From Eubacteriales bacterium (GTDB taxonomy: Bacteria > Bacillota > Clostridia > Oscillospirales > CAG-382), in NCBI GenBank assembly GCA_045540015.1, contig JAZQGP010000013.1, forward strand, positions 128,251 to 192,250: DNA of 64,000 nucleotides, written 5' to 3'. Positions within the stretch are counted from its first letter, which is position 1, and the number at the start of each line of letters is the position of its first letter. Shown here one piece after another: positions 1 through 64,000 of this stretch. The notes under the pieces were generated by a model. It did not search any database. It worked only from the letters and a program-made list of their open reading frames with translations, and was not told where the DNA came from. The position numbers and the translations under genes were made by a program.

Positions 1-140
1 TTAACAGTAACGTCGTGAGAAACGGCGGTGATGCTCGAGCTTATGGTACTTTTGGAGGCATCCTTTTTTGCCGAACGGTATTTGGACTTTGTTTGCTGAA
101 TGTTCTGCATATTTTTAAGGTTTTTGGTTTCTGTCGGCAT
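1..140 (-). CDS. hypothetical protein, N-terminal part (gene runs off left edge)
   Basis: Minus-strand ATG (cat at 138-140) is preceded by AAGGAGG (149-155 on the plus strand). The frame stays open to the window edge (MPTETKNLKNMQNIQQTKSKYRS...). No recognisable family. Confidence 0.3.
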   Translation of the reverse strand, partial: MPTETKNLKNMQNIQQTKSKYRSAKKDASKSTISSSITAVSHDVTV

Positions 141-303
141 GAAATCCGCCTCCTTTCATAAATGATATAATATATATTATCATTATACAGTAAATAATTA
201 AAGTTGTAAATATGAATTTTACAAATTTATCTTGCATTTTACATTAATTAATGCTATAATCTGTATAAAATGTAATAATTTCACGGAAGAAGGAGTTTTT
301 TGG

Positions 304-1026
304 TTGAGCGAATATATAAACGAGAACGCTGACAGCTTCAACGAAGAACCGCCGAAAAAGGGGTTTACAATCGGAAAGCTTATCAAATGGGTGTTTTTGC
401 TGCTGATTATTACGGTGTATGTAATTCTTGCGGCAAGATGTGTTCAGACGAGTGACCATAAAATAGTTAAAGAGGTTCTTGTAAACGATAAATTCCTTGA
501 GGCTTATGAAAGTGCACCCGAAGAGTTCACCGTTGAAAAATACGGAATAGAAAAATCCTGGGCAGACATCAGAGAAGGAAGACTTCTGGAATTCAACAAC
601 TTATATTATGTGCCGATGGCATCCCAGATGCAGATTTCGGTGAAATTCAACATGGATCTTGCGCAGTGCGAATACGATGAGGAAATACCGTTCAGATTCC
701 GCCTGCGCGATGAGAACGGAACCGAGTATACTGACTATTGGTACAGGTTTGCGGAAAAAATGGGTTACGGGTATGTAAGAATTTGTTTTGAGGACATAAG
801 ACTCAAAAAGTCCGAAGCAGAAATCGCAGCCGAGGAAACAGGAGAGGAAGAAAATTCCGGCAGCAATATCGGTTTTTACGGAATTGACAAGAACAGAAAA
901 AAATACACGCTATGCGTTGATATGGTAAATGCTGACGGTTCTTACAGCGAGATTTGCTCTGTAAGAATATACGGCGGCTCTGCCGTATCAAAAGAAATTG
1001 GTTTTAAACCGGAAAAGACAAAATAA
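304..1026 (+). CDS. hypothetical membrane-anchored protein
   Basis: Track ORF 232-1026. TTG at 304 lies 7 nt after GAAGGAG, which is more plausible than the track start. One N-terminal TM helix (WVFLLLIITVYVILAA). No family recognised. Confidence 0.45.
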   Translation: MSEYINENADSFNEEPPKKGFTIGKLIKWVFLLLIITVYVILAARCVQTSDHKIVKEVLVNDKFLEAYESAPEEFTVEKYGIEKSWADIREGRLLEFNNLYYVPMASQMQISVKFNMDLAQCEYDEEIPFRFRLRDENGTEYTDYWYRFAEKMGYGYVRICFEDIRLKKSEAEIAAEETGEEENSGSNIGFYGIDKNRKKYTLCVDMVNADGSYSEICSVRIYGGSAVSKEIGFKPEKTK

Positions 1027-1047
1027 TTCTTCACGAGAGGGAAAACG

Positions 1048-2061
1048 ATGAAAAAAGTAACCATGGCGGATATAGCTAAGAAAACAGGCTATTCCATTAA
1101 TACAGTTTCACATGCACTCAAAGGCAAAACCGATATTTCAAAGCCAACACGCGAGCTTATAAAAAAGACCGCCGACGAGCTCGGATATATTGGAAATTCC
1201 TCTGCAAGCTATCTTCGAAGCGGAAAGAGCAAAAGTGTTGCTCTTATATTCGGAGATATTTCAAATCCGCATTTTTCGGTTATGGTTAAGGAAGCAGAGG
1301 GAAAACTCAGAGAATACGGCTATACCGCGTTTGTTCTCAACACGGATGAGGATGAGGGCAGAGAAAAGGAAGCAATCCTGCTTTCTTTAAGCAAAAATGT
1401 TGACGGTATCATTATTTGCCCCTGCCAGAAGTCGAGAGATAACATTGAATTTATGAAGAAAACCGAGGTTCCGTATGTTCTTGTCGGCAGACGCTTTGAC
1501 GGCGAAAACGACGACTATGTTGTATGTGATGACAGAAACGGTGGATTTCTTGCGGCACAGCAGCTTATTTCCGAAGGTCATGAAAAAATACTGTTTCTCA
1601 ACGGCGACGAATATATTTCCAGTGCGAAGGAAAGACTTGAGGGAGCCAAAGAGGCTGTTAAAAAGTCAGGCCTCAAGGCGGATTGCCTTTGCGTTGAAAG
1701 TGTGCCTGCGGTTACCTTCTCGGATACCAAGCATATGAAAGAGCTGCTTGTTAAAAATGCAGACTGTACAGGCATTATTGCATTCAGCGACCTTGTTGCA
1801 ATGCAGGTTTGCTATGCGGCAGGTCTTGCAGGAAAAAGCGTTCCCGAGGATCTGAGCATTATAGGCTTTGACAATATTGTGTCAAAGTTCTGCCTGCCCG
1901 TGCATCTTTCGTCCGTAACTTCATCAAAAACAAAAATGTCCCTTGAGGCAGTTGATATACTTATGGGAAAAATCGAGGATGAAACCGCATCAGGAAGACA
2001 GGTTGTGCTTCCGACACAAATCATTTTACGTGAAACCACAAAAACATCCGGCAAGCAATGA
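1048..2061 (+). CDS. LacI family transcriptional regulator
   Basis: N-terminal HTH (TMADIAKKTGYSINTVSHALKG) followed by a periplasmic-binding-fold sugar-sensor domain of typical LacI/PurR length (337 aa). Confidence 0.9.
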   Translation: MKKVTMADIAKKTGYSINTVSHALKGKTDISKPTRELIKKTADELGYIGNSSASYLRSGKSKSVALIFGDISNPHFSVMVKEAEGKLREYGYTAFVLNTDEDEGREKEAILLSLSKNVDGIIICPCQKSRDNIEFMKKTEVPYVLVGRRFDGENDDYVVCDDRNGGFLAAQQLISEGHEKILFLNGDEYISSAKERLEGAKEAVKKSGLKADCLCVESVPAVTFSDTKHMKELLVKNADCTGIIAFSDLVAMQVCYAAGLAGKSVPEDLSIIGFDNIVSKFCLPVHLSSVTSSKTKMSLEAVDILMGKIEDETASGRQVVLPTQIILRETTKTSGKQ

Positions 2062-2093
2062 TAAAAATACTTTAAAAAGTTACAAGGTGGGTC

Positions 2094-2122
2094 TTGACAA
2101 CCTGCCTTGTTTGTGATAAAAT
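2094..2122 (+). promoter_or_regulatory. sigma-70-type promoter of GRE operon 1
   Basis: TTGACA (2094-2099), 17-nt spacer, extended -10 TGATAAAAT (2114-2122). Confidence 0.55.
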
Positions 2123-2123
2123 G

Positions 2124-2139
2124 TCATTAACGATAATGA
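2124..2139. promoter_or_regulatory. candidate LacI-family operator (imperfect palindrome)
   Basis: TCATTAACGATAATGA pairs at 7 of 8 palindromic positions around a central CG. It lies immediately downstream of the -10 box and next to the LacI gene. Confidence 0.4.
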
Positions 2140-2161
2140 GCATTAACATGAGGTGATAGAT

Positions 2162-4132
2162 ATGTTTGAGAAGCTTTACGACTATGTATTAAACAAAGAA
2201 CATCATAAATTCCGCAAAAAAGCGGAAATCAAGTTTGATGAAAAGCTCTCCGATATTGAGCGTATGACATTGCGCTTTGAGGCACTTTGCAAGGCAGAAG
2301 AGCCTGTTATACTTGAGGGCGAGCAGATTTGCTTTATCAGAACAGTTGAAAACATTCCCGACATTTATACACAGGAGGAATGGGCAAAGATCAAAAGCGC
2401 GCATTTTATCCATGAGCTCGGCTATCTTTCCAACCTTTCTCCTGACTATGAAAATGTTATAAGCACGGGTCTTCTTGCTCTCAGAGAAACTGCCGATAAA
2501 TACGGCAAACGTGCAATTGATGCAATAATAGACCTTTCCGACAGATATAAGTCAAAAGCAGAAGAAATTGGAAGAAACGATATTGTAAAGGTGCTCGAAA
2601 GGGTTCCGAGATACGGAGCTCAGTCTTTCAGAGAGGCATTGCAGTTCTTTCGCATTGTTCACTATTCTCTTTGGCTTGAGGGTAACTACCACAACACGGT
2701 AGGAAGATTTGACAAATATATGTACCCATATCTCAAGGCTGATATGGAAAAGGGACTTTATACGAGAGAAAGCGCATACGAGCTTCTTTGCGACTTTTTC
2801 CTTTCCTTCAACAAAGACAGCGATTTGTATGTCGGCGTTCAGCAGGGTGATAACGGTCAGAGTATGGTGCTTGGCGGTATTGACGAAAACGGAAACGAGG
2901 TTTTCAATCTTCTTTCCGAGCTTTGTCTTGAGGCAAGCGGAAGACTTCTGATGATTGACCCGAAAATAAACCTCAGAGTAGGCAAGAATACGCCCATTGA
3001 GGTTTATAATAAGGCAAGCGAGCTTACAAAGGCAGGGCTTGGCTTCCCGCAGTATTCAAATGATGATGTTGTAATAGACGCGCTTGTGAAAATGGGCTAT
3101 GACAGAAAGGACGCGAGCGACTATGTTGTTGCTGCATGCTGGGAGTTTATAATCCCAAAAGTCGGTGCGGATATTGCAAACATCGGAGCGCTTTCTTTCC
3201 CGAAGGTTGTTGATGTGTGCCTGCACCGTGACCTTGAAAGCTGCAGTACATACGAGGAATTTTTCACTTGCATAAAAAATGAGATAAAAGCTCAGTGCGA
3301 TGCAATATGCAAGGGTATAAACAACCTTTATTTTGTTCCGTCTCCCTTTATGAATATCTGCATGAAGAGCGGCATTTATAGCGGCGGAAAATACAACAAT
3401 TTCGGTATTCATGGTACCGGTGTTGCAACGGCAACAGACTCGCTGTTTGCTATCAAGGAGCATGTTTTCGGTAGTGGAAAGGTTACAAAGAAACAGATTA
3501 TTGATGCTGTTGACAGCGACTTTGCAAATGATGCCGACCTTCTTGCGCTTTTAAGAAATGAAACAGGCAAGATGGGCTGCGACATAGACGAGGTTGACGA
3601 GATAAGCGTTATGCTTCTTGATATGTTTAGTGAGGCTCTTCGCGGAAAGACTAACTGCAGAGGCGGAATTTACAGAGCAGGTACGGGCAGTGCGATGTTC
3701 TACCTTTGGCACGCTGATGAGCTTGGTGCTTCTCCCGACGGCAGAAGAAAAGGAGAACCCTTTGGCACAAACTTCTCTCCCAGTCTTTTTGCAGATATTA
3801 AAGGACCTTTCTCTGTTATAAAGTCCTTTACCAAACAGCATTTTGTAAACTGCATGAACGGCGGTCCGTTGACGCTTGAATTTCACGGTGCTATGTTCTC
3901 TGATCCTGAGAGTGTCGGAAAGGTTGCAATGCTTGTCAAGAGCTTTATTGACATGGGCGGTCATCAGATGCAGCTCAATGCCGTAAATCTCGAAAAAATG
4001 AAGGACGCAAAGGCTCATCCCGAAAAGCACAGACAGCTTGTTGTTCGTATATGGGGCTGGAGCGCATACTTTGTTGAGCTTGATGAGCGTTATCAGAACC
4101 ATGTAATGCGCCGTCAGGAATACAGCATATGA
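2162..4132 (+). CDS. glycyl radical enzyme, short PFL2/dehydratase-like family (~656 aa)
   Basis: C-terminal glycyl-radical motif variant VVRIWGWSAYFVEL. Cys loop VVAACWEF, with Glu two residues after the Cys. The next gene is a GRE activase whose start overlaps this stop. ATG at 2162 follows GAGGTG; the track start 2153 is GTG. Confidence 0.8.
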   Translation: MFEKLYDYVLNKEHHKFRKKAEIKFDEKLSDIERMTLRFEALCKAEEPVILEGEQICFIRTVENIPDIYTQEEWAKIKSAHFIHELGYLSNLSPDYENVISTGLLALRETADKYGKRAIDAIIDLSDRYKSKAEEIGRNDIVKVLERVPRYGAQSFREALQFFRIVHYSLWLEGNYHNTVGRFDKYMYPYLKADMEKGLYTRESAYELLCDFFLSFNKDSDLYVGVQQGDNGQSMVLGGIDENGNEVFNLLSELCLEASGRLLMIDPKINLRVGKNTPIEVYNKASELTKAGLGFPQYSNDDVVIDALVKMGYDRKDASDYVVAACWEFIIPKVGADIANIGALSFPKVVDVCLHRDLESCSTYEEFFTCIKNEIKAQCDAICKGINNLYFVPSPFMNICMKSGIYSGGKYNNFGIHGTGVATATDSLFAIKEHVFGSGKVTKKQIIDAVDSDFANDADLLALLRNETGKMGCDIDEVDEISVMLLDMFSEALRGKTNCRGGIYRAGTGSAMFYLWHADELGASPDGRRKGEPFGTNFSPSLFADIKGPFSVIKSFTKQHFVNCMNGGPLTLEFHGAMFSDPESVGKVAMLVKSFIDMGGHQMQLNAVNLEKMKDAKAHPEKHRQLVVRIWGWSAYFVELDERYQNHVMRRQEYSI

Positions 4133-4899
4133 CAAAGGGTGTTGTTTTTGATATAAAAGAGTGCTCGGTTCATGACGGACCGGGTGTGAGAACAACGGTG
4201 TTTCTTAAAGGGTGTCCTTTAAGATGCGTGTGGTGTCACAATCCCGAAGGGTTAAGCACGAAAAAACAGCTCATGTACAAGGAAAACAAGTGCGTTCACT
4301 GTAATAACTGTAAAAAGGCGTGTGACCACGAGGAATGTAAAGCTTTCGGCAGATGCATACACGCGTGTCCCTGCGGATGTCTTTCGGTAAGCGGAAGAGA
4401 GTATACGGCTGAGGAACTGTGTGCCGAGGTGCTTCGCAATAAGAGCTTTTTCGATTCGACCGGCGGCGGTGTTACCTTTTCAGGCGGCGAGCCGCTTATG
4501 CAAAGTGAATTTTTACTTGAGTGTCTTGATGGGCTTTCGTGCACCGGAAGAGCTGTTGAAACGTGCGGGTATGCTGAAAGTGCCGTGTTTAAAAGCGTTA
4601 TTGAAAAGTGTGATTATGTTATCATGGATATAAAGCTTGCAGACGGTGATTTGCATAAAAAGTATACAGGAGTTCCGAACGGGCAGATACTTGAAAACGC
4701 AAGGCTTCTCCAAAGCAGCGGTAAAGCGCATCTGTTCAGAACACCGCTTATTCCGGGAATTACCGATACAGATGAAAATCTTTCGGCAATAGAAAGAATA
4801 ATCGGCACATCACCTTGGGAAAAACTTAAATACAATGCTCTCGCAGGAGCAAAATATGAAATGCTCGGCATGGAGTATCCGTTTGAAAAGTTGAAATAA
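4129..4899 (+). CDS. glycyl-radical enzyme activating protein (radical SAM)
   Basis: CPLRCVWCHNPE radical-SAM cluster motif. An additional ferredoxin-like Cys-rich insert (CVHCNNCKKAC...CIHACPCGC). ATGA overlap with the GRE gene. Confidence 0.9.
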   Translation: MTKGVVFDIKECSVHDGPGVRTTVFLKGCPLRCVWCHNPEGLSTKKQLMYKENKCVHCNNCKKACDHEECKAFGRCIHACPCGCLSVSGREYTAEELCAEVLRNKSFFDSTGGGVTFSGGEPLMQSEFLLECLDGLSCTGRAVETCGYAESAVFKSVIEKCDYVIMDIKLADGDLHKKYTGVPNGQILENARLLQSSGKAHLFRTPLIPGITDTDENLSAIERIIGTSPWEKLKYNALAGAKYEMLGMEYPFEKLK

Positions 4900-4943
4900 T
4901 AATGGTTTGAAAACAAATTAATGTCTTGAAAGGAAGAAGAATC

Positions 4944-6854
4944 ATGAATTTCAGTGCTGTACTTAAAACTGCGTCGGGCAAAGAACCGAAGGCGCAGGTT
5001 ACCGAGAAAAAGCTTGGCAATGGCGTAGCTGCCGTATATGTAAAGGGCAAAGCAGAAGAAAACCTTGACATGGAATTCGGTGCACGCTGTAAGATTGAGT
5101 TTGACAAGGAAGTTGAAAAATGCGTTTGTGTACACAGACACAGCGAATACTGGTGTATGCCCATTTTCAAGGATAACCCCTGCGAGATTCCGGACGAAAC
5201 CCAGGGCTTTGTTGCAAGACACACAGACGGAAGATACACGGTTATTCTTCCTGTTGTTTCTGCAATCTATAAGTGTGTACTCACTTCGATTCCCGATGCA
5301 AATGAATTTTGTGCAAGACTTTTCTCGTATGTTGAAACACTCAACGAGTGCGACGCACTTGCGTTTGTATACGGCGAGACGGATAACCCCTACAAGATGA
5401 TGAATGACTGCTTCAGAGAGGCAATCAAGGAGCTTGGTATTCCTACTAAGATGCTTGAGGAAAGAGAATATCCCGAAATGTTCGAATATCTTGGCTGGTG
5501 CAGCTGGGATGCTCTTCAGATAAGAGTAAGCGAAGAAGGACTTTTAGAAAAGTGCCGCGAATTCAAGGAAAAGAACATTCCCGTTCGCTGGGCGATTGTT
5601 GACGACATGTGGGCGGATATTCCAAAGTTCAGAAAAGAAACCTATTCAAGCAGACAGGAAATGTTCCAGCTTATGCATTCAAGTCCCATTGCGTCCTTTG
5701 AAGCGGATCCCGTGCGTTTTCCTGACGGCTTAAAGCATGCCATTACCGAAATGAAAAAGTATATGACGTGGGTTGGCATGTGGCATCCGACAACGGGATA
5801 TTGGTACGGTGTTGATCCCGAAAGCAAGCTTTACGAAACTTTAAAAGCAGATCTTTTCAAAACCGAAAACGGCAGATATATTCCCCGTCCCGATTATGAC
5901 GGCTTCTATAAATTCTTTGATTCCTTCCATACCTTCCTTGAGGACTGCGGTGCTGACTTTGTGAAGGTTGACAACCAGAGCATGACAAAGCGTTTTTATA
6001 AAAAGACGCATCCCGTAGGTCAGGTTGCACGTTTCCAGCACAAAGCACTTGAAGACAGCACCACAAAGCATTTCGGAAACCGCCTTATTAACTGCATGGG
6101 CTGTGCAAGCGATAACGTTTGGAATCGTCCTTCAAGTCCTGTATCACGTTGCTCCGATGACTTCCAGCCCGAAAACAGAGACTGGTTCACAAAGCACATC
6201 TTGCAGTGCTCATACATGAGCTATCTCCAGGGGCAGATTATTTCCTGCGACTGGGATATGTGGTGGACAGATGATGCACAGGGAAGCAAGAACAGTCTTC
6301 TTCGTGCAATAAGCGGCGGTCCTATCTATGTAAGTGATGAAATCGGCAGAAGCCGCAGAGAGCTTCTCATGCCTCTTTGCCTTGACGACGGTAGAATTTT
6401 AAGATGTGATAAGCCTGCAATGCCTGCTCTTGACTGCATGTTTGATGCTCCCGAGCACAGCGGACGTATATTCAAGGTTCAGAATACACTTAAAGGAAAC
6501 GGCGCGATTGCAGCCTTCAATCTCAATTCTGATAACAGTAAAGCTGTCGGTACAATAAGTCCCGATGATGTTGAGGGACTTTGCGGCGAAGAATTTGCGG
6601 TATACGAGCACTTTGCACATAAGTTCTACACGATGAAGCGTGGCGAAAAGCTTGAAGTTGAGTTTACAGACCGCGACGATTTCAGACTTTATACCTTTAC
6701 TCCCATTGTAAACGGCTTTGCGGCAATCGGAAGAACTGATAAGTTTATGTCGCCTCTTACAATAAAGAAGGTTGACGGCAAGAAGATTGAGCTTTATGAG
6801 AGCGGAATGTGCGCTTACTATGACAACGGAAAGTTTGTTGAAGAAGAAATTTGA
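4944..6854 (+). CDS. GH36-clan raffinose synthase/Sip1-like glycoside hydrolase
   Basis: Motifs YLGWCSWDAL, WAIVDDMWAD and FVKVDNQS are typical of the raffinose-synthase/seed-imbibition (alpha-galactosidase-related) family. ATG at 4944 follows GAAAGGAAG. Confidence 0.75.
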   Translation: MNFSAVLKTASGKEPKAQVTEKKLGNGVAAVYVKGKAEENLDMEFGARCKIEFDKEVEKCVCVHRHSEYWCMPIFKDNPCEIPDETQGFVARHTDGRYTVILPVVSAIYKCVLTSIPDANEFCARLFSYVETLNECDALAFVYGETDNPYKMMNDCFREAIKELGIPTKMLEEREYPEMFEYLGWCSWDALQIRVSEEGLLEKCREFKEKNIPVRWAIVDDMWADIPKFRKETYSSRQEMFQLMHSSPIASFEADPVRFPDGLKHAITEMKKYMTWVGMWHPTTGYWYGVDPESKLYETLKADLFKTENGRYIPRPDYDGFYKFFDSFHTFLEDCGADFVKVDNQSMTKRFYKKTHPVGQVARFQHKALEDSTTKHFGNRLINCMGCASDNVWNRPSSPVSRCSDDFQPENRDWFTKHILQCSYMSYLQGQIISCDWDMWWTDDAQGSKNSLLRAISGGPIYVSDEIGRSRRELLMPLCLDDGRILRCDKPAMPALDCMFDAPEHSGRIFKVQNTLKGNGAIAAFNLNSDNSKAVGTISPDDVEGLCGEEFAVYEHFAHKFYTMKRGEKLEVEFTDRDDFRLYTFTPIVNGFAAIGRTDKFMSPLTIKKVDGKKIELYESGMCAYYDNGKFVEEEI

Positions 6855-6882
6855 ATAAAAAATTCCCATTGTTAAAAATGAG

Positions 6883-6916
6883 CCTCCCTGAATAAACTAT
6901 ATCAGGGAGGTTTTAT
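6883..6916 (+). terminator. intrinsic terminator after GH36 gene
   Basis: 9-bp stem CCTCCCTGA / TCAGGGAGG followed by TTTT. Confidence 0.55.
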
Positions 6917-6917
6917 T

Positions 6918-7118
6918 ATGGATATCAATGAAAGAAAAACGGCATCACCAAAGACGGACGACGAATACGAGGAACTTATAAACAGACTTGACAAAGTGGC
7001 GTCCATGAACGAGTATACAGGCTCAAGAGTAACACCCGAGCCGGAATATGACAGTACAGAGCATTTTTTTAACAAAGAAAAGGCGAGAAGCGAAAGCAGA
7101 AAACGTCAGAATAAATGA
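6918..7118 (+). CDS. small hypothetical acidic/basic protein (66 aa)
   Basis: ORF with GGGAGG 8 nt upstream. No family recognised. Confidence 0.4.
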   Translation: MDINERKTASPKTDDEYEELINRLDKVASMNEYTGSRVTPEPEYDSTEHFFNKEKARSESRKRQNK

Positions 7119-7239
7119 AATAATAACACGGCGGGACATGCAAAAATCCAAAAAAGGGAATTGTTTAAAAGAAGCGTGTAACAAACCGATTTGCAGGTGC
7201 ATATACTGACATTGAAAAGTAAAATGCGGAGGTGTCGTG

Positions 7240-7386
7240 ATGAGAAGAAGCTGTGCTGTTATAGGAATGTGCCTGCTTTCGGCGGGAGTGGGAATACTTA
7301 TATCTGTTTTTCTTCCTCCTGTGATACTGGTGTGCATTGAAGCACTGCTTCTTATTCTTGCGGGGCTCCTTTGCTTTAAGTGCTGA
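7240..7386 (+). CDS. small hydrophobic protein (48 aa), below ORF-track cutoff
   Basis: ATG at 7240 lies 6 nt after GGAGGTG. Product MRRSCAVIGMCLLSAGVGILISVFLPPVILVCIEALLLILAGLLCFKC has two predicted TM segments. Confidence 0.35.
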   Translation: MRRSCAVIGMCLLSAGVGILISVFLPPVILVCIEALLLILAGLLCFKC

Positions 7387-7565
7387 AAACAAAAGGTGAA
7401 CTTGGAGGTAATGCCATGAAAATTGTACTTATTAAGCCGCCGAAGGTGCTCGTTCCCATTCTCAAGCTGTTTTTAAAGTAAAAAACAATTGAATAAAAAG
7501 CATAAACTCCTTTTCACGCTCATACATATTGAGTAAATGAGTAAAAGTGCAAAGGAGTTGTTTTT

Positions 7566-9116
7566 ATGGAAAAATACAGGCTTCCCGAAAGGAATATTAT
7601 GTTTTCGGACAGAAACGAGTTTGATACTGTGGTTGCGGTGACGCTTGATGAATACTGCCCGAATGCAGTGAAAATTGTCAGGTGCGATATGTATCCGGTT
7701 CTTTCGGAATGGCGTCTTACGGAAAACGGCATAGAATACTCGGGAAAAAACATTTTTCGTGTTGTGTATGTTTCAGACTACAACGATAGTCTCAGAAGCG
7801 TGAATTTTGAGCAGGATTTTGGCGGAGTAATGAAAGTGAATGCGACCTTGCCGGAGGATGATCTCAAAGTTTGTATGTCTGCCGGAAGCGTTCAGTCCTC
7901 GGCAAAAATAATGTCGGCAAGACAGCTCGAGCTTAAAGGCAGAGTGATGCTTTCCGGAACAGTTACGAGCAGTGGCGAATTGCAGCTGTACGGCAATGAG
8001 GCACAGAACAACGAAAACATATGTATGCTTGAAGAGACACTTGAAATGTGCGAAAGAATAAGGATAGACTGCGAAAAAGCGCAGGTTGAGAGCGATATTT
8101 CTTTGTCCCAGGGAGAAATGAGTGTAGGTGAAATGCTGTATACCGAAATAAATCCTTTTGTTACGCAAAGCGAATGCTTCGACGGAAGAATGTCGGTTTC
8201 GGGAAATGTTTATGCAAGATTTGTGTATGTTCCCGAAAGACAGTCTGATTCACCCGACACACAGGAAAGTGAGCCTGTATGCGTAACGAGAACCATTCCG
8301 TTTGAAACTCAGATATATAACGACGGCATAAATGAAAACGGATATGCTTTTGTTAAAGCCGTGCCGATATATGCAAAAACAGGGGTTTCCTATGATCCGT
8401 ACGGTGAAAACAGGGTACTGTCGCTTTCGGCGGATATGGAAATTTCGGGGTTCGTCTATGAATGCGAAAAGGCGTGTGTATGTACAGATGTTTTCGGAGT
8501 AGGAAAAAAGGTAAATGCCGAGATTGTTCCCGTGACATTTGAAAGAATATCCGACACCGTTAAGGAGAACATATATATTTCCGAAAAGCTTCATGCGGAC
8601 CCGAGGAGCTTTTCAAGCATTACCGACTGCGGAATGAATGTGAGAGTTACGGGCACAGAGGTTTCTGAGGGTAAAATGTACGCAGCTTTGCGTGCGGACG
8701 TTAATCTTTTCGGTGTAGGAGAAAACGGCGGTGCAAGCTTTGTACAGAGTGGATTTAACATGAAGACCCCTGTCGACACCTCGGTAAATCCAAGTGAGAT
8801 TAAGGCAGATATGCTGGTGCAGGTAAAGGATGTGCAGTGCGAAATAAAGAGCGGAGAGCTGATCGTGCAGGCAAACGCAGAGCTTTGCGGTGTACTGACA
8901 GAAAAAACAACGGCAAATGCCGTTGGTGCTGTAAGCATATCGGAGGATGAAAACGACTGTGAAAAGGGGCAGATAATTGTGTATTATCCCGAAGACTCGG
9001 ACACTGTCTGGAGCATTGCAAAGAGTTATTCTGTTAATCCCGAGATGCTGAAAATGGCAAATGGAATTGATGGTGACAGCCTTTTGGGAGTAAAGACAGT
9101 GCTTATAACAAAGTAA
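7566..9116 (+). CDS. DUF3794-like repeat protein with C-terminal LysM domain (SafA-like, spore/cell-wall associated)
   Basis: C-terminal LysM (IIVYYPEDSDTVWSIAKSYSVNPEMLKMANGI...). The N-terminal region has the architecture seen in clostridial DUF3794/LysM proteins. Confidence 0.7.
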   Translation: MEKYRLPERNIMFSDRNEFDTVVAVTLDEYCPNAVKIVRCDMYPVLSEWRLTENGIEYSGKNIFRVVYVSDYNDSLRSVNFEQDFGGVMKVNATLPEDDLKVCMSAGSVQSSAKIMSARQLELKGRVMLSGTVTSSGELQLYGNEAQNNENICMLEETLEMCERIRIDCEKAQVESDISLSQGEMSVGEMLYTEINPFVTQSECFDGRMSVSGNVYARFVYVPERQSDSPDTQESEPVCVTRTIPFETQIYNDGINENGYAFVKAVPIYAKTGVSYDPYGENRVLSLSADMEISGFVYECEKACVCTDVFGVGKKVNAEIVPVTFERISDTVKENIYISEKLHADPRSFSSITDCGMNVRVTGTEVSEGKMYAALRADVNLFGVGENGGASFVQSGFNMKTPVDTSVNPSEIKADMLVQVKDVQCEIKSGELIVQANAELCGVLTEKTTANAVGAVSISEDENDCEKGQIIVYYPEDSDTVWSIAKSYSVNPEMLKMANGIDGDSLLGVKTVLITK

Positions 9117-9121
9117 AAAAC

Positions 9122-9146
9122 AAAGGGGCGACATGCCCCTTTTTCT
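9122..9146. terminator. bidirectional intrinsic terminator
   Basis: AAGGGGC-gacat-GCCCCTT hairpin flanked by A-run and T-run, between convergent genes. Confidence 0.6.
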
Positions 9147-9484
9147 TATAAAAATATTGATATCCTTATAAGTACCATGTAAAGCACTGTTGAAAGCCCT
9201 ATGCTTAAAAGCGTGTTGCCCTTTATGTAGTGAAGCACCGCTGCAAAGGCAACTGCAATAAGCTCGGGAATTCCGTGTGAACCTGATAGAAAATGCACGT
9301 TTCTCAGACAGAATATCACAAGTGTTGCAATAACTGTCGGCGGAAGAACTTTTCCGAGATAATCGACTATTGCAGGAACCTTTCTCTTTCCTCCAAACAG
9401 CAGGAACGGTATAAACCTCGTAAGAGCCGTGGACAAAGCACAAACCGCGATTATGGCAACGGCGTAGATTGTTTTGTCATTCAT
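9146..9484 (-). CDS. azlD: branched-chain amino acid transporter AzlD-like
   Basis: 112-aa polytopic membrane protein that overlaps the stop of the AzlC-like gene, the typical azlCD pair. Confidence 0.75.
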   Translation of the reverse strand: MNDKTIYAVAIIAVCALSTALTRFIPFLLFGGKRKVPAIVDYLGKVLPPTVIATLVIFCLRNVHFLSGSHGIPELIAVAFAAVLHYIKGNTLLSIGLSTVLYMVLIRISIFL

Positions 9485-10182
9485 ACCGATGCCTCCTTTT
9501 TGCCGTTTCGTTCATCGGGATGTATGCTTTTAGTGAATATCAGAATTGCCGACGAAAGCAGGAGCGACGGGAAAATAAAGTTGTCAGGACCGAGAAGTAT
9601 GAGGAAAAGTGCCGAGGAAACAAGCCCTGTAATTGCAGGAAGCTTGTACGAATTTTTCTTCCACTGTTCGACAAACAACACAACAAACAGCGCTGTCATT
9701 GAAAAGTCAACACCCGTAAAGTCAAACGGGAGATTGCTGAGAAGTGAGCCTATGCATGAGCCGATTATCCAGTATGAGTGGTCAAAAAGCGAGATAAACA
9801 GCATTGACAGCGGATGTGCGTTGTCGTGCTCGGTAAAGCATAAAACCGAATATGTCTCGTCCGTAAGCTCGTAAATCGGAATAAACTTTTTCTTTCCGAG
9901 TATCTGGAAGCGCGTTATAAATGAAAGCCCGTAGAATATGTGTCTGCTGTTGAGAAGAATTGTCATGACACATGCAGTTGCAAGGGTGGTGTTTCCTGCT
10001 GCGAGAAAATCGCACATGAGAAACTGACCGGAGCCTGCGTATATGAAAAGGCTGGAGAAAAACGCCCACGGCAGACCGTAGCCTGCTTGCCTGAGCAATA
10101 TCCCGAAGGCGGTGCCTAAAAACAGGTAGCCGAACAAAACGGGAAGCGAGCGCTTGAATGAATAGAGAATTATCTTTTTCAA
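9481..10182 (-). CDS. azlC: AzlC family branched-chain amino acid permease component
   Basis: FKRSLPVLFGYLFLGTAFGIL...GSGQF motif region. TTG start at 10182 lies 8 nt after AAGGAG; the track start 10224 is probably too long. Confidence 0.8.
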   Translation of the reverse strand: MKKIILYSFKRSLPVLFGYLFLGTAFGILLRQAGYGLPWAFFSSLFIYAGSGQFLMCDFLAAGNTTLATACVMTILLNSRHIFYGLSFITRFQILGKKKFIPIYELTDETYSVLCFTEHDNAHPLSMLFISLFDHSYWIIGSCIGSLLSNLPFDFTGVDFSMTALFVVLFVEQWKKNSYKLPAITGLVSSALFLILLGPDNFIFPSLLLSSAILIFTKSIHPDERNGKKEASV

Positions 10183-10306
10183 GGTGAAATCTCCTTGTGT
10201 TTTTAGATTTACACAGTATATCACCGAAATCTCCGGTTATCAAGCTGTATTTGTAAATAAAAGTCGCATTTTGCATATAATACGGCAAAAAAGAGATAAA
10301 AAGGTA

Positions 10307-10335
10307 TTGCAAAAAAAGCAAAATAGAGGTATAAT
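10307..10335 (+). promoter_or_regulatory. sigma-70-type promoter
   Basis: TTGCAA, 17-nt spacer, TATAAT (10330-10335), upstream of the DUF1858 gene. Confidence 0.5.
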
Positions 10336-10370
10336 ATATCTGTAAATTTATTATTTCTCGGAGGTTTATC

Positions 10371-10574
10371 ATGAAAGAAGTAACAAAAGACACAATCGTA
10401 GGCGATATTCTTGACATCGCGCCCGAAGCAGCACCGCTTTTCCTTGAAATCGGAATGCACTGCCTTGGCTGTCCTTCGGCAAGAGGCGAGAGCATAGAAA
10501 TGGCATGCGCTGTTCACGGAGTTGACGCAGACGAGCTTGTTGAAAAAATCAACACACTGCTTTCATCAAAGTAA
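10371..10574 (+). CDS. DUF1858 domain protein (hybrid-cluster-protein-associated redox disulfide domain)
   Basis: 67 aa with MHCLGCPSARGESIE, a CxxC motif typical of DUF1858. Confidence 0.75.
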   Translation: MKEVTKDTIVGDILDIAPEAAPLFLEIGMHCLGCPSARGESIEMACAVHGVDADELVEKINTLLSSK

Positions 10575-11317
10575 TGAGCCGAGAGTTGACTAAACCGTCA
10601 GTCCGGCTGAGTGCGGCGGCTGAAATGGCCGCCGCTGCTTTGTCATGTGAGAAAAAAACGAAACGAGCACTTGATGTCGGTTGCGACCATGCAAAGCTTG
10701 CGGTATACCTTGTGCAGTCGGGACTGTTTTCTCATGTGACAGCGTCTGATGTTGCCGACGGTCCGTGTGAAAAGGCAAGACAAACGGTCAGAGAAAGAAC
10801 GCTGAGAGGCGAAAGCCTTGAAAAATATATAACCGTTGTAAAGTCAGACGGACTTTGCGGATTTGAAAACGAGCATTTCGACTGTGTTTTCATACTCGGA
10901 ATGGGCGGTGAGCTTATTTCGGATATACTCGAAAAGGGCAGCTTTACAAGATGTGATGAAAATCGCGAGAAAATACGGTATATCCTTCAGCCCATGACAA
11001 GCGAGGACAAGCTTCGCGAATATCTGTATGAAAACGGCTACAGAATAGATGACGAAACAATGGTTTGTGACAAATCAAGAGTGTACGCAATTCTTTCGGT
11101 GTGCTTTGACGGCGAAAAACGAAAGGGTACTAAGAGCGAATATCTTCTCGGAAAAGCAAATATAGAAAGACGTACAGAGCTGTTTGAAAGACAGCTTGAC
11201 AGGAGAATACGCATTACAAAAAAAGCTCTTGAAGAAAGACTGCAGAACGGACTTGAGTCTGATGAGCTTAAAACACTTCTTGATGAGCTTCTCGTGATAA
11301 AGGAGAATAAAAAATGA
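10574..11317 (+). CDS. trmK: tRNA (adenine22-N1)-methyltransferase TrmK-like
   Basis: LDVGCDHAKLAVYLV SAM-binding start. Followed by a Nif3-family gene, the conserved trmK(yqfN)-yqfO pair. Confidence 0.75.
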   Translation: MSRELTKPSVRLSAAAEMAAAALSCEKKTKRALDVGCDHAKLAVYLVQSGLFSHVTASDVADGPCEKARQTVRERTLRGESLEKYITVVKSDGLCGFENEHFDCVFILGMGGELISDILEKGSFTRCDENREKIRYILQPMTSEDKLREYLYENGYRIDDETMVCDKSRVYAILSVCFDGEKRKGTKSEYLLGKANIERRTELFERQLDRRIRITKKALEERLQNGLESDELKTLLDELLVIKENKK

Positions 11318-12081
11318 TAACTGTAAGAGATATAGACATTCTTTTGAGCGCGGTTGCTCCGAAGTCGCTTTCGGAGGAATGGGACAACGACGGCGTTATG
11401 CTGTGTTCGAGCCTTGATAAACCTGTGAAAAAAGTGCTTTGTGCACTTGAAGTTACAGAGGAAGTGTCAAAATATGCCTGTGAAAACGGCTTTGACCTTG
11501 TTGTAACGCATCACCCGCTTATCTTCAGGAAAATTTCAAGGCTTGACGAGAGCAATTTTAACGTGTTTGCACCGTTTTTTGAAAAAGGAATAAGCGTGCT
11601 TTCGTATCATACAAGGCTTGACAGCGCAGAGGGCGGAGTGAACGACTGTCTTGCAGGGCTTATCGGCATGACGGATGTTTGCGGCTTTGGCGGAGAATCC
11701 GGCTGCATAGCCAGAATCGGAAAAGTGATACCAATGTCATTTGAGCAGTTTGGGGAGCATCTGCTGTCAAAGCTTAATTGTGTAAATATCCGTGCGTGTG
11801 ATTCAGGAAAAGCAATAGAAAAGGTTGCGCTTGTCGGCGGCTCGGGTAAAGACTATATTTTTGATGCTGTGCGTTCGGGTGCAGATGCTTTTGTTACAAG
11901 CGAAATACCGCACCACATGTACGAAGAAGCAAAAAAGCTCGGCATAAGTCTTTTTGACTGCGGTCACTATTACACAGAAAACTGCATTGCCGAAAAGCTC
12001 GCAGAGCTTATAAAAGAAAAGTATCCCGAACTTTGCGTACAGGCTTTTGATGTACAAAGTCCGTATGTTTGTATACAGTAA
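11314..12081 (+). CDS. Nif3-like dinuclear metal center protein
   Basis: VVTHHPLIF motif, ~255 aa, coupled to trmK by an ATGA overlap. Confidence 0.85.
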   Translation: MITVRDIDILLSAVAPKSLSEEWDNDGVMLCSSLDKPVKKVLCALEVTEEVSKYACENGFDLVVTHHPLIFRKISRLDESNFNVFAPFFEKGISVLSYHTRLDSAEGGVNDCLAGLIGMTDVCGFGGESGCIARIGKVIPMSFEQFGEHLLSKLNCVNIRACDSGKAIEKVALVGGSGKDYIFDAVRSGADAFVTSEIPHHMYEEAKKLGISLFDCGHYYTENCIAEKLAELIKEKYPELCVQAFDVQSPYVCIQ

Positions 12082-12096
12082 ACCGGAGGAATAAAA

Positions 12097-13908
12097 GTGC
12101 CATTTGATGCAGGCGTTATGGCTGCGGTTGTAAAGCAGCTTCGCGAAAGTGCACTCGGTGCAAGAATAGATAAAATATATCAGCCCGAAAGGGATGAAAT
12201 TATACTGAATATAAGGGGTGTATCTCAGTCAAGACGTCTCTTGCTTTCGGCGTGTCCGGGTAACGCAAGGGTTGGATACTGCTCTGCAGACCGAGAGAAT
12301 CCGCAGACACCGCCAATGTTTTGTATGCTTCTCAGAAAGCATTTGTCAGGCGGACATATAACAGATGTCAGACAAATCGGCTTTGACAGAGCGATTGAGA
12401 TACGGATAAGTGCAAACGACGAAATGGGCTTTGCGTCGGACAAATATCTTATTTGTGAAATCATGGGAACGTACAGCAATATAGTATTCCTTGACGAGAA
12501 CAGGAAGATTATTTCCGTTTTACATCCCGTGAGTCTGTCTGTCAGTAACAAGCGGCAGGTTTTGTGCGGCTTTGTCTATGAAGATCCGCCAAAGCAAGAG
12601 GGAAAAATCGGAGCACTTGATATAACGAGCGAGGAATTCGATGCAAAAATCAAGAGCGATATTGAAAGCGGAAAAGCAGGTGCTGCAGACAAATACCTCA
12701 TTTCCTCGTTTGCAGGACTTTCGCCTCTTACTGCAAGAGAAATCGTATACAGAGCAAGCGGTTCTACGGGCACTCCTTTGACTGAAATTGACACAGACAA
12801 GCTTCGCTTTAATTATTTTCTTTTGTACGGAAATGTGGCAAAGAATGAGTTTTGTCCTTGCCTTATAAGGGATGCATCGGGAAACGTGGTTGACTTTTCG
12901 TTTTGCGAAATACGTCAGTACGGAGCAAATTACGCTTGTGTGATGTATGAAAACGTAAGCGAAATGCTTGATGCTTTCTTTGAAAAACGCGACAGGCAGG
13001 AAAGCGTAAAGCACAGAGGTCAGGATATTTTAAGATTACTTACAAATGCCGAAACGCGAATTTCAAAGAAAATTGCGCTTCAGCGTGAGTCACTCTCAGA
13101 GTGTGCCGGAAAAGACGAATGGAAAAAAACAGGCGAGCTTATAACGGCTAACATGTATCTTCTCAAAAAAGGTATGGACAAGGCAAGTCTTATCGATTAC
13201 AGCGACGAAAGCATGCCGACGGTTGAAATAGAGCTTGACACAAGGCTGACACCTGCCCAGAACGCGCAGAGGTATTTCAAGAAGTACAATAAGGCAAAAT
13301 CTGCCGAGATTATGCTAACCGAGCAAATCGCACAGGGTGAAAAGGAGCTTTCTTATTTAGACACTATTTTTGACAGCCTTACAAAAGCCGAAACGGAAGC
13401 AGACCTTTCTCAGATAAGAAACGAGCTTGCAATGACAGGCTACGGCAAGAAGCTTGAAAACATGAGAAAAAGCCTTAATAAGTCCAAAAAGGACTATAAG
13501 GCAACCATGAAAACCGTATATAAGCCGATGCGTTTTGAAACGAGCGGCGGATATGAGGTACTGTGCGGAAAGAACAATCTGCAGAATGACTATGTTACAA
13601 CTGTTGCGGCATCCAAGGACGATTACTGGTTCCATGTTAAAAACGCTCCCGGCTCTCACGTTGTAATGAGATGCGGCAAAGACGATCCGAGCGCCGAGGA
13701 TTTTACGCAGTGCGCCATGATTGCGGCTTTTTACAGCTCTCAGAAGGAGCTTCCGCAGGCACCTGTTGACTATACAAGAGTCAGAAACGTCAAAAAGCCG
13801 TCAGGCTCAAAGCCGGGATTTGTTATATATGAGTCAAATTACACGGCTTACGTAACGGCAAATGCCGAAGTGGTTGAAAAACTCAAAACAAGTGACAAGA
13901 GAGAGTGA
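12097..13908 (+). CDS. rqcH: ribosome quality control NFACT protein RqcH / FbpA-like
   Basis: N-terminal NFACT-N (MPFDAGVMAAVVKQLRE...IDKIYQPERDEI), coiled-coil middle region, and C-terminal NFACT-R (WFHVKNAPGSHVV). Confidence 0.85.
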   Translation: MPFDAGVMAAVVKQLRESALGARIDKIYQPERDEIILNIRGVSQSRRLLLSACPGNARVGYCSADRENPQTPPMFCMLLRKHLSGGHITDVRQIGFDRAIEIRISANDEMGFASDKYLICEIMGTYSNIVFLDENRKIISVLHPVSLSVSNKRQVLCGFVYEDPPKQEGKIGALDITSEEFDAKIKSDIESGKAGAADKYLISSFAGLSPLTAREIVYRASGSTGTPLTEIDTDKLRFNYFLLYGNVAKNEFCPCLIRDASGNVVDFSFCEIRQYGANYACVMYENVSEMLDAFFEKRDRQESVKHRGQDILRLLTNAETRISKKIALQRESLSECAGKDEWKKTGELITANMYLLKKGMDKASLIDYSDESMPTVEIELDTRLTPAQNAQRYFKKYNKAKSAEIMLTEQIAQGEKELSYLDTIFDSLTKAETEADLSQIRNELAMTGYGKKLENMRKSLNKSKKDYKATMKTVYKPMRFETSGGYEVLCGKNNLQNDYVTTVAASKDDYWFHVKNAPGSHVVMRCGKDDPSAEDFTQCAMIAAFYSSQKELPQAPVDYTRVRNVKKPSGSKPGFVIYESNYTAYVTANAEVVEKLKTSDKRE

Positions 13909-13912
13909 TAAT

Positions 13913-15037
13913 ATGAGAAAGACAATAAATGTGGCTGTTGTCGGAAAAGGTTCAATGGGCAGAACTCATTCCGCATCAATAAAATTGCTTGACTACTGCT
14001 ATAGAAATCTTCCTTTTGAAGTAAAGCTTCATACGCTTGTGACAAGAAATCCCGAAACTGCAAGAAATGATGCCGACAGCCTCGGCTTTGAAAATTTTTG
14101 CCTTGACTATGACAAAATGCTGAAAAATCCGAAAATAGACGTTGTTGACATCTGTACGCCGAACAATGTGCATTTTGAGCAGATTTCAAAAGCAGTAAAG
14201 GCAGGAAAGCATATTTTATGTGAAAAGCCGCTTGCAATATCGGCAAGCGAAGCGAGAGAAATTCTGAAGCTTACAGAGAATGAGGAAAAATGCTATGGAA
14301 TGGTGTTCAACAATCGCCATCTGCCGAGTGCAATAAGAGCACGAGAGCTTGTGCGAGAGGGCAGAATAGGACGTGTTCTCACATTTCGCTGTGTGTATCT
14401 GCATTCCTCGGGAACAGATCCCGAAAAGAACGCAGGCTGGAAGCAAAATAAGGATATCTGCGGTGGCGGTGTGCTGTTTGACCTCGGCTCGCACGCAATT
14501 GATCTTTTGCACTTTGTCCTCGGAGACGATGAACAGTATGAATTTGACGAAGTAAAGGCAATGAGCCAAATTGGCTTTGAAATGCGCCGCGGCATGGACG
14601 GAAAAGACTGGAAAACAAATGCGGATGAGGCTTTTTACATTCTTGCACGCATGAAAAACAGCGCCGTCGGAAGCATAGAAGCAAGCAAAATTGCAGTGGG
14701 TGCAAATGACGATCTGATACTTGAAATAAGAGGAACCAAGGGCGCAATAAAGTTTGACCTCATGCAGCCGAATTACCTTGAGTTTTGTGATAATACCGCA
14801 GACGGTGTGCCTCACGGCGGGCTTCGGGGCTTTACAAAAATTGAATGCGTTAACCGATATGACTTAGAGCAAAGTGTATTTCCCGGAATGAGAGCACCGA
14901 TAGGTTGGCTTCGCGGTCATATCCACAGCATGTACAACTATTTTGACTGCGTTTATCGCGGAAAACAACCCTCTCCGTCCTTTAAAGACGGCGCATATGT
15001 GAACGAAATTATGGAAATGGCGTACAATAGGGCATAA
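13913..15037 (+). CDS. Gfo/Idh/MocA family oxidoreductase
   Basis: N-terminal Rossmann fold INVAVVGKGSMGRTH, and EKPLA motif (CEKPLAIS). ATG at 13913 lies just after the rqcH stop; track start 13862 overlaps rqcH. Confidence 0.85.
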   Translation: MRKTINVAVVGKGSMGRTHSASIKLLDYCYRNLPFEVKLHTLVTRNPETARNDADSLGFENFCLDYDKMLKNPKIDVVDICTPNNVHFEQISKAVKAGKHILCEKPLAISASEAREILKLTENEEKCYGMVFNNRHLPSAIRARELVREGRIGRVLTFRCVYLHSSGTDPEKNAGWKQNKDICGGGVLFDLGSHAIDLLHFVLGDDEQYEFDEVKAMSQIGFEMRRGMDGKDWKTNADEAFYILARMKNSAVGSIEASKIAVGANDDLILEIRGTKGAIKFDLMQPNYLEFCDNTADGVPHGGLRGFTKIECVNRYDLEQSVFPGMRAPIGWLRGHIHSMYNYFDCVYRGKQPSPSFKDGAYVNEIMEMAYNRA

Positions 15038-15136
15038 AACAGAGTGCAAAATGTGCGATAGGTCGCGAAAAATCGCACATATCAAGAGGCAATATAGCAA
15101 AAAACGTAAATGTTGTGTGTAATTTTTGTTGTTCTA

Positions 15137-15165
15137 TTGAAATTGAAATAATTATATGATACAAT
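15137..15165 (+). promoter_or_regulatory. sigma-70-type promoter of NYN gene
   Basis: TTGAAA (15137-15142), 17-nt spacer, extended -10 TGATACAAT (15157-15165). Confidence 0.5.
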
Positions 15166-15218
15166 ATATGGTTGTATGGCTTGTGCAGGAATAATATGGG
15201 CAAGGAGGACTGATATTT

Positions 15219-16016
15219 ATAGGCAAACTGTTAAAACGGCTTTTCGCAGAAAGTGCGGCAAAGCCTAAAGCGGCAGTTTTTGTTGATTATGAGCATTGGT
15301 ATATTTCGCTTGATAAAAACTTTCGCATAAAGCCTGACATTGAAAGCTTTATGAATGAGCTGAATGAAAAGTATGACGTTGCACATATATCCTTTTTCGG
15401 TAATTTTTCAAACACGTCGCTCAACAGCGAAATGCACAGGATACGCGGTTTTACAAACAAGATAGTAGAAACTGATAACGGCAAAGATTTTTATAAAAAA
15501 GATTATACGGATTTTATTATTCTCGACCACATTTATCAAAGCGCATATACGGACAAGAGCATTGACACGTATGTTGTTTTTACCGGTGACGGTCATTTTT
15601 CCTCTGCGGTTCTGTTTTTGAAGAACGTGTGCAGAAAGAACGTTGTTGTGTACGGTGTCAAAGGAGCTTTTTCGGGTCAGTTAAAGCAAGCGGCAAGCTC
15701 TTATTGCGAACTTCCCGAAGAGGAGCAAAAGCTACTCCCGTATTTCCGTATGATTATATCAAGCCTGTATGCTCTTGAAAACGAAAACAAAAACGCATAT
15801 CCGTCATTTATAAAAACCGTCAAAGCCGTAGCCGAAAAGTACAACGCCGATGAAGCGCTTGTAAAAACGGCACTCGAAAAGCTTATGTCCGACGGATATA
15901 TAACCCAGTATGTAAAGAAAATCAAGGGCAGAGCCGTAAAGCTTCTTGCAACAGATTACGGCAAAGCCGAAAAAGACGGTCTTTTCAGACCGGGAAATAT
16001 TGTAAAGCCCTTTTGA
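15219..16016 (+). CDS. NYN (LabA-like) domain protein; start codon uncertain or non-canonical
   Basis: NYN-type core (AVFVDYEHWYISL...VVFTGDGHFSSAV). The conserved N-terminus lies upstream of the first ATG (15351), in a frame open from 15195. AAGGAGG sits at 15202-15208. Only ATA (15213, 15219) or CTG codons are in frame. Confidence 0.6.
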   Translation: MGKLLKRLFAESAAKPKAAVFVDYEHWYISLDKNFRIKPDIESFMNELNEKYDVAHISFFGNFSNTSLNSEMHRIRGFTNKIVETDNGKDFYKKDYTDFIILDHIYQSAYTDKSIDTYVVFTGDGHFSSAVLFLKNVCRKNVVVYGVKGAFSGQLKQAASSYCELPEEEQKLLPYFRMIISSLYALENENKNAYPSFIKTVKAVAEKYNADEALVKTALEKLMSDGYITQYVKKIKGRAVKLLATDYGKAEKDGLFRPGNIVKPF

Positions 16017-16082
16017 AGCACAGATGCTTGCACAAGCTGTTTTTAATATAAATACAAAAACAAACCCGAAAGGTGAAGGATT

Positions 16083-17816
16083 ATGAAAAAAATGATGCTT
16101 GGTAACGAAGCTGTTGCACGTGGACTGTATGAAGCAGGCTGCCGCTACGTTTCAAGTTACCCCGGAACTCCGAGTACGGAAATTACGGAATTTGTCTCGG
16201 AATACAATGAAGTTTATGCAGAATGGGCGCCTAATGAAAAGGTTGCGGCAGAAAGTGCATACGGTGCTGCAATAAGCGGTGCAAGAGCTTTTTGTGCAAT
16301 GAAGCATGTTGGCCTTAATGTTGCGGCTGACCCCTTATTTGTAATGTCTTATACAGGAATAAACGGCGGTCTTGTTGTGGCTGTAGCAGATGACCCCGGA
16401 ATGCATTCTTCTCAGAATGAGCAGGATTCAAGACACTATGCAATATCCGCAAAGCTTCCTATGCTTGAACCGACAGACTCTGCGGAATGTCTTGCGTTTA
16501 CAAAGCTTGCGTTTGAAATATCTGAAAAATTTGATACTCCCGTTATTTTAAGACTTTCAACAAGAGTTTCTCACTCTCAGAGCTTTGTCGAGCTTTCGGA
16601 TAGGGAAGATGTTGCACTCAAGCCTTATACAAAGGACCCTGCAAAATTCGTTATGGCTCCTGCAAATGCAATTAAGCGCCATGTTGTTGCAGAAGCAAGA
16701 CTCAAGGAAATTGCAGAATATGCAAACACAATGAGCGAAAACAAAGCAGAGTATCATGACAAGAAAACAGGCGTTATCTGTGCAGGCTCTACATACGCAT
16801 ATGCAAGAGAAGCTCTCGGAGATACGGTTTCGTATCTGAAGCTTGCACTTGTAAACCCGCTTCCCGAAAAGCTTATACGCGATTTTGCATCGAGTGTTGA
16901 AAAGGTTATTGTAATAGAAGAGCTTGATCCCGTTATTGAAACTTATGTAAAGGCTCTCGGAATAGAGTGTTCAGGTAAGGATGTCCTTCCAAATCTCGGA
17001 GAGTTTTCTCAGGAGCTTTTGGAAAAATGCCTTCTCGGTAAAATCAATGAAAGCTGTTCAATAGATGAAGAAATTCCGGTAAGACCGCCCGTTATGTGTC
17101 CCGGATGTCCGCACAGAGGACTTTTCTATGTTCTCAAAAAGCTTGGAGTTACAGTAAGCGGCGATATCGGATGCTATACTCTCGGTTCAGCACCGCCTCT
17201 TACCGCTATTGATACAACTCTTTGCATGGGTGCTTCAATTTCCGCACTTCACGGAATGAACAAGTGCCTTGGCATTGACCCGAAAAAATCCGTTGCGGTA
17301 ATCGGTGACTCCACCTTTGCTCACTCCGGTATGACAGGTCTTATGAACCTCGTTTACAACAAGGCTCAGAGTACCGTTATTATTTCGGATAACAGCATTA
17401 CCGGCATGACAGGTCATCAGCAGAATCCCTTTACGGGCAAAACCCTTAAGGGTGAAGATACATATCAGATTAAAATTGAAGAAGTTTGCCGTGCTCTCGG
17501 TGTAAAGGATGTAAAGATCATAGACCCCAATAACATGAAGGAGCTTGAAGCAGGCATAAAGGACTCTCTTTCGAGAGAAGAAGTTTCCGTTATTATTGCA
17601 AGACGTCCCTGTGTTCTTTTGAAGAGCGTTAAAAAGGACAAGCTTTATGAGATAGATGCGGATAAGTGCAAGAGCTGTAAGGCTTGCATGAAGATAGGAT
17701 GTCCCGCAATAAGCATGTGCGAGGGTAAGGCTGTTATTGATACATCACTATGCACAGGCTGCGGACTTTGCGAAGAAATGTGTGCCTTTGGCTGTATCAC
17801 AGGAAAGTCGAGATAA
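16083..17816 (+). CDS. iorA: indolepyruvate ferredoxin oxidoreductase subunit alpha
   Basis: N-terminal MLGNEAVARGLYEAG...YPGTPSTEI, a TPP-binding region, and two C-terminal 4Fe-4S motifs (CKSCKACMKIGCP, CTGCGLCEEMC). Confidence 0.9.
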   Translation: MKKMMLGNEAVARGLYEAGCRYVSSYPGTPSTEITEFVSEYNEVYAEWAPNEKVAAESAYGAAISGARAFCAMKHVGLNVAADPLFVMSYTGINGGLVVAVADDPGMHSSQNEQDSRHYAISAKLPMLEPTDSAECLAFTKLAFEISEKFDTPVILRLSTRVSHSQSFVELSDREDVALKPYTKDPAKFVMAPANAIKRHVVAEARLKEIAEYANTMSENKAEYHDKKTGVICAGSTYAYAREALGDTVSYLKLALVNPLPEKLIRDFASSVEKVIVIEELDPVIETYVKALGIECSGKDVLPNLGEFSQELLEKCLLGKINESCSIDEEIPVRPPVMCPGCPHRGLFYVLKKLGVTVSGDIGCYTLGSAPPLTAIDTTLCMGASISALHGMNKCLGIDPKKSVAVIGDSTFAHSGMTGLMNLVYNKAQSTVIISDNSITGMTGHQQNPFTGKTLKGEDTYQIKIEEVCRALGVKDVKIIDPNNMKELEAGIKDSLSREEVSVIIARRPCVLLKSVKKDKLYEIDADKCKSCKACMKIGCPAISMCEGKAVIDTSLCTGCGLCEEMCAFGCITGKSR

Positions 17817-17829
17817 GGAGGAAAAGACA

Positions 17830-18408
17830 GTGAGTAAAACAACAAATATACTTATTGCCGGTGTCGGCGGACAGGGAACACTGCTTGCAAGCCGTATTCT
17901 CGGACATGTCTTTATTTCCGAAGGTCATGACGTTAAGGTTTCCGAGGTACACGGTATGAGCCAGAGAGGCGGCTCGGTTGTAACTTATGTAAAATATGGA
18001 GAAAAGGTTGAGTCACCTGTTATATGTAAGGGTGAGGCAGACTTCCTTATTTCCTTTGAGCTTTGTGAAACAGCACGCTGGCTTCCTTTTCTTAAAAAAG
18101 ACGGCATCGTAGTAACAAGCACTCAGAAAACAAATCCTATGCCCGTAATTATGGGTGTTAAGGAATATCCGTCGGATATCGAGGGGAAAATAAAAGCACT
18201 TGGAATTAATCTTATGAGCGCGGATGCACTCGGGCTTGCCGAAAAGTGCGGAACCTCAAAGGCAGCAAACGTTGTTCTTATCGGCATGTTTGCAAAGCAC
18301 TCAGACCTTCCAAAAGAAGTGTTTGTAAAGGCAGTTGAAGAATGTGTTCCCGAAAAAACAAGAAGCATAAATCTTGCGGCTTTTGAAGCGGGATACAGTC
18401 TTGATTAA
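17830..18408 (+). CDS. iorB: indolepyruvate oxidoreductase subunit beta
   Basis: NILIAGVGGQGTLLASRILG motif. GTG at 17830 follows AGGAGG; track start 17737 overlaps iorA. Confidence 0.85.
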   Translation: MSKTTNILIAGVGGQGTLLASRILGHVFISEGHDVKVSEVHGMSQRGGSVVTYVKYGEKVESPVICKGEADFLISFELCETARWLPFLKKDGIVVTSTQKTNPMPVIMGVKEYPSDIEGKIKALGINLMSADALGLAEKCGTSKAANVVLIGMFAKHSDLPKEVFVKAVEECVPEKTRSINLAAFEAGYSLD

Positions 18409-18468
18409 TATAAAGCAAAAGCCAATATTTAATTGTTTAAAATTTCATAATGAAAGAGGCATATAGTT

Positions 18469-19671
18469 ATGGCAGACAAAGAAAGAAGAGTTGGTACGGT
18501 TTCCAGAGGAATCCGTTGCCCCATTATCCGTGAGGGAGACAATCTTGCAGAGATTGTTGCAACAAGCGTTCTTGAAGCAGCAGAAATTGAAGGCTTTGAG
18601 ATTCGTGACCGCGATGTTATTTCGATAACAGAGTCTATTGTTGCACGTGCACAGGGAAACTACGCGTCGGTTGACGATATTGCAGCCGATGTAAGAGCAA
18701 AGCTTGGCGGAGAAACTATAGGTGTTATTTTCCCGATACTTTCCAGAAACCGCTTTGCAATCTGTCTTCGCGGTATCGCAAAGGGCGCAAAGAAGGTTGT
18801 TCTCATGTTCAGCTATCCTTCGGACGAGGTTGGTAATGAGCTTGTCAGCCTTGATAAACTTGACGAAGCAGGCGTAAATCCTTATTCGGATGTACTTACA
18901 CTCGAAAAGTACCGCGAGCTTTTCGGAGTTAATAAGCATGAATTTACAGGCGTTGACTACGTTGAGTATTACGGAAATCTTATCCGTGAAAGCGGTGCTG
19001 AGGTTGAAATAATCTTTGCAAATCAAGCAAAAGCTATTCTTGATTATGCCGATTGTATTCTTAACTGTGATATCCACACAAGAGCACGCACAAAGCGTAT
19101 TCTTAAAGCGGCAGGAGCAAAAGTTGTTGTCGGACTTGACGAAATTCTTAACGCTCCCGTAAACGGCAGCGGATGCAATGAAAAATACGGTCTTCTCGGT
19201 TCTAATAAGTCAACCGAAGATAAGGTGAAGCTCTTCCCGAGAGAATGTAAGGATTTGGTCCTTGATATTCAGGAAAGAATTAACAAGGCAACCGGCAAGC
19301 ACGTAGAGGTTATGGTGTACGGCGACGGTGCGTTCAAAGATCCCCAAGGTAAAATCTGGGAACTTGCAGACCCGGTTGTTCCTCCTGCATTTACCGACGG
19401 TCTTATCGGTACTCCGAACGAATTGAAGCTTAAATATCTTGCAGATAACGATTTCAAGGATTTGTCGGGTGACGCTCTTAAGGAAGCAATTTCCAACAGC
19501 ATTAAAGCGAAAGACGGCAGCAGCCTTGTAGGTAATATGGCTTCTCAAGGAACAACTCCCAGACAGCTTACCGACCTTATCGGTTCTCTCTGCGATCTTA
19601 CAAGTGGCTCCGGTGATAAGGGAACACCTGTAGTTTTTGTACAGGGATACTTTGATAATTATACAAACTGA
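18469..19671 (+). CDS. F420-0:gamma-glutamyl ligase (CofE)-family protein
   Basis: 400-aa protein whose N-terminus (GIRCPIIREGDNLAEIV...ISITESIVARAQG) resembles the CofE/F420-ligase fold seen in Firmicutes homologues. Function here is unknown. Confidence 0.55.
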   Translation: MADKERRVGTVSRGIRCPIIREGDNLAEIVATSVLEAAEIEGFEIRDRDVISITESIVARAQGNYASVDDIAADVRAKLGGETIGVIFPILSRNRFAICLRGIAKGAKKVVLMFSYPSDEVGNELVSLDKLDEAGVNPYSDVLTLEKYRELFGVNKHEFTGVDYVEYYGNLIRESGAEVEIIFANQAKAILDYADCILNCDIHTRARTKRILKAAGAKVVVGLDEILNAPVNGSGCNEKYGLLGSNKSTEDKVKLFPRECKDLVLDIQERINKATGKHVEVMVYGDGAFKDPQGKIWELADPVVPPAFTDGLIGTPNELKLKYLADNDFKDLSGDALKEAISNSIKAKDGSSLVGNMASQGTTPRQLTDLIGSLCDLTSGSGDKGTPVVFVQGYFDNYTN

Positions 19672-19695
19672 TAAGATATACGGAGGAACTAAGTT

Positions 19696-20697
19696 ATGCA
19701 GAACAATGTACGTCCTGAGACAATGGAAAGAATAACAACTCCTGAGCTTGCAAACGCTTTTATAGAAGAGCAGGTAAAGGAAATAAAGGCACAGGTGGGC
19801 GACAAGAAGGTTCTTTTGGCACTTTCCGGCGGTGTTGACTCATCGGTGGTTGCGGCACTTCTTATCAAGGCTATAGGAAAGCAGCTTGTGTGTGTTCATG
19901 TAAACCACGGACTTATGCGTAAGGGTGAAAGCGAACAGGTTATTGAGGTTTTCCGTAACCAGCTTGATGCAAACCTTGTTTATGTTGATGCAACCGACCG
20001 TTTTCTTGATTTGCTTGCAGGTGTTTCTGAACCCGAAAAGAAGAGAAAGATTATCGGCGGTGAGTTTATCAAGGTGTTTGATGAGGAGGCAGGAAAGCTT
20101 GAAGGCATTTCCTTCCTTGCGCAGGGTACAATATACCCCGATATCCTTGAAAGCGTAAAGCAGGCAGAGGGCAAAAAGGCAGTAAAGTCTCACCATAACG
20201 TAGGCGGACTTCCTGAGGAAATGCAGTTTGAGCTTGTAGAACCCATAAAGCTTCTTTTTAAAGATGAGGTTCGAGTTGTGGGTGAAGCTCTTGGTCTTCC
20301 TCATGCAATGGTATACCGTCAGCCGTTCCCGGGACCGGGTCTTGGCGTAAGATGCCTTGGCGCAATTACACGCGACAGACTCCATGCTCTCAGAGAAGCA
20401 GACGCAATTCTTCGCGATGAATTTGATAAAAACGGACTTGCTGAAAAGGTATGGCAGTATTTTGTAATAGTCCCCGACATGAAGAGTGTTGGTGTTAAAG
20501 ATGATAGCCGATATGAAGGCTGGCCTGCAATTATCAGAGCTGTCAATACAAAGGACGCTATGACCGCGTCAATAGAGGAAATTCCTTATTCAGTTCTTCA
20601 TATGGTTACAAGCCGTATAACAAGCGAGGTTGAGGGCATTAACCGTGTTCTTTATGATTTGACACCTAAGCCTACGGGTACTATTGAGTGGGAATGA
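19696..20697 (+). CDS. guaA: GMP synthase ATP-pyrophosphatase/dimerisation domains only (no GATase domain)
   Basis: PP-loop LALSGGVDSSV and the canonical C-terminus ...PTGTIEWE. At 333 aa it lacks the N-terminal glutamine amidotransferase domain. Confidence 0.85.
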   Translation: MQNNVRPETMERITTPELANAFIEEQVKEIKAQVGDKKVLLALSGGVDSSVVAALLIKAIGKQLVCVHVNHGLMRKGESEQVIEVFRNQLDANLVYVDATDRFLDLLAGVSEPEKKRKIIGGEFIKVFDEEAGKLEGISFLAQGTIYPDILESVKQAEGKKAVKSHHNVGGLPEEMQFELVEPIKLLFKDEVRVVGEALGLPHAMVYRQPFPGPGLGVRCLGAITRDRLHALREADAILRDEFDKNGLAEKVWQYFVIVPDMKSVGVKDDSRYEGWPAIIRAVNTKDAMTASIEEIPYSVLHMVTSRITSEVEGINRVLYDLTPKPTGTIEWE

Positions 20698-20797
20698 TCC
20701 CACGTATTTAGGGGCAACTCAAAGTTTCTCCCCGGGGCAAAAATCTTTTTCCTCGCTCCCGCTCGGAGAAGAAGAAAAAATATAGTAAAAAAATTAG

Positions 20798-20830
20798 AAC
20801 TTGTTCGTTTCGAACAAGGTCTTTTCTTTT
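20798..20830 (+). terminator. intrinsic terminator of guaA
   Basis: Stem CTTGTTCG / CGAACAAG with loop TTT, followed by CTTTTCTTTT. Confidence 0.6.
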
Positions 20831-20840
20831 CCCATTTCGA

Positions 20841-21120
20841 CCTTGTTTCCTTCTCTTTCTTTCTTTCTCCTTTCTCTCCCAAAAAGAAGAAGTAGAAGAA
20901 GGTGAAAATGGCTTTATTCCTTGATTTTTCCCTCTTTTTTATTTCTTTTTGAGAAGATTTATCTTTCTCTTTTTCTTTCCTTTTCAGGAGATGAGAAGAA
21001 CTTCTTTTTTCTCATTTCTTTTCTCCTTTTTTGAAGAAGAAAAAGAAGGGAAAGGGAAAAGGAAGAGAGAAAATGTTTTTGCCTTTTTTTGAAAAAAAGA
21101 GGAAAAAGAAAATTTGCAAC
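20841..21120. repeat. ~280-bp strand-asymmetric purine/pyrimidine low-complexity tract
   Basis: Alternating blocks of CT-only sequence (ttccttctctttctttctttctcctttctctccc) and GA-only sequence (gaagaagaaaaagaagggaaagggaaaaggaagagagaaaa). Track ORFs here are low-complexity artefacts. Confidence 0.8.
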
Positions 21121-21128
21121 GACATAGT

Positions 21129-21315
21129 ATTTTCCGAAAAAGTGATTTTTCGGAAAGAAAATCCGGGAAAATATATAAAATAAAGGCAAAAAAGAAAGAA
21201 AAAATACGAAAATACATGTAAAATCGGGAATAAAATCCCGAAAAAATAAAAATTCGGGAACATTTTCCCGAAAAAATCAATTTTTCGGGAGTTTTTCGGA
21301 AATTTTTCGGAAAAG
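21129..21315. repeat. array of >=10 TTTTCGGRA / TYCCGAAAA motifs (3 palindromes plus 3 direct repeats phased at 11 bp)
   Basis: Palindromes TTTCCGAAAAA-gtga-TTTTTCGGAAA (21132-21157), TCGGGA-ataaaa-TCCCGA (21225-21242) and TTCGGGAA-cattt-TTCCCGAA. Direct repeats TTTTTCGGGAG / TTTTTCGGAAA / TTTTTCGGAAA begin at 21280, 21291 and 21302 and abut the tnsA-like RBS. Confidence 0.75.
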
Positions 21316-21329
21316 GAAGGAGAAAGACT

Positions 21330-21683
21330 ATGAGAACGAAAAACATTAAAGACAGGTGCACCAAAAGAAAACTAAAAAAGTGCGAGGAGATAGCAAAAAC
21401 ATATGACAAGATACAAACGGCATATGCAGATGTTCTTGACAGAGACCCGAATGTCAAAAGCATCAGATGTAATGTCCCTCTCGACGACGAAAACTATATG
21501 ACAGATTTTCTATGCACCAAACAAGACGGAGATTTAATGGTAAGAGAGTGTGTGTTCAGAAGTAAACTGTCGCTTCCAAGAACTTGTAAATTGTTGGATA
21601 TCAGCCGAGAGTATTGGCTTAAAAGAGGAGTGACCGACTGGGCGATAGTTATAGAAAAGGAGGATATCAATGCAGAAGAATGA
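21330..21683 (+). CDS. short TnsA-N-terminal-like (PD-(D/E)xK fold) protein
   Basis: The pattern YMTDFLCTKQDGDLMVRECVF...REYWLKRGVTDWAIVIEKE resembles the TnsA endonuclease N-domain. It sits directly upstream of tnsB and overlaps its start. The canonical E-x-K lysine and the C-terminal domain are absent. Confidence 0.5.
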   Translation: MRTKNIKDRCTKRKLKKCEEIAKTYDKIQTAYADVLDRDPNVKSIRCNVPLDDENYMTDFLCTKQDGDLMVRECVFRSKLSLPRTCKLLDISREYWLKRGVTDWAIVIEKEDINAEE

Positions 21684-23391
21684 TATATTGAAAACAAAAG
21701 ACGGTGTTTTTCGCATTTTGAAAATAGACGGCGACAGAGTGTTTGCCATTGACTGCCAAAAACGGACGATGCCTAAATTCTATCCGACAGAGTTCTTCGA
21801 CAACGCAGAAACGGCAGACAACAGTATAGTTGTGCCCCGTTCTGACTTTGACTCCCTCTTACCAAAAGAAAGAAGTATTGCACAGCAGCGGTTTTCAATG
21901 ATTGCTTCGGCTGTGGCGGTTGTAGATGATGAGAATAAGAGAAATGAGATGATAAGACATTCGTCGAAAATGTTTGGTGTATGCAAAACTACAATCAGAA
22001 ACTATTTGTGTACTTATCTTGTCAGTCAGGACATTTCAAGTCTTGTTTGTCGGAAGAAGAAAGAAAAAGAACTGACTAAAGATCAGCGAAATATGCGCTG
22101 GGCACTTAACAAGTCTTTCTATACACAACATAAAAACTCCCTCTCGACGGCCTACACGATGATGTTGAAAGAGAAATACTGCAATGCAGAAGGCGAATTG
22201 ACGGAAGATTATCCGACTTTTAATCAGTTCAGATATTTTTACCGCAAAACCCGTAAACTTGAAAACTTCTATATAAAGAGAGACGGTATAAAGGACTATC
22301 AAAGAAACAACCGCCCTCTCGTCGGCAATGGAGTTCAAGAGTTTGCACCGTGTATCGGAACGGCAATGCTTGACAGCACTATCTGTGATATTTACCTTGT
22401 CGATGATGCCGGAAGGCTTATCGGCAGACCTGTCCTTGTTGCTGCTTGTGATGCTAATACTTCAATGTGTCTTGGATATTCTCTCCTTCTTGAAGGCGGT
22501 ACATATTCTTTGCAAAATCTTATGCTTAATATTCTCGAAGATAAGGTTACCCTTTGCGAGAGGATGGGTATAAGCATTACAAAGGAACAATGGGACGTGA
22601 ACCAGTTGCCAAGCGTGCTCATAACCGATGGCGGAAGTGAGTACAAAGGACAGCAGTTTTCCCAAATTGCTGAACTTGGAGTTACACTTGTAAATCTTCC
22701 TCCGTACCGCCCTGACCTCAAAGGCAGTGTCGAAAAGTTCTTTGACCTTGTTCAAAGTTCATATAAAGAGGTGCTGAAAGGTAAGGGTGTCATAATGCCC
22801 GACTACCAGGAAAGAGGAGCACACGATTACCGCAAAGATGCCGTTCTTACCCTCTCGGAGTTTGAAAGGATAATTGTTCGGTGCATCATTTATTACAACA
22901 GCGAAAGGGTAATAAAAAACTTTCCGTATACTTCCAAGATGTTAGAGGCAGGAGTAAAACCCTACGCCAATGAAATATGGAACTTCAAGAAAAATGATGA
23001 GGCTGACAATCTGATTTCTGTCACACATAAAGAGTTGATTTTAACATTGCTTCCAAGGACAACGGCTAAGTTCACAAGATTTGGCTTAAAGGTAAATGGA
23101 CTTAAGTACTATGCTGACGGTTACACCGATGAATTTCTTTCAGGCGGCGAAGTGACTGTTTCCTACAACCCTGACAACTGCGGCAAAGTCTGGCTTAAAG
23201 AAGAGAATGGTACGTTTGTGGAGTTCTCTTTAATAGAAAGCCGTTATGATGATATGTCCCTCTCGGAGGTCAAAGATATACAGCAGAAACAAAGACAGAT
23301 GGAAAACGATGCAATAAGAGAAAATTATACCGCGAAAATTGAACTGCTTTCTTTTTTGAAACGGTGTCTGCAAAGTCGTCGGGTGACGTAA
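21670..23391 (+). CDS. tnsB: DDE (rve/Mu-type) transposase TnsB/TniA, zero-frame product
   Basis: DDE triad context: LDSTICDIYLVD, LITDGGSEYKG, KGSVEKFF. N-terminal HTH-like region. Order tnsB-tnsC-tniQ. Confidence 0.85.
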   Translation: MQKNDILKTKDGVFRILKIDGDRVFAIDCQKRTMPKFYPTEFFDNAETADNSIVVPRSDFDSLLPKERSIAQQRFSMIASAVAVVDDENKRNEMIRHSSKMFGVCKTTIRNYLCTYLVSQDISSLVCRKKKEKELTKDQRNMRWALNKSFYTQHKNSLSTAYTMMLKEKYCNAEGELTEDYPTFNQFRYFYRKTRKLENFYIKRDGIKDYQRNNRPLVGNGVQEFAPCIGTAMLDSTICDIYLVDDAGRLIGRPVLVAACDANTSMCLGYSLLLEGGTYSLQNLMLNILEDKVTLCERMGISITKEQWDVNQLPSVLITDGGSEYKGQQFSQIAELGVTLVNLPPYRPDLKGSVEKFFDLVQSSYKEVLKGKGVIMPDYQERGAHDYRKDAVLTLSEFERIIVRCIIYYNSERVIKNFPYTSKMLEAGVKPYANEIWNFKKNDEADNLISVTHKELILTLLPRTTAKFTRFGLKVNGLKYYADGYTDEFLSGGEVTVSYNPDNCGKVWLKEENGTFVEFSLIESRYDDMSLSEVKDIQQKQRQMENDAIRENYTAKIELLSFLKRCLQSRRVT

Positions 23392-23471
23392 ATATAAAGG
23401 GAATTCGCAAGGCAAAACAGTCCGCCAAGAGAAAATTACACCGCGATATTGGAGGTGAACTTGATGACTGA
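23352..23471 (+). other. slippery heptamer T_TTT_TTG plus a 37-codon -1-frame extension of tnsB ending inside the tnsC start
   Basis: The -1 frame is open from 23343 to TGA 23469-23471. It encodes ETVSAKSSGDVNIKGIRKAKQSAKRKLHRDIGGELDD. The stop overlaps the tnsC ATG (ATGACTGA). Confidence 0.5.
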
Positions 23472-24687
23472 TATTATAAGCATAATGCCCAAAATGCTGA
23501 CAGGAGAAGAACTTGATAAGGCTCTTGAAATATTACCCGAATACGACGAGAGCATCGTAGAAAAGAGTGTTCCCGAAAGACTTGTTGCACTTCAGGATAT
23601 TTACAGAGTTTTTATTCCGTCGGCAATGTCAAGAGAGATTTACACCAAAATGTACTTGTCTCTTCTTCGGTCGTTACAGAAAAAGCAGTCACTTCTTGCC
23701 GTCAGACAGTACAGCGAAAACAGCAAAATGATACGGCAGAAATCTTATGAAAGTATTATTGGAGGAAGCGACAGTTTCACCATTATCGGAGAAAGCGGTA
23801 TTGGCAAAAGTTCAGCCGTCAGCCGTGTTGTCAACATACTTGCAGAAAGTCCTGTCATTGAGATCAACAATTCAAAAGTCATTCCTTGCCTGCAGGTTCA
23901 GGCACCTGCCGACTCATCAATCAAAGGCTTATTGCTTGAGATTTTACGAAAGGCTGACGAAGTACTTGAAACCAAATACCACGAAAACGCAATTCGTTCT
24001 CACGCAACGACGGATATGCTCATCGGAACTGTCAGTCAGGTGGCACTTAACCACATTGGACTTCTTATTGTTGACGAAATACAGAATGTGGTGAACAGTA
24101 AAAGCGGAAGAAACATTGTGGGGGCTTTGACGCAGTTAATCAACAACAGCGGAGTTTCCGTTGCAATGGTCGGCACACCCGAAAGCACTGTGTTTTTTGA
24201 CAGCACAATGATGCTTGCAAGGCGTTCTCTCGGTCTTAATTATTCGGCTATGGAATACACCGATGAATACAGAAACTTTTGCAGAGTGCTTCTCGGATAT
24301 TGCTATGTAAAAGAGCCTGTGACAGTTAACGAAGAACTACTACTGTGGCTTTATAATCACTCAAAAGGAAACGCAAGTGCTGTGGCAAATCTCATTCACG
24401 ACGGGCAGGAAATGGCCATTCTCGAAGGCACAGAACGGCTTGATATCGCAATTCTCACCAAGGTATTTGACAGCAGAATGACAATGCTCCACGATTATAT
24501 TGCTCCCGAAAAAACAAAAGCCTCACCGCCCAAAAGAAAGAAGACGGAATGGCTTGAAATAACAGATGATTTTGTGAGTGATAATATCAGCATTCTTGAG
24601 ATTTCTTCAAACGCCAAGAAGAACAGTTGCAATATAGTTTCAGAACTGCAAAAGGCGGGCATTGAAATATTGGAGGTGGCAATATGA
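23464..24687 (+). CDS. tnsC: AAA+ ATPase TnsC/TniB
   Basis: Walker A GESGIGKSSAV and Walker B LLIVDEIQN. ATG at 23464 lies 6 nt after GGAGGTG. Confidence 0.85.
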   Translation: MTDIISIMPKMLTGEELDKALEILPEYDESIVEKSVPERLVALQDIYRVFIPSAMSREIYTKMYLSLLRSLQKKQSLLAVRQYSENSKMIRQKSYESIIGGSDSFTIIGESGIGKSSAVSRVVNILAESPVIEINNSKVIPCLQVQAPADSSIKGLLLEILRKADEVLETKYHENAIRSHATTDMLIGTVSQVALNHIGLLIVDEIQNVVNSKSGRNIVGALTQLINNSGVSVAMVGTPESTVFFDSTMMLARRSLGLNYSAMEYTDEYRNFCRVLLGYCYVKEPVTVNEELLLWLYNHSKGNASAVANLIHDGQEMAILEGTERLDIAILTKVFDSRMTMLHDYIAPEKTKASPPKRKKTEWLEITDDFVSDNISILEISSNAKKNSCNIVSELQKAGIEILEVAI

Positions 24688-26027
24688 TAGCATTCTTTCC
24701 AGAGGCTTACCCCGATGAACTTCTTTATTCTTTACTTTCCCGTTATCACCAAAGGTCAGGCAATGCAAGGTTTGTTTTCACTGCAGAGGAACTTTATCGA
24801 AACGGAAAAATTACGCACCCGTCAATTGAGTTTGTAAACCGTTATACCGATGATGCAATGTTGTGGCTCACAAAAGAAATGCCGTGGGAAACCGTGGCTG
24901 AAAAGTATACTATGTTTCCTGCCCTCATTCGCTTTCTCCCTTTCAAAAGAAGAAGAGAAGCGGAAGAAGGAGTAAGAAGTCAAAACGGGAACTGGAAAAA
25001 TATAATGAATCTTCCCGTTCTTAAGGAGAAAAGATTTCTTCGTTTTTGTCACGAGTGTGCAAAAGAAGACAGAGAGAAATATGGTGAAACCTACTGGCAC
25101 AGAGAGCATCAGATACCGAGAGTTCGGGTGTGCCCAAAGCATCGAACTTATCTTGAAAATAGTAGCATTCCCATCGGATCAAAGACTACACCGGGACTGT
25201 TTGATGCAGAGAGTAATGTTCCTGAAAGCATAGGCGTAAAGTATTGCGAAAACCAAAGAGAAATAGAATTCACGCAGTACGTTTTAGAAGTGTTCAAATG
25301 TTCCGTTGACATTGAAACAAATTTCGATGTTGGTGATTACTTATACTCCAAATTGCCACGAAAGTACAAGAACAAGTCAGGATTGATGTGCCACATTTCG
25401 CAGTTTTATGAAGACTATACAAGGTTTTATGACGGAATGCCCGTGATGTCGAAGTCATATTTGCAAAAGATTTTTAACGGCTATATGTACGATGTATATA
25501 ATATACTTCAAATTGCTTTCTTTATTGGTGTTTCTGTATATGACATTACTCACATTCCCTCTCAAAAACGGGAATACGATGAACTCTACAATTGTCTTGC
25601 AGAAAAGCACAATCTTGACTATTCGGTTGTTGCTGATATTGCCGAAGAAATCATAAAACAAAAAGCCCCGAAAGTTTCTAATATTTCAGGACCGCGAAGG
25701 AAAGCATATGAAAAGCTTGATGAGGAATTATTGCCAAAGGTCAAGGCTGTTGTCGACGAAATAATAGGGAAGGAAGGTAAGCCGGAAAGAGTATCGCCGA
25801 CCAAGATACAAAGATTTATGGGACTTCCGCAAAAGCAGTTTAATAAACTCCCGAAGTGTAAGGCGTATATTGAAAGCAAAGCCGAAACGCAGGAACAATT
25901 CTGGAAAAGGAAAGTTGATTGGGCAGTGAGGAAAATACAAAAAGCAAACGGGACAGTGACGGTGTCGAAGGTAATGAAGAGGGCGAATATGAGGAAAAGG
26001 GAGATAGAAAAAATGCTTGTTATTTAG
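24684..26027 (+). CDS. tniQ: TniQ/TnsD-family target-selection protein
   Basis: N-terminal TniQ signature FPEAYPDELLYSLLSRY. Zn-finger-like FCHECAKED...RVCPKH. ATGA overlap with tnsC. Confidence 0.85.
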   Translation: MIAFFPEAYPDELLYSLLSRYHQRSGNARFVFTAEELYRNGKITHPSIEFVNRYTDDAMLWLTKEMPWETVAEKYTMFPALIRFLPFKRRREAEEGVRSQNGNWKNIMNLPVLKEKRFLRFCHECAKEDREKYGETYWHREHQIPRVRVCPKHRTYLENSSIPIGSKTTPGLFDAESNVPESIGVKYCENQREIEFTQYVLEVFKCSVDIETNFDVGDYLYSKLPRKYKNKSGLMCHISQFYEDYTRFYDGMPVMSKSYLQKIFNGYMYDVYNILQIAFFIGVSVYDITHIPSQKREYDELYNCLAEKHNLDYSVVADIAEEIIKQKAPKVSNISGPRRKAYEKLDEELLPKVKAVVDEIIGKEGKPERVSPTKIQRFMGLPQKQFNKLPKCKAYIESKAETQEQFWKRKVDWAVRKIQKANGTVTVSKVMKRANMRKREIEKMLVI

Positions 26028-26089
26028 CTTTCGTCGTTGTCACATTCGTACCTGAAAACGGCACAAACGTGGCAATAATCCGAAGGTCG

Positions 26090-26116
26090 CCCATTCAAAT
26101 CCTGCCCCTGCAACCA
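26090..26116 (+). other. tRNA 3'-end-like fragment (T-loop, T-stem 3' arm, acceptor 3' arm, ACCA)
   Basis: The sequence cattcaaatCCTGCCCCTGCAACCA contains T-loop TTCAAAT, T-stem arm CCTGC, acceptor arm CCCTGCA and A-CCA. No matching 5' acceptor or T-stem arm exists upstream, so it is not an intact tRNA. Confidence 0.45.
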
Positions 26117-26123
26117 AACAAGA

Positions 26124-26160
26124 ACGGTAATTTTGATACAAAGTTACCGTTCATTTTTTA
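26124..26160 (+). terminator. weak intrinsic terminator
   Basis: Stem ACGGTAA / TTACCGT with a 13-nt loop, then TCATTTTTTA. Confidence 0.35.
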
Positions 26161-26294
26161 TGCCGAAAACGCCTATATACAAGGGTTTTCCGAAACAAGA
26201 AAAGTTTTATTGTTCTTCTAATCGTGATGTTTTGTAATGAAATAATCCTTGTTTTGCTTTCCCAAAATTCACTCAGAAACTTTTCTCTAAAAAT

Positions 26295-26345
26295 AAATGC
26301 ACCGCTTTTGACTTGAAATTTCGTTGAAGCGGTGCATTTTGTTAA
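26295..26345. terminator. bidirectional intrinsic terminator (serves the minus-strand GT4 gene)
   Basis: 13-bp stem AAATGCACCGCTT / AAGCGGTGCATTT with T-runs on both strands. Confidence 0.65.
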
Positions 26346-26443
26346 TTACACTTATGAAGATGATTTTTTAATTGTTGCTTATACGCCCTTATTCGTATCT
26401 TTTATATCTATATATTTCATAGTTAACTCGATAGCGTCAATAT

Positions 26444-27706
26444 TTATTTTTTTCGTTTGTTTGAAAGTTTTTCAAGGTTTTCCATTATTTCACTATTCAT
26501 TCTCTTAAATCTGTCTGAAGGTTTGGTTCGGCGCAAGTTTAATCCGTTATTATAGCGTTCAATAACTACTTCATATTGTCCCATAGCCGCCTTTACTGAA
26601 TCCTCCCAAGATAAATAAAGTTCTTCACTTGCACACTGTCCGACAGCGTGCATTTTTTCTTTTTTATCGTAAAGAGATATCAGACATTTGGATAAAGCTT
26701 CTGAGGATTCATCCACTAAAAATCCGTTTCTACCATCGGTCACTCCTTCAGCAGCACAACTGTTTTTTATTAACACTGCACCCAAGCTGCAAGCTGCCGC
26801 CTCTCGAACTACCAATCCATTTGTATCATAGGATGATGGAAACAAAAACAGATCGGCTCTGCAATACCAAGCACGAAGCACCTCACGATCCCGTATAGCA
26901 CCGGTGAAAATACATTTGTCTTTAATGCCCATCGTTTCTGTATAGTCTTTTATTTCATCCAAGTCATCACCGTCACCTATAAATACCATACGGAAATCCT
27001 TACCTTGCTTTGCGAGTAGAGCGAGAGCATCCACCGATAAGCGTATTCCTTTATACCACATCATACGCCCCACATAAAGGTAGATAGGCACATCTTTAGG
27101 AAGGCAGTACTTTTTTGTGGCTTCCTTGATTTTGGTGTCATATACTCGCTGACACGGAAGATCTACACCATTAGGCATTACAATATATTCCCCTTCGTAT
27201 CCAAGAGATCGTAGATTCTCTCCTGCACCATGGCTTACCGTCCATACCTCATCACAAGCGTTAATATTTGAAACAATTGCTTTTTTGCAAGCACTTTGTA
27301 AAGGCCTACTTTTTATTATATTGGCTATATCAACATCAAATTTAGTATGATATGTGAGAACAATCGGCACATTAAGCATTTGCCTCAGTTCTCTTGCCAT
27401 AAAGGTCGACATAATTGGGCAATGACTGTGCAGCAGTGATACATGGTACTGATTGGAGGCTCTTACAACCTCCGGTGAAAATGGAATTCCTGCCATATAT
27501 CCGTCCATCTTTCTAAAGGTAACACTCGGATATCGTACAATCGGAAAAGAATATTTGTTGTCTTCGGCTTGGGGATGCGAAGGAGTTACTACCATTGCTC
27601 CGACACCGTTATTTTTGATATTTTCGGCATAATTCAGTACTGTATTTGCCACACCGTCGATTTGAGACGGAAAAGAATCATTTAATAGACATATGGTTTT
27701 AAGCAT
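26444..27706 (-). CDS. GT4-family glycosyltransferase (glycolipid-synthase-like)
   Basis: GT-B fold with N-terminal DGVANTV and a C-terminal E-x7-E-like region (PSSYDTNGLVVREAAAC). It resembles diacylglycerol glucosyltransferases. Confidence 0.8.
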   Translation of the reverse strand: MLKTICLLNDSFPSQIDGVANTVLNYAENIKNNGVGAMVVTPSHPQAEDNKYSFPIVRYPSVTFRKMDGYMAGIPFSPEVVRASNQYHVSLLHSHCPIMSTFMARELRQMLNVPIVLTYHTKFDVDIANIIKSRPLQSACKKAIVSNINACDEVWTVSHGAGENLRSLGYEGEYIVMPNGVDLPCQRVYDTKIKEATKKYCLPKDVPIYLYVGRMMWYKGIRLSVDALALLAKQGKDFRMVFIGDGDDLDEIKDYTETMGIKDKCIFTGAIRDREVLRAWYCRADLFLFPSSYDTNGLVVREAAACSLGAVLIKNSCAAEGVTDGRNGFLVDESSEALSKCLISLYDKKEKMHAVGQCASEELYLSWEDSVKAAMGQYEVVIERYNNGLNLRRTKPSDRFKRMNSEIMENLEKLSNKRKK

Positions 27707-27860
27707 TTCATTTGTTGCCTCCTTTTCATATCATTGTAACATAAAAAAATAAACTGAAAAGAAACTAAAGAAACAAATATCATAACAGTGCTTTTTGCCG
27801 TCCTTGCCTTGACACTGGGTAGCATATAATATAAAATATTATAAACAAATTTTTGAATTA

Positions 27861-27892
27861 GTTTAGATTCAGTTTATTTATCAGGTATATAA
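27861..27892 (+). promoter_or_regulatory. operator-like motif (site a) plus -10 box upstream of the two-component operon
   Basis: GTTTAGATTCAGTTTATT, 8 nt, then TATAAT (27887-27892). Confidence 0.55.
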
Positions 27893-27922
27893 TGAAATAA
27901 CCGAAATAAAAGGAGATAAATT

Positions 27923-28597
27923 ATGTTTCACATTCTTGTTGTTGATGATGACCGTCATACCAGGATGCTTCTTGAAGCCATTTTGAAAGCGGAAAATTAT
28001 ACCGTATTCACTGCATCGAACGGAGAAGATGCCCTTAGTGTAATGGACAAAGAGCATATTGATCTTGTGGTGCTTGATATTATGATGCCGAAAATGGACG
28101 GCTATGAATTCACAAAGTTTCTTCGTGAAACGGATAATAATTTGCCAATCCTTATGGTATCTGCAAGACAGCTTCCTGCGGACAAGCGTAAGGGCTTCCT
28201 TGTGGGAACTGATGATTACATTACAAAGCCTATTGACGAAGAGGAAATGCTACTTCGTATAAAGGCTCTCCTTCGCCGTGCACAGATTGTTAACGAACAG
28301 AAGATGAAAATCGGCGAGGTTATTCTTGACTATAATTCCTTTTCCGTAAGCAGGAACGGAGAAACACAGGTATTGCCGCAAAAGGAGTTTCTGCTTCTGT
28401 ATAAGCTGCTTTCATACCCCGGACAGATTTTTACACGAATTCAGCTTATGGACGAAATTTGGGGAGCTGAAAGTGATACCGGGTGGGAAACTGTTACGGT
28501 ACACGTAGGACGACTTCGCAAACGCTTTGAAAACTGGAAGGAGTTTGAAATAGAGTCTGTAAGAGGACTCGGATACAGGGCGGTAAAGAGAGTATGA
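27923..28597 (+). CDS. OmpR/PhoB-family response regulator
   Basis: Receiver domain (VVDDD...DLVVLDIMMPKMDG) plus a winged-helix output domain (...VRGLGYRAV). Confidence 0.9.
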   Translation: MFHILVVDDDRHTRMLLEAILKAENYTVFTASNGEDALSVMDKEHIDLVVLDIMMPKMDGYEFTKFLRETDNNLPILMVSARQLPADKRKGFLVGTDDYITKPIDEEEMLLRIKALLRRAQIVNEQKMKIGEVILDYNSFSVSRNGETQVLPQKEFLLLYKLLSYPGQIFTRIQLMDEIWGAESDTGWETVTVHVGRLRKRFENWKEFEIESVRGLGYRAVKRV

Positions 28598-29655
28598 AAA
28601 AAGAAGAACGCAGACACAGACTGGCATTGACTTTGTTGGTTGCGGCATTTGTTTTCTGCATTATTCTCGTTGCCGTGATATTATCCGCAATTACAGTTTA
28701 TATTCTTTTGGATACGGGAGTTATTTCCACCATCGACGGAAGACCCGAGCCTATGCATACACTTATATTTATGGGACTTATCAGTCTTGTTATGGGCTCT
28801 GCGTTAACAGCGGTGATAAGTAAAATTTCCTTAAAGCCGGTAAACCGCATTATCGATCAGATGAACAGACTTGCTTCCGGAGATTTTAAGGCAAGACTGA
28901 AGATAGGAAAGCCGATAAATGCACATCCAACCTTTGTTGAAGTAACCGAGAGTTTTAACAAAATGGCACAGGAGCTTGAAAATACCGAAATGCTTCGCGG
29001 AGATTTTATAAACAACTTCTCACACGAATTCAAAACTCCCATAGTTTCAATTGCAGGCTTTGCAAAGCTTTTAAAACGCGGAAATCTCACCGAAGAACAG
29101 AAAAAAGAATATATTGACATAATTGAAGAGGAGTCAATGCGCCTTGCTGCAATGGCTACCAACGTTCTGAATTTGACAAAATACGAAAATCAAACAATTC
29201 TCACTGACGTAACAAGTTTTAATCTTTCCGAGCAGCTGCGTTCAAGCATCTTGTCTCTTGAAGGAAAATGGTCTAAAAAGAGTATTGATTTTAATCTTGA
29301 TTTCGGGGAACACATAATACAGGGAAACAAAGATATGCTCAAGCATGTCTGGATCAATCTTGTTGACAATGCCATTAAGTTCTCAAGCGGTGGCGGAACG
29401 GTCGAAATAGGAATAAGGGAACGAAGCGGATATTATGAAGTTTCCGTGCAGAATTGTGGCAGTGAAATTACACCCGAACAACAGAAAAAGATATTTAATA
29501 AATTCTATCAGGCAGATGAATCGCACGCATCTGAAGGTAACGGCGTTGGTCTTGCTCTTGTGAAGGGCATTTCTGAGCTTCACGGTGGAAAGGTTACCGT
29601 ACACTCCGAAGACGGCACTACTACCTTTACGGTAAGCCTGCCCAAAGAGCAATAA
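28594..29655 (+). CDS. sensor histidine kinase (two TM segments with a ~12-aa loop, HAMP, HisKA, HATPase)
   Basis: H-box FSHEFKTPI, N-box DNAIKFS, G-box GNGVGLALV. The very short extracytoplasmic loop suggests intramembrane sensing. Confidence 0.9.
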   Translation: MKKEERRHRLALTLLVAAFVFCIILVAVILSAITVYILLDTGVISTIDGRPEPMHTLIFMGLISLVMGSALTAVISKISLKPVNRIIDQMNRLASGDFKARLKIGKPINAHPTFVEVTESFNKMAQELENTEMLRGDFINNFSHEFKTPIVSIAGFAKLLKRGNLTEEQKKEYIDIIEEESMRLAAMATNVLNLTKYENQTILTDVTSFNLSEQLRSSILSLEGKWSKKSIDFNLDFGEHIIQGNKDMLKHVWINLVDNAIKFSSGGGTVEIGIRERSGYYEVSVQNCGSEITPEQQKKIFNKFYQADESHASEGNGVGLALVKGISELHGGKVTVHSEDGTTTFTVSLPKEQ

Positions 29656-29656
29656 A

Positions 29657-29689
29657 GCTTAGATTCAGTTTAGAAAAGCAGAATATTAT
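29657..29689 (+). promoter_or_regulatory. operator-like motif (site b) plus -10 box immediately after the kinase stop
   Basis: GCTTAGATTCAGTTTAGA, 9 nt, then TATTAT (29684-29689). Confidence 0.45.
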
Positions 29690-29731
29690 TAAAAATAGTG
29701 CCGCAAGTTTTTTATATTTCTCCTTATACGT

Positions 29732-29776
29732 AAAACAGACAGTTACGGTTTCATAGCTGTCTGTTTTGTTTTTTAT
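29732..29776 (+). terminator. intrinsic terminator
   Basis: Stem AAAACAGACAG / CTGTCTGTTTT followed by GTTTTTT. Confidence 0.65.
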
Positions 29777-29806
29777 ATATGCCGACAACTCAATTGAAAT
29801 AAAAAA

Positions 29807-29839
29807 GTTTCGTTTCAGTTTAGAAACAGATATTACACT
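29807..29839 (+). promoter_or_regulatory. operator-like motif (site c) plus -10 box upstream of the ABC exporter genes
   Basis: GTTTCGTTTCAGTTTAGA, 9 nt, then TACACT. Confidence 0.55.
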
Positions 29840-29871
29840 ACCTATGCAAAAATGAAAGGAGTTTTTATTTT

Positions 29872-31623
29872 ATGATTCGTATCCTGAAGAAATTAAGGAA
29901 AAATGACGTGCTGTTGATTCTTGTTTCGGTCGTCTTTATCGCCGCTCAGGTATGGCTTGATTTGAAAATGCCCGACTATATGAGCGAGATCACGACTCTT
30001 GTGCAGACACCGGGCAATGAAATGCGGGACGTATTATTTGCCGGAGGAAAAATGCTTCTCTGTGCATTCGGCAGTCTTGTTTCGGCAGTCGCAGTTTCTA
30101 TTTTGTGCGCCAGAATTGCTACCGACTTCGGTGCTGATCTGCGTTCGGGGCTATATAACAAGGTTCTCTCATTTTCAAAGGGAGAAATCAGCAAGTTTTC
30201 CACCGCAAGTCTTATCACCCGAACCACCAACGATATTATGCAGGTACAAATGCTTATCATTATGGGCTTGCAGTCTATGATCAAGGCACCCTTGATGGGT
30301 ACTTGGGCGATTATTAAAATTGCGGGCAAAAACACCGAATGGACAATTACAACAGCCATAGCGGTCGCTTGCCTTTTGGTAGTTGTTGCACTGGCTATTG
30401 CGTTGATGCTTCCCAAATTCCGCAAGGTACAGAAGATGACTGATGACCTAAACCGTGTAACCCGAGAGAATCTCAGTGGTATCCGTGTTATCCGTGCCTA
30501 TAATGCCGAAGAATATCAACAGAGCAAATTTGATGCTACCAACACTGATCTTACAAAGGCACATTTGTTTACCGGCAGAGTTTCCGCGTTTATGATGCCT
30601 ACCATTCAAATGATTATGAGTGGACTCAGCCTTGCTATCTATTGGATCGGCGCAGCACTGATTGACAGTGCGGGAATGCAGGAAAAAATGGGGCTGTTTT
30701 CCGATATGATTGTATTTTCACAGTATGCAATGCAGGTCGTTATGGCGTTTATGATGCTGGTTATGCTCTTTATTATGCTTCCCCGTGCGTCCGTTTCGGC
30801 AAAGCGTATTCTTGAGGTTCTTGATACACCAATCTCTATTCATGACGGTGATGTTTCAGAAAGTAAAGCAAACCGTGAAGGTGAAATTGAATTCAAAAAC
30901 GTCAGCTTCCGTTATCCTGACGGCGAAGGTGATGTGATAGAGAACATCAGCTTTACGGCGAAAAAGGGAGAAACCGTTGCCATTATCGGCTCAACAGGAA
31001 GCGGAAAAACTACACTTATTGATTTGATTCCCCGTTTCTACGATGTAACAAGCGGCGAGGTACTCGTTGACGGCGTTAACGTAAAGAATTATAAATTAAA
31101 GACTCTTCGCAATAAAATCGGCTACGTTTCTCAAAAAGCTACCCTGTTTTCCGGAACGGTTCGCAGCAACGTTATCTTTGGCGATAGCGGACATAACCTC
31201 AATCAGAATTTTGTGGAATCCATTTACACCGCACAGGCGGCGGACTTTGTTGAGAAGATGGAAGGTAGCTATGACGGTGCCATTGCTCAGGGAGGTACAA
31301 ACCTTTCGGGTGGGCAAAAGCAGCGCCTTTCCATTGCCCGTGCTATCTGCCGCAGACCTGAAATTCTGATTTTTGACGATTCCTTCTCGGCACTTGACTA
31401 TAAAACAGATCGAGTGCTTCGCCAAAAAATGAATGAAGATTGCAAGAAGATAACCAAGCTGATCGTTGCACAGCGCATTGGTACCATTCGCGATGCAGAC
31501 CGCATCATTGTTCTGGACGAGGGCAAAATGGTCGGATACGGAAAGCATAAGGAGCTTATGGAAAACTGCGAGATTTACAGACAGATTGCCTTTTCACAAC
31601 TTTCAAAGGAGGAGCTTGCCTGA
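29872..31623 (+). CDS. ABC exporter, fused permease/ATPase (type I, heterodimer partner 1)
   Basis: Six-TM N-domain. Walker A GSTGSGKTT, signature LSGGQKQR, Walker B ILIFDDSFSALD. Confidence 0.9.
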   Translation: MIRILKKLRKNDVLLILVSVVFIAAQVWLDLKMPDYMSEITTLVQTPGNEMRDVLFAGGKMLLCAFGSLVSAVAVSILCARIATDFGADLRSGLYNKVLSFSKGEISKFSTASLITRTTNDIMQVQMLIIMGLQSMIKAPLMGTWAIIKIAGKNTEWTITTAIAVACLLVVVALAIALMLPKFRKVQKMTDDLNRVTRENLSGIRVIRAYNAEEYQQSKFDATNTDLTKAHLFTGRVSAFMMPTIQMIMSGLSLAIYWIGAALIDSAGMQEKMGLFSDMIVFSQYAMQVVMAFMMLVMLFIMLPRASVSAKRILEVLDTPISIHDGDVSESKANREGEIEFKNVSFRYPDGEGDVIENISFTAKKGETVAIIGSTGSGKTTLIDLIPRFYDVTSGEVLVDGVNVKNYKLKTLRNKIGYVSQKATLFSGTVRSNVIFGDSGHNLNQNFVESIYTAQAADFVEKMEGSYDGAIAQGGTNLSGGQKQRLSIARAICRRPEILIFDDSFSALDYKTDRVLRQKMNEDCKKITKLIVAQRIGTIRDADRIIVLDEGKMVGYGKHKELMENCEIYRQIAFSQLSKEELA

Positions 31624-33443
31624 TGGATAGCAAAAACAGAAATAACAGACCCGGTCCCGGCCCCGGACCTATGCCCGGCGGTCCCGAGAAGGCAAAGGAC
31701 ACCAAAGGCACCTGGGTTAAAATTATCAAGTATTGCCGCAAATATTGGACGGCAATGATTGTGGCAGTGCTTTCGGCAGGCATCGGTACGGTTCTCACCC
31801 TGCTTGGTCCGGATAAAATTTCAGACCTTACCAAAGTAATCGGTGAAGGTATTATGACCGGCATCGATATGGATAAGGTTGCTAAAATCGGCTTTACTTT
31901 GGTTGCATTTTATGCGTTTTCTTGGCTTCTTTCGGTATTACAGCAGTTCGTTATGAACCATGTAACGCAAAACGTATCAAAGAGCCTGCGTACCGATATT
32001 TCTAAGAAAATCAACCGTTTGCCAATGTGGTACTACAATACCACCTCCACAGGTGATGTGCTTTCCCGTGTCACCAATGACGTAGATATGATTGCGCAAT
32101 CGCTGAATCAGAGCGTAGGAACTTTAGTGCATTCGATTACCCTTTTTGTCGGCTCTATTATTATGATGCTTGTAACCGACGTTACAATGACGATCGCTGC
32201 GATTCTTTCCGTGCTTATCGGCTTCATTTTGATGGGTGCTATTATGGGGCGTTCCCAAAAATACTTCTCCCGTCAGCAAAAGGCTCTGGGTGCAGTAAAC
32301 GGTCAGATCGAAGAGATCTACTCCGGTCAAACCATTGTCCGTGCCTATAATGCTGAGGATAAGGCAAAAGAGGATTTTAACAAAATGAATTTCCATTTGC
32401 GTGACTGCGGTTTCAAGGCACAGTGCATTGCAGGTACAATGATGCCTATTATGGGCTTTATCGGCAACTTTGGCTATGTGGTCGTATGTGTTGTCGGTGC
32501 AATGCTGACGATGAACGGCAATATCGGTTTTGAGGTTATCGTTGCCTTTATGATGTATGTTCGTTACTTCACGCAGCCTCTTTCCCAAATGGCACAGGCA
32601 GCTCAGTCCCTACAGTCTGCCGCAGCCGCCGGTGAGCGTGTGTTTGAATTCCTTGAAGCAGAAGAAATGGCGGATGAAAGCAGTAAGACAACCGTTCTGG
32701 GCGATGTAAAAGGCACAGTTGAATTCGACCATGTAAGGTTTGGCTACGAGGACTCCGATAAAATAATTATCAAAGATTTTTCTGCCAAAGCAACGCCCGG
32801 TCAGAAGATTGCCATTGTCGGACCTACGGGAGCGGGTAAAACTACTCTTGTAAATCTGCTTATGCGTTTTCATGAGATTCAGAGTGGTGAAATCCGTATC
32901 GACGGCACGCCCACATCGGCTCTTACCCGCGAAAACGTGCATTCACAGTTCTGTATGGTCTTACAGGATACCTGGGTATTTGAAGGAACGGTGCGTGAAA
33001 ATCTGATGTATTGCTCTGAGGGTGCCACCGAGGAAAAAATGATTGCCGCTTGCAGGGCAGTTGGTCTTGACCATTTTATTCACACACTTCCCAAGGGATA
33101 CGACACTGTTCTTTCCGACAGCACCAACCTTTCGCAGGGGCAAAAACAACAGCTTACCATTGCCCGTGCTATGATTGCCGATAAGCCGATGCTGATTCTG
33201 GACGAGGCGACAAGCTCGGTTGATACAAGAACGGAGCTGCAGATTCAAAAGGCTATGGATGAACTGATGAAGAACAGAACCTCGTTTGTTATTGCACACA
33301 GACTTTCTACCATTAAAAACGCCGACCTTATTCTTGTTATCAAGGATGGCGATATTATTGAAAGCGGCAACCACGAAGAGCTTCTCTCACAGAACGGCTT
33401 CTATGCCGATCTATACAACAGCCAGTTTGAACAGGCATCGTAA
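31623..33443 (+). CDS. ABC exporter, fused permease/ATPase (heterodimer partner 2)
   Basis: Walker A GPTGAGKTT, signature LSQGQKQQ, Walker B LILDEATSSVD. Start overlaps the partner-1 stop. Confidence 0.9.
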   Translation: MDSKNRNNRPGPGPGPMPGGPEKAKDTKGTWVKIIKYCRKYWTAMIVAVLSAGIGTVLTLLGPDKISDLTKVIGEGIMTGIDMDKVAKIGFTLVAFYAFSWLLSVLQQFVMNHVTQNVSKSLRTDISKKINRLPMWYYNTTSTGDVLSRVTNDVDMIAQSLNQSVGTLVHSITLFVGSIIMMLVTDVTMTIAAILSVLIGFILMGAIMGRSQKYFSRQQKALGAVNGQIEEIYSGQTIVRAYNAEDKAKEDFNKMNFHLRDCGFKAQCIAGTMMPIMGFIGNFGYVVVCVVGAMLTMNGNIGFEVIVAFMMYVRYFTQPLSQMAQAAQSLQSAAAAGERVFEFLEAEEMADESSKTTVLGDVKGTVEFDHVRFGYEDSDKIIIKDFSAKATPGQKIAIVGPTGAGKTTLVNLLMRFHEIQSGEIRIDGTPTSALTRENVHSQFCMVLQDTWVFEGTVRENLMYCSEGATEEKMIAACRAVGLDHFIHTLPKGYDTVLSDSTNLSQGQKQQLTIARAMIADKPMLILDEATSSVDTRTELQIQKAMDELMKNRTSFVIAHRLSTIKNADLILVIKDGDIIESGNHEELLSQNGFYADLYNSQFEQAS

Positions 33444-33454
33444 GGAGATTTTTT

Positions 33455-34054
33455 ATGAGTCATAAATATATAGCAATTGAGCGAGAATACGGCAGCGGCG
33501 GCACGGAAATTGCCCGCCGCCTTGCCGAAGAATGTTCCGTTTCCTGTTACGGTCAGGAAATTCTTGAGGCAGTATCCAAAGAGTTTGGCGTTTCCATTGA
33601 AGAGATTCAAAAAAGCGAGGAAAACGTAACCAACAGCTTTCTTTATACTCTCTATGCCATCGGACAAATTCAGTCCGGAAATACGAGCGTTTTAACACAA
33701 GAAGGTAAACTCTTCGTAGCTGAACAAGAATTTATCCGCAAATCTGCTTTAAAAGGGTCAGCCATATATCTCGGGCACTGTGCATCGGAAGCACTTGACG
33801 GACTCGATGTGGTTCGCGTTTTTATTCGTTGCTCGGATAAGGATATAAAGGCAAAGCGTATTGAAGAGGAGTACGGCATACCTGCCGGAGAATGTGAAAG
33901 CGCCCGCAAGCGTTTTGATAATAAGCGCAGTAAATACTACTTTGCAAACACCGCAAAGAAATGGGAGGACCTTACAAATTACGACATTGTTCTGGACAGT
34001 GCAACTCTTGGAATTGACGGTTGCGTTTCCGTTTTGAAATGTATTATCGGGTAG
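33455..34054 (+). CDS. cytidylate-kinase-like family protein
   Basis: N-terminal IAIEREYGSGGTEIARRLAE, typical of the CMK-like AAA family common in Clostridia. Confidence 0.7.
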   Translation: MSHKYIAIEREYGSGGTEIARRLAEECSVSCYGQEILEAVSKEFGVSIEEIQKSEENVTNSFLYTLYAIGQIQSGNTSVLTQEGKLFVAEQEFIRKSALKGSAIYLGHCASEALDGLDVVRVFIRCSDKDIKAKRIEEEYGIPAGECESARKRFDNKRSKYYFANTAKKWEDLTNYDIVLDSATLGIDGCVSVLKCIIG

Positions 34055-34084
34055 TGAAGCTTCTATAAATCGAGGTGATGAAAT

Positions 34085-34495
34085 ATGAAAAGATGGTTTC
34101 AAAATTTAGGTGAGAAAATGCAAAGGTGGATGTATGGCAGATACGGATACGATGAGCTATCGAAGTTTCTGACAATATGTGCTTTTGTGCTTATCCTTCT
34201 TTCCGACGTTTCACCTATATTTAATACCTTGGCTCTTATTATGCTCATATGGTCGATGTTCCGCATTTATTCGAGAAATACTGCAAAAAGACAAGGTGAA
34301 CGTCAGAAATATCTGCAGATAAAGACAAAAATCAAGCAATTCTTTTTGAGGCACAGAAATATGTTCAGAGAACGCAAGACTCACATTTATTTCAAATGCC
34401 CGTCATGCAAGATTTATCTCAGAGTTCCCAAAGGCAAAGGAACAATAGAAATAACCTGCCCCAAGTGCAAAAACAAAGTTACCAAAAAAACATAA
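34085..34495 (+). CDS. membrane protein with C-terminal zinc ribbon (paralog 1)
   Basis: Two TM segments, then YFKCPSCKIYLRVPKGKGTIEITCPKCKNK. Paralogous to 38676-39098. Confidence 0.65.
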   Translation: MKRWFQNLGEKMQRWMYGRYGYDELSKFLTICAFVLILLSDVSPIFNTLALIMLIWSMFRIYSRNTAKRQGERQKYLQIKTKIKQFFLRHRNMFRERKTHIYFKCPSCKIYLRVPKGKGTIEITCPKCKNKVTKKT

Positions 34496-34504
34496 GGAGT
34501 TATT

Positions 34505-35338
34505 ATGTTTGGATACATACAGGCAAATACCTGCGACCTTTCAACAGATGAAAAGCTGAGATATAAATCGGTATATTGCGGAATATGTCACTCTATAGGT
34601 GACCGTTATGGAAATATTGCACGAATGGGACTAAGCTATGACCTGACGTTTCTTGCCCTGCTATGCTCATCTCTTTATGAGCCTGCTTGTGAATGTACTA
34701 AACGCAGGTGTGTGATTCACCCTTGCAAAAGTCACAGTTGTATTAACAATAAGTATATTGACTACGCAGCAGACATGACGGTTGCCCTGATGTATCATAA
34801 ATGTCTCGATGACTGGAATGACGATAGGAACATTGCAATGAAATGCTATGCCTCTCTGCTTTTAAGGTCATACAACACAATAAAAAAAGCTTGGCCTGAG
34901 CAATGCCGGTGTATCGAACGGGAGCTTGAAACCATTTCCGGTATAGAAAGAAATGATAACGGCGATGCCGATGCCGCATCAAAAAGCTTTGGCAGGCTTA
35001 TGGCATGTGTGTTTGCTCCGGAAAAGGACAATTGGAAGTCGTATCTTGAAGACATCGGATATGGACTTGGTAGGTATATATATATTGCAGATGCCGCAGT
35101 GGATCTGAAAAAAGATATAAAAAAAGGCAGCTATAATCCGTTAAAAGCAACTATGCCACAGCCCGAATTGGTAAAAAGCGCACTTAAAATTATGCTGGGA
35201 GAATCCTCAAAAGCATTTGAGGCATTGCCGCTTGAAGAAGATCTGGGGCTGCTAAGAAACATTTTGTATTCCGGGGTCTGGATAAAATACAACAGAGGAA
35301 TGCAAAAAAGGAAAGGAAGAAAAGTAAATGGTGAGTGA
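34505..35338 (+). CDS. DUF5685-like protein
   Basis: N-terminal MFGYIQANTCDLSTDEKLRYKSVYCGICHSIG...YDLTFLALL resembles the DUF5685 family, judged by recollection of the family pattern. Confidence 0.55.
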   Translation: MFGYIQANTCDLSTDEKLRYKSVYCGICHSIGDRYGNIARMGLSYDLTFLALLCSSLYEPACECTKRRCVIHPCKSHSCINNKYIDYAADMTVALMYHKCLDDWNDDRNIAMKCYASLLLRSYNTIKKAWPEQCRCIERELETISGIERNDNGDADAASKSFGRLMACVFAPEKDNWKSYLEDIGYGLGRYIYIADAAVDLKKDIKKGSYNPLKATMPQPELVKSALKIMLGESSKAFEALPLEEDLGLLRNILYSGVWIKYNRGMQKRKGRKVNGE

Positions 35339-36155
35339 TCCTTATCAGGTGCTTGGTGTTTCCAGAAATGCCACACAGGACGAAATCAAAAAAGCATATC
35401 GCAGAAAGGCAAAGGAATACCATCCCGACCTTCATCCGAATGACCCCACGGCAACGCAAAAAATGAACGAGGTAAATGTTGCTTACGATATGCTTATGAA
35501 TCCCGATAAATATGAGGCAAAACGTGCGCAGCAGCAACATCAGTCACAGAACCGTGGCTACGGTGGTTATGGAAACGGCGGATATTCGGGAAACTATAAC
35601 GGAAACCGTTACGGAGGAGGATATTCATCGGGCGGACAAGGCAGCTCTTCCGGCAGCAATAATTCCTCCGGCGGCTATCAGGGGCCGGGCGGATGGTCAA
35701 GCGATTTTGGAGGCTTCGGCTTTGAAGACATATTCGGATTTGGTTTTGAGCAGCAGAACGTATCATTAAATCCTCAATATGAATCGGGAGACAGTCCGCA
35801 GATACGAAGAGTGGTTGACGAGATCAACAACAGGCGTTATCAGGCTGCAATCGGAATATTGACATACATTCCGAGCTCCGGAAGAAATGCAAGATGGTTC
35901 TATTTGTCAGCACTTGCAAATCACGGTCTCGGAAACACTGTACAGGCAATCGATCATATGCAAAAAGCGGCACAGATGGAACCGGGAAATAACAATTATC
36001 GCCTGATATTACAAAAATTCAAAAAAGCTGAGCAAACTTATGAAAATAATGCTCAGGGCTTCAATATGAACATTATGAATATGCAAAAATTATGTTTTGG
36101 CTGTATGGCGGCTCAGTGTCTCTGCGGTCCGTTCGGATGCCTCAGGTGTATTTAA
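35328..36155 (+). CDS. J-domain protein with G/Y-rich linker, TPR-like region and Cys-rich C-terminal tail
   Basis: J domain DPYQVLGV...YHPDL. No CxxCxGxG zinc-finger domain. Tail [20 protein letters not shown]. Confidence 0.8.
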
Positions 36156-36171
36156 TGAAAGGAATAAAAAC

Positions 36172-37950
36172 ATGGGAAAAACGATAGGTATAGATCTTGG
36201 AACAACAAACAGCTGTGTGTCGGTAATTGAAGGCGGAAAGCCTGTTATAATACCGAACGAACACGGTGGAAGAACAACACCGAGCATCGTTGCCTTTACA
36301 CAAAACGGCGAACGGCTTGTGGGAGACACAGCAAGGAGGCAGGCAGTGGCAAATGCATCACGCACTGTTTCTTCGGTAAAACGCCACATGGGAACAGATT
36401 GGCATATAAATATCGATGGCAAAAGCTTCACTCCCCAGGAAATAAGTGCTATGATTCTCAGAAAATTAAGAAAGGATGCAGAGGAGTATCTCGGAACGGA
36501 GGTTACAGATGCTGTCATCACCGTTCCTGCATATTTTAACGACATCCAAAGACAAGCAACCAAGGACGCCGGAAGAATTGCGGGGCTTAATGTAAAACGA
36601 ATAATTAACGAGCCTACAAGTGCTGCCCTTGCTTACGGGCTTGACAACGGCACACCGCAGAAAATTATGGTTTATGACCTTGGAGGCGGAACCTTTGACG
36701 TATCAATAATTGAAATCGGTGAAGGCGTTATAGAGGTGCTTGCTACCAACGGTGACAATAATTTGGGCGGTGACGATTTTGATGCACGCATAACAGAACA
36801 TCTTCTCTCAGAAATCAAAAGACAGTATAAAGTTGATTTAAGATGTGATTTTTCTGCACTTAAGCGTGTGCAAGAGGCAGCAGAGCAAGCTAAAAAAGAG
36901 CTTTCTTCTACTGATAATTCGTATATTTCTCTGCCGTATCTCACACAGACAGGAAGCACGGTTGTGAACTTTGAATACACACTGACACGTTCTAAATTCA
37001 ACGAGCTTACACGCGATCTTGTTGACCGCACTTCAGGTCCTGTGCAAAATGCACTTAATGATGCCGGTATCGCACCTACCGAGCTTGGTAAGGTTATCCT
37101 TGTCGGAGGCTCAACACGTATTCCTGCCGTTCAGGAAAAGGTTCGTCAGCTTACCGGCATTGTTCCCTCAAAGAATATAAATCCCGATGAGTGCGTGGCA
37201 CAGGGGGCTGCGATTCAGGGTGATACACTTTCGGGAGGTGCTTTAACACTTTCGGGTTCTGATGGTAGCATCCTTCTTCTTGACGTAACGCCGCTGAGTC
37301 TGTCAATCGAAACGGTAGGCGGTGTCGCAACCCGTCTTGTCGAAAGAAATTCCACCTTGCCGATTCACTATTCACAGGTTTTCTCCACGGCAGCACCATT
37401 CCAGAGCAGTGTTGAAATCCACGTTTTGCAGGGTGAGCGCCCGATGGCAAAGGATAACAAGACCATCGGTAAATTTAAACTGAATGGAATAAAAAAAGCA
37501 CCTGCCGGTGTACCACAGATCGAAGTAACTTTTGACATTGATGCCAACGGCATTCTTAAGGTTTCGGCAAAAGATCTTGATACCGGCAAGGAGCAGTCAA
37601 TTACCATTTCCAATAACGAAAAAATGTCCGATGCCGAAATTGAGCAAGCCATTCGTGACGCTGAACAATATGCGGCGCAGGATAATATCCGCCGTGAAGC
37701 GCTGACTGTAACAAACGAAGCAAGTCATACCCTTGCCAAAGCAGAACAGGCATTGAACAAAGTCGGTAAAAAGCTTGAAAAGGAAGAGAAAAAGCAAATA
37801 AAATCTGACATTTCCGCTCTTCGCAAGCTTCTTGTGAAAACAAAACCCGAAAAGATGTCAAGCACCGAAATATCTGATATACGCTCAGCAATGGTACGTC
37901 TTGAGGCATCAAGTGCCAATGCACAAAGTATGGCACAGGAGGAGCAATAA
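36172..37950 (+). CDS. Hsp70/DnaK-family chaperone (not in an hrcA-grpE-dnaK-dnaJ context)
   Basis: [22 protein letters not shown], and substrate-binding domain [20 protein letters not shown] at 36172; the track TTG start 36097 overlaps the J-protein gene. Confidence 0.9.
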
Positions 37951-38050
37951 TATTTTAAACATAGGAGGCAGAGATACATAGAATGTGGAGCGAAGAAGAC
38001 GAAAAAAATATGAGAAAGATACTGTCCGCTACTGATGATGCAACATCGGA

Positions 38051-38707
38051 GTGGATACAAAAGAACTTAAGACACTTATGATGTACTATAAATGTGCCAT
38101 GCTGGAGATAGAAACGAAATTCAATGTGTTAAACGAAGAATATTCCCTGGAGCATGACCGTAATTCCATCAGCACCATTAAAACAAGGCTAAAGTCCCCT
38201 CAGAGTATCAGAGCAAAAATGCTGGCAAAGGATGTTCCGGTAACTCCTGATACTGTTGAAGAAACACTGAATGATATTGCAGGTGTAAGGGTGATCTGAT
38301 CCTTCCCTGAGGATGTTTACACATTGGCGGATGCTCTTCTCAAGCAGGACGATGTCATATTGATTGAGAAGAAGGACTATATTGCAAATCCAAAGCCCAA
38401 CGGCTACCGCAGTCTGCACATGATTGTGGCAATCCCCATATTTTTAGATCATGAAAAGCATTTGATAAAGGTTGAAATTCAACTTCGCACTATTGCAATG
38501 GATTTTTGGGCGACTCTTTAGCACCAGCTTTGCTACAAGAAGAACCACGATATTACCGAGGAAATGGCTTTGGAAATGTCGGCGTGTGCCGAACTCAGTG
38601 CAGCACTTGATGCACGCATGGACAGACTTCGTAAAAGTGTCTTTACAAGTTCATCTGAAAATATGGAAAGAAGTAATGCAGGTGAAGAAAAGATCACAAA
38701 AACTTAA
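38051..38707 (+). pseudogene. small alarmone synthetase (RelQ/RelP-like RelA/SpoT domain) with two in-frame stop codons
   Basis: A single reading frame carries DIAGVRVI-TGA-SFPEDVY...GYRSLHMIV...EIQLRTIAMDFWATL-TAG-HQLCYKK. TGA (38297-38299) sits where homologues have Cys, and TAG (38519-38521) where they have Glu. Confidence 0.75.
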
Positions 38708-39098
38708 AGAAAGAATAAAGAATCGTCTTGATCAAGCCTACGGCTTAGACGAAATTGTTTTTGAACTCGTTGCAATAGGACTGTTTTTTATACTGCTGGA
38801 TATATTTACAAATCTCGCATACATATCGTACTTCAGTATTATTTTTCTGCTTTTGGGATGTTTTCGTTGCTATTCTGCAAACATTGAGGCACGAAAAGAA
38901 GAATTACGGATTTATGAGAATTTCAAATCAGACTGTGCCGAATGGTTAAATAAACAGCAGGAAAATCTCAAAGACAAGATTACATACAAATACGTGAAAT
39001 GCCCTCATTGCGGTACGGTAATCAAACTGCCTCGCAGGCTTGGAGAGATAACAGTCACTTGTCCGAAATGTAACAATAAATTTAATAAGAATGTATAA
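38676..39098 (+). CDS. membrane protein with C-terminal zinc ribbon (paralog 2)
   Basis: YGLDE...FRCYSANIEARKEE...YVKCPHCGTVIKLPRRLGEITVTCPKCNNK aligns with 34085-34495. The ATG at 38676 is the only Met before the TM region. Confidence 0.6.
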   Translation: MQVKKRSQKLKERIKNRLDQAYGLDEIVFELVAIGLFFILLDIFTNLAYISYFSIIFLLLGCFRCYSANIEARKEELRIYENFKSDCAEWLNKQQENLKDKITYKYVKCPHCGTVIKLPRRLGEITVTCPKCNNKFNKNV

Positions 39099-39111
39099 AG
39101 GTGCAAATGTG

Positions 39112-39873
39112 ATGCAAAAGAAAAAAGAGTGTGTCAAAGTGAAAGAACCGATGTCAAATATCCGCAAAACTTACTTTGTAAGACTTATCGGCAGAAGCAT
39201 GGTTTTTGTTGTTGCGGTTTTTCTTTATTTGTTAAAGCCGGAAAGCATGAATGTTTTGTACGGCGGTAATTTTTTCAAGGAACTTTCACCCTTGCATATC
39301 TTGTGGTTAATATGGATAATTGATATGATTTACCAGCTCGTTCCTGTGAAAAACAAGCTTCCTCTCGGCAGTCAAAAGCTGTTTAAGGAACGATTCAAGC
39401 CCATTCGTGAAAAGATAAATTACGAATCACTGAAGGCTTATGTGATATCCACTACAAAATCAGCATATAAAGTATTTATACTTTGGGCAATGCTGATACT
39501 GATGCTTGGTATTCTGTACAATCTCGACGTACTTACCGCAGAGCACTTGTTTCTGGTTTGCGTAGCATTTTATGTTTGCGATCTTATATGTGTTCTCATA
39601 TGGTGTCCCTTCAGACTTATAATGAAAAACAAATGCTGTACAACCTGCAGAATATTTAACTGGGATCATCTTATGATGTTCACTCCCTTGCTTTTTGTCA
39701 ACAGCTTTTATTCGGTGTCGTTATTACTTTTAGCCTTTGCCGTTTGGGTTGTGTGGGAGCTGTGCGTGATGATGTACCCCGAACGCTTTTGGGAACATAC
39801 AAATGAAGCTCTACGTTGTTCGGAATGTACAGATAAGCTTTGTACGCAGTACTGCAGAAAGCTCAGACAATAA
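39112..39873 (+). CDS. polytopic membrane protein with Cys-rich motifs
   Basis: Several TM segments. CCTTCRIFNWDH and C-terminal CSECTDKLCTQYC. ATG at 39112 lies 7 nt after AAAGGTG. No family recognised. Confidence 0.5.
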   Translation: MQKKKECVKVKEPMSNIRKTYFVRLIGRSMVFVVAVFLYLLKPESMNVLYGGNFFKELSPLHILWLIWIIDMIYQLVPVKNKLPLGSQKLFKERFKPIREKINYESLKAYVISTTKSAYKVFILWAMLILMLGILYNLDVLTAEHLFLVCVAFYVCDLICVLIWCPFRLIMKNKCCTTCRIFNWDHLMMFTPLLFVNSFYSVSLLLLAFAVWVVWELCVMMYPERFWEHTNEALRCSECTDKLCTQYCRKLRQ

Positions 39874-39886
39874 ATACAGTCTTTTG

Positions 39887-39913
39887 AAGAGCCTCCAGGT
39901 GAGGCTCTTTTGT
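39887..39913 (+). terminator. intrinsic terminator
   Basis: Stem AGAGCCTC / GAGGCTCT with loop caggt, then TTTTGTT. Confidence 0.65.
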
Positions 39914-39931
39914 TATAAAAAATGAATTAAA

Positions 39932-39964
39932 GTTTCGTTTCAGTTTAGATTACCTTGTTATACT
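39932..39964 (+). promoter_or_regulatory. operator-like motif (site d) plus -10 box upstream of the flavodoxin-like gene
   Basis: GTTTCGTTTCAGTTTAGA, 9 nt, then TATACT. Confidence 0.55.
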
Positions 39965-40020
39965 TTTGCTGTAAAAAGACAAAGTACGACAATATCATAC
40001 AGTTATCGGGAAGGAGTAAG

Positions 40021-40527
40021 ATGATGAAATACGAAATAGCATACCTGAGTGTTTCGGGTAACACAGAAAAGCTTGCACACGGAATTGCCGACAGATTTCC
40101 GCACGAGGACACCTTTGTCACAGATTTATCCTGTGAAAGTATTACGAAGAAAGCGGATATATATATCATCGGCTTCGGTGTTGATAAAGGAACCATTCCT
40201 TTGAGGATTATCGAAGCACTGGAAGAAATTGAGGGCAAGCCGTATATGTTCTTTATAACAGGCTGTATGGAGCCGACAGAGGCATATAAAGAAAATGTCG
40301 AGCAGAAGCTTTTGCCGTTTTTGCCGGATGACGGAGATTACAGAGGTATCTTTATGTGCCGTGGAAAAATTTCAGATGAAGCGAGAAGTGCATTGAATAA
40401 AAAGCTTTATGAAGCACCTGAAAATCCGTCACTTGCCGAAATTTTACGTCAGGCAAAGCTGTCAGAAAACCATCCCGACAGTGTGGATGTTGAAAATGCA
40501 TACGCATTTGTCAGAGAGCGGATATAG
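40021..40527 (+). CDS. flavodoxin-family protein
   Basis: N-terminal IAYLSVSGNTEKLA FMN-binding loop. ATG at 40021 follows GGAAGGAG. Confidence 0.7.
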   Translation: MMKYEIAYLSVSGNTEKLAHGIADRFPHEDTFVTDLSCESITKKADIYIIGFGVDKGTIPLRIIEALEEIEGKPYMFFITGCMEPTEAYKENVEQKLLPFLPDDGDYRGIFMCRGKISDEARSALNKKLYEAPENPSLAEILRQAKLSENHPDSVDVENAYAFVRERI

Positions 40528-40574
40528 GCTTTCACCTATGAATACAAAAAACACAGGAACGAGAGGTAAATACC

Positions 40575-42401
40575 ATGCGTGAAGTGAAAAACCCAAAAAA
40601 ACCGTTGATGTTTTATTACGGTATTGCATTGCTTGTAATTATACTGTTTAATTCCATAGTAATGCCTATGATTGCCGAAGGACGTGTCAAGGAGGTTGAT
40701 TACGGAACCTTTATGGCAATGACTGAAGACAAAAATATTGGTCTTGTTAAAATCAGCGAAAGCGATAATCAGATTACCTTTACAGATAAAACACGAGAAA
40801 AAATATATAAAACGGGAATGATGAATGATCCGGAGATCACATCAAGGTTATATGAAGCAGGAGCAAGCTTTAAGGGAGAAATTATTGAAGAACCCAACTT
40901 TCTTGTAAGCTTTATTATGACATGGATACTGCCCATGGTGCTGTTTTTCGGGATAGGACAATTTATGTCAAAAAAGATGATGGATAAAGCAGGCGGCGGC
41001 TCGGGTGCCATGATGTTCAATATGGGTAAATCCAACGCCAAGGTCTATGTAAAATCCGAAAACGGCATAAAATTTGACGATGTTGAAGGCGTTGATGAGG
41101 CAGAGGAGAGCCTGCAGGAGGTTGTGGACTATCTTCACAATCCCAAGAAATACACCGAAATAGGAGCGCAAATGCCTAAAGGTATTCTTCTTGTAGGACC
41201 TCCCGGCACAGGTAAAACAATGCTTGCTAAGGCGGTTGCGGGCGAAGCAAATGTACCCTTCTTTTCAATGAGCGGCTCTGAATTTGTTGAAATGTTTGTA
41301 GGTATGGGTGCTTCAAAGGTGCGAGATCTCTTCAAGCAGGCTAAAGAAAAAGCTCCCTGCATTGTCTTTATTGATGAGATTGACGCTATTGGAGGAAAAA
41401 GAGCATCAGGTGGCATAAGCGGAGGACATGATGAGCGTGAGCAGACATTAAATCAGCTCCTCACCGAAATGGATGGCTTTGAGGGTAACAGCGGTGTTAT
41501 GATTCTTGCGGCAACCAACCGTCCCGAATCTCTTGACCCTGCACTTACCCGTCCCGGACGTTTTGACAGGCGTGTTCCCGTTGAGCTTCCCGATCTTAAG
41601 GGCAGAGAGGCAATTCTCAAGGTGCACTGCAAAAAAATCAAAACTGCTCCCGACATTGACTTTACACAGGTTGCACGCATGGCTTCGGGCGCATCCGGTG
41701 CCGAGCTTGCCAACATAGTAAACGAAGCAGCTTTGCGAGCTGTACGTGCCGGCAGAAAGGCAGCGACACAGGCAGATCTTGAGGAAAGCATAGAGGTTGT
41801 TATTGCGGGTTATCAAAAAAAGAATGCTATTCTCACCGACAAAGAAAAAATGGTGGTGGCATATCACGAAATAGGTCATGCGCTTGTTGCAGCAAAGCAG
41901 ACAAACTCTGCTCCCGTTCAAAAAATTACAATAGTTCCACGTACCTCTGGTGCTCTCGGTTACACAATGCAGGTTGATGAGGGAAATCATTACCTTATGA
42001 GTAAGGAAGAAATCGAAAATAAAATCGCAACCTACACAGGCGGAAGAGTGGCAGAGGAAATCGCCGTAGGCTACATTACAACAGGAGCTTCAAATGACAT
42101 TGAACAGGCAACAAGACTTGCCCGTTCCATGATTACACGTTTCGGTATGAGTAATAAATTTGGCATGATGGCTCTTGAAACTGTTACAAATCAGTATCTT
42201 GGCGGTGATGCTTCGCTTGCCTGCTCTGCGGAAACACAGACGGAAATAGACCGTCTTGCATCTGAGCTTATAAAACAACAATATGAAAAAGCAAAGAAGA
42301 TTATAACGGAAAATAAAACAAAGCTTGATGAGCTTGCAAAATATCTTTATACACACGAAACCATCACCGGAGAAGAATTTATGAATATTCTTAATAGCTG
42401 A
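40575..42401 (+). CDS. ftsH: ATP-dependent zinc metalloprotease FtsH
   Basis: Walker [12 protein letters not shown] region, and zinc site HEIGHAL. Confidence 0.95.
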
Positions 42402-42415
42402 AAGGAGCAGAATAA

Positions 42416-43312
42416 ATGAGAAAAGTAAAAATTATTACCGATTCCTGTGCCGACTTAAGTCCTAAGCAATTGAAGAAATATGACATAGACTATGTAAGAA
42501 TGTCAACGGTTCTTGACGGAGTTGAAAGCCCCGCACTTCTTACCTGGACAGAAAAGGAGGCACACGAGCTTTATGAAACAATACGGAAAGGAAAGCGTGT
42601 CACCACAGCTCAGGTTTCGGTCGAGGAGTTTAATGTAACCTTTAAAAAATATCTGAGCCACGGCTACGATATTGTATATATCGGCTGTTCGTCAAAGCAA
42701 TCGGGCTCTGTAAATACAGGGCGAATAGTTGCCGGGAAGCTTGTAGGACTATATCCCGAAGCAAAAATTTTCTGCATAGATTCACTTAATGCGAGTATCG
42801 GTGAAGGAATGCTTGCGATAGAGGCGGCAAAATGGGCATCGAAGGGCATAAACGCCGAGGAAATAGCCGAATATGTTACAGAGCTTCGAAAAAAAGTACA
42901 GCAATTTGTAACAGTACATACTCTTGAGCATCTGAAAAAGGCAGGGCGTGTAACGACCTCCTCTGCTTTTCTCGGAAATCTTATGGGTATAAAGCCCATA
43001 CTTGTTTCAGATGTCAACGGTGTACAGACCGCACTGAAAAAGGTCAAGGGGCGCAAAGCCTCCTTTAAGGAAATAGTATCCTTGCTTAAGGAAAATATTA
43101 CGGATGCCGAAAAACAGACGGTGTATATTGCACATGCCGACTGCGACAAAGCGGAGATAGATGAGCTGACAGCACTTGTGAAACAGGAGATTGGCTGCAG
43201 AAGTGTTGAGGTTTGTCTTATAGGTCCCATAATCGGTGCCTCAATCGGTCCGGATGCTGTGGGAGTTTGGGCATTTGGAAAACAAGTAACACATAAGGCT
43301 GAGGTAAAATAA
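42416..43312 (+). CDS. DegV family fatty-acid-binding protein
   Basis: VKIITDSCADLS N-terminus; ~298 aa. Confidence 0.85.
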   Translation: MRKVKIITDSCADLSPKQLKKYDIDYVRMSTVLDGVESPALLTWTEKEAHELYETIRKGKRVTTAQVSVEEFNVTFKKYLSHGYDIVYIGCSSKQSGSVNTGRIVAGKLVGLYPEAKIFCIDSLNASIGEGMLAIEAAKWASKGINAEEIAEYVTELRKKVQQFVTVHTLEHLKKAGRVTTSSAFLGNLMGIKPILVSDVNGVQTALKKVKGRKASFKEIVSLLKENITDAEKQTVYIAHADCDKAEIDELTALVKQEIGCRSVEVCLIGPIIGASIGPDAVGVWAFGKQVTHKAEVK

Positions 43313-43313
43313 A

Positions 43314-44954
43314 ATGAATAATATTTCGGTGCTTGACGGCTTCACCTTTGCAAAGATGGTAAAGTCGGGGTGTAATAATCTGCGGACTCATATGCAGACA
43401 GTAAACAACTTAAATGTATTTCCCATTCCCGACGGTGATACGGGCAGCAATATGCTAATGACTATCATAGGCGGAGCAGATAATGCCGGTGCAGGTACAA
43501 AAAGTATCAGTGAAACATCAAGGCGCATATCCGACGGAATGCTTCTGAGTGCAAGAGGAAATTCCGGTGTTATTCTGTCTCAGATTTTTGAGGGGATTGC
43601 AGGCGGCTTTGAAGGCATGGAAGAGGCAGGAAATCAGGAAATAATCAAGGCTCTGCAGACAGGAGTGAGGCATTCCTACAGGGCTGTTATGGATCCTTGT
43701 GAGGGAACAATGCTGACGGTTATGCGTTGTGCCTGCGAATACGCCGGCGGTAAAGCCGCACCATCAATACGGGAGCTGTTTTCCAACTTTTTATATGAAG
43801 CTAAACGAACTCTTGAAAAAACGCCTGATATGCTTCCCGTTCTGAAAAAAGCGGGGGTTGTGGATTCCGGCGGAGCAGGTCTTGTATATATTTTCGAAGG
43901 AATGCTTGGCGTACTTACAGGAGAACAGAGTGAAAGCGATTTTCAGACTGTTGCAGTAAATGATGATATGATTGATCTTAATCTGTTCACAGAGGACAGT
44001 GTTTTGAAATACGGCTATTGTACAGAGCTTTTATTGAGGCTTCAGAACTGTAAAACAGAGCCCGGAAGCTTTGACGTAGCTACTCTTACCGAATATCTCA
44101 AGGGTATCGGAGACAGCGTTGTTGCATTCAAAACCGGAAGTATTGTAAAAATACATATTCACACAATGACTCCGGACAGAGTTCTTGCATTCTGTCAAAG
44201 GTATGGAGAATTCCTGAAAATCAAGATTGAAAATATGTCACTTCAGCACAACAGTGCGGCTCTTGAAGGAATAAATGTTACCGTAAAGCCGCAAGGTGAA
44301 CGTAAAGCATACGCTGTTGTAACGGTAGCATCGGGCGACGGTATCAAAAAGCTTTTCTCTGAAAGAGGTGCAGACGTGATTGTGGATGGCGGACAGACAA
44401 TGAACCCGTCGGCAGAGGATTTTCTCCAAGCCTTCAATGAGGCAAATGCCGACACAATTTTTGTACTGCCAAATAACAGCAATATCATCCTCACCGCAAA
44501 GCAGGCTGCCGGAATTTACACCGATTCTGAAATTTATGTGCTTGAAAGCAAAACAATTGGCGACGGTTATGCTGCTATTTCCATGTTATCGACGGAATCG
44601 GGAAATACAAAGCAAATCGTACAGGAAATGACGGATGCAATGCAAAATGTTGTTACTGCTTGTATTTCAAAAAGTATAAAGGACACAGACGAAGTACGAG
44701 CAGGAGATTATATTGGCTTTGTGGGAAAGAATATTCTTTCGGCAAAGGAAAACCGTCTTGATGCCGTTAAGAGTACTGCTGATGCACTTGGAGCTTCGGA
44801 ATATGATATTTGCCTTATAATACGCGGAAAAAGCACAGATGAAGCCGAAGCCTTGCTTGCACAAGCATATGTAAAGTCGAAATGTCCCTTGACCGAGACT
44901 TATTTAATTGACGGAATGCAGGACATATATGACTACATTCTGATTTTAGAATGA
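43314..44954 (+). CDS. DAK2 domain fusion protein (YloV-like)
   Basis: N-terminal DhaL-like FPIPDGDTGSNM; ~546 aa architecture. Confidence 0.85.
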   Translation: MNNISVLDGFTFAKMVKSGCNNLRTHMQTVNNLNVFPIPDGDTGSNMLMTIIGGADNAGAGTKSISETSRRISDGMLLSARGNSGVILSQIFEGIAGGFEGMEEAGNQEIIKALQTGVRHSYRAVMDPCEGTMLTVMRCACEYAGGKAAPSIRELFSNFLYEAKRTLEKTPDMLPVLKKAGVVDSGGAGLVYIFEGMLGVLTGEQSESDFQTVAVNDDMIDLNLFTEDSVLKYGYCTELLLRLQNCKTEPGSFDVATLTEYLKGIGDSVVAFKTGSIVKIHIHTMTPDRVLAFCQRYGEFLKIKIENMSLQHNSAALEGINVTVKPQGERKAYAVVTVASGDGIKKLFSERGADVIVDGGQTMNPSAEDFLQAFNEANADTIFVLPNNSNIILTAKQAAGIYTDSEIYVLESKTIGDGYAAISMLSTESGNTKQIVQEMTDAMQNVVTACISKSIKDTDEVRAGDYIGFVGKNILSAKENRLDAVKSTADALGASEYDICLIIRGKSTDEAEALLAQAYVKSKCPLTETYLIDGMQDIYDYILILE

Positions 44955-44964
44955 GGAATGACCT

Positions 44965-45582
44965 ATGAAGCTATTAGTTTATGCTGTTTGTGCTATCGTT
45001 TCTTACCTTGTTGCCGGCTGGAATCCTGCTATAACCTTATCGAAAGCGATATATAAAAAGGATATACGAGAGTGCGGTAGCACAAACCCGGGCTTTACAA
45101 ATTTTAAACGCACCTTTGGAAATAAATGGGCATGGTGGGTACTTATTCTTGATTTGTCAAAGTCGGCAATAGTTACAGTATTATGTGCACTTCTTTTTGA
45201 ACACTGCTTCGGGAATTACCAATTGGGCGGTGCATATGCGTGGCTTTTTGCCCTGCTTGGTCATTCGTTCCCGATATGGTATGGCTTTAAGGGAGGTAAA
45301 GGCTTTCTTGTCAGTCTTTCTGCAGTTTTGATAATTGACCTGCGTGTAGGACTTATTGCAACTGCAATTATGGTCGTATTGCTTATTGTAACAAAATATA
45401 TGTCTGTTGCAACCGTTACTGCAATGCTTGTTTGCCCTATATTGCTTTACATATCAGGAGCATCGGCAACGGTCGTTTGCATATGTGCTGCCTGCGTTTT
45501 GTTTATAGCTGTTCGCCATAAAGAAAATTTTATCAGGCTTAAGAACGGTAAAGAATCAAGATTTACCGTAAGATCAAATTAA
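44965..45582 (+). CDS. plsY: glycerol-3-phosphate acyltransferase PlsY
   Basis: GSTNPGFTNF and GHSFPIWYGFKGGKG motifs. Confidence 0.85.
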   Translation: MKLLVYAVCAIVSYLVAGWNPAITLSKAIYKKDIRECGSTNPGFTNFKRTFGNKWAWWVLILDLSKSAIVTVLCALLFEHCFGNYQLGGAYAWLFALLGHSFPIWYGFKGGKGFLVSLSAVLIIDLRVGLIATAIMVVLLIVTKYMSVATVTAMLVCPILLYISGASATVVCICAACVLFIAVRHKENFIRLKNGKESRFTVRSN

Positions 45583-45604
45583 CATTATCACAGAGGTATT
45601 TCAA

Positions 45605-46258
45605 GTGTTTTCACGTTTGTTTTCAGGCTTCACAAGTGGATTACAGTCTCTGCTGTTTACAGCACCGGTAATATTATTGGCTGTTATATGCCATGAATGT
45701 GCTCACGGCTGGGTGTCTTATAAGCTGGGAGATCCTACTGCAAAAAATGCAGGGCGTCTTACGCTCAATCCGTTAAAGCATTTGGATCCGGTCGGAACAC
45801 TGTGTATGCTTTTCTTTCACGTTGGCTGGGCAAACCCTGTGCCAATAAATCCTATGTACTACAAAAACAGAAAAAAAGGCATTATCTATGTGTCGCTTGC
45901 CGGACCTGTTGCCAATTTTATACTTGCATTTATATCACTGCTTGTAGTGGCGATTACAATTCGTTTTGGAGCTGCTGATTCCACAGCCGGTTGGATAGTA
46001 TATCAGCTCTGCTATTACTCATCGGTAGTAAACATCGGACTCGGACTGTTTAATTTAATACCGATACCGCCGCTTGACGGTTCAAAGATAGTTGGAGAAT
46101 TATCAGACAAAGCACAAGAATTTTATTGGAGATATCAAAAATATTGGCAGATTGTTCTAATTATTTGTGTTGTTACGGGAATTCTCAGCAAACCGCTCGG
46201 TATACTTAACAGTACATTACTCAGAGCTATGTGGAAAATCATAAGCCTATTTATATAG
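45605..46258 (+). CDS. site-2 protease (M50) family protein
   Basis: HECAHG zinc motif in a polytopic membrane protein, and NLIPIPPLDG. Confidence 0.85.
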   Translation: MFSRLFSGFTSGLQSLLFTAPVILLAVICHECAHGWVSYKLGDPTAKNAGRLTLNPLKHLDPVGTLCMLFFHVGWANPVPINPMYYKNRKKGIIYVSLAGPVANFILAFISLLVVAITIRFGAADSTAGWIVYQLCYYSSVVNIGLGLFNLIPIPPLDGSKIVGELSDKAQEFYWRYQKYWQIVLIICVVTGILSKPLGILNSTLLRAMWKIISLFI

Positions 46259-46286
46259 CTTTTATCTCTAAGAAAGGAGTTTTAAT

Positions 46287-46862
46287 ATGAGAGAAACAAG
46301 AGATGAATATCAAGAAGAAGCAACTGCCGACACAAATAAAAAAACAAAAGGAAAAAATTGTTTTTATTTAAAAATTATAGCTCTTGCACTATGCTGCTCT
46401 TTTCTTGGCGGTGTAATTGGAAGTGCTGCCACCTTATTAACAAGTGATTTCCTTGTTGAAAAGAACATTACAGACATTATTGAGCAAAACAAGGACTTTA
46501 CAGTTGAAAGTCATATTAGATTAAGAACCCCTTTTACATTACATATGAGAATTGCCAAAAGCTTTATAGAAAACGAATTTCTAACGGAGCCATACATTGG
46601 AATTTCCGTTACCAATTCTGTCGAACCCAGAGGAGTCAAAATAGACGGCGTTGAAAAAGGAAGCCCTGCGGATAAAGCACATCTTTATGCAGGCGATATC
46701 ATAACAATGGTTGATAACAGCAGAATATACATTGCTGATGATCTGAAGGATTATATCAAAAAAGCCGGCATAGGTGATGAAATAAAGCTTACAGTATACA
46801 GAAACGGCTATACGATTGATTGTACGGTTACTGTAGGTGAGCATTCCCGTTTTGAAAAATAA
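46287..46862 (+). CDS. membrane-anchored PDZ domain protein
   Basis: One TM segment, then a PDZ domain (GVKIDGVEKGSPADKAHLYAGDIITMVDN). Confidence 0.7.
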   Translation: MRETRDEYQEEATADTNKKTKGKNCFYLKIIALALCCSFLGGVIGSAATLLTSDFLVEKNITDIIEQNKDFTVESHIRLRTPFTLHMRIAKSFIENEFLTEPYIGISVTNSVEPRGVKIDGVEKGSPADKAHLYAGDIITMVDNSRIYIADDLKDYIKKAGIGDEIKLTVYRNGYTIDCTVTVGEHSRFEK

Positions 46863-46893
46863 CTAAAATATCCGTTGAGAAGGGAAAGATGAT

Positions 46894-47628
46894 ATGTCTG
46901 TTATATGGCATTCTTTGGTTACAGTCCTGTTGATTTTTATCGTTTATATTGTTTTTTTAGCAATATGCAGCGTATTTATAAGTCCTGGAAAGGAATATAA
47001 CGTAAACAGCAATTTTTATCGTTTTCTTCTCAACAGTGCTTCTTTTGCTGCTCTGACGCTGTTGAGAATAAAGGTACATACAGACGGCTTGGAAAAAATG
47101 CCTGATGATGAAAAAATAATGTTTGTATGCAACCATCGTTCAAGCTATGACCCCATCGTAACTTGGTGGACTTTAAGAAAGTGGCAAATAGCTTTTATCT
47201 CTAAAGAATCTAACTTCAAAATTCCGTTTTTCGGAAGGATTATACGTAAGTGCTGCTTTATGGCAATCGACCGAGAGAATGCTCAGAATGCCATAGGAAC
47301 AATAAACAGGGCGGCGGATTTGTTGAAAAAGGAAGAGGTTTCAATTGGGGTTTATCCCGAGGGCACACGGAGTAAAAACTGTCAACTTTTGCCGTTTCAT
47401 GACGGTGTGTTCAGGATTGCTCAGAAGGCAGATAAGCCTATAGCAGTTCTTTGCATCACCGGAACAGAAAAAATAGCAGGAAATTTGCTAAAGCTCAAAT
47501 CCTCGGACGTTTATCTTTATGTTACGGAGCTTATTTCTGCAGACGAGGTAAAAAGGCTAAGAACCTTCTCTATCAGCGAGCGGGCACGAACAAAAATTAT
47601 AGAAAAAGCGGGAGCTATAAATGAATAA
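46894..47628 (+). CDS. plsC: 1-acyl-sn-glycerol-3-phosphate acyltransferase
   Basis: NHRSSYDP (HX4D) and YPEGTRS motifs. Confidence 0.85.
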   Translation: MSVIWHSLVTVLLIFIVYIVFLAICSVFISPGKEYNVNSNFYRFLLNSASFAALTLLRIKVHTDGLEKMPDDEKIMFVCNHRSSYDPIVTWWTLRKWQIAFISKESNFKIPFFGRIIRKCCFMAIDRENAQNAIGTINRAADLLKKEEVSIGVYPEGTRSKNCQLLPFHDGVFRIAQKADKPIAVLCITGTEKIAGNLLKLKSSDVYLYVTELISADEVKRLRTFSISERARTKIIEKAGAINE

Positions 47629-48463
47629 TACAGAATCAACCAAAATCAATATTCTTGTCACCTTGGATAAGAACTATATACCGTATCTTAATGTTATGCT
47701 CTATTCACTTATAAAAAGTAATCCCGACTGCTTTTTTGATGTGTATTTGCTGCACTCCTCGCTAAAGCAGCACAACACGTCTTCAACGATGCAAATTCTT
47801 GGCAAAAACGGAAATCTGATTATGATAAAAGCAAATAATATTGGTCTTGATGATGCACCTACCACAGCAAGATATCCAAAAGAAATATACTACCGAATTT
47901 TCGCCGCAAAGTATCTGCCAAGCCATCTCGACAGAGTGCTTTATCTTGACCCGGACATTATTGTAAACGGCTCGGTAAAGGAACTATATAAGCTTGACTT
48001 GAAGGACTATTATTTTGCGGCAGCATCACACACGGGAATTCTTATGACTGCTATCAACAGCATAAGGCTTGATATGGAAGACAACAGTCCTTATATAAAT
48101 TCGGGAGTTATGCTTATGAATCTTGAGCATCTTAGACGGGAGCAGAATATTGACGATGTCTTTTACTTTATAGAAAGAAGAAAAAGCCTGCTTATTCTTC
48201 CGGATCAGGACATCATAAGCAGTCTTTACGGCAGCAAAATATATGCACTCGATACCTTCCGTTACAACATGACGGAACGACTTTACAAAACACACGCTCC
48301 TTTTGAAAGAGGATTTGACCTTGATTGGGTGAAAAACAACTCCGTAATAATCCACTACTGCGGAAGAAACAAGCCGTGGAAAGACGGATATTCCGGACAG
48401 CTTGACATATTTTACAAAGAAACTGTTGCCGATATGAATAAAAGCATTTATCGTTTAACATAA
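47621..48463 (+). CDS. glycosyltransferase family 8
   Basis: VTLDKNYIPYL..., DxD (LDPDIIV), and the NSGVMLMNL motif. Confidence 0.8.
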   Translation: MNNTESTKINILVTLDKNYIPYLNVMLYSLIKSNPDCFFDVYLLHSSLKQHNTSSTMQILGKNGNLIMIKANNIGLDDAPTTARYPKEIYYRIFAAKYLPSHLDRVLYLDPDIIVNGSVKELYKLDLKDYYFAAASHTGILMTAINSIRLDMEDNSPYINSGVMLMNLEHLRREQNIDDVFYFIERRKSLLILPDQDIISSLYGSKIYALDTFRYNMTERLYKTHAPFERGFDLDWVKNNSVIIHYCGRNKPWKDGYSGQLDIFYKETVADMNKSIYRLT

Positions 48464-48482
48464 CTGAAGGAGAAATACTCAT

Positions 48483-49043
48483 ATGCACAGAGTTTTAAAA
48501 AAAGAGCAAATTCTTACAATTCCAAATTTGTTGAGTATTATAAGGTTGCTTCTTATTCCTCTTATTGTATATCTTTACTGCGTTCTTGAAAATCGCAATG
48601 CTGCAGTTATTGTAATTCTCATTTCGGGTCTTACCGATATTATTGACGGCTTTATCGCAAGACATTTCAATATGGTGTCCGATTTCGGAAAAATACTTGA
48701 TCCCATTGCAGACAAGCTGACGCAAGCAGCTGTAATGTTTTGTCTTATAAGCAGATATAAGCATATGACGGCATTGATAATTATACTTGTAATAAAAGAG
48801 CTTGTTTTAGCCGTTTTCGGATATCTTGCAATTAAAAAGAAAGACTCTGTAAATAGTGCCAAATGGTACGGGAAAGTAAATACAGTTATTCTGTACATTG
48901 TAATGATGGTGCTGATACTGATGCCGGACTTGCCGTATTATATAGCAAATCTATTGATATTTATTTGCGGTGCAGCTATGCTGTTATCTTTAATATTGTA
49001 TACACGATTTTATATAAACTTGCTTTTCAATAAAGCAAAATAA
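48483..49043 (+). CDS. pgsA: CDP-alcohol phosphatidyltransferase (PgsA-like)
   Basis: DGFIARHFNMVSDFGKILDPIADKL, the CDP-alcohol transferase signature. Confidence 0.8.
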   Translation: MHRVLKKEQILTIPNLLSIIRLLLIPLIVYLYCVLENRNAAVIVILISGLTDIIDGFIARHFNMVSDFGKILDPIADKLTQAAVMFCLISRYKHMTALIIILVIKELVLAVFGYLAIKKKDSVNSAKWYGKVNTVILYIVMMVLILMPDLPYYIANLLIFICGAAMLLSLILYTRFYINLLFNKAK

Positions 49044-49053
49044 GAGGTTATAT

Positions 49054-49866
49054 ATGCTGAAACGAACAATCACAGGCTTTTTTATAGTAGCTGCCATATA
49101 TATTATGATATATTTTTCTTATACTCCGTATGTGACATTGTTTGCCGCAGCAATACTGAGCGGATTTTCGGTGTATGAGATTTGCCGAGCAACAGAAACC
49201 ATAGAAAATGAAGGCTTCTTCACTTTTTCCATGCTTATTTCAATAGGACTTGTATTTTGCAATATACCTTTTTACAAAGAACTTGTCAGAGTTGTGTTTG
49301 TTTTAGCTGTAATTGTATTTGCTCTTATGATGATACGGATAAAGCACATAAAGCTTTCCTTTCCTGTTCAAGCGGTTATTCTTGAATTGATAATCATTAT
49401 TATGTTCAAAGCAATGCCCCAATTGATACAGCTTGAAAACGGAATATACTATCTTACCTTCGCAGTAACCCTGTGCTTTGTCACAGATGTGGCTGCATAT
49501 CTTGTCGGGCGAAGCTGCGGGCGTCACAAGCTCATTCCCAAAATCAGTCCCAACAAAACAGTGGAGGGTGCCGTTGCAGGAGTTGTTTTTGCAGTTTTGT
49601 TTATGAATTTTGCAGGCTTCCTGCTTGAATATTTTTCAGGTCTTAGCATAGATCATATACTTTTGACTGTTTACTCTCTGTGCACTTCGCTTGTCGCACA
49701 ATTCGGTGACCTTTCTATGTCTGCAGTGAAAAGGAGCTGCGGTATAAAAGATTTTGGAAACATACTGCCCGGACATGGCGGTATTCTGGACAGATTTGAC
49801 AGTCATCTTTTTTCTATTTCTTTTACTTTTCTATACTGTGTCTACACAGAAGGATTTATCAAGTAA
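49054..49866 (+). CDS. cdsA: phosphatidate cytidylyltransferase
   Basis: SAVKRSCGIKDFGNILPGHGGILDRFDS signature. Confidence 0.9.
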   Translation: MLKRTITGFFIVAAIYIMIYFSYTPYVTLFAAAILSGFSVYEICRATETIENEGFFTFSMLISIGLVFCNIPFYKELVRVVFVLAVIVFALMMIRIKHIKLSFPVQAVILELIIIIMFKAMPQLIQLENGIYYLTFAVTLCFVTDVAAYLVGRSCGRHKLIPKISPNKTVEGAVAGVVFAVLFMNFAGFLLEYFSGLSIDHILLTVYSLCTSLVAQFGDLSMSAVKRSCGIKDFGNILPGHGGILDRFDSHLFSISFTFLYCVYTEGFIK

Positions 49867-49885
49867 ACCTTCCGGAGGTTAAACT

Positions 49886-52800
49886 ATGAAAAAATACCGT
49901 GCCGGTATTGATATCGGCTCTACTACCGTCAAATTAGTAATACTTGACGAAAATGATAACATTATATTCGGCAGCTATAAACGCCACGCATCACATACAC
50001 AAAAAACGCTTTCCGAACTCTTAAAGGAGGCTGTGACAGTTGTCGGTGACTGTGAGCTGACAGTCAGAATTACAGGTTCCGGCTCAATAAATCTCGGCAA
50101 AGCCTTGAATATCGAGTTCGTTCAAGAGGTTGTGGCTGTTGCTGCCGCACTGAAAAAAGCGGCACCTCAAACCGACGTTGCAATAGAGCTTGGCGGCGAG
50201 GATGCAAAAATTATATATTTTGACGGTGGAATTGAGGAAAGAATGAACGGCGTTTGTGCAGGGGGAACAGGCTCTTTTATAGACCAGATGGCATCCCTTT
50301 TGCAGACAGATGCCGAAGGACTCAACAAGCAAGCCGAGAATTACAAACAGATATATCCTATTGCGGCACGCTGCGGTGTTTTTGCAAAAACAGACATACA
50401 GCCCCTTATAAACGAAGGTGCGACAAAGGCAGACCTTGCCGCCTCCATTTTTCAGGCGGTGGTCAATCAGACAATATCCGGACTTGCCTGCGGAAAGCCG
50501 ATACACGGCAATGTTGCGTTTCTCGGAGGTCCCCTGCACTTTTTGCCGGAGCTAAAAAAAGCATTTATCCGTACACTTGGTCTTACACCCGAAACAACTG
50601 TTGATCCCGAAAATTCCCATTTATTTGCCGCTATGGGTGCCGCACTTGAAAGCGGGGAAACTCATCCCGTGGCAATAGAGGCTTTGATAAGCAGACTTGA
50701 GAGCGGTGTTGAGATATCCTTCGAGATGCCCCGTCTTGCTCGGTTGTTTGAAAGCATGCAAGAATATGATGACTTTTGTAAGCGGCATAATAATGCTATC
50801 GTTCCCAAAGAAAGCCTTGCAGAATATGAGGGTAACTGTTTTCTCGGCATTGATGCCGGCTCTACCACAACAAAGCTGGCACTTATCGGAGAGAACGGCA
50901 GTCTTCTTTATTCCTTTTATGCAAACAATCAAGGAAATCCAATCGAAACTGCTAAAAAAGCCATTGCCGAGCTTCGGGAGGTATTTCCGGAAAGGGCAAA
51001 AATTGCAAGAGCCTGCTCCACAGGCTATGGTGAAGAGCTTTTGAAATCGGCTTTTTCATTGGACGAAGGCGAAGTAGAGACCATTGCCCACTGCACAGCC
51101 GCCTCATTTTTTGATCCAAAGGTTGATTGCGTGCTGGATATCGGCGGTCAGGATATGAAATGCATTAAGCTTAAGAACGGAGCCGTAGATAATATAATGC
51201 TTAACGAAGCCTGTTCTTCGGGGTGCGGCTCATTTATTGAAAATTTTGCAAACTCTCTGGGCTTTTCCGCTGAAGAATTTTCCGAGAAGGCTTTGTTTGC
51301 CAAAGCCCCCGTCGACCTTGGCACACGGTGTACCGTATTTATGAATTCCAATGTAAAGCAGGCACAAAAAGAGGGGGCTTGCGTTTCGGATATTTCTGCA
51401 GGACTTGCGTATTCCGTAATAAAAAATGCCCTCTACAAGGTAATTAAGCTTGCCGATGCAAAAGAACTTGGGGAGCATATTGTTGTTCAGGGAGGTACTT
51501 TTCATAACAAGGCAGTACTTCGTGCATTTGAGAAAATTTCGGGTACGGAGGTTATATGCCCCGATATCTCAGGAATTATGGGTGCCTTCGGTGCGGCTCT
51601 TATTGCAAGAGAGCATTATGACGGAACCGAAACTAAAATGCTTTCCTTTGATGAGATACAAAAGCTTACATATACCTCCCGAAGTACCCGCTGCAAGGGC
51701 TGCTCCAACAGCTGCTGTCTGACCGTAAACAGATTTGACGGCGGAAGAATACATATTACGGGAAACCGTTGTGAAAAGGGACTTGGCAACGGCGATAACA
51801 CGGAAAAAGTCCCCAATATGTTTGAGTACAAGCGAAAGAGAATTTTTGATTATCCGTCACTCTCGGAAACCGAAGCCAAAAGAGGAACGATAGGTATTCC
51901 GAGAGTACTTAATATCTATGAAAACTATCCGTTCTGGGCAACCTTCTTCAGAAGACTCGGCTTTCGCGTTGTGCTGTCACCCTTTTCTACAAGAAAAATA
52001 TATGAGCTTGGTATGGACTCAATTCCATCGGAATCTGAATGCTACCCTGCAAAGCTTTCTCACGGTCATGTTAAGTGGCTTATTGATAACGGTATCAAAA
52101 CAATTTTCCATCCTTGTGTATTTTATGAGCATAAGGAAACAAAAGGGGCACAAAATAACTTTAACTGTCCTATTGTTGTTTCATATCCCGAAAATCTGAA
52201 AAACAACGTGGAAGATGTGTCAAGCGGGAAAATTCGGTATATCCGTCCATTTCTTGCCTTTACAAGTGAAAAAATTGCAGCAGACCGTCTGGTGAAGATC
52301 TGTAAAAAAGAATGGGATATTCCGGAAAAAGAAGTAAGGTGGGCGGTAGAAGAAGCGTGGAAGGAACAGCAAAAAGCAAAGGAGGATATTGCCATTGCAG
52401 GCAGACGTGTTATTGAATCTCTTGATAAAAGCGGAAAATACGGAATTGTTCTTGCCGGTCGTCCATATCACATTGACCCCGAAATCAATCACGGAATCCC
52501 TGAGCTTATTGCCTCCTACGGTATTTCTGTGCTTACAGAGGACAGTCTTCCCATTGACTTTGATCCGGAGAGACCTTTACGTGTTGTTGACCAGTGGGTA
52601 TATCATTCCAGGCTATATTCAGCGGCAGAATATGTCAGCAGACGAAAAAATCTCGAGCTTATACAGCTAAACTCCTTTGGATGCGGTCTTGATGCTGTTA
52701 CTACCGACCAAGTTTGCGAAATACTTGAGAGTTCGGGAAAGCTTTACACACTTCTTAAAATCGACGAGGTCAATAATCTCGGTGCTGTCCGTATACGCAT

Positions 52801-54112
52801 CAGAAGTCTTATTTCTGCCATAAATATGCGAAAAAAGCAAAATATTGTTCCAAAGCCTGTGTCAATACGCTATGAACGAACTCCCTTTACAAAGGAAATG
52901 AGAGAAGACGGATATACTATTCTTGCACCGCAAATGAGTCCCATCCACTTTGACATTTTAGAGCCCGCCTTCAGAAAGCATGGCTACAACATGGTGGTGC
53001 TTGACAATGACAACCGCTCGGCGATTGATACGGGACTGAAATACGTTAACAACGATGCATGCTACCCGTCTGTTACAATTGTAGGTCAGTTTATGGAGGC
53101 TGTTCTTTCGGGGAAATACGATACCGATAATCTCGCCATTATAATGACACAGACAGGTGGCTGCTGCAGGGCAAGTAATTACGTTTCTTTTATCCGCAGA
53201 GCGCTTGATAAGGCAGGGTATTCCCATATCCCCGTTATTTCCCTCAACGCAAACGGAATGGAGAAAAACGAAGGATTTAAGTTGAAGCCCGGAGTAATCA
53301 TAGATGTAGCACACGCATTGGTTTACGGGGACCTGTTTATGCGGTGTCTGTACCGTGTGCGTCCATATGAAAAGGAGGTCGGTTCTGCAAATAAGCTGCA
53401 CAAAAAATGGCAGAATATCTGTATAGACTCAATTGTAAATCCGAATTCCGAATATACATATAAATCTGTATGCAAAGGCATCGTTGAAGCCTTTGACAGC
53501 TTTCCCATTGATACGACGATAAAAAAGCCCCGTGTCGGAATTGTGGGCGAAATTCTTGTCAAGTATATGCCTCTTGCAAATAATCATTTGGTAGAGCTTC
53601 TCGAAAGCGAGGGAGCTGAGGCTGTTGTTCCGGATATGATGGATTTTTTCAATTACAGTGTATATGGCTCACAATATAAAGCAAAGTATCTGGGGGCAAA
53701 AAAATCCTCTGCCTTCTTGTCAAAGTCGGCAATTAAACTTATTGAGAAGGTAAGAAAGCCTGCCATTGATGCTCTCAAAAACAGCAAGCGTTTCGATGCT
53801 CCGATATCAATTTATGAGATTGCAGAAATGACAAAGCCCTTTTTATCTCTCGGTAATCAATATGGAGAAGGCTGGTTCCTTACAGGTGAAATGGTAGAGC
53901 TTATTACTCACGGAACACCCAACATAGTATGTATTCAGCCCTTTGCATGCCTGCCAAATCACGTCGTGGGAAAAGGTGTAATAAAGGCACTCAAAAAAGA
54001 ATATCCGCAAAGTAATATCGCTGCGGTTGATTATGATCCCGGGGCAAGCGAGGTCAATCAGCTAAACAGAATAAAGCTTATGCTTTCAGCGGCAAAGAAG
54101 AATTTATCATAA
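49886..54112 (+). CDS. BCR/HAD-family fusion: two BadF/BcrA-type activase ATPase domains plus 2-hydroxyacyl-CoA-dehydratase-like domains (PlsA/PlsR-like)
   Basis: Two acetate/sugar-kinase-fold ATPase repeats (GIDIGSTTVKLV; GIDAGSTTTKLA) are followed by dehydratase-component-like domains. 1408 aa, embedded in a phospholipid gene cluster. Confidence 0.7.
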   Translation: MKKYRAGIDIGSTTVKLVILDENDNIIFGSYKRHASHTQKTLSELLKEAVTVVGDCELTVRITGSGSINLGKALNIEFVQEVVAVAAALKKAAPQTDVAIELGGEDAKIIYFDGGIEERMNGVCAGGTGSFIDQMASLLQTDAEGLNKQAENYKQIYPIAARCGVFAKTDIQPLINEGATKADLAASIFQAVVNQTISGLACGKPIHGNVAFLGGPLHFLPELKKAFIRTLGLTPETTVDPENSHLFAAMGAALESGETHPVAIEALISRLESGVEISFEMPRLARLFESMQEYDDFCKRHNNAIVPKESLAEYEGNCFLGIDAGSTTTKLALIGENGSLLYSFYANNQGNPIETAKKAIAELREVFPERAKIARACSTGYGEELLKSAFSLDEGEVETIAHCTAASFFDPKVDCVLDIGGQDMKCIKLKNGAVDNIMLNEACSSGCGSFIENFANSLGFSAEEFSEKALFAKAPVDLGTRCTVFMNSNVKQAQKEGACVSDISAGLAYSVIKNALYKVIKLADAKELGEHIVVQGGTFHNKAVLRAFEKISGTEVICPDISGIMGAFGAALIAREHYDGTETKMLSFDEIQKLTYTSRSTRCKGCSNSCCLTVNRFDGGRIHITGNRCEKGLGNGDNTEKVPNMFEYKRKRIFDYPSLSETEAKRGTIGIPRVLNIYENYPFWATFFRRLGFRVVLSPFSTRKIYELGMDSIPSESECYPAKLSHGHVKWLIDNGIKTIFHPCVFYEHKETKGAQNNFNCPIVVSYPENLKNNVEDVSSGKIRYIRPFLAFTSEKIAADRLVKICKKEWDIPEKEVRWAVEEAWKEQQKAKEDIAIAGRRVIESLDKSGKYGIVLAGRPYHIDPEINHGIPELIASYGISVLTEDSLPIDFDPERPLRVVDQWVYHSRLYSAAEYVSRRKNLELIQLNSFGCGLDAVTTDQVCEILESSGKLYTLLKIDEVNNLGAVRIRIRSLISAINMRKKQNIVPKPVSIRYERTPFTKEMREDGYTILAPQMSPIHFDILEPAFRKHGYNMVVLDNDNRSAIDTGLKYVNNDACYPSVTIVGQFMEAVLSGKYDTDNLAIIMTQTGGCCRASNYVSFIRRALDKAGYSHIPVISLNANGMEKNEGFKLKPGVIIDVAHALVYGDLFMRCLYRVRPYEKEVGSANKLHKKWQNICIDSIVNPNSEYTYKSVCKGIVEAFDSFPIDTTIKKPRVGIVGEILVKYMPLANNHLVELLESEGAEAVVPDMMDFFNYSVYGSQYKAKYLGAKKSSAFLSKSAIKLIEKVRKPAIDALKNSKRFDAPISIYEIAEMTKPFLSLGNQYGEGWFLTGEMVELITHGTPNIVCIQPFACLPNHVVGKGVIKALKKEYPQSNIAAVDYDPGASEVNQLNRIKLMLSAAKKNLS

Positions 54113-54131
54113 AAATGAAAGGAGAACAGAA

Positions 54132-55133
54132 ATGAAAAAAGAAACACGCAACCTGCTTATAGGCGCAGGAGCTGCAGCAGCAGGAATCGGTGCTGCCGTT
54201 ACAATTTCTCACAAGCTTACAAAAGAGCTTATTAGAATTGCAATGGATCGGGAAATGCCAAAAACAAATAACAAAAGCAAAAGAAAGCTTACAGGTACGA
54301 AAAAAGATACGGCAGATTACGAAATGGCTTTATCCAAAGCCTCCGAAATGCTTGAAAACAGCGGATGCGAACAGGTGGAAATAATCAGCCACGATGGTCT
54401 GAAGCTTGTTGGTCACTATCATAATTGTGAAAATCCCAAACGTGTAATTATAGCAATGCACGGTTGGCGTTCAAAGTGGTCAAATGATTTCTGTGCAATA
54501 TCGGATTTCTGGCATAACAACGATTGTTGTGTTCTGTATGCAGAGCAGCGTGGTCAAGGAAACAGCGACGGTGATTATATAGGATTTGGTCTTATGGAAC
54601 GTTACGACTGCCTTGATTGGATAAACTGGATAAATTCGAACATAACCGATGAACTTCCAATATATCTCTGTGGAGTGTCAATGGGTGCTACGACAGTACT
54701 TATGACGGCAGGGCTTGAGCTTCCGAAAAATGTAAGAGGAATAATTGCCGATTGCGGCTTTACATCACCTCATGCTATATGGAAGCATGTTGTTGAAAAT
54801 AATCTTCATATGCCATACGATGGTATCAGGAGCAATATAATAAATAAAATGTGCAAGAAAAAAATCAACATAGGCGCCAAAGATTATTCTGCAACCGATG
54901 CCATGAAAAAGTGTGAGATCCCGGTATTGTTTATACACGGAACCGATGACTGTTTTGTTCCTGTTGAAATGACCTATGAAAATTATAAAGCCTGTGCAGC
55001 ACCAAAAAGATTGCTTGTTGTTCCGGGTGCAGAGCATGCAATGAGTTACTTTGTCAATAAAACCGAATATGAAAATAAAGTTACTGAATTCTGGAAGGAT
55101 TTTGATATAGATGAACAATTTTTACAAAATTAA
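54132..55133 (+). CDS. membrane-anchored alpha/beta hydrolase
   Basis: Nucleophile elbow GVSMGA and an HG oxyanion motif (MHGWRS). Confidence 0.75.
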   Translation: MKKETRNLLIGAGAAAAGIGAAVTISHKLTKELIRIAMDREMPKTNNKSKRKLTGTKKDTADYEMALSKASEMLENSGCEQVEIISHDGLKLVGHYHNCENPKRVIIAMHGWRSKWSNDFCAISDFWHNNDCCVLYAEQRGQGNSDGDYIGFGLMERYDCLDWINWINSNITDELPIYLCGVSMGATTVLMTAGLELPKNVRGIIADCGFTSPHAIWKHVVENNLHMPYDGIRSNIINKMCKKKINIGAKDYSATDAMKKCEIPVLFIHGTDDCFVPVEMTYENYKACAAPKRLLVVPGAEHAMSYFVNKTEYENKVTEFWKDFDIDEQFLQN

Positions 55134-55845
55134 CCATACAATCAAATACTCTGAGACCGACAGTGACTATCGAGTGCGGCTTGATTATATAATGGCTCAT
55201 TTTCAGGATATAACAGGGCTTCACTCGGGTGAAATGGAGATTGACGGTAAAACAATGCTCGAAAAGTCTAATGCCTTTTGGGTTCTGACCAAGCTTAAAA
55301 TGAAAATTGAGCGATTGCCCGAGTTTGACGAAACGGTGGAAATTGAAACCTGGCCTACAACAGCAAAGGGAGTCCGCTTCGGGCGGGACTATATCATCAG
55401 CAAAGACGGAACGCCTCTTATTTCGTGTACCAGTGAATGGTGTACGTTGGATTTTGATACTCACAGACCAAGGAAAGCGGAAACAGTTCACTATCCGCAT
55501 TCTATGCCTCACCGTGACTACAAATGCGATGCCGGTGAGATTATACGTCTAAAAGAGGTTGTTGAAGAAGACAACCTTCATCACACATATATATCCTCGT
55601 TTGTTGATATTGATACAAATCATCACACCAACAATGTAGCATATATAAGAATGTTCTTAAATTGCTTTTCACCGCAAGAGTTCTCAGCTATATACCCCGA
55701 TGAATTTCAGATATCTTTCTTTTCACAATCATTTTACGGAGAAGAAATATCTGTTTATAAGAAAAAAACCGATTACGGATATTACGTTGAAGGAAAAAAA
55801 GACGGAATCAGTATATTTGCCTGTATACTTACCTTGAAAAAGTGA
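55111..55845 (+). CDS. acyl-ACP thioesterase
   Basis: Double hot-dog architecture. The N-terminus (IKYSETDSDYRVRLDYIMAHFQDI) is typical of the FatA/B-like bacterial family. Confidence 0.8.
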   Translation: MNNFYKINHTIKYSETDSDYRVRLDYIMAHFQDITGLHSGEMEIDGKTMLEKSNAFWVLTKLKMKIERLPEFDETVEIETWPTTAKGVRFGRDYIISKDGTPLISCTSEWCTLDFDTHRPRKAETVHYPHSMPHRDYKCDAGEIIRLKEVVEEDNLHHTYISSFVDIDTNHHTNNVAYIRMFLNCFSPQEFSAIYPDEFQISFFSQSFYGEEISVYKKKTDYGYYVEGKKDGISIFACILTLKK

Positions 55846-55852
55846 TATTGTT

Positions 55853-55890
55853 CAAACCGGACTTATAGAAAGCCCGGTTTGTTTCGTTTC
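55853..55890 (+). terminator. intrinsic terminator
   Basis: Stem CAAACCGG / CCGGTTTG, then a T-rich run that overlaps site e. Confidence 0.45.
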
Positions 55891-55913
55891 AGTTTAGAAA
55901 ACAGCTTTATAAT
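55881..55913 (+). promoter_or_regulatory. operator-like motif (site e) plus -10 box
   Basis: GTTTCGTTTCAGTTTAGA, 9 nt, then TATAAT (55908-55913). Confidence 0.55.
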
Positions 55914-56015
55914 ACTTTAAAAGTTGTTTCAGTTAGCATTCAGTCAATGAGTGTGACAAAAAAGAGCCCTGTTGCGATTTATTGCTTTGGGTGTGCAACT
56001 CCAGGGAGATATGAA

Positions 56016-56165
56016 ATGTATAGAAAAGAACGGGAAATTGTTGTCGGCATAGCATTGGTAATTTGTCTGTTTGTGGCATTGACTCATTTTGATTTAAAGA
56101 ACACTTTTCAAAGGATGATGTATACTCGAAAATATCGACAAACATATTGTGAAAAGATAACATAA
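56016..56165 (+). CDS. small single-TM protein (49 aa)
   Basis: ATG lies 7 nt after GGGAG. Product MYRKEREIVVGIALVICLFVALTHF.... First ORF downstream of site e. Confidence 0.3.
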   Translation: MYRKEREIVVGIALVICLFVALTHFDLKNTFQRMMYTRKYRQTYCEKIT

Positions 56166-56410
56166 ACTACATGACCACTCATCCTATCAATTGCGATGTA
56201 GAGCTTCTCAGACTACCAACAGCAGATTATGATTTGTGCTGTGCTTTGCTTACTATACTGTTGAGAGAAGACTATTTCGATAATGGTGCTTTTGAAAGAA
56301 GATAGCGAAAAGGACAGGTTAAACCGATAGTTGAACGGATAATATTTTTGATGTCGCATCAATGATACAAGAAAACACGCAAAAAAACTATACAATGAGA
56401 ATCTAATTTG

Positions 56411-56443
56411 AAATCAAAAGAAGCAGCACTCCTGTGCTGCTTC
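56411..56443 (-). terminator. intrinsic terminator (minus strand)
   Basis: 10-bp stem GAAGCAGCAC / GTGCTGCTTC with loop tcct, and a T-run on the minus strand. Confidence 0.6.
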
Positions 56444-56458
56444 TCGTCACCTATCCCC

Positions 56459-56749
56459 CTAAACCTCCCAAACCGCATTATCAAGCCAAGCATCCGCTTC
56501 CTCAAAGGACATCAATCTGTACTCATCCTTTTCTTTCAGATCTTCTTTTGTCAGAACACCATTTTCGACTTCATCCTTGTGCCATTCGGGATTTAACTTC
56601 CACATAGTTTCGAGTATGTACTCATCGTCTTCCGTCTTATAAAGAATCTCGGTAAAGTAGATAAACTCCTGCCAGCTAAAGCGGTCGATAGAGTCAATAA
56701 ATTCGAGGCTTTCCTTTTCGAACTCTCTTCCGTTAATCGTAATAATCAT
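56459..56749 (-). CDS. small acidic hypothetical protein (96 aa)
   Basis: ORF starting MIITINGREFEKESLEF.... Highly acidic. No family recognised. Internal Met chosen (track start 56866). Confidence 0.45.
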   Translation of the reverse strand: MIITINGREFEKESLEFIDSIDRFSWQEFIYFTEILYKTEDDEYILETMWKLNPEWHKDEVENGVLTKEDLKEKDEYRLMSFEEADAWLDNAVWEV

Positions 56750-56916
56750 TTTCCCATTTCCTTTCGTTTTGTTTTTAATATGAGAGAAAGCGAGAGGGAA
56801 AAGTGTTCGATTTGCATTTTTCGTGGTAATCTTTTCTTTCATACTCACTATAGAAGATATACACAACAGGCGCCAAAGTGAATCTTCAAAGACAAAACAA
56901 GAAAGAGAGGAAAGAA

Positions 56917-57402
56917 ATGATAGTAAAAGGAGTCCTGTGCCAACCTAATGAGATTGGCAAGGTAATACGTGTCTCAACCGAGTCGGGTATGTTAAAGGCG
57001 GCCATAAACGCAACACAATACGAAATGACGTATTTTAAGGATAAGACCGTTGCATTTGTAGTTGACGAGTTCGCGAAAATCTTAGGCAAAAGGTTTAACA
57101 GGGCAATTTTCAAGGACGGGTCCGACGTTCCCGAAACTGTTCTGCAAGGCGATTTTTTGATCGTAGGTGTGCCCGAAGACGGTTTCAGAGATCTAAGCGA
57201 CGATGAAATCAAAAGATACTTAGATCTCTTTGAATTGCCGCAAAAGTTTTTTACGAAGACGGCGAACTTTGTGTATTCAAGTTTCGACCGAATGAAGGTA
57301 AATCGCAAAACAGCAAACTACTCGAAGATATATGGGACAAAAAATATGACCCGCAGGAAGCAGGCAGAACCGACGAACAACAAAAACGCAACCGTAGAAT
57401 GA
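56917..57402 (+). CDS. DUF3846-like protein (mobile-element associated)
   Basis: The pattern ...VVDEFAKILGKRFNRAI...GDFLIVGVPEDGFRDLSDDEIKRY matches the DUF3846 layout seen on plasmids and ICEs, judged by recollection of the family. Confidence 0.5.
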   Translation: MIVKGVLCQPNEIGKVIRVSTESGMLKAAINATQYEMTYFKDKTVAFVVDEFAKILGKRFNRAIFKDGSDVPETVLQGDFLIVGVPEDGFRDLSDDEIKRYLDLFELPQKFFTKTANFVYSSFDRMKVNRKTANYSKIYGTKNMTRRKQAEPTNNKNATVE

Positions 57403-57563
57403 ATAAGAATTTACAAGAACTGTTGTGTGTACTTCCGGAGCAACTGCATAATTATTTCAGTAACTTCGTTGACTCCGTTTTTGATTTACACGAATACGAA
57501 AAGAAATCTGCTTTTCAGTCAGGTGTAGAGTTCGGGCGAGAAATGTTTAATGCAACACAATAA
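57399..57563 (+). CDS. small hypothetical protein (54 aa), below ORF-track cutoff
   Basis: ATGA-coupled to the previous gene. Product MNKNLQELLCVLPEQLHNYFSNFVDSVFDLHEYEKKSAFQSGVEFGREMFNATQ. Confidence 0.4.
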   Translation: MNKNLQELLCVLPEQLHNYFSNFVDSVFDLHEYEKKSAFQSGVEFGREMFNATQ

Positions 57564-57596
57564 CAATTAAGCCAAACAAAAACAAGTATGCGAATC

Positions 57597-57629
57597 AAAA
57601 CCACCAGTTGAACTGGTGGTTTTGATTTT
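57597..57629 (+). terminator. intrinsic terminator
   Basis: AAAA-CCACCAG-ttgaa-CTGGTGG-TTTTGATTTT. Confidence 0.65.
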
Positions 57630-58121
57630 CCCATTTCGACCTTGTTTCCCTTCTCTTTCTCTCTCCTTTCTCTCCCAAAAAGAAGAAACAGAAGAAAGAG
57701 AAAATGGCGTTATGAAATTATCATCTACATTGCTGAAGAAGTCCTAAAACAAAAAGCCCCGAAAGTTTCCAAAATTTCAGGACCGAGAAGACGAGAGTAT
57801 GAAAAACTTGACGATGAATTATTTCCGAAAGTAAAATTAATGGTAGATGAAATAGTAGGGAAGGATGGCAAACCTGAAAGGGTGTCGCCGACCAAGATTC
57901 AAAGGCTTATGGGACTTCCGCAAAAGCAATTTCAAAAACTTCCGAAGTGTAGAAAGTATATCGAAAGCAAAGCCGAAACTCAGGAAGAATATTGGAAAAG
58001 AAAAGTGGAATGGGCAGTGAGGGAAATACAAAAAGCAAACGGGACAGTGACGGTGTCGAAGGTAATGAAGAGGGCGAATATGAGGAAGGAACAATTGGTG
58101 TGTCTGAATTGGAAAGAATAG
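57626..58121 (+). pseudogene. decayed second copy of the Tn7-like element: ~80-bp left segment fused to the 3' third of tniQ
   Basis: 57626-57706 is near-identical to 20827-20906. 57720-58088 encodes a peptide ~80% identical to TniQ residues ~315-440 (KQKAPKVS.ISGPRR...ANGTVTVSKVMKRANMRK). tnsA, tnsB, tnsC and the 5' two-thirds of tniQ are absent. Confidence 0.8.
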
Positions 58122-58272
58122 TGTCATTGAGAAACACTGAGAGTGGAGTTGTAGCTAAAACTCCAAACAAATATAAGGTAGAGAGTGCATGGTTTTTTTG
58201 GAATTTTAAGCAATATTCTTATGATGTGCAATGACGGATTAAAGTTGTGTAGTATTAGTGAAGTTTTATTTA

Positions 58273-59070
58273 TCAACGCTTGTTGGGAACATCCGTGATA
58301 TTGTATCCAAAAATGTTTTTATACAGGCGGCTGACGTAATTAGGATCTGAGTATCCGTATAGTGCTGCTGCTTCGTACAGAGGCAGTTTTTTTGTTTCCA
58401 TGAGAGTCTTTATGCTTTTGAGCTTTTCGGAATTTATGTATTTCATCAAGGTTATGCCCTCGTTCTTTTTGAAGATGCTGCACAGATATGTCGGGGTAAT
58501 TCCAAGGTGTTTTGCTATGTCCTTCTGCATTATCGGCTCGGTTATGTGTTTGCTGAGGTATTTCTTTGCTTTATATACATAAATGTAATCGCCCGGCAAT
58601 TCATCGGATAATGTTTTACGGTTGCACTCGTCTATTTTGCAAAGTAAATCCAGGATTTCAGCGGCGCACTTTGTGGGGGAATGCTCGCATATAATGCTGT
58701 TGTGAATAAGCCAGTCTATTTTTCGGCAGATATCAGATGTTTTGTTTTTTTTCTGTGTGACAACGGGCAGAAGAATTCCGCCGTTGTATTTGTCAACCCA
58801 TTCAAGATTTATGCCGACAGTATGATGACGGTGATACCCTTTTGATGTAATGTCTATTTGTCGGTCTCTGACAAGACAGGTGATGTCATTTTCTTCTGCA
58901 ACGTATTGATTTTCACCATCACAAATTGTAATTGAGCCTTTCTCTATATATGAAATCTCAATAAAGTTTTTCTGCGGGTAAAACCGATTGCGATAATCGG
59001 TTGTTCCGTATATATGCGCAAACCTTAATGTCGGCATGGATGTTACTTCTATGGCTTTCACTTGAATCAC
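58273..59070 (-). CDS. AraC family transcriptional regulator
   Basis: N-terminal cupin-like sensor and C-terminal dual HTH (QKDIAKHLGITPTYLCSIFKK...YGYSDPNYVSRLYK). Divergent from GRE operon 2. Confidence 0.9.
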   Translation of the reverse strand: MIQVKAIEVTSMPTLRFAHIYGTTDYRNRFYPQKNFIEISYIEKGSITICDGENQYVAEENDITCLVRDRQIDITSKGYHRHHTVGINLEWVDKYNGGILLPVVTQKKNKTSDICRKIDWLIHNSIICEHSPTKCAAEILDLLCKIDECNRKTLSDELPGDYIYVYKAKKYLSKHITEPIMQKDIAKHLGITPTYLCSIFKKNEGITLMKYINSEKLKSIKTLMETKKLPLYEAAALYGYSDPNYVSRLYKNIFGYNITDVPNKR

Positions 59071-59130
59071 CTTCCATTACGGATTATAAATCAATATGTT
59101 GATTTTGTCAAGATTTCGTAAATATAACAA

Positions 59131-59159
59131 TTGACTTTTTTACTGCAAAAAAATATACT
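59131..59159 (+). promoter_or_regulatory. sigma-70-type promoter of GRE operon 2
   Basis: TTGACT (59131-59136), 17-nt spacer, TATACT (59154-59159). Confidence 0.5.
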
Positions 59160-59194
59160 GACAGTACAAATAATAGGATTGCGGAGGGATTTTT

Positions 59195-61300
59195 ATTAAA
59201 CTCTTTGAAAAACTTAATTCAGAACTTCGTCAAGAATATACCGGAACTTATGCCGATTTCTATTACAGATATCTCGGCTACAAATCGGATATGACTGCTT
59301 CTTATCAGATGTTCCGTGCAAACGGTATATATTCGCTTTTCACAAGCGGAAAACCCGTAATACTCAAAAGTGAACTTATAGCAGGAAACAAAGCCTTGCT
59401 TTACTGTGAAGTAGAAAAGTTCCGTCTTGATTATGCAAAACAGCAACTTGCACTTTTCGGAGCAAGAACGTTCAGAACAAATGCTGACCACTATGCACCT
59501 GACTATGACCGCATTTTAAGTGTAGGAATCTGCGGACTTGAAAAGGAAATAGACATTTCTCTTGAAAAACATAGGGACGATGATAAAAAGTGCGAAACAC
59601 TGCGTTCGATGAAGCGTGTGCTTTGCGGTTTTAAAAAAATGATTGAAAACTATGTTGAAAGCGCAAAGGAATGCATGCAGAATCCGGAATACAATCCCGA
59701 ATATCTTGATTTTATCATAAACAACTGCACTGCAATACTTGAACATAAGCCGCAGAGCTTTGCCGAGGCACTTCAGCTTGTGTGGTTCTGCCATAATTCA
59801 TTCGTTATGGAAGGCAGAAATGCCATGGCTCTCGGACGCCTTGACCAGTATCTGTATCCTTTCTATAAGGCTGATATTGAAAACGGTGTTATAACGGAGG
59901 AAGAGGTAACGGAACTTCTTGAGAATGTATTTATAAAACTCAAATACGATGTTGTAAATATTTGTATAGGCGGTCAGAATTCAAAGGGCGAATGTATGGT
60001 TAACGGACTAAGCTACTGTATAGTGGAGGCTGTTAAAAACTGTAACATACCCGGTCCCAATCTGTCTCTTAGATATACTGAAAACACACCTGACGATTTT
60101 CTTGACAAATGCCTTATATCCATAGGAACAGGTCTTGGGTATCCCGCCATAATGAATGATGATGTTAATATTGCGGCGTTAAAAAAATACGGATATGAGG
60201 AAGAAGACATTTACAATTATTCAATGGTCGGCTGCATAGAAAACTTTATAACCGGAATGCAGCCTCCGTGGACAGACTCACGTTTTGACACTCCGAGATT
60301 TTTTGATTATGTATTCAATAACGGAGAAAGTAAGAAGAACGTGTCCTTCGGTATTGATACAGGAGATGTTGAAAATATAAAATCCATGGATGAATTTATG
60401 GCAGTGTTTGAAAAGCAACTCAGTGCCGGTGTTGAAGAGTATGTTGCGTGTTTCTATGCAAAGAATGACTCTGTAAATCAGCGTTATTATCCCGAGCCCT
60501 TCCTGTCGCTTTTCTGCTATGACTGTATCGGCAGAGGACTTGACATAAACAACGGCGGTGCAAAATATCCCTTTGCTCACGGTGTAGGTCTTATGGGAAT
60601 AGGAACTACTGCAGATTCACTTGCTGCAATAGAAAAGGTGGTTTTTGTAGATAAGAAGGCAAGTCTTACAGACCTTAAAAATGCCATGAACAGTAATTTT
60701 GAAGGGTATGAAGATTTGCATAAAGAGCTTCTTGATGCTCCGAAATACGGAAACAACGATGATTTTGTCGACAAGTATGCGGTATGGTTTGTAGATTTTT
60801 TCGGTTCGTGTTTCAGTAAATACAAAACCCGTGACGGTGGAGGCATTTATATTTCGGCGGCGGCAAATGTCAATAATATATATGCGGGCAGTATGATAAA
60901 TGCAACACCCGACGGAAGAAAACGTGGTCAGCCTCTTTCGGATGCCGCTTCTCCGACGTACGGACGTGATGTCAAGGGTGCGACATCTACAATGAGCAGT
61001 GTGTCGAAACCCGACTACACGAAGATTGCCTGCGGAAGCGTTGTCAACCAGAAGTTTTCGCCTGAAATGTTCAACGAAACGAACAGAAAGAAGCTCGCTT
61101 CACTTATCCGCACATACTTTAAAAAAGGCGGTCAGGAAATACAGATAAATGCAACGTCAAGAGAAGTTCTTGTTGATGCCATGAACAACCCCGATAAATA
61201 CAGAAGCCTTGTTGTCCGTGTTTCAGGATTTTCAGCATTCTATGTTGACCTTGACAAAGCAGTTCAGCTTGACATTCTTAACCGTACTCAGCAGGGGTAA
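59195..61300 (+). CDS. glycyl radical enzyme, short PFL2/dehydratase-like family (paralog 2); probable ATT start
   Basis: Glycyl motif VVRVSGFSAFYVDL and Cys loop MVGCIENF. The frame is open from 59177. GGAGGG (59183-59188) lies 6 nt before ATT 59195. The encoded IKLFEKL... aligns with the MFEKL... start of paralog 1. The first ATG is at 59291. Confidence 0.75.
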   Translation: MKLFEKLNSELRQEYTGTYADFYYRYLGYKSDMTASYQMFRANGIYSLFTSGKPVILKSELIAGNKALLYCEVEKFRLDYAKQQLALFGARTFRTNADHYAPDYDRILSVGICGLEKEIDISLEKHRDDDKKCETLRSMKRVLCGFKKMIENYVESAKECMQNPEYNPEYLDFIINNCTAILEHKPQSFAEALQLVWFCHNSFVMEGRNAMALGRLDQYLYPFYKADIENGVITEEEVTELLENVFIKLKYDVVNICIGGQNSKGECMVNGLSYCIVEAVKNCNIPGPNLSLRYTENTPDDFLDKCLISIGTGLGYPAIMNDDVNIAALKKYGYEEEDIYNYSMVGCIENFITGMQPPWTDSRFDTPRFFDYVFNNGESKKNVSFGIDTGDVENIKSMDEFMAVFEKQLSAGVEEYVACFYAKNDSVNQRYYPEPFLSLFCYDCIGRGLDINNGGAKYPFAHGVGLMGIGTTADSLAAIEKVVFVDKKASLTDLKNAMNSNFEGYEDLHKELLDAPKYGNNDDFVDKYAVWFVDFFGSCFSKYKTRDGGGIYISAAANVNNIYAGSMINATPDGRKRGQPLSDAASPTYGRDVKGATSTMSSVSKPDYTKIACGSVVNQKFSPEMFNETNRKKLASLIRTYFKKGGQEIQINATSREVLVDAMNNPDKYRSLVVRVSGFSAFYVDLDKAVQLDILNRTQQG

Positions 61301-61305
61301 CGGCT

Positions 61306-62061
61306 ATGCTTAATATATCAAATATACAGCATTTCTCTGTAGGTGACGGAGAAGGAATACGCACGACAGTATTCTTTAAAGGATGCAATCTTCGCTGTCC
61401 GTGGTGTCACAATCCTGAAAATCTTGAAAGCGAGCCTGCGATACTTTGCTATAACAACGGCAAAACAGAAGTCAGGGGAGAAAAGGTTACGATTGAACAA
61501 ATATTACCTGAGCTTCTCGAGGATAAGGATTTTTATGACGGAAGCGGAGGGGGAGTAACTTTTTCGGGCGGAGAGGTTATGCTTTGTGCGGAAGAAGCGG
61601 CAGTTCTTGCTAAAGCCCTGAATGAAAACGGAGTGTCGGTGCTTATAGATACGGCAGGCTGTGTGCCGTATGAAAAGTTTGGTGTCCTTAACCCCTATGT
61701 TTCGGGATATCTGTTTGACTTCAAGACTGCGGATGAAGAAAAGTATAAAAGTATAGGCGGCAACCTTTCTCTTGTGACGGAAAATATAGAAAAGCTGAAA
61801 AAAGACGGTGTTCCCATGCATATACGGATTCCCGTAATACCGGGATTTAATTCGGATAAAGATTCGTCAGAACGCATATGCAGATATCTTGAACAAATCG
61901 GCATTGAAAGTGTGCACCTTTTGCCGTTTCACAGACTGGGTAAATCAAAATATGAGGCTATGAACCTTGAATATAAATATGCAGATGTTCTGCCTTTTAC
62001 AAAGGAAGAAATTTGTGAAATCGAAAGCATTTATTCGCAATATTTTAAATTAGAAAGATAG
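61306..62061 (+). CDS. glycyl-radical enzyme activating protein (radical SAM)
   Basis: CNLRCPWCHNPE motif. 251 aa, without the extra ferredoxin-like insert seen in the first activase. Confidence 0.9.
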   Translation: MLNISNIQHFSVGDGEGIRTTVFFKGCNLRCPWCHNPENLESEPAILCYNNGKTEVRGEKVTIEQILPELLEDKDFYDGSGGGVTFSGGEVMLCAEEAAVLAKALNENGVSVLIDTAGCVPYEKFGVLNPYVSGYLFDFKTADEEKYKSIGGNLSLVTENIEKLKKDGVPMHIRIPVIPGFNSDKDSSERICRYLEQIGIESVHLLPFHRLGKSKYEAMNLEYKYADVLPFTKEEICEIESIYSQYFKLER

Positions 62062-62080
62062 ATTTTGGAGGAATTTAATT

Positions 62081-63175
62081 ATGAAAGTAAAAGCAGCAGT
62101 ATTTATGGGCCCGGGTAAAGATTTTGACGTTCGTGAATTTGACGTGACACAGCCGCCTTCGGGCTATGCTCAGATGGAGCTTATCGCAAGCGGAATATGC
62201 GGCACGGATTTGCATATGCATAACGGAAAGCTTGCCACTGGTTTTCCATCAATAAAAGGACATGAATTTGTAGGTAAAATTGTTGAGGCAAACGAAGATG
62301 AACTGAAAAAGTTTGACATGAAAATCGGTGACGCAGTAATTGCGGATATCGCAGTACCCTGTGGAGAATGTATCCTCTGTAAGAACGGCGATGATGCAAA
62401 CTGCGTTAATATGAAGGTTACAAACGGCGGAAGCATTGACGTTGCTCCTTATCTTTACGGCGGATTTGCAGAGATGAATTACACACCTCTTACAAATCTT
62501 ATTAAAATCCCCGAATCTGTAAACCCCTCTGCGGCAGCAGTTTTTGCATGCCCCGGACCTACTGCAGTTCATGCAACCGAACTTGCCAAAAAAGCGGGAG
62601 TAGACTTTACAAAAATAAATACGGCAGTTGTCCAGGGCCTTGGTCCTGTAGGAACATTTGCAGTTATTTATCTTAAGGCACTTGGCGTAAAGAATGTATA
62701 TGCTATAACCGCAGGTAACGATATAACCCGTGAAAATACAGCACTCAGTCTCGGTGCAGACAGAATTTTCAACCTAACAAGAGAGGGCGTTGAAAAGGTT
62801 ACAGAGGAATTGAAAAAGGAAAACGGCGGTCTTGGCGTTGACCTTTGCTTTGAAGCATCCGGTGCCCCGAGTGCTATTTTGCAGGGCTTTGACATTCTCA
62901 GAAACAGAGGTGTATATCTTGTGCCCGGTCAGTACAGTGCATCGGGAGGAATTGAAATCCAACCTCAGATGATTACATTCAAAGCACTGCATATTATCGG
63001 CTCTTCACAGTACTCAGTATGTGATGTGCGAACATACCTTGATTTTTTGGCAAAGCATACGGAGCTTATTGATAAGATTGAAAAGCTTTCCACAAAGTTT
63101 AAGGTATCAGAAATCAATGAAGCCATTGCCTATGCCAAGAGCGGCAAAAACGTAAAAACTGTATTGGTGAAATAA
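62081..63175 (+). CDS. zinc-dependent (MDR-family) alcohol dehydrogenase
   Basis: GICGTDLHM, GHEFVGKIVE, a structural-Zn Cys cluster (CGECILCKNGDDANC), and Rossmann fold GLGPVG. Confidence 0.85.
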   Translation: MKVKAAVFMGPGKDFDVREFDVTQPPSGYAQMELIASGICGTDLHMHNGKLATGFPSIKGHEFVGKIVEANEDELKKFDMKIGDAVIADIAVPCGECILCKNGDDANCVNMKVTNGGSIDVAPYLYGGFAEMNYTPLTNLIKIPESVNPSAAAVFACPGPTAVHATELAKKAGVDFTKINTAVVQGLGPVGTFAVIYLKALGVKNVYAITAGNDITRENTALSLGADRIFNLTREGVEKVTEELKKENGGLGVDLCFEASGAPSAILQGFDILRNRGVYLVPGQYSASGGIEIQPQMITFKALHIIGSSQYSVCDVRTYLDFLAKHTELIDKIEKLSTKFKVSEINEAIAYAKSGKNVKTVLVK

Positions 63176-63176
63176 T

Positions 63177-63950
63177 ATGGATGTTATAATATTCGGCGGT
63201 CAGAGCAATATGCAGGGGCAGAGTGAATGCCTTTCTGAAGAAGCGATTGTAGAAAATGCGTATGAATATAAATTCCTGAAAGACGAACTTGTGCCCCTTA
63301 AAAATCCTGTCGGCGAAAACATCACATATGATTTCAAAGAGGGATATTTGCGTGTAAAGGGAGCACCGTCTGATGAGTGGCGTGATACGCATGTACTGGG
63401 AAGTGCCTGCTATAATCATACAAATCTTGTTCCCGAATTCTGCAGAGCATATATTAGGGAGAACAGCAGAGAAGTTGTTGCTGTTCATGCCGCAAAAGGC
63501 AATACCGAAATTTCCTACTGGCTTCCCGGAAGTGTGGGATATGAAGCACTGGTAAAAAAATCCAAAGCTGCTGTTGAAAAAGTTTGTTCCGAACATATCT
63601 ACTTTGTGTGGCTTCAGGGCGAAAGCGATGCTATAGCAGGTAAGAGTATTGCATACTATAAGGAATGTCTTGCAAAGCTCTGTAACGCACTCAAAAAAGA
63701 TGTCGGCATAGAAAAATTCGGCATCATAAGAGTCGGAAGATTTACAAACGATGAAAGAGACGACAGGATAATATTGGCACAGAGCGAAATATGCAGAGAA
63801 AACGAAGATTTTCTTATGCTGACGGAGATAGCAACTGAACTTAATGAAAATCCTGAATATATGAATCCATTTGTCAAAGGACATTTCAGTGCAAAAGGGC
63901 TTGAGATGCTTGGGCGTGAAGCAGGAAAAACACTCGGAAGACTGTGTTAA
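63177..63950 (+). CDS. SASA-family (sialate O-acetylesterase-like) esterase
   Basis: N-terminal IIFGGQSNMQGQ catalytic-serine motif and WLQGESD. Confidence 0.7.
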   Translation: MDVIIFGGQSNMQGQSECLSEEAIVENAYEYKFLKDELVPLKNPVGENITYDFKEGYLRVKGAPSDEWRDTHVLGSACYNHTNLVPEFCRAYIRENSREVVAVHAAKGNTEISYWLPGSVGYEALVKKSKAAVEKVCSEHIYFVWLQGESDAIAGKSIAYYKECLAKLCNALKKDVGIEKFGIIRVGRFTNDERDDRIILAQSEICRENEDFLMLTEIATELNENPEYMNPFVKGHFSAKGLEMLGREAGKTLGRLC

Positions 63951-64000
63951 AAATAAAATAATTGTTGACAAATACATTAACGTTATGGTATGATAAAATT

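Follow-up and report, generated by a model that had tools for sequence, protein, structure and literature searches.

Several described systems resemble parts of the locus reported here. Cysteine-string protein (DNAJC5) is palmitoylated, and Ydj1/DNAJA is farnesylated at a CaaX box. Specialised bacterial Hsp70/J systems include HscA-HscB (Fe-S), HscC-DjlB/DjlC and DjlA with DnaK in E. coli, among which DjlA, DjlB and DjlC are membrane-anchored J-proteins. The small alarmone synthetase genes relP/relQ are induced by envelope stress under VraRS or sigma-M in Staphylococcus and Bacillus. In addition, the trans-IDS-fold enzymes ComQ (with ComX) and PalQ attach prenyl groups to the peptide product of the neighbouring gene, and every trans-IDS-like peptide prenyltransferase characterised so far uses Trp as acceptor, none Cys (PMC13290415).

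The window analysed in this study is a stretch of 64,000 nucleotides from an Eubacteriales bacterium, in which an initial annotation had proposed a non-canonical Hsp70 module. The six open reading frames assigned to it were all recovered, on the plus strand and with the same coordinates, from the open reading frame listing; a RelA_SpoT pseudogene between the Hsp70 and ZnR2 genes had been overlooked. The locus comprises the following features.

34085-34495, plus strand: ZnR1, a small membrane protein (open reading frame)
34505-35338, plus strand: DUF5685 protein (PF18937, E 2e-93)
35328-36155, plus strand: atypical J-protein (DnaJ domain match)
36172-37950, plus strand: dedicated DnaK-type Hsp70 paralog, 592 aa, full length (PF00012, E 2e-218)
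about 37984-38707, plus strand: pseudogene of a small alarmone synthetase (SAS), RelQ/YjbM-like (RelA_SpoT match)
38676-39098, plus strand: ZnR2, a ZnR1 paralog with orthologs at the equivalent place in L153 and L078
39112-39873, plus strand: Cys-rich polytopic membrane protein (open reading frame)
39886-39917, plus strand: intrinsic terminator hairpin with U-tract (dG -15.1 kcal/mol, z -2.76)

The genes are tightly spaced as described, with an 11-nt overlap between DUF5685 and the J-protein and gaps of 16 nt between the J-protein and Hsp70 and 9 nt between ZnR1 and DUF5685; a ribosome-binding site precedes every start, and the transcription unit is closed by the terminator at 39886-39917. The initial reading is partly supported: the tight packing holds and the unit ends at the hairpin, while the place of Hsp70 in the conserved core and the membership of the 39112 protein need revision.

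A canonical hrcA-grpE-dnaK-dnaJ operon is present on another contig (C49), so the module DnaK is an extra copy, which agrees with its earlier designation as a paralog. The genome encodes two Hsp70s, two J-proteins (DnaJ and the module J-protein) and a single GrpE. The paralog retains 176 of 185 near-invariant DnaK columns and carries loop signatures in the substrate-binding domain, together with an insert of about 7 aa ahead of the interdomain linker. In all 17 module-linked Hsp70s, x(F/Y)Q replaces D(N/G/S)Q, versus 0/18 canonical proteins; the dibasic GI(K/R)(K/R)AP loop was recovered in 10/11 members of clade A and 3/6 of clade B, and in none of the 15 canonical DnaKs where the pattern matched. 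The paralog scores 815 bits against NF001413, and the HscA models stay below their cut-offs. As judged from the tree, it arose from a clostridial DnaK, and a careful tree places another module-linked Hsp70 clade apart from it. At the level of sequence comparison, a duplicated DnaK with remodelled substrate-domain loops is shown to have joined the module here and in two Hsp70 clades elsewhere.

Comparison of about 60 loci revealed that the constant core consists of DUF5685 and, after it, a protein whose C-terminal tail is rich in Cys, and that Hsp70 is not constant. The gene after DUF5685 encodes at least five Cys in the last 30 residues at 33/40 and 20/20 evaluable loci from many families, against a background of 1.9% of raw open reading frames in the present genome, which argues that the pairing is not due to chance. 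The Cys-tailed partner is usually a J-domain and TPR-like protein; in five cases the J domain or HPD is missing, and all that is constant among the partners is 5-11 cysteines strung together at the C-terminus. Start/stop overlaps between DUF5685 and its partner occur in the window and in most other loci, pointing to translational coupling of the pair. The pair is often joined by a small membrane protein, which in the present lineage is the two-helix Zn-ribbon protein in duplicate. A membrane Zn-ribbon protein adjoins DUF5685-J in about 25 of the 60 loci, and a dedicated Hsp70 is limited to some lineages, most DUF5685 genomes having the housekeeping DnaK alone. DUF5685 and the Cys-tailed protein, rather than Hsp70, are therefore the conserved functional core.

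In relatives, the neighbours of the DnaK paralog are conserved along with it, with identical order in L153-155 and similar order in L076, L078, L099-L103 and L117. The locus could in principle be an ordinary spare dnaK beside unrelated genes, kept together by inherited synteny without functional coupling. The synteny of the nearest relatives indeed extends to flavodoxin and ftsH, and the module is missing from all nine same-genus genomes sampled, which indicates that it is dispensable. However, the same four components recur in differing gene orders in distant families (L040, L048, L074 and L150), also with a separate Hsp70 clade, the genes overlap, and the substrate-domain loop signatures are confined to module-linked Hsp70s; this explanation is already disfavoured, and we consider it highly improbable. 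No description of the module was found in the literature, and it represents a conserved, unstudied system of gut Clostridia.

The J-protein is atypical in the way first described. Its DnaJ domain (aa 4-61, with HPD) is the sole domain match, with no zinc-finger or C-terminal domain, and is followed by a G/Y/S-rich linker, a TPR-like helical domain (about aa 165-245) and a Cys-rich tail (aa 256-275). The TPR-like part of the L041 ortholog was modelled as five helices with pLDDT >90. Among the J-proteins HPD is nearly invariant, and the TPR-like domain and tail are conserved. No fixed CaaX-like motif was found in the Cys tails.

ZnR1 has an N-terminal GRYGxDxL motif, two transmembrane helices, RxxSRN, a basic linker and a C-terminal CPxC...CPxC zinc ribbon. 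Its paralogy with ZnR2 holds, at 31% identity and with the same two-helix and zinc-ribbon layout; the N-terminal motif of ZnR2 has diverged. The GTG at 38682 is the more likely ZnR2 start compared with 38676 and yields 138 aa, the same length as in L153. The 39112-39873 protein is Cys-rich and polytopic as annotated and appears to be co-transcribed with the module here; it has no Pfam or NCBIfam match and belongs to a large unnamed family that occurs in unrelated contexts, which makes its membership in the module doubtful. The SAS gene carries a 10-bp deletion after 38056 and two stops (TGC>TGA, 38297-38299; GAG>TAG, 38519-38521); it is intact and syntenic in L153 (246 aa), L076 and L078, and is, by these lesions, decayed and dead in the present genome.

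The module was also reported to lie within a response-regulator (RR) motif regulon, whose elements in the window are as follows.

27923-28597, plus strand: OmpR-type response regulator (open reading frame)
28594-29655, plus strand: histidine kinase (HK) with two transmembrane helices and a loop of about 16 aa (open reading frame)
29807-29824, plus strand: 18-bp RR box GTTTCGTTTCAGTTTAGA, then a -10-like box, assigned as promoter of the ABC exporter, CMPK and module genes
29872-31623 and 31623-33443, plus strand: two fused ABC exporter genes (open reading frames, co-directional with the module)
33455-34054, plus strand: cytidylate-kinase-like gene, CMPK (open reading frame, co-directional with the module)
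39932-39949, plus strand: second exact RR box with a -10-like TATACT, ahead of flavodoxin and ftsH
39955-40527, plus strand: flavodoxin, behind the second RR box
40575-42401, plus strand: ftsH, behind the second RR box

The two-component pair at 27923-29655 is the putative regulator of the module, and its histidine kinase is of the intramembrane-sensing type as judged from the two helices and short loop. Orthologs of the pair (RR 75-82%, HK about 60% identity) adjoin the module in L101, L103 and L104, and genome G413 (L150) has a divergent homologous pair beside Hsp70-DUF5685-J-ZnR. Exact copies of the RR box in the whole genome are restricted to 29807, 39932 and 55881. The regulon is real and includes the module: in L153 and L099 an exact box precedes ZnR1 by 50-56 bp (52 bp in L153), L153 has a further exact box upstream of SAS, and the same box precedes ABC1 in L102 and L103. 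By box position, RR-box promoters in the closest relatives are shown to drive the module, SAS, the ABC exporter and flavodoxin-ftsH. In the window, the box stands upstream of the ABC exporter genes and none directly precedes ZnR1, so that co-regulation of the module here rests on read-through from 29807. The ABC exporter and CMPK genes are separated by gaps of 11-30 bp toward the module, no terminator was found between the box at 29807 and 39886, and these genes are probably co-transcribed with the module; L102 and L103 both have adjacent ABC1/2 genes at 72-78% identity, joined in L102 by CMPK.

The initial description of DUF5685 as a Cys-motif protein was correct but incomplete, for the protein is also predicted with high confidence to have an isoprenoid-synthase alpha fold with Asp-rich motifs. 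Its AF2 model (pLDDT 93.6, pTM 0.91) gave MoeN5, GGPPS, FPPS and OPPS as top Foldseek matches in the PDB (prob 1.0, TM 0.5-0.59), and trichodiene synthase was also matched (prob 1.0). By sequence, DUF5685 is not recognisable as belonging to any isoprenoid family: Pfam scans of 45 members returned none, and hhalign gave a probability of 1.2%. In the alignment, C25, C28 and C69 are invariant, as are D102 and D106 of the DDxxD motif (D102-D103-x-x-D106) and D196 and D200 of a DxxxDxxxD motif (D196-x3-D200-x3-D204) preceded by G189 and Y193. A SARM-like helix places G189-Y193-D196 on the G-Q-DD of trans-IDS with identical spacing, in an alignment that is not significant. H72, at the fourth ligand position of the Cys site, is variable while the three Cys are invariant, suggesting an open zinc site.

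The Cys string might alternatively respond to redox state or metal and so switch the J-protein on when oxidative, metal or envelope stress sets in; DUF5685 would then be a non-catalytic partner or metal deliverer. Hsp33 and DnaJ have comparable zinc centres, the partner tails (5-11 Cys in 25 residues, some rich in acidic residues, as CCCECMGGD) resemble metal-binding sequences, and a flavodoxin gene belongs to the same two-component stress regulon as the module. However, flavodoxin is the sole redox link of the regulon, and the invariant Asp motifs occupy the diphosphate/Mg2+ positions of the fold, which favours catalysis on a diphosphate substrate; we regard such a sensor as improbable.

DUF5685 probably modifies the Cys tail of the J-protein, possibly by prenylation. 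Our preferred reading, held tentatively at a little under even chances, is that the module is stress-inducible and targets Hsp70 to the membrane, DUF5685 using a prenyl diphosphate to alkylate the tail cysteines. DUF5685 would bind the prenyl diphosphate with Mg2+ on its Asp motifs, and zinc held by the three-Cys site would lead to alkylation. The lipidated J-protein would reside at the membrane, where the Zn-ribbon protein may join it, and its HPD would stimulate ATP hydrolysis by the dedicated Hsp70 (in most other species, by DnaK), so that clients in or near the membrane are dealt with under envelope stress. The paralog would have to share the single GrpE or dispense with an exchange factor. 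Membrane tethering of the chaperone system, also raised initially, is what we infer here; if true, bacteria may use a lipid anchor to hold a recruiter of chaperones at the membrane. ComQ/ComX and PalQ provide a precedent, since they modify adjacent-gene peptides, and the Trp specificity of the known trans-IDS-like peptide prenyltransferases counts against the mechanism (PMC13290415).

An artificial read-through fusion of DUF5685 and the J-protein was modelled by AF2 as compact, with high-confidence J and TPR domains and a pTM of 0.79, which is weak evidence given the three-residue link; the Cys tail is not docked, its pLDDT being about 50. No natural fusion occurs among 1.84 billion representatives. 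The model would also suit a chaperone-client or regulator pair without covalent modification, in which DUF5685 is an isoprenoid-lipid enzyme that, e.g., synthesises or trims a terpenoid of the membrane. The J/TPR protein would then bind DUF5685 via TPR or tail and bring in Hsp70 to fold, assemble or switch it, with the Cys tail coordinating Zn or Fe-S or else blocking the hydrophobic cavity of the enzyme. The fold, motif and adjacency data fit such a pair equally well, TPR domains are typical protein-protein adaptors, and one-client Hsp70/J pairs are exemplified by HscA/HscB with IscU. Left unexplained are why the Cys tail, not J/TPR, is constant in the partner, five partners having no J domain, and why three Cys of DUF5685 are invariant with a variable H72. 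We consider this pair unlikely, though it deserves serious weight.

Compared with known systems, DUF5685 shares with ComQ/ComX and PalQ the isoprenoid-synthase fold and an Asp-rich motif in the enzyme (PMC13290415), an enzyme gene immediately before, and often overlapping, that of a polypeptide with acceptor candidates near its C-terminus, and occurrence in Bacillota. There is no detectable sequence relationship. The known enzymes use a Trp acceptor and a conserved Gln, whereas DUF5685 has Tyr at that position, DAxxD instead of DDxxD at the second motif (Ala for the second Asp of SARM), an extra three-Cys site and, in place of a secreted pheromone peptide of the ComX type, a 190-275-aa co-chaperone as partner. 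MoeN5 (moenomycin prenyltransferase, PDB 5B02/5B03), which heads the structural matches of the DUF5685 model (TM-score about 0.55, sequence identity 10-13%), is likewise a small trans-IDS-fold enzyme (about 260 aa) and prenylates a non-IPP acceptor, but this acceptor is a lipid and MoeN5 has no Cys3 site. As with relP/relQ, the SAS of the relatives has its own RR-box promoter, in a regulon including ftsH and the ABC exporter; the SAS is dead in the present genome and the regulator is an uncharacterised OmpR-type pair. The HscA-HscB and HscC-Djl systems also encode an extra Hsp70 paralog beside a dedicated non-DnaJ-type J-protein, but the window paralog is DnaK-like and of clostridial DnaK origin, any anchoring of its J-protein would be via the Cys tail rather than a transmembrane helix, and those systems have no counterpart of the isoprenoid-fold partner or Zn-ribbon protein. 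The fold of DUF5685 differs from the alpha-alpha barrel of FTase/GGTase and from DHHC palmitoyltransferases. Unlike DNAJC5 and Ydj1/DNAJA, the window J-protein is bacterial, contains a TPR-like domain in its middle part, lacks a CaaX box and is only a candidate for lipidation; it shares with them a J domain and, behind it, a Cys string or C-terminal Cys, which in DNAJC5 and Ydj1/DNAJA anchors the co-chaperone and brings Hsp70 to membranes.

The module is laid out on the forward strand as a compact series of genes, each with a ribosome-binding site at its start, in the neighbourhood of an OmpR-type two-component pair:

27923-29655: neighbouring OmpR-type two-component pair, response regulator (RR) and two-TM histidine kinase (HK)
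33455-34054: cytidylate-kinase-like gene (PF13189), 30 bp 5' of ZnR1
34085-34495, + strand: ZnR1, Zn-ribbon membrane protein, 136 aa
34505-35338, + strand: DUF5685 protein (PF18937, E = 2e-93)
35328-36155, + strand: J-protein, J domain at aa 4-61
36172-37950, + strand: Hsp70 (PF00012, E = 2e-218)
38676/38682-39098, + strand: ZnR2, Zn-ribbon membrane protein with alternative starts
39112-39873, + strand: CysTM, Cys-rich polytopic membrane protein
39886-39917: hairpin and U-tract (dG -15.1, z -2.8), closing the transcription unit

The Zn-ribbon membrane proteins that bracket the J/Hsp70 pair are paralogs, as the initial annotation had held: they are 31% identical and have in common a GRYGxDxL head, two TM helices, an RxxSRN motif and the same CPxC...CPxC ribbon. 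Its reading of the tight spacing as one unit is borne out by the 11-nt overlap of the DUF5685 and J genes (35328/35338) and by the hairpin at which the unit ends. The gene list needed an amendment; all ORFs proposed are present, but a RelA_SpoT-type small alarmone synthetase (SAS) gene between Hsp70 and ZnR2 had been overlooked. The CysTM family comprises over 4,000 clusters, is found in many Clostridia at 65-84% identity and is without any Pfam or NCBIfam model. CysTM was rejected as a core member of the module, because a 74%-identical homologue (6001-6765 in the compared locus L156) lies in a module-free, dlt-like context among MBOAT, PP-binding and AMP-binding genes. Homologues of the cytidylate-kinase-like gene were seen at the same position in locus L102 (63% identity) and near the module in genome G190 (locus L045, 28% identity).

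PF18937 was found in 48 of the 401 genomes sampled across the phylum, and the module amounts to about 3,000 clusters at 50% identity. A Cys-rich tail, defined as 5-11 Cys in the last 30 residues, is present in 1.9% of this genome's raw ORFs as background. In the first locus set, made up of 38 loci from PF18937 genomes and three metagenome or assembly loci, the gene directly 3' of DUF5685, which usually overlaps it, carries such a tail at 33 of the 40 evaluable loci. A second, independent set, drawn from 22 named genomes, gave 20/20. Five of the DUF5685 partners have neither J domain nor HPD and keep the tail, so that the constant link is that of DUF5685 with the Cys tail. A ZnR-type protein adjoins in approximately 25 loci, and a polytopic membrane protein takes its place in other subfamilies. 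Most DUF5685 genomes have the housekeeping DnaK only. The module-linked Hsp70s are listed in two groups, of which clade A is adjacent in the window and in L076, L078, L099-L103, L117 and L153, and clade B, with different gene order, in L040, L048, L074, L084, L109 and L150. Conservation of the neighbourhood, which the initial annotation had put forward as a check, is seen in relatives: the order ZnR1-DUF5685-J-Hsp70-SAS-ZnR2-CysTM is identical in the closest contigs (L153-155). A dedicated Hsp70 belongs to some lineages only, and DUF5685 with the Cys-tail gene is the constant core.

DUF5685 is absent from all nine same-genus genomes sampled (G401-G409), and the upstream ABC exporter has no ortholog in these nine genomes (identity at most 41%), so that the whole RR-HK-ABC-module block is accessory. 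An SAS gene is present in only two of the nine, located elsewhere. The best relatives of the block (72-92% identity) are from MAGs labelled Oscillospiraceae, Ruminococcus or Ornithomonoglobus, which suggests horizontal transfer or repeated loss. In addition, a complete ZnR-DUF5685-J-Hsp70 set with a clade-A Hsp70 (68% identity) was observed in a MAG labelled Coriobacteriia, Actinomycetota (JAUNIP010000005.1, L117), reflecting either cross-phylum transfer or a binning error. In three loci of family f75 (L059, L061 and L069), two tandem Hsp70 paralogs of 510 aa, which lack the lid and have approximately 40% identity to DnaK, are encoded a few kb away from divergent DUF5685-like genes, accompanied in L061 by a GrpE-like gene; the genes 3' of these DUF5685-like genes encode no Cys tails, and the arrangement appears to be an independent connection of an Hsp70 to the DUF5685 superfamily.

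The J-protein consists of a J domain (PF00226, E = 2e-21, aa 4-61) with its HPD within KEYHPDLHP, a G/Y/S-rich linker, a conserved helical TPR-like region and a 20-residue tail. Its description as atypical, lacking a zinc finger and canonical C-terminal domains, stands, since Pfam matches the J domain alone; accordingly, DnaJ class A or B was rejected, also in view of a TIGR02349 score of 78.8 against a cut-off of 377. The TPR-like region gives sub-threshold matches to TPR_CcmH_CycH (E = 0.008) and MamA (E = 9e-5), follows the conserved pattern AxWYYLSAxAxxxxGNxxxAxxxxxxAxxxxPxNxxY, and is predicted as five helices with pLDDT >90 in the ortholog from locus L041. Across 36 orthologs, the HPD residues (H32, P33, D34), A174, L178, W190, A214, P219, N221 and Y224, and the tail cysteines C256 and C266 are invariant or nearly so. 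The ends of the partner tails differ (…CLRCI, …CCPFC, …ISCC, …CGSPL) and share no fixed motif. The J-protein of L150 (genome G413) has its Cys region internally, followed by an extension of approximately 45 aa.

The DUF5685 protein matches PF18937 over profile positions 1-271 of 272, with 313 bits against a cut-off of 26.7. In an alignment of 45 members, C25, C28 and C69 are invariant and the fourth position, H72, varies; three cysteines with a variable fourth ligand resemble the thiol-activating zinc sites of FTase, MetH and BHMT. D102 and D106, likewise invariant in the 45 sequences, belong to a DDxxD motif (D102-D103-W-N-D106, DDWND), which in the predicted structure lies at the C-terminal end of helix 83-107 and would thereby match the first Asp-rich motif of isoprenoid synthases, a DDxxD at a helix end. 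G189, Y193, D196, D200 and (nearly) D204 are conserved and form a DxxxDxxxD motif, in which D196-A-x-x-D200-x3-D204 has the i, i+4, i+8 spacing of NSE/DTE; E148, N211 and N252 are also invariant or nearly so. The AlphaFold2 model is all-alpha (pLDDT 93.6, pTM 0.91), and the PDB hits listed by Foldseek are mostly isoprenoid-diphosphate enzymes, led by MoeN5 and followed by GGPP, FPP and octaprenyl-PP synthases and trichodiene synthase (prob 0.9-1.0, TM 0.5-0.59, best E 2.5e-3). DUF5685 is therefore predicted by this model to have a trans-IDS (isoprenoid-synthase-type) or class I terpenoid synthase-type all-alpha fold.

Sequence or profile homology of DUF5685 to PF00348, PF00494 or the terpene synthase families was not detected. 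The DUF5685 profile matched only designed helical repeats and, insignificantly, one hexaprenyl synthase in the PDB, and no isoprenoid family recurred in a Pfam scan of the 45 members at E up to 5. The sole hhalign match between DUF5685 and 10 trans-IDS from this genome and relatives is local, lies in the region of the second Asp-rich motif (SARM) and is non-significant (probability 1.2%, E 0.043); it sets G189-Y193-D196 on the G-Q-DD of the trans-IDS SARM with identical spacing. The genome encodes one ordinary polyprenyl synthase, indicating that prenyl diphosphates are available. Thermotoga maritima, a control genome from a cultured and structurally tractable bacterium, scores above the PF18937 cut-off, so that the family reaches beyond Bacillota.

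The window Hsp70 is a full-length Hsp70/DnaK with NBD, linker, SBD and lid. It scores 815.5 for NF001413, above the cut-off of 648, and 800.8 for TIGR02350, below the cut-off of 822.55. Its catalytic and allosteric motifs are present, including EVTFDID, and it keeps 176 of the 185 near-invariant DnaK columns (those conserved at ≥95% in 18 canonical DnaKs), among them all ATPase and linker motifs. HscA identity was rejected, as the TIGR01991 score (559) is below the cut-off of 708.55 and no isc genes are adjacent. The claim that this DnaK-like gene is a paralog without hrcA, grpE or dnaJ neighbours is confirmed by a canonical hrcA-grpE-dnaK-dnaJ operon on another contig of the assembly (C49). 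In total, the assembly carries two Hsp70s, which share 56.7% identity, and two J-proteins, with a single grpE and a single hrcA. The paralog is set apart from canonical DnaK by its location outside this operon and by PFQ and GIKKAPAG in place of D(N/G/S)Q and GI(P/A)(P/A)APRG.

These replacements, in outer loops of the SBD, recur among the module-linked Hsp70s and are diagnostic of them. The SBD loop FSTAA-D-(N/G/S)-Q is changed to x-(F/Y)-Q in 17/17 of them versus 0/18 canonical DnaKs, and GI(P/A)(P/A)APRG to GI(K/R)(K/R)AP(A/R)G in 10 clade-A and three clade-B sequences with the loop pattern recovered, GI(P/A)(P/A)A being kept in all 15 canonical DnaKs with the loop recovered. Clade A has, moreover, 7-15 extra residues before the interdomain linker. 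The altered loops would correspond to D431/N432 and the loop at R467 of E. coli DnaK, which adjoin the A429 arch and the lid latch. A first tree divided the module-linked sequences into the two clades, which a quick tree joined with a support of 95. In a careful tree with the signature columns omitted, clade A grouped with the DnaK of one family (100/99) and clade B with the DnaK of a different one (96/91), and monophyly of A and B, at a cost of 26 log-likelihood units (p-AU 0.06), was not quite rejected. The trees conflict on the origin of these Hsp70s, which may have arisen once or twice. Convergent or inherited, the SBD loops mark a specialised substrate site in the module-linked Hsp70s.

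The RR box, an 18-bp motif (GTTTCGTTTCAGTTTAGA), has three exact copies genome-wide, all inside the window:

29807: RR box before the ABC exporter
39932: RR box before flavodoxin-ftsH
55881-55898: RR box far from the module, followed by TATAAT

Each copy is followed, 8-9 nt on, by a -10-like hexamer TAnAnT, and the combination occurs at at least 12 sites in relatives, including before the RR gene itself. A repeated candidate operator is thus found at putative -35 regions and next to the regulator gene, as in an OmpR/PhoB-type regulon, and the OmpR-type regulator with its two-TM kinase (27923-29655) are the obvious candidates for RR box binding. The two-component genes are flanked by degenerate copies at 29655 (+) and 27748 (-); that one of these precedes the RR gene suggests autoregulation. 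The position of the module between two sites of the RR-motif regulon (29807 and 39932), as given in the initial annotation, is confirmed by exact copies at both, and in relatives the module itself belongs to the regulon, with boxes before ZnR1 in L153 and L099. In L153, ZnR1 has an exact box 52 bp before it and the intact SAS gene has another; boxes are also found before the regulator gene (L101, L104) and before the ABC exporter (L102, L103). In L101, L103, L104 and G413, the module is directly adjoined by a homologous two-component system. In the window, the gaps between exporter, cytidylate-kinase-like gene and ZnR1 are 11 and 30 bp, with no box or terminator between, so that the module is probably transcribed from the 29807 promoter. 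In L150 (G413), three direct repeats with an 11-bp period (ATCAACCGAAA) were observed at 4960-4995, within the 143 bp that separate a homologous RR-HK pair from the divergently oriented Hsp70-DUF5685-J-ZnR; they are probably the own operator of the G413 regulator.

Compared with the intact 246-aa ortholog of L153, the SAS gene of the window is dead, with three inactivating lesions:

after 38056: 10-bp deletion
38297-38299: TGC>TGA
38519-38521: GAG>TAG

PF04607 matches it as two fragments, and an intact RelA_SpoT synthetase domain is not found; the L078 ortholog matches GTPPhKinYjbM (E = 1e-51). Selenocysteine incorporation or read-through at the in-frame TGA was rejected, because the gene also carries the 10-bp frameshift deletion and a TAG in place of a conserved Glu. 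In L153, Hsp70 and SAS are separated by a terminator hairpin and an RR box (4384-4520), suggesting that SAS-ZnR2-CysTM is a separate RR-controlled unit there. The window has no spacer of this type, with 33 bp from the Hsp70 stop to the SAS ATG.

The data show an enzyme-like protein of predicted isoprenoid-synthase fold with conserved Asp and Cys motifs, obligatorily paired with a Cys-tailed protein that usually has a J domain, together with frequent membrane partners, remodelled DnaK duplicates that have joined the module and, in relatives, a place in a two-component regulon. Under the prenylation reading, DUF5685 would bind a prenyl diphosphate via its Asp motifs and Mg2+ and alkylate the tail cysteines of the J-protein, with the three-Cys site acting as a zinc site that activates the acceptor thiolate. 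The modified J-protein would anchor at the membrane and, under envelope stress, activate the paralog (or DnaK) at that site, alongside FtsH. Here the recruiter would serve a DnaK paralog of its own and would be induced, with FtsH, the exporter and, ancestrally, the alarmone synthetase, by a two-component system that senses the membrane. Prenyl transfer to the tail Cys, membrane anchoring and Hsp70 activation at that site are steps that we infer. That DUF5685 is the founding member of a family of bacterial protein cysteine S-prenyltransferases with an isoprenoid-synthase fold, with the J/TPR Cys string as dedicated substrate and a lipid-anchored Hsp70 recruiter as the result, is a tentative proposal, possible rather than probable. 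For a docking model, the in-frame DUF5685-J pair of L041 was read through its TAA stop and the fusion was folded with a block-diagonal alignment (AF2). The model is compact (pTM 0.79), and the pLDDT of approximately 50 for the Cys tail permits no statement on docking in the cavity. No natural fusion was found when a DUF5685-J fusion profile was searched against 1.84 billion representative proteins. Both outcomes are neutral or negative for the prenylation reading.

To our knowledge, endogenous prenylation of proteins is seen as a trait of eukaryotes. In the published full text searched, DUF5685 appears in one paper, as a list entry, and nothing was found on Cys-tailed bacterial J-proteins or on bacterial S-prenylation by isoprenoid-synthase-fold enzymes. 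This analysis adds the link to regulation, the loop signatures of the Hsp70s, the decay of the SAS gene and the finding that the block is accessory. That the module is the first bacterial protein-cysteine prenylation system is possible rather than probable; it would offer a candidate, open to direct test, for protein lipidation in bacteria and for Hsp70 action localised at the membrane, with DUF5685 gaining a predicted fold and a candidate active site. Even without a lipid, the module stands as a third type of specialised Hsp70 system in bacteria, marked by clear two-component input, by an Hsp70 substrate domain remodelled in a diagnostic way and by a role in Clostridia that are abundant in gut and rumen.

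Among known systems, ComQ/ComX and PalQ set the precedent, as enzymes of the trans-IDS fold that prenylate the peptide product of an adjacent gene, and the characterised bacterial peptide prenyltransferases all act on Trp, in small peptides (PMC13290415). The ComQ/PalQ/ChrPC-P group is recognised by a Gln just upstream of the SARM, a Trp acceptor and an adjacent substrate gene (PMC13290415). Membership of DUF5685 was rejected, since it has Tyr193 at the Gln position and its partner tails are Cys-rich with no conserved Trp; the likeness is solely in the adjacent candidate substrate gene. Assignment to the CaaX/Rab prenyltransferases was likewise rejected, as the predicted DUF5685 fold is not an alpha-alpha barrel and the partner tails carry no fixed CaaX, CC or CXC. 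The module is a variant of specialised Hsp70/J systems, and, if the prenylation reading is true, Clostridia would have in this recruiter an equivalent of the cysteine-string and farnesylated J-proteins of eukaryotes.

Follow-up and report, generated by a model that had tools for sequence, protein, structure and literature searches.

A compact glycyl radical enzyme with predicted dehydratase-type chemistry, encoded with a dehydrogenase and an esterase in gut and rumen Clostridia

Glycyl radical enzymes (GREs) with known reactions number a few dozen, and each new one has opened a pathway of the gut or the environment, as for choline, hydroxyproline, isethionate, and anhydro-sugars. The described system closest to the locus reported here is DhaB1/DhaB2/DhaT of Clostridium butyricum, a GRE, its activase, and an alcohol dehydrogenase; DhaT is an Fe-type alcohol dehydrogenase. 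In its glycerol dehydratase (GD), Ser282, Tyr339, and Tyr640 (GD numbering) reportedly hold the substrate. Other near systems are the 1,2-propanediol dehydratases (PDs) and two GRE isomerases of Escherichia coli, YbiW and PflD, which act on 1,5-anhydroglucitol-6-P and 1,5-anhydromannitol-6-P. A CXE motif occurs in all GRE eliminases and isomerases, and activases consisting of the radical SAM domain alone have been ascribed to PFL-AE and class III RNR-AE only (PMC13450708).

Here we describe a locus for an oxygen-sensitive GRE within a 64,000-nucleotide stretch of DNA (the window). An ORF check found five tightly packed genes between 58273 and 63950, as a preliminary description had set out, and the motifs that it named (VRVSGFSAF, GCIE, and GQSNM) are all present (Table 1). 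The locus is a self-contained five-gene operon, and the system is not new in kind. Gaps among the four plus-strand genes (GRE, activase, dehydrogenase, and esterase) are 5, 19, and 1 nt, and predicted divergent promoters lie between the AraC and GRE genes. The regulator has the C-terminal double helix-turn-helix domain of the AraC family, and its N-terminal sensor or ligand-binding half matched no family. A divergent AraC gene is found at most 400 bp upstream in 31/63 related loci with sufficient upstream sequence. A search of the operon leader found no riboswitch. No terminator-like hairpin lies 3′ of the esterase gene, which leaves room for read-through; the gene after the operon encodes a 1860-aa SLH surface protein and starts just past the window end.

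Table 1. Features of the locus (positions in the window)
Feature	Position	Strand	Basis
AraC-family regulator, 265 aa	58273..59070	-	Pfam HTH_18 1.1e-12 and HTH_AraC; divergent from operon
Divergent control region	59083..59188	.	Consensus scan and sequence; pattern matches only
Promoter-like site for AraC gene (predicted)	59111..59083	-	Consensus scan, 12/12 consensus
Promoter-like site for operon (predicted)	59131-59159	+	Consensus scan, TTGACT-17-TATACT
Ribosome-binding site GGAGGG (predicted)	59183-59188	+	Sequence
Compact glycyl radical enzyme, 701 aa	59195..61300	+	ATT start 59195; Pfam, NCBIfam, PDB, AF2, Foldseek
Glycyl-radical activating enzyme, 251 aa	61306..62061	+	Pfam Radical_SAM 1.9e-18; TIGR02494
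Zn-dependent medium-chain dehydrogenase/reductase (MDR), 364 aa	62081..63175	+	Pfam ADH_N, ADH_zinc_N
Cytoplasmic SGNH-fold SASA/CE6-like O-acetyl esterase (predicted), 257 aa	63177..63950	+	Pfam SASA
Promoter-like site for next gene (predicted)	63965..63994	+	TTGACA-18-TG-TATGAT

The GRE reading frame is open from position 59177, and translation from its first ATG (59291-61300) would yield 669 aa. We place the true start at ATT 59195, 6 nt 3′ of GGAGGG, rather than at ATG 59291, because of this ribosome-binding-site spacing, because orthologues are 700–701 aa long, and because a relative with 95.5% identity has an ATG at exactly this position. Synonymous codon changes outnumber nonsynonymous ones between the two in all four genes. 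AUU can start translation with low efficiency, and given the ATT start codon this GRE copy may be poorly expressed.

Membership of the GRE superfamily is clear from a PFL-like ten-stranded barrel, an RVxG glycyl domain, a Cys loop, an adjoining radical SAM activase, and Pfam matches to PFL-like (PF02901, 1.7e-129) and Gly_radical (PF01228, 2.4e-28). The nearest PDB sequence is glycerol dehydratase 1r8w (1e-106), which is also the best Foldseek match to the AF2 model (pLDDT 94.9; TM 0.92), with 1,2-propanediol dehydratases next. Yet the protein scores 424 bits against TIGR01774, where the cut-off is 678, and far under every cut-off of the NCBIfam equivalog models for CutC, HypD, HpsG, HpfG, PFL, HPAD, and IAD. 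It belongs to a well-supported clade of compact GREs (~690–726 aa) from gut and rumen Clostridia that bears the signature DH, GC[IV]E, PWxD-xR, A[AS]N, and RVSGFSA. In the tree the clade stands apart from GD/PD (100% SH-aLRT), and GD and the genome's 855-aa GRE group with PflD and YbiW. By its TIGR01774 score, its substrate-holding residues (below), and its placement, the protein is not a GD/PD orthologue, and judged by sequence the compact clade is distinct from every characterized GRE. The ~700-aa clade is absent from the 2026 GRE review (PMC13450708), and literature searches returned no paper on such a clade, none linking "DUF3029" to a glycyl radical, and none in which quinate, shikimate, or inositol is a GRE substrate. 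The review and the equivalog scores thus agree with the initial view of an uncharacterized family.

The window also contains another, first short GRE (GRE1, the GRE of the present operon being GRE2), which the preliminary description had assigned to the same small clade. That assignment is not supported: the canonical dehydratase-type GRE of the genome, 855 aa long, is a nearer match to GRE2 (32% identity, ~320 bits) than GRE1 is (27% identity, ~230 bits), and a maximum-likelihood (ML) tree, in which the paralogues occupy very long branches, leaves the two unjoined, although an AU test does not reject joining them (P = 0.26). Monophyly of all compact GREs was likewise neither recovered in the ML tree nor rejected (AU P = 0.087). 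Six compact GRE lineages are present in the 2.35-Mb genome, each adjoining different carbohydrate esterases or glycosidases. The genome's own GD/PD-type GRE, the 855-aa gene, lies on another contig.

His99, Cys347, Glu349, and Asp361 of the compact GRE correspond to His164, Cys433, Glu435, and Asp447 of glycerol dehydratase and are invariant across 71–77 orthologues, down to 47% identity. The Cys loop, GC347IE349N, carries the eliminase CXE motif as defined in PMC13450708, which is also our source for what Glu435 and His164 do in glycerol dehydratase; the glycyl motif RVSG678FSAF is likewise invariant in the family. His99 and Asp361 supply the acid/base partners expected of a diol dehydratase. 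An eliminase- or dehydratase-type GRE, as first proposed, is what this family-invariant combination of CXE loop and glycerol dehydratase His and Asp indicates. The predicted pocket differs from that of glycerol dehydratase: in the alignment Ala210, Val, and Ala take the positions of Ser282, Tyr339, and Tyr640, and the 17-residue active-site loop before strand β-3, which bears Tyr339 in glycerol dehydratase, is deleted. Arg363 is at least 97% conserved in the family and aligns with PFL Arg435; pocket positions come from alignment to GD, CutC, and PFL, and around Arg363 the HMMER and MAFFT registers differ by one residue. Small residues at three predicted pocket positions, the loop deletion, and Arg363 suggest a larger, possibly anionic substrate, and together with the catalytic residues they point to dehydratase-type chemistry on such a compound.

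The activase scores 234 bits against TIGR02494 (cut-off 174) over two matched stretches that skip the ferredoxin insert. CX3CX2C (C27x3C31x2C34) is its only cluster motif and ferredoxin-like Cys motifs are absent, consistent with its first description as minimal; at 251 aa it lacks the ferredoxin-like auxiliary-cluster domain expected of a dehydratase activase. Across the family the CxxCxxCxxxC motif is missing in 54/64 activases and the ferredoxin-like domain is kept in 10 distant ones. Activases of a single GRE family thereby offer a natural experiment, with a domain that distant members have and most others have lost. The dehydrogenase has GroES-like and Rossmann domains, both Zn ligand sets, and GxGxxG, with motifs conserved in 51 orthologues (GICGTD and GHEFVG for the catalytic Zn, CGxCxxCx7C for the structural Zn, and GLGPVG). 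Its nearest PDB entry is 1vj0 (1.2e-37), and its best NCBIfam matches are threonine, idonate, and inosose dehydrogenases, all far under cut-off. The esterase matches SASA (PF03629, 1.2e-19, 71 bits), has its catalytic Ser in GQS10NM at the very N terminus, and shares GQSNM, WLQGESD, and GH236F with 26 orthologues. The folds nearest to its AF2 model (pLDDT 95.5) are 1zmb, a putative acetylxylan esterase (TM 0.72), 2apj, and then NanS 3pt5 (TM 0.62). Its predicted fold and its GQSN, QGESD, and C-terminal His blocks fit the SASA/CE6-like SGNH class of carbohydrate O-acetyl esterases.

Conservation of these partners was counted in 53 related loci with complete flanks. The activase adjoins the GRE in 44/53 (83%), the Zn-dehydrogenase is present in 38/53 (72%), the SASA esterase in 17/53 (32%), and either dehydrogenase or SASA in 83%. 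The dehydrogenase, suggested at the outset to be a linked enzyme, is thus a conserved partner. Recurrence of an esterase is supported as well: SASA occurs in these 17 loci, and GDSL (7 proteins) or BD-FAE esterases in some other putative operons. With about two thirds of loci devoid of the esterase and about a quarter devoid of the dehydrogenase, neither is obligatory. In some loci the esterase lies directly upstream of the GRE or occurs without a dehydrogenase, and related operons are usually limited to the GRE, activase, dehydrogenase, and esterase set. The core locus of AraC, GRE, activase, and dehydrogenase genes is also found in an isolate, Hydrogeniiclostridium mannosilyticum ASD2818. 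Pfam searches of 103 operon-extra and 136 flanking proteins, pooled, revealed no conserved transporter, kinase, or downstream catabolic gene; the only recurring types were esterases (7 GDSL proteins), HTH regulators, and a few GH38, and the flanks were heterogeneous (183 families in 136 proteins). This pattern does not point to any particular substrate, and a small diffusible diol would fit it too. Carbohydrate enzymes occur near some loci, namely GH38 and Gfo/Idh/MocA with a xylose-isomerase-like TIM barrel. Candidate replacement dehydrogenases in dehydrogenase-less loci were an XRE regulator and a β-lactamase-fold hydrolase and were rejected. A cluster of 733-aa neighboring "proteins" was discarded as well, being in at least one locus (L073) an antisense ORF of a GC-rich GRE gene.

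The likeliest interpretation, in which we place moderate confidence, is an AraC-controlled accessory operon whose compact GRE acts as a 1,2-eliminase (dehydratase); we infer its steps, reaction, and substrate class as follows. The radical-SAM-only activase would put the radical on Gly678, from where it would move to Cys347. The Cys347 thiyl radical would take a hydrogen adjacent to a substrate hydroxyl, Glu349 would deprotonate that hydroxyl, and His99, with Asp361, would aid departure of the neighboring oxygen substituent. The adjoining Zn-dehydrogenase would reduce the carbonyl product, for a net reductive deoxygenation and a possible electron sink, and the cytoplasmic SGNH/SASA esterase would strip O-acetyl groups to provide the free hydroxyl for the radical step. 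Neither glycerol nor 1,2-propanediol, bound in the usual way, would be the substrate; the pocket has apparently been remodeled for a larger and, given Arg363, possibly anionic compound. More speculatively, and with doubts that outweigh our confidence, the compact clade might catalyze an undescribed reaction, dehydrating a free, nonphosphorylated, sugar-sized vicinal diol whose carboxylate is held by Arg363 and which the esterase releases from an O-acyl ester, with reduction of the product by the Zn-dehydrogenase. Candidate substrates could then be uronic, aldonic, and sialic acids, along with cyclitol acids (quinate or shikimate, for instance). If this carboxylate reading were true, the operon would be a two-step reductive deoxygenation module and an electron sink of herbivore-gut Clostridia, and the six compact GRE lineages of the genome would amount to an unexplored set of tools for radical chemistry on carbohydrates.

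Several other functions can be weighed against dehydration of a larger substrate. We think it unlikely that the GRE is a small-diol dehydratase (for glycerol, 1,2-propanediol, ethylene glycol, or 2,3-butanediol), with the dehydrogenase in a DhaT/PduQ role and the esterase a loosely linked passenger. The catalytic His/Cys/Glu/Asp are identical, GD and PD are the nearest structures, the GRE–activase–dehydrogenase trio parallels DhaB1–DhaB2–DhaT, small diols need no transporter, and the esterase is missing from ~68% of complete loci; however, Ala, Val, and Ala stand in for the residues said to hold glycerol or propanediol, the loop of Tyr339 is shorter, the TIGR01774 shortfall and the separate clade speak against it, the genome already has its canonical 855-aa GD/PD-type GRE, and three esterase families recur in the operon. 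A YbiW/PflD-type isomerase, opening a ring C–O bond of a nonphosphorylated anhydro- or deoxy-sugar so that the dehydrogenase can reduce the resulting deoxy-ketose, seems still harder to credit, since YbiW and PflD group with GD/PD outside the compact clade, PTS, kinase, and aldolase partners are lacking in contrast to the E. coli loci, and His99 with Asp361 is typical of diol dehydratases. Consistent with an isomerase are the CXE motif common to that class, a pocket that appears enlarged, the weak best matches of the dehydrogenase to secondary-alcohol/polyol dehydrogenases, and the GH38, Gfo/Idh/MocA, and xylose-isomerase-like proteins near some loci. We find it very improbable that the enzyme is a lyase that expels not water but an amine, a sulfonate, or conceivably the acetate of an O-acetylated substrate: model scores for CutC, IslA-type, and HpsG/HpfG enzymes are far under cut-off, no sulfite reductase, TMA-related, or microcompartment genes lie near the loci, and acetate as leaving group would make the esterase counterproductive, even though CXE eliminases also cut C–N and C–S bonds (PMC13450708), Arg363 could hold an anionic group, and acetyl-ester chemistry is linked.

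A further alternative, to which we give little weight, is that the operon is being lost here, the change from ATG to ATT largely silencing the GRE within a recently acquired, decaying accessory island. ATT occupies the conserved start where the nearest relative has ATG and is found in no other orthologue, mobile-element remnants lie beside the operon, and none of the 13 further species in the genus has it. Nevertheless, the four reading frames are intact, without stop or frameshift, every family-invariant residue is present, synonymous changes exceed nonsynonymous ones, the ribosome-binding site is strong, and an assembly consensus error is possible. The compact clade itself occurs widely among Clostridia of the rumen and hindgut, and its signature makes it easy to recognize. 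It pairs predicted dehydratase-type residues with an apparently remodeled pocket, a dedicated reductase, and acetyl-esterases. The operon is a good target for enzyme discovery, and identifying the substrate could reveal how compounds from plants or hosts are processed by a new anaerobic route.

The system can finally be set against known ones. Close orthologues of the GRE carry the NCBI name "DUF3029 family protein," which is misleading: the likeness to YjjI/DUF3029 is a partial PF11230 match (28 bits, residues 130–309 of the 669-aa ATG-start translation) that covers 180 residues only, and membership was rejected, the TIGR04040 score being 25 bits where the cut-off is 498. PflB/PflA resembles the pair described here in its radical-SAM-only activase, and strand β-6 is equal in length to that of PFL, with an Arg aligned to Arg435; PFL, however, has a Cys–Cys pair where the compact GRE has a single Cys followed by Glu, it is the outgroup of the tree, and the compact GRE scores 132 against TIGR01255 (cut-off 994). 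YbiW and PflD share the CXE loop and the fold (TM 0.88–0.91) and act on sugar-sized substrates, but these are phosphorylated and the enzymes have PTS and aldolase partners and group with GD/PD, whereas the present locus has neither a kinase nor a PTS linked to it. The 1,2-propanediol dehydratase of Roseburia inulinivorans (5I2A/5I2G; also 9RCO-9RCQ) is alike in fold (TM 0.92–0.93, 27–29% identity), CXE, His, and Asp; the compact GRE differs in lacking a microcompartment context and in its separate clade. DhaB1/DhaB2/DhaT (1R8W) provides the best match in sequence (1e-106) and fold (TM 0.92, 30% identity), the same His/Cys/Glu/Asp set, and the same logic of GRE, activase, and alcohol dehydrogenase. 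Relative to DhaB1, the compact GRE is ~86 residues shorter, including an N terminus shorter by 65 and the 17-residue Tyr339 loop deletion, and it has Arg363 in place of Ala449/Phe450 and Ala, Val, and Ala in place of Ser282, Tyr339, and Tyr640. Its activase is without a ferredoxin-like domain, its reductase is a Zn-MDR enzyme in the place of DhaT, and it has an esterase partner too.

The operon is real and intact apart from the start codon of its radical enzyme, and it carries a dedicated reductase and an esterase. Five open reading frames lie where the preliminary description had placed an AraC regulator, a glycyl radical enzyme (GRE), an activase, an alcohol dehydrogenase and an esterase (see table), all five assignments have strong Pfam and NCBIfam E-values, and the reported motifs VRVSGFSAF, GCIE and GQSNM are all present. 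The four plus-strand genes are separated by 5, 19 and 1 nt. In the divergent intergenic region, a consensus scan found two promoter-like sites, one of perfect consensus facing the AraC gene and a good one facing the operon; a riboswitch search found none. No terminator was found 3′ of the esterase gene. The next gene beyond the window end (genome C13:192287-197869) encodes a 1860-aa surface protein with a signal peptide, SLH and WbsX-like domains and, at the C-terminus, three repeats of ~130 aa; its own strong promoter-like site lies at window positions 63965-63994.

Genes of the operon and its divergent regulator, in window coordinates
Feature	Position	Strand	Basis
AraC-family regulator	58273-59070	-	ORF; Pfam/NCBIfam
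GRE (from first ATG)	59291-61300	+	ORF; Pfam/NCBIfam
Activase	61306-62061	+	ORF; Pfam/NCBIfam
Zn-dependent medium-chain dehydrogenase	62081-63175	+	ORF; Pfam/NCBIfam
SASA-type esterase	63177-63950	+	ORF; Pfam/NCBIfam

Orthologues of this GRE (hereafter GRE2) are 700-701 aa long, not 669. No stop codon interrupts the GRE2 frame from 59177 onward, and its conserved N-terminus (MKLFE...) starts at an ATT codon, 59195-59197, 6 nt after GGAGGG. L094, a metagenomic relative (95.5% identical) with the same five genes and the same ribosome-binding site, has ATG at this codon. Among 66 aligned orthologues with a residue there, 56 have ATG, GTG or TTG and none has ATT; the remaining orthologues seen start within a codon or so of the position. 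The ATT is therefore explained by a single G-to-T change in this genome's GRE2 start codon. The frames are otherwise intact, and relative to L094 synonymous codon changes exceed non-synonymous ones in all four plus-strand genes. The esterase gene, aligned with L094:5194-5967, is only 76-80% identical over its central ~400 nt and 89-100% at its ends, versus 96-99% for the other three genes, a mosaic that suggests a recombination patch.

We gathered 80 GRE2 loci from Clostridia of gut and rumen, one of them in an isolate, Hydrogeniiclostridium mannosilyticum, and counted partners over the 53 with complete flanks. Activase genes occur in 44 of these (83%), dehydrogenase in 38 (72%), SASA esterase in 17 (32%), and dehydrogenase or SASA in 44 (83%); the precise five-gene arrangement is found in 6, and a divergent AraC gene in 31 of the 63 loci whose upstream sequence is long enough. 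These counts make the dehydrogenase a core partner of GRE2. Six loci have GRE, activase and SASA without the dehydrogenase, and SASA lies directly upstream of the GRE in three. The activase gene is absent between GRE and dehydrogenase in eight loci (L017, L019, L042, L044, L063, L066, L070 and L071). Further genes are usually absent from the putative operon; among 103 extra co-directional proteins searched with Pfam, GDSL esterases were commonest (7), with one BD-FAE esterase and GH38 in 4. A putative intracellular acetyl-esterase function thus recurs without being obligatory. The genes flanking these loci vary widely, and no transporter or kinase is conserved among them. GRE2 occurs in none of the 13 other species of the genus, in 1 of 23 other genomes of the same family and in a few from other families of the order, and the operon behaves as an accessory module of patchy distribution. 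Within this order, genome G058 (C12:27147-31576) carries two tandem compact GRE copies, 48-49% identical to GRE2.

The activase is minimal, as described earlier, with 251 aa and a CX3CX2C motif only. Nearly all GRE activases have a ferredoxin-like domain, which is absent only in PFL-AE and class III RNR-AE (PMC13450708). Within a single GRE family, that of GRE2, this domain has been lost from 54 of 64 activases; the 10 that keep the two-cluster domain form a more distant branch (GRE identity 46-53%; L054, L056, L068, L074, L075 and L077-L080 among them).

The dehydrogenase has all Zn and cofactor motifs, and its best NCBIfam matches, all weak, are secondary-alcohol and polyol dehydrogenases. 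The esterase retains its SGNH blocks and is predicted to be cytoplasmic because its catalytic motif lies at the very N-terminus; the folds nearest to its model are those of a putative acetylxylan esterase from a clostridium (TM 0.72) and then the sialate esterase NanS (TM 0.62). As the most likely mechanism, with slightly better than even confidence in the reaction class, we propose that a substrate larger than glycerol would be de-O-acetylated and undergo radical dehydration, and that NAD(P)H-dependent reduction would follow. The operon is a good target for enzyme discovery.

The 2.35-Mb genome has eight GRE genes (contigs C1, C4, C13, C14, C52 and C56): one pyruvate formate-lyase (PFL), one canonical 855-aa enzyme of the glycerol dehydratase (GD)/1,2-propanediol dehydratase (PD) type, and six compact forms of 659-735 aa; some relatives have up to 17 GRE-like candidates. 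Neighbors of the compact GREs include a CE4 deacetylase with GH36, a CE2-like esterase, GH77, a DMT transporter and the GH36-like gene of operon 1, the window's other GRE operon, and the adjacency of compact GREs to carbohydrate-active enzymes is real. The suggestion that GRE2 and GRE1, the enzyme of operon 1, belong to the same small clade is compatible with AU tests, which reject neither their joint clade (P = 0.26) nor a grouping of all compact GREs (P = 0.087). It is nevertheless unsupported, because GRE2 is closer to the 855-aa enzyme (32% identity, ~320 bits) than to any compact paralogue, including GRE1 (27%, ~230 bits), GRE1 lacks the active-site His and Asp, and the tree does not unite them. 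Another paralogue, of 735 aa (C1:5295-7502), is unusual in both its Cys loop, DLCQD, which lacks the Glu of CXE, and its glycyl motif, VRLWGVCAHF; an activase gene flanks it on one side and a phosphodiesterase-like gene on the other, with the CE4 deacetylase and GH36 close by.

GRE2 is an uncharacterised compact eliminase-type GRE. It falls under every curated NCBIfam equivalog cut-off (TIGR01774, 424 versus 678; CutC, 375 versus 1050; HypD, 365 versus 1100), and its clade has no assigned function; the NCBI label of its orthologues, "DUF3029 family protein", is unjustified, given a TIGR04040 score of 25 (cut-off 498). The top PDB sequence match is GD (1R8W, 1e-106), followed by CutC and PD, and the high-confidence AF2 model (pLDDT 94.9) superposes best on GD and PDs (TM 0.92-0.93, 27-30% identity). 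In the maximum-likelihood tree, GRE2 and ten orthologues form one clade (100% SH-aLRT) apart from GD, the 855-aa GRE, PflD, YbiW and CutC, its place among eliminases being left without resolution. Among 1.84 billion cluster representatives searched, ~15-20 clusters of 690-726 aa show 37-61% identity to GRE2, beyond which scores merge into canonical GREs of ~790-810 aa. The eliminases listed in a 2026 review (PMC13450708) act on C-O (six), C-S (three) or C-N bonds (one); neither these nor the three isomerases listed with them are of the GRE2 type.

In GD, the C1-OH loses its proton to Glu435 and the departing C2-OH receives one from His164; in every eliminase and isomerase the Glu of CXE is in contact with the substrate (PMC13450708). 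By alignment, GD His164, Cys433, Glu435 and Asp447 correspond to GRE2 His99, Cys347, Glu349 and Asp361, all invariant across 71-77 orthologues. Ser282, Tyr339 and Tyr640, which we take to be the residues that hold glycerol in GD, align with Ala210, Val and Ala. The loop preceding strand beta-3, which bears a substrate-packing aromatic residue in CutC and HypD, is 17 residues shorter than in GD, PD, CutC, YbiW, PflD and PFL. This short loop and the signature DH, GC[IV]E, PWxD-xR, A[AS]N and RVSGFSA extend to members of the wider compact clade with as little as 37% identity. With residues placed in the pocket by alignment, we read GRE2 as having dehydratase-type chemistry in a probably larger pocket. 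Strand beta-6 matches that of PFL in being one residue shorter, and it carries Arg363, at least 97% conserved and aligned with PFL Arg435; the GRE2 pocket may recognize an anionic group.
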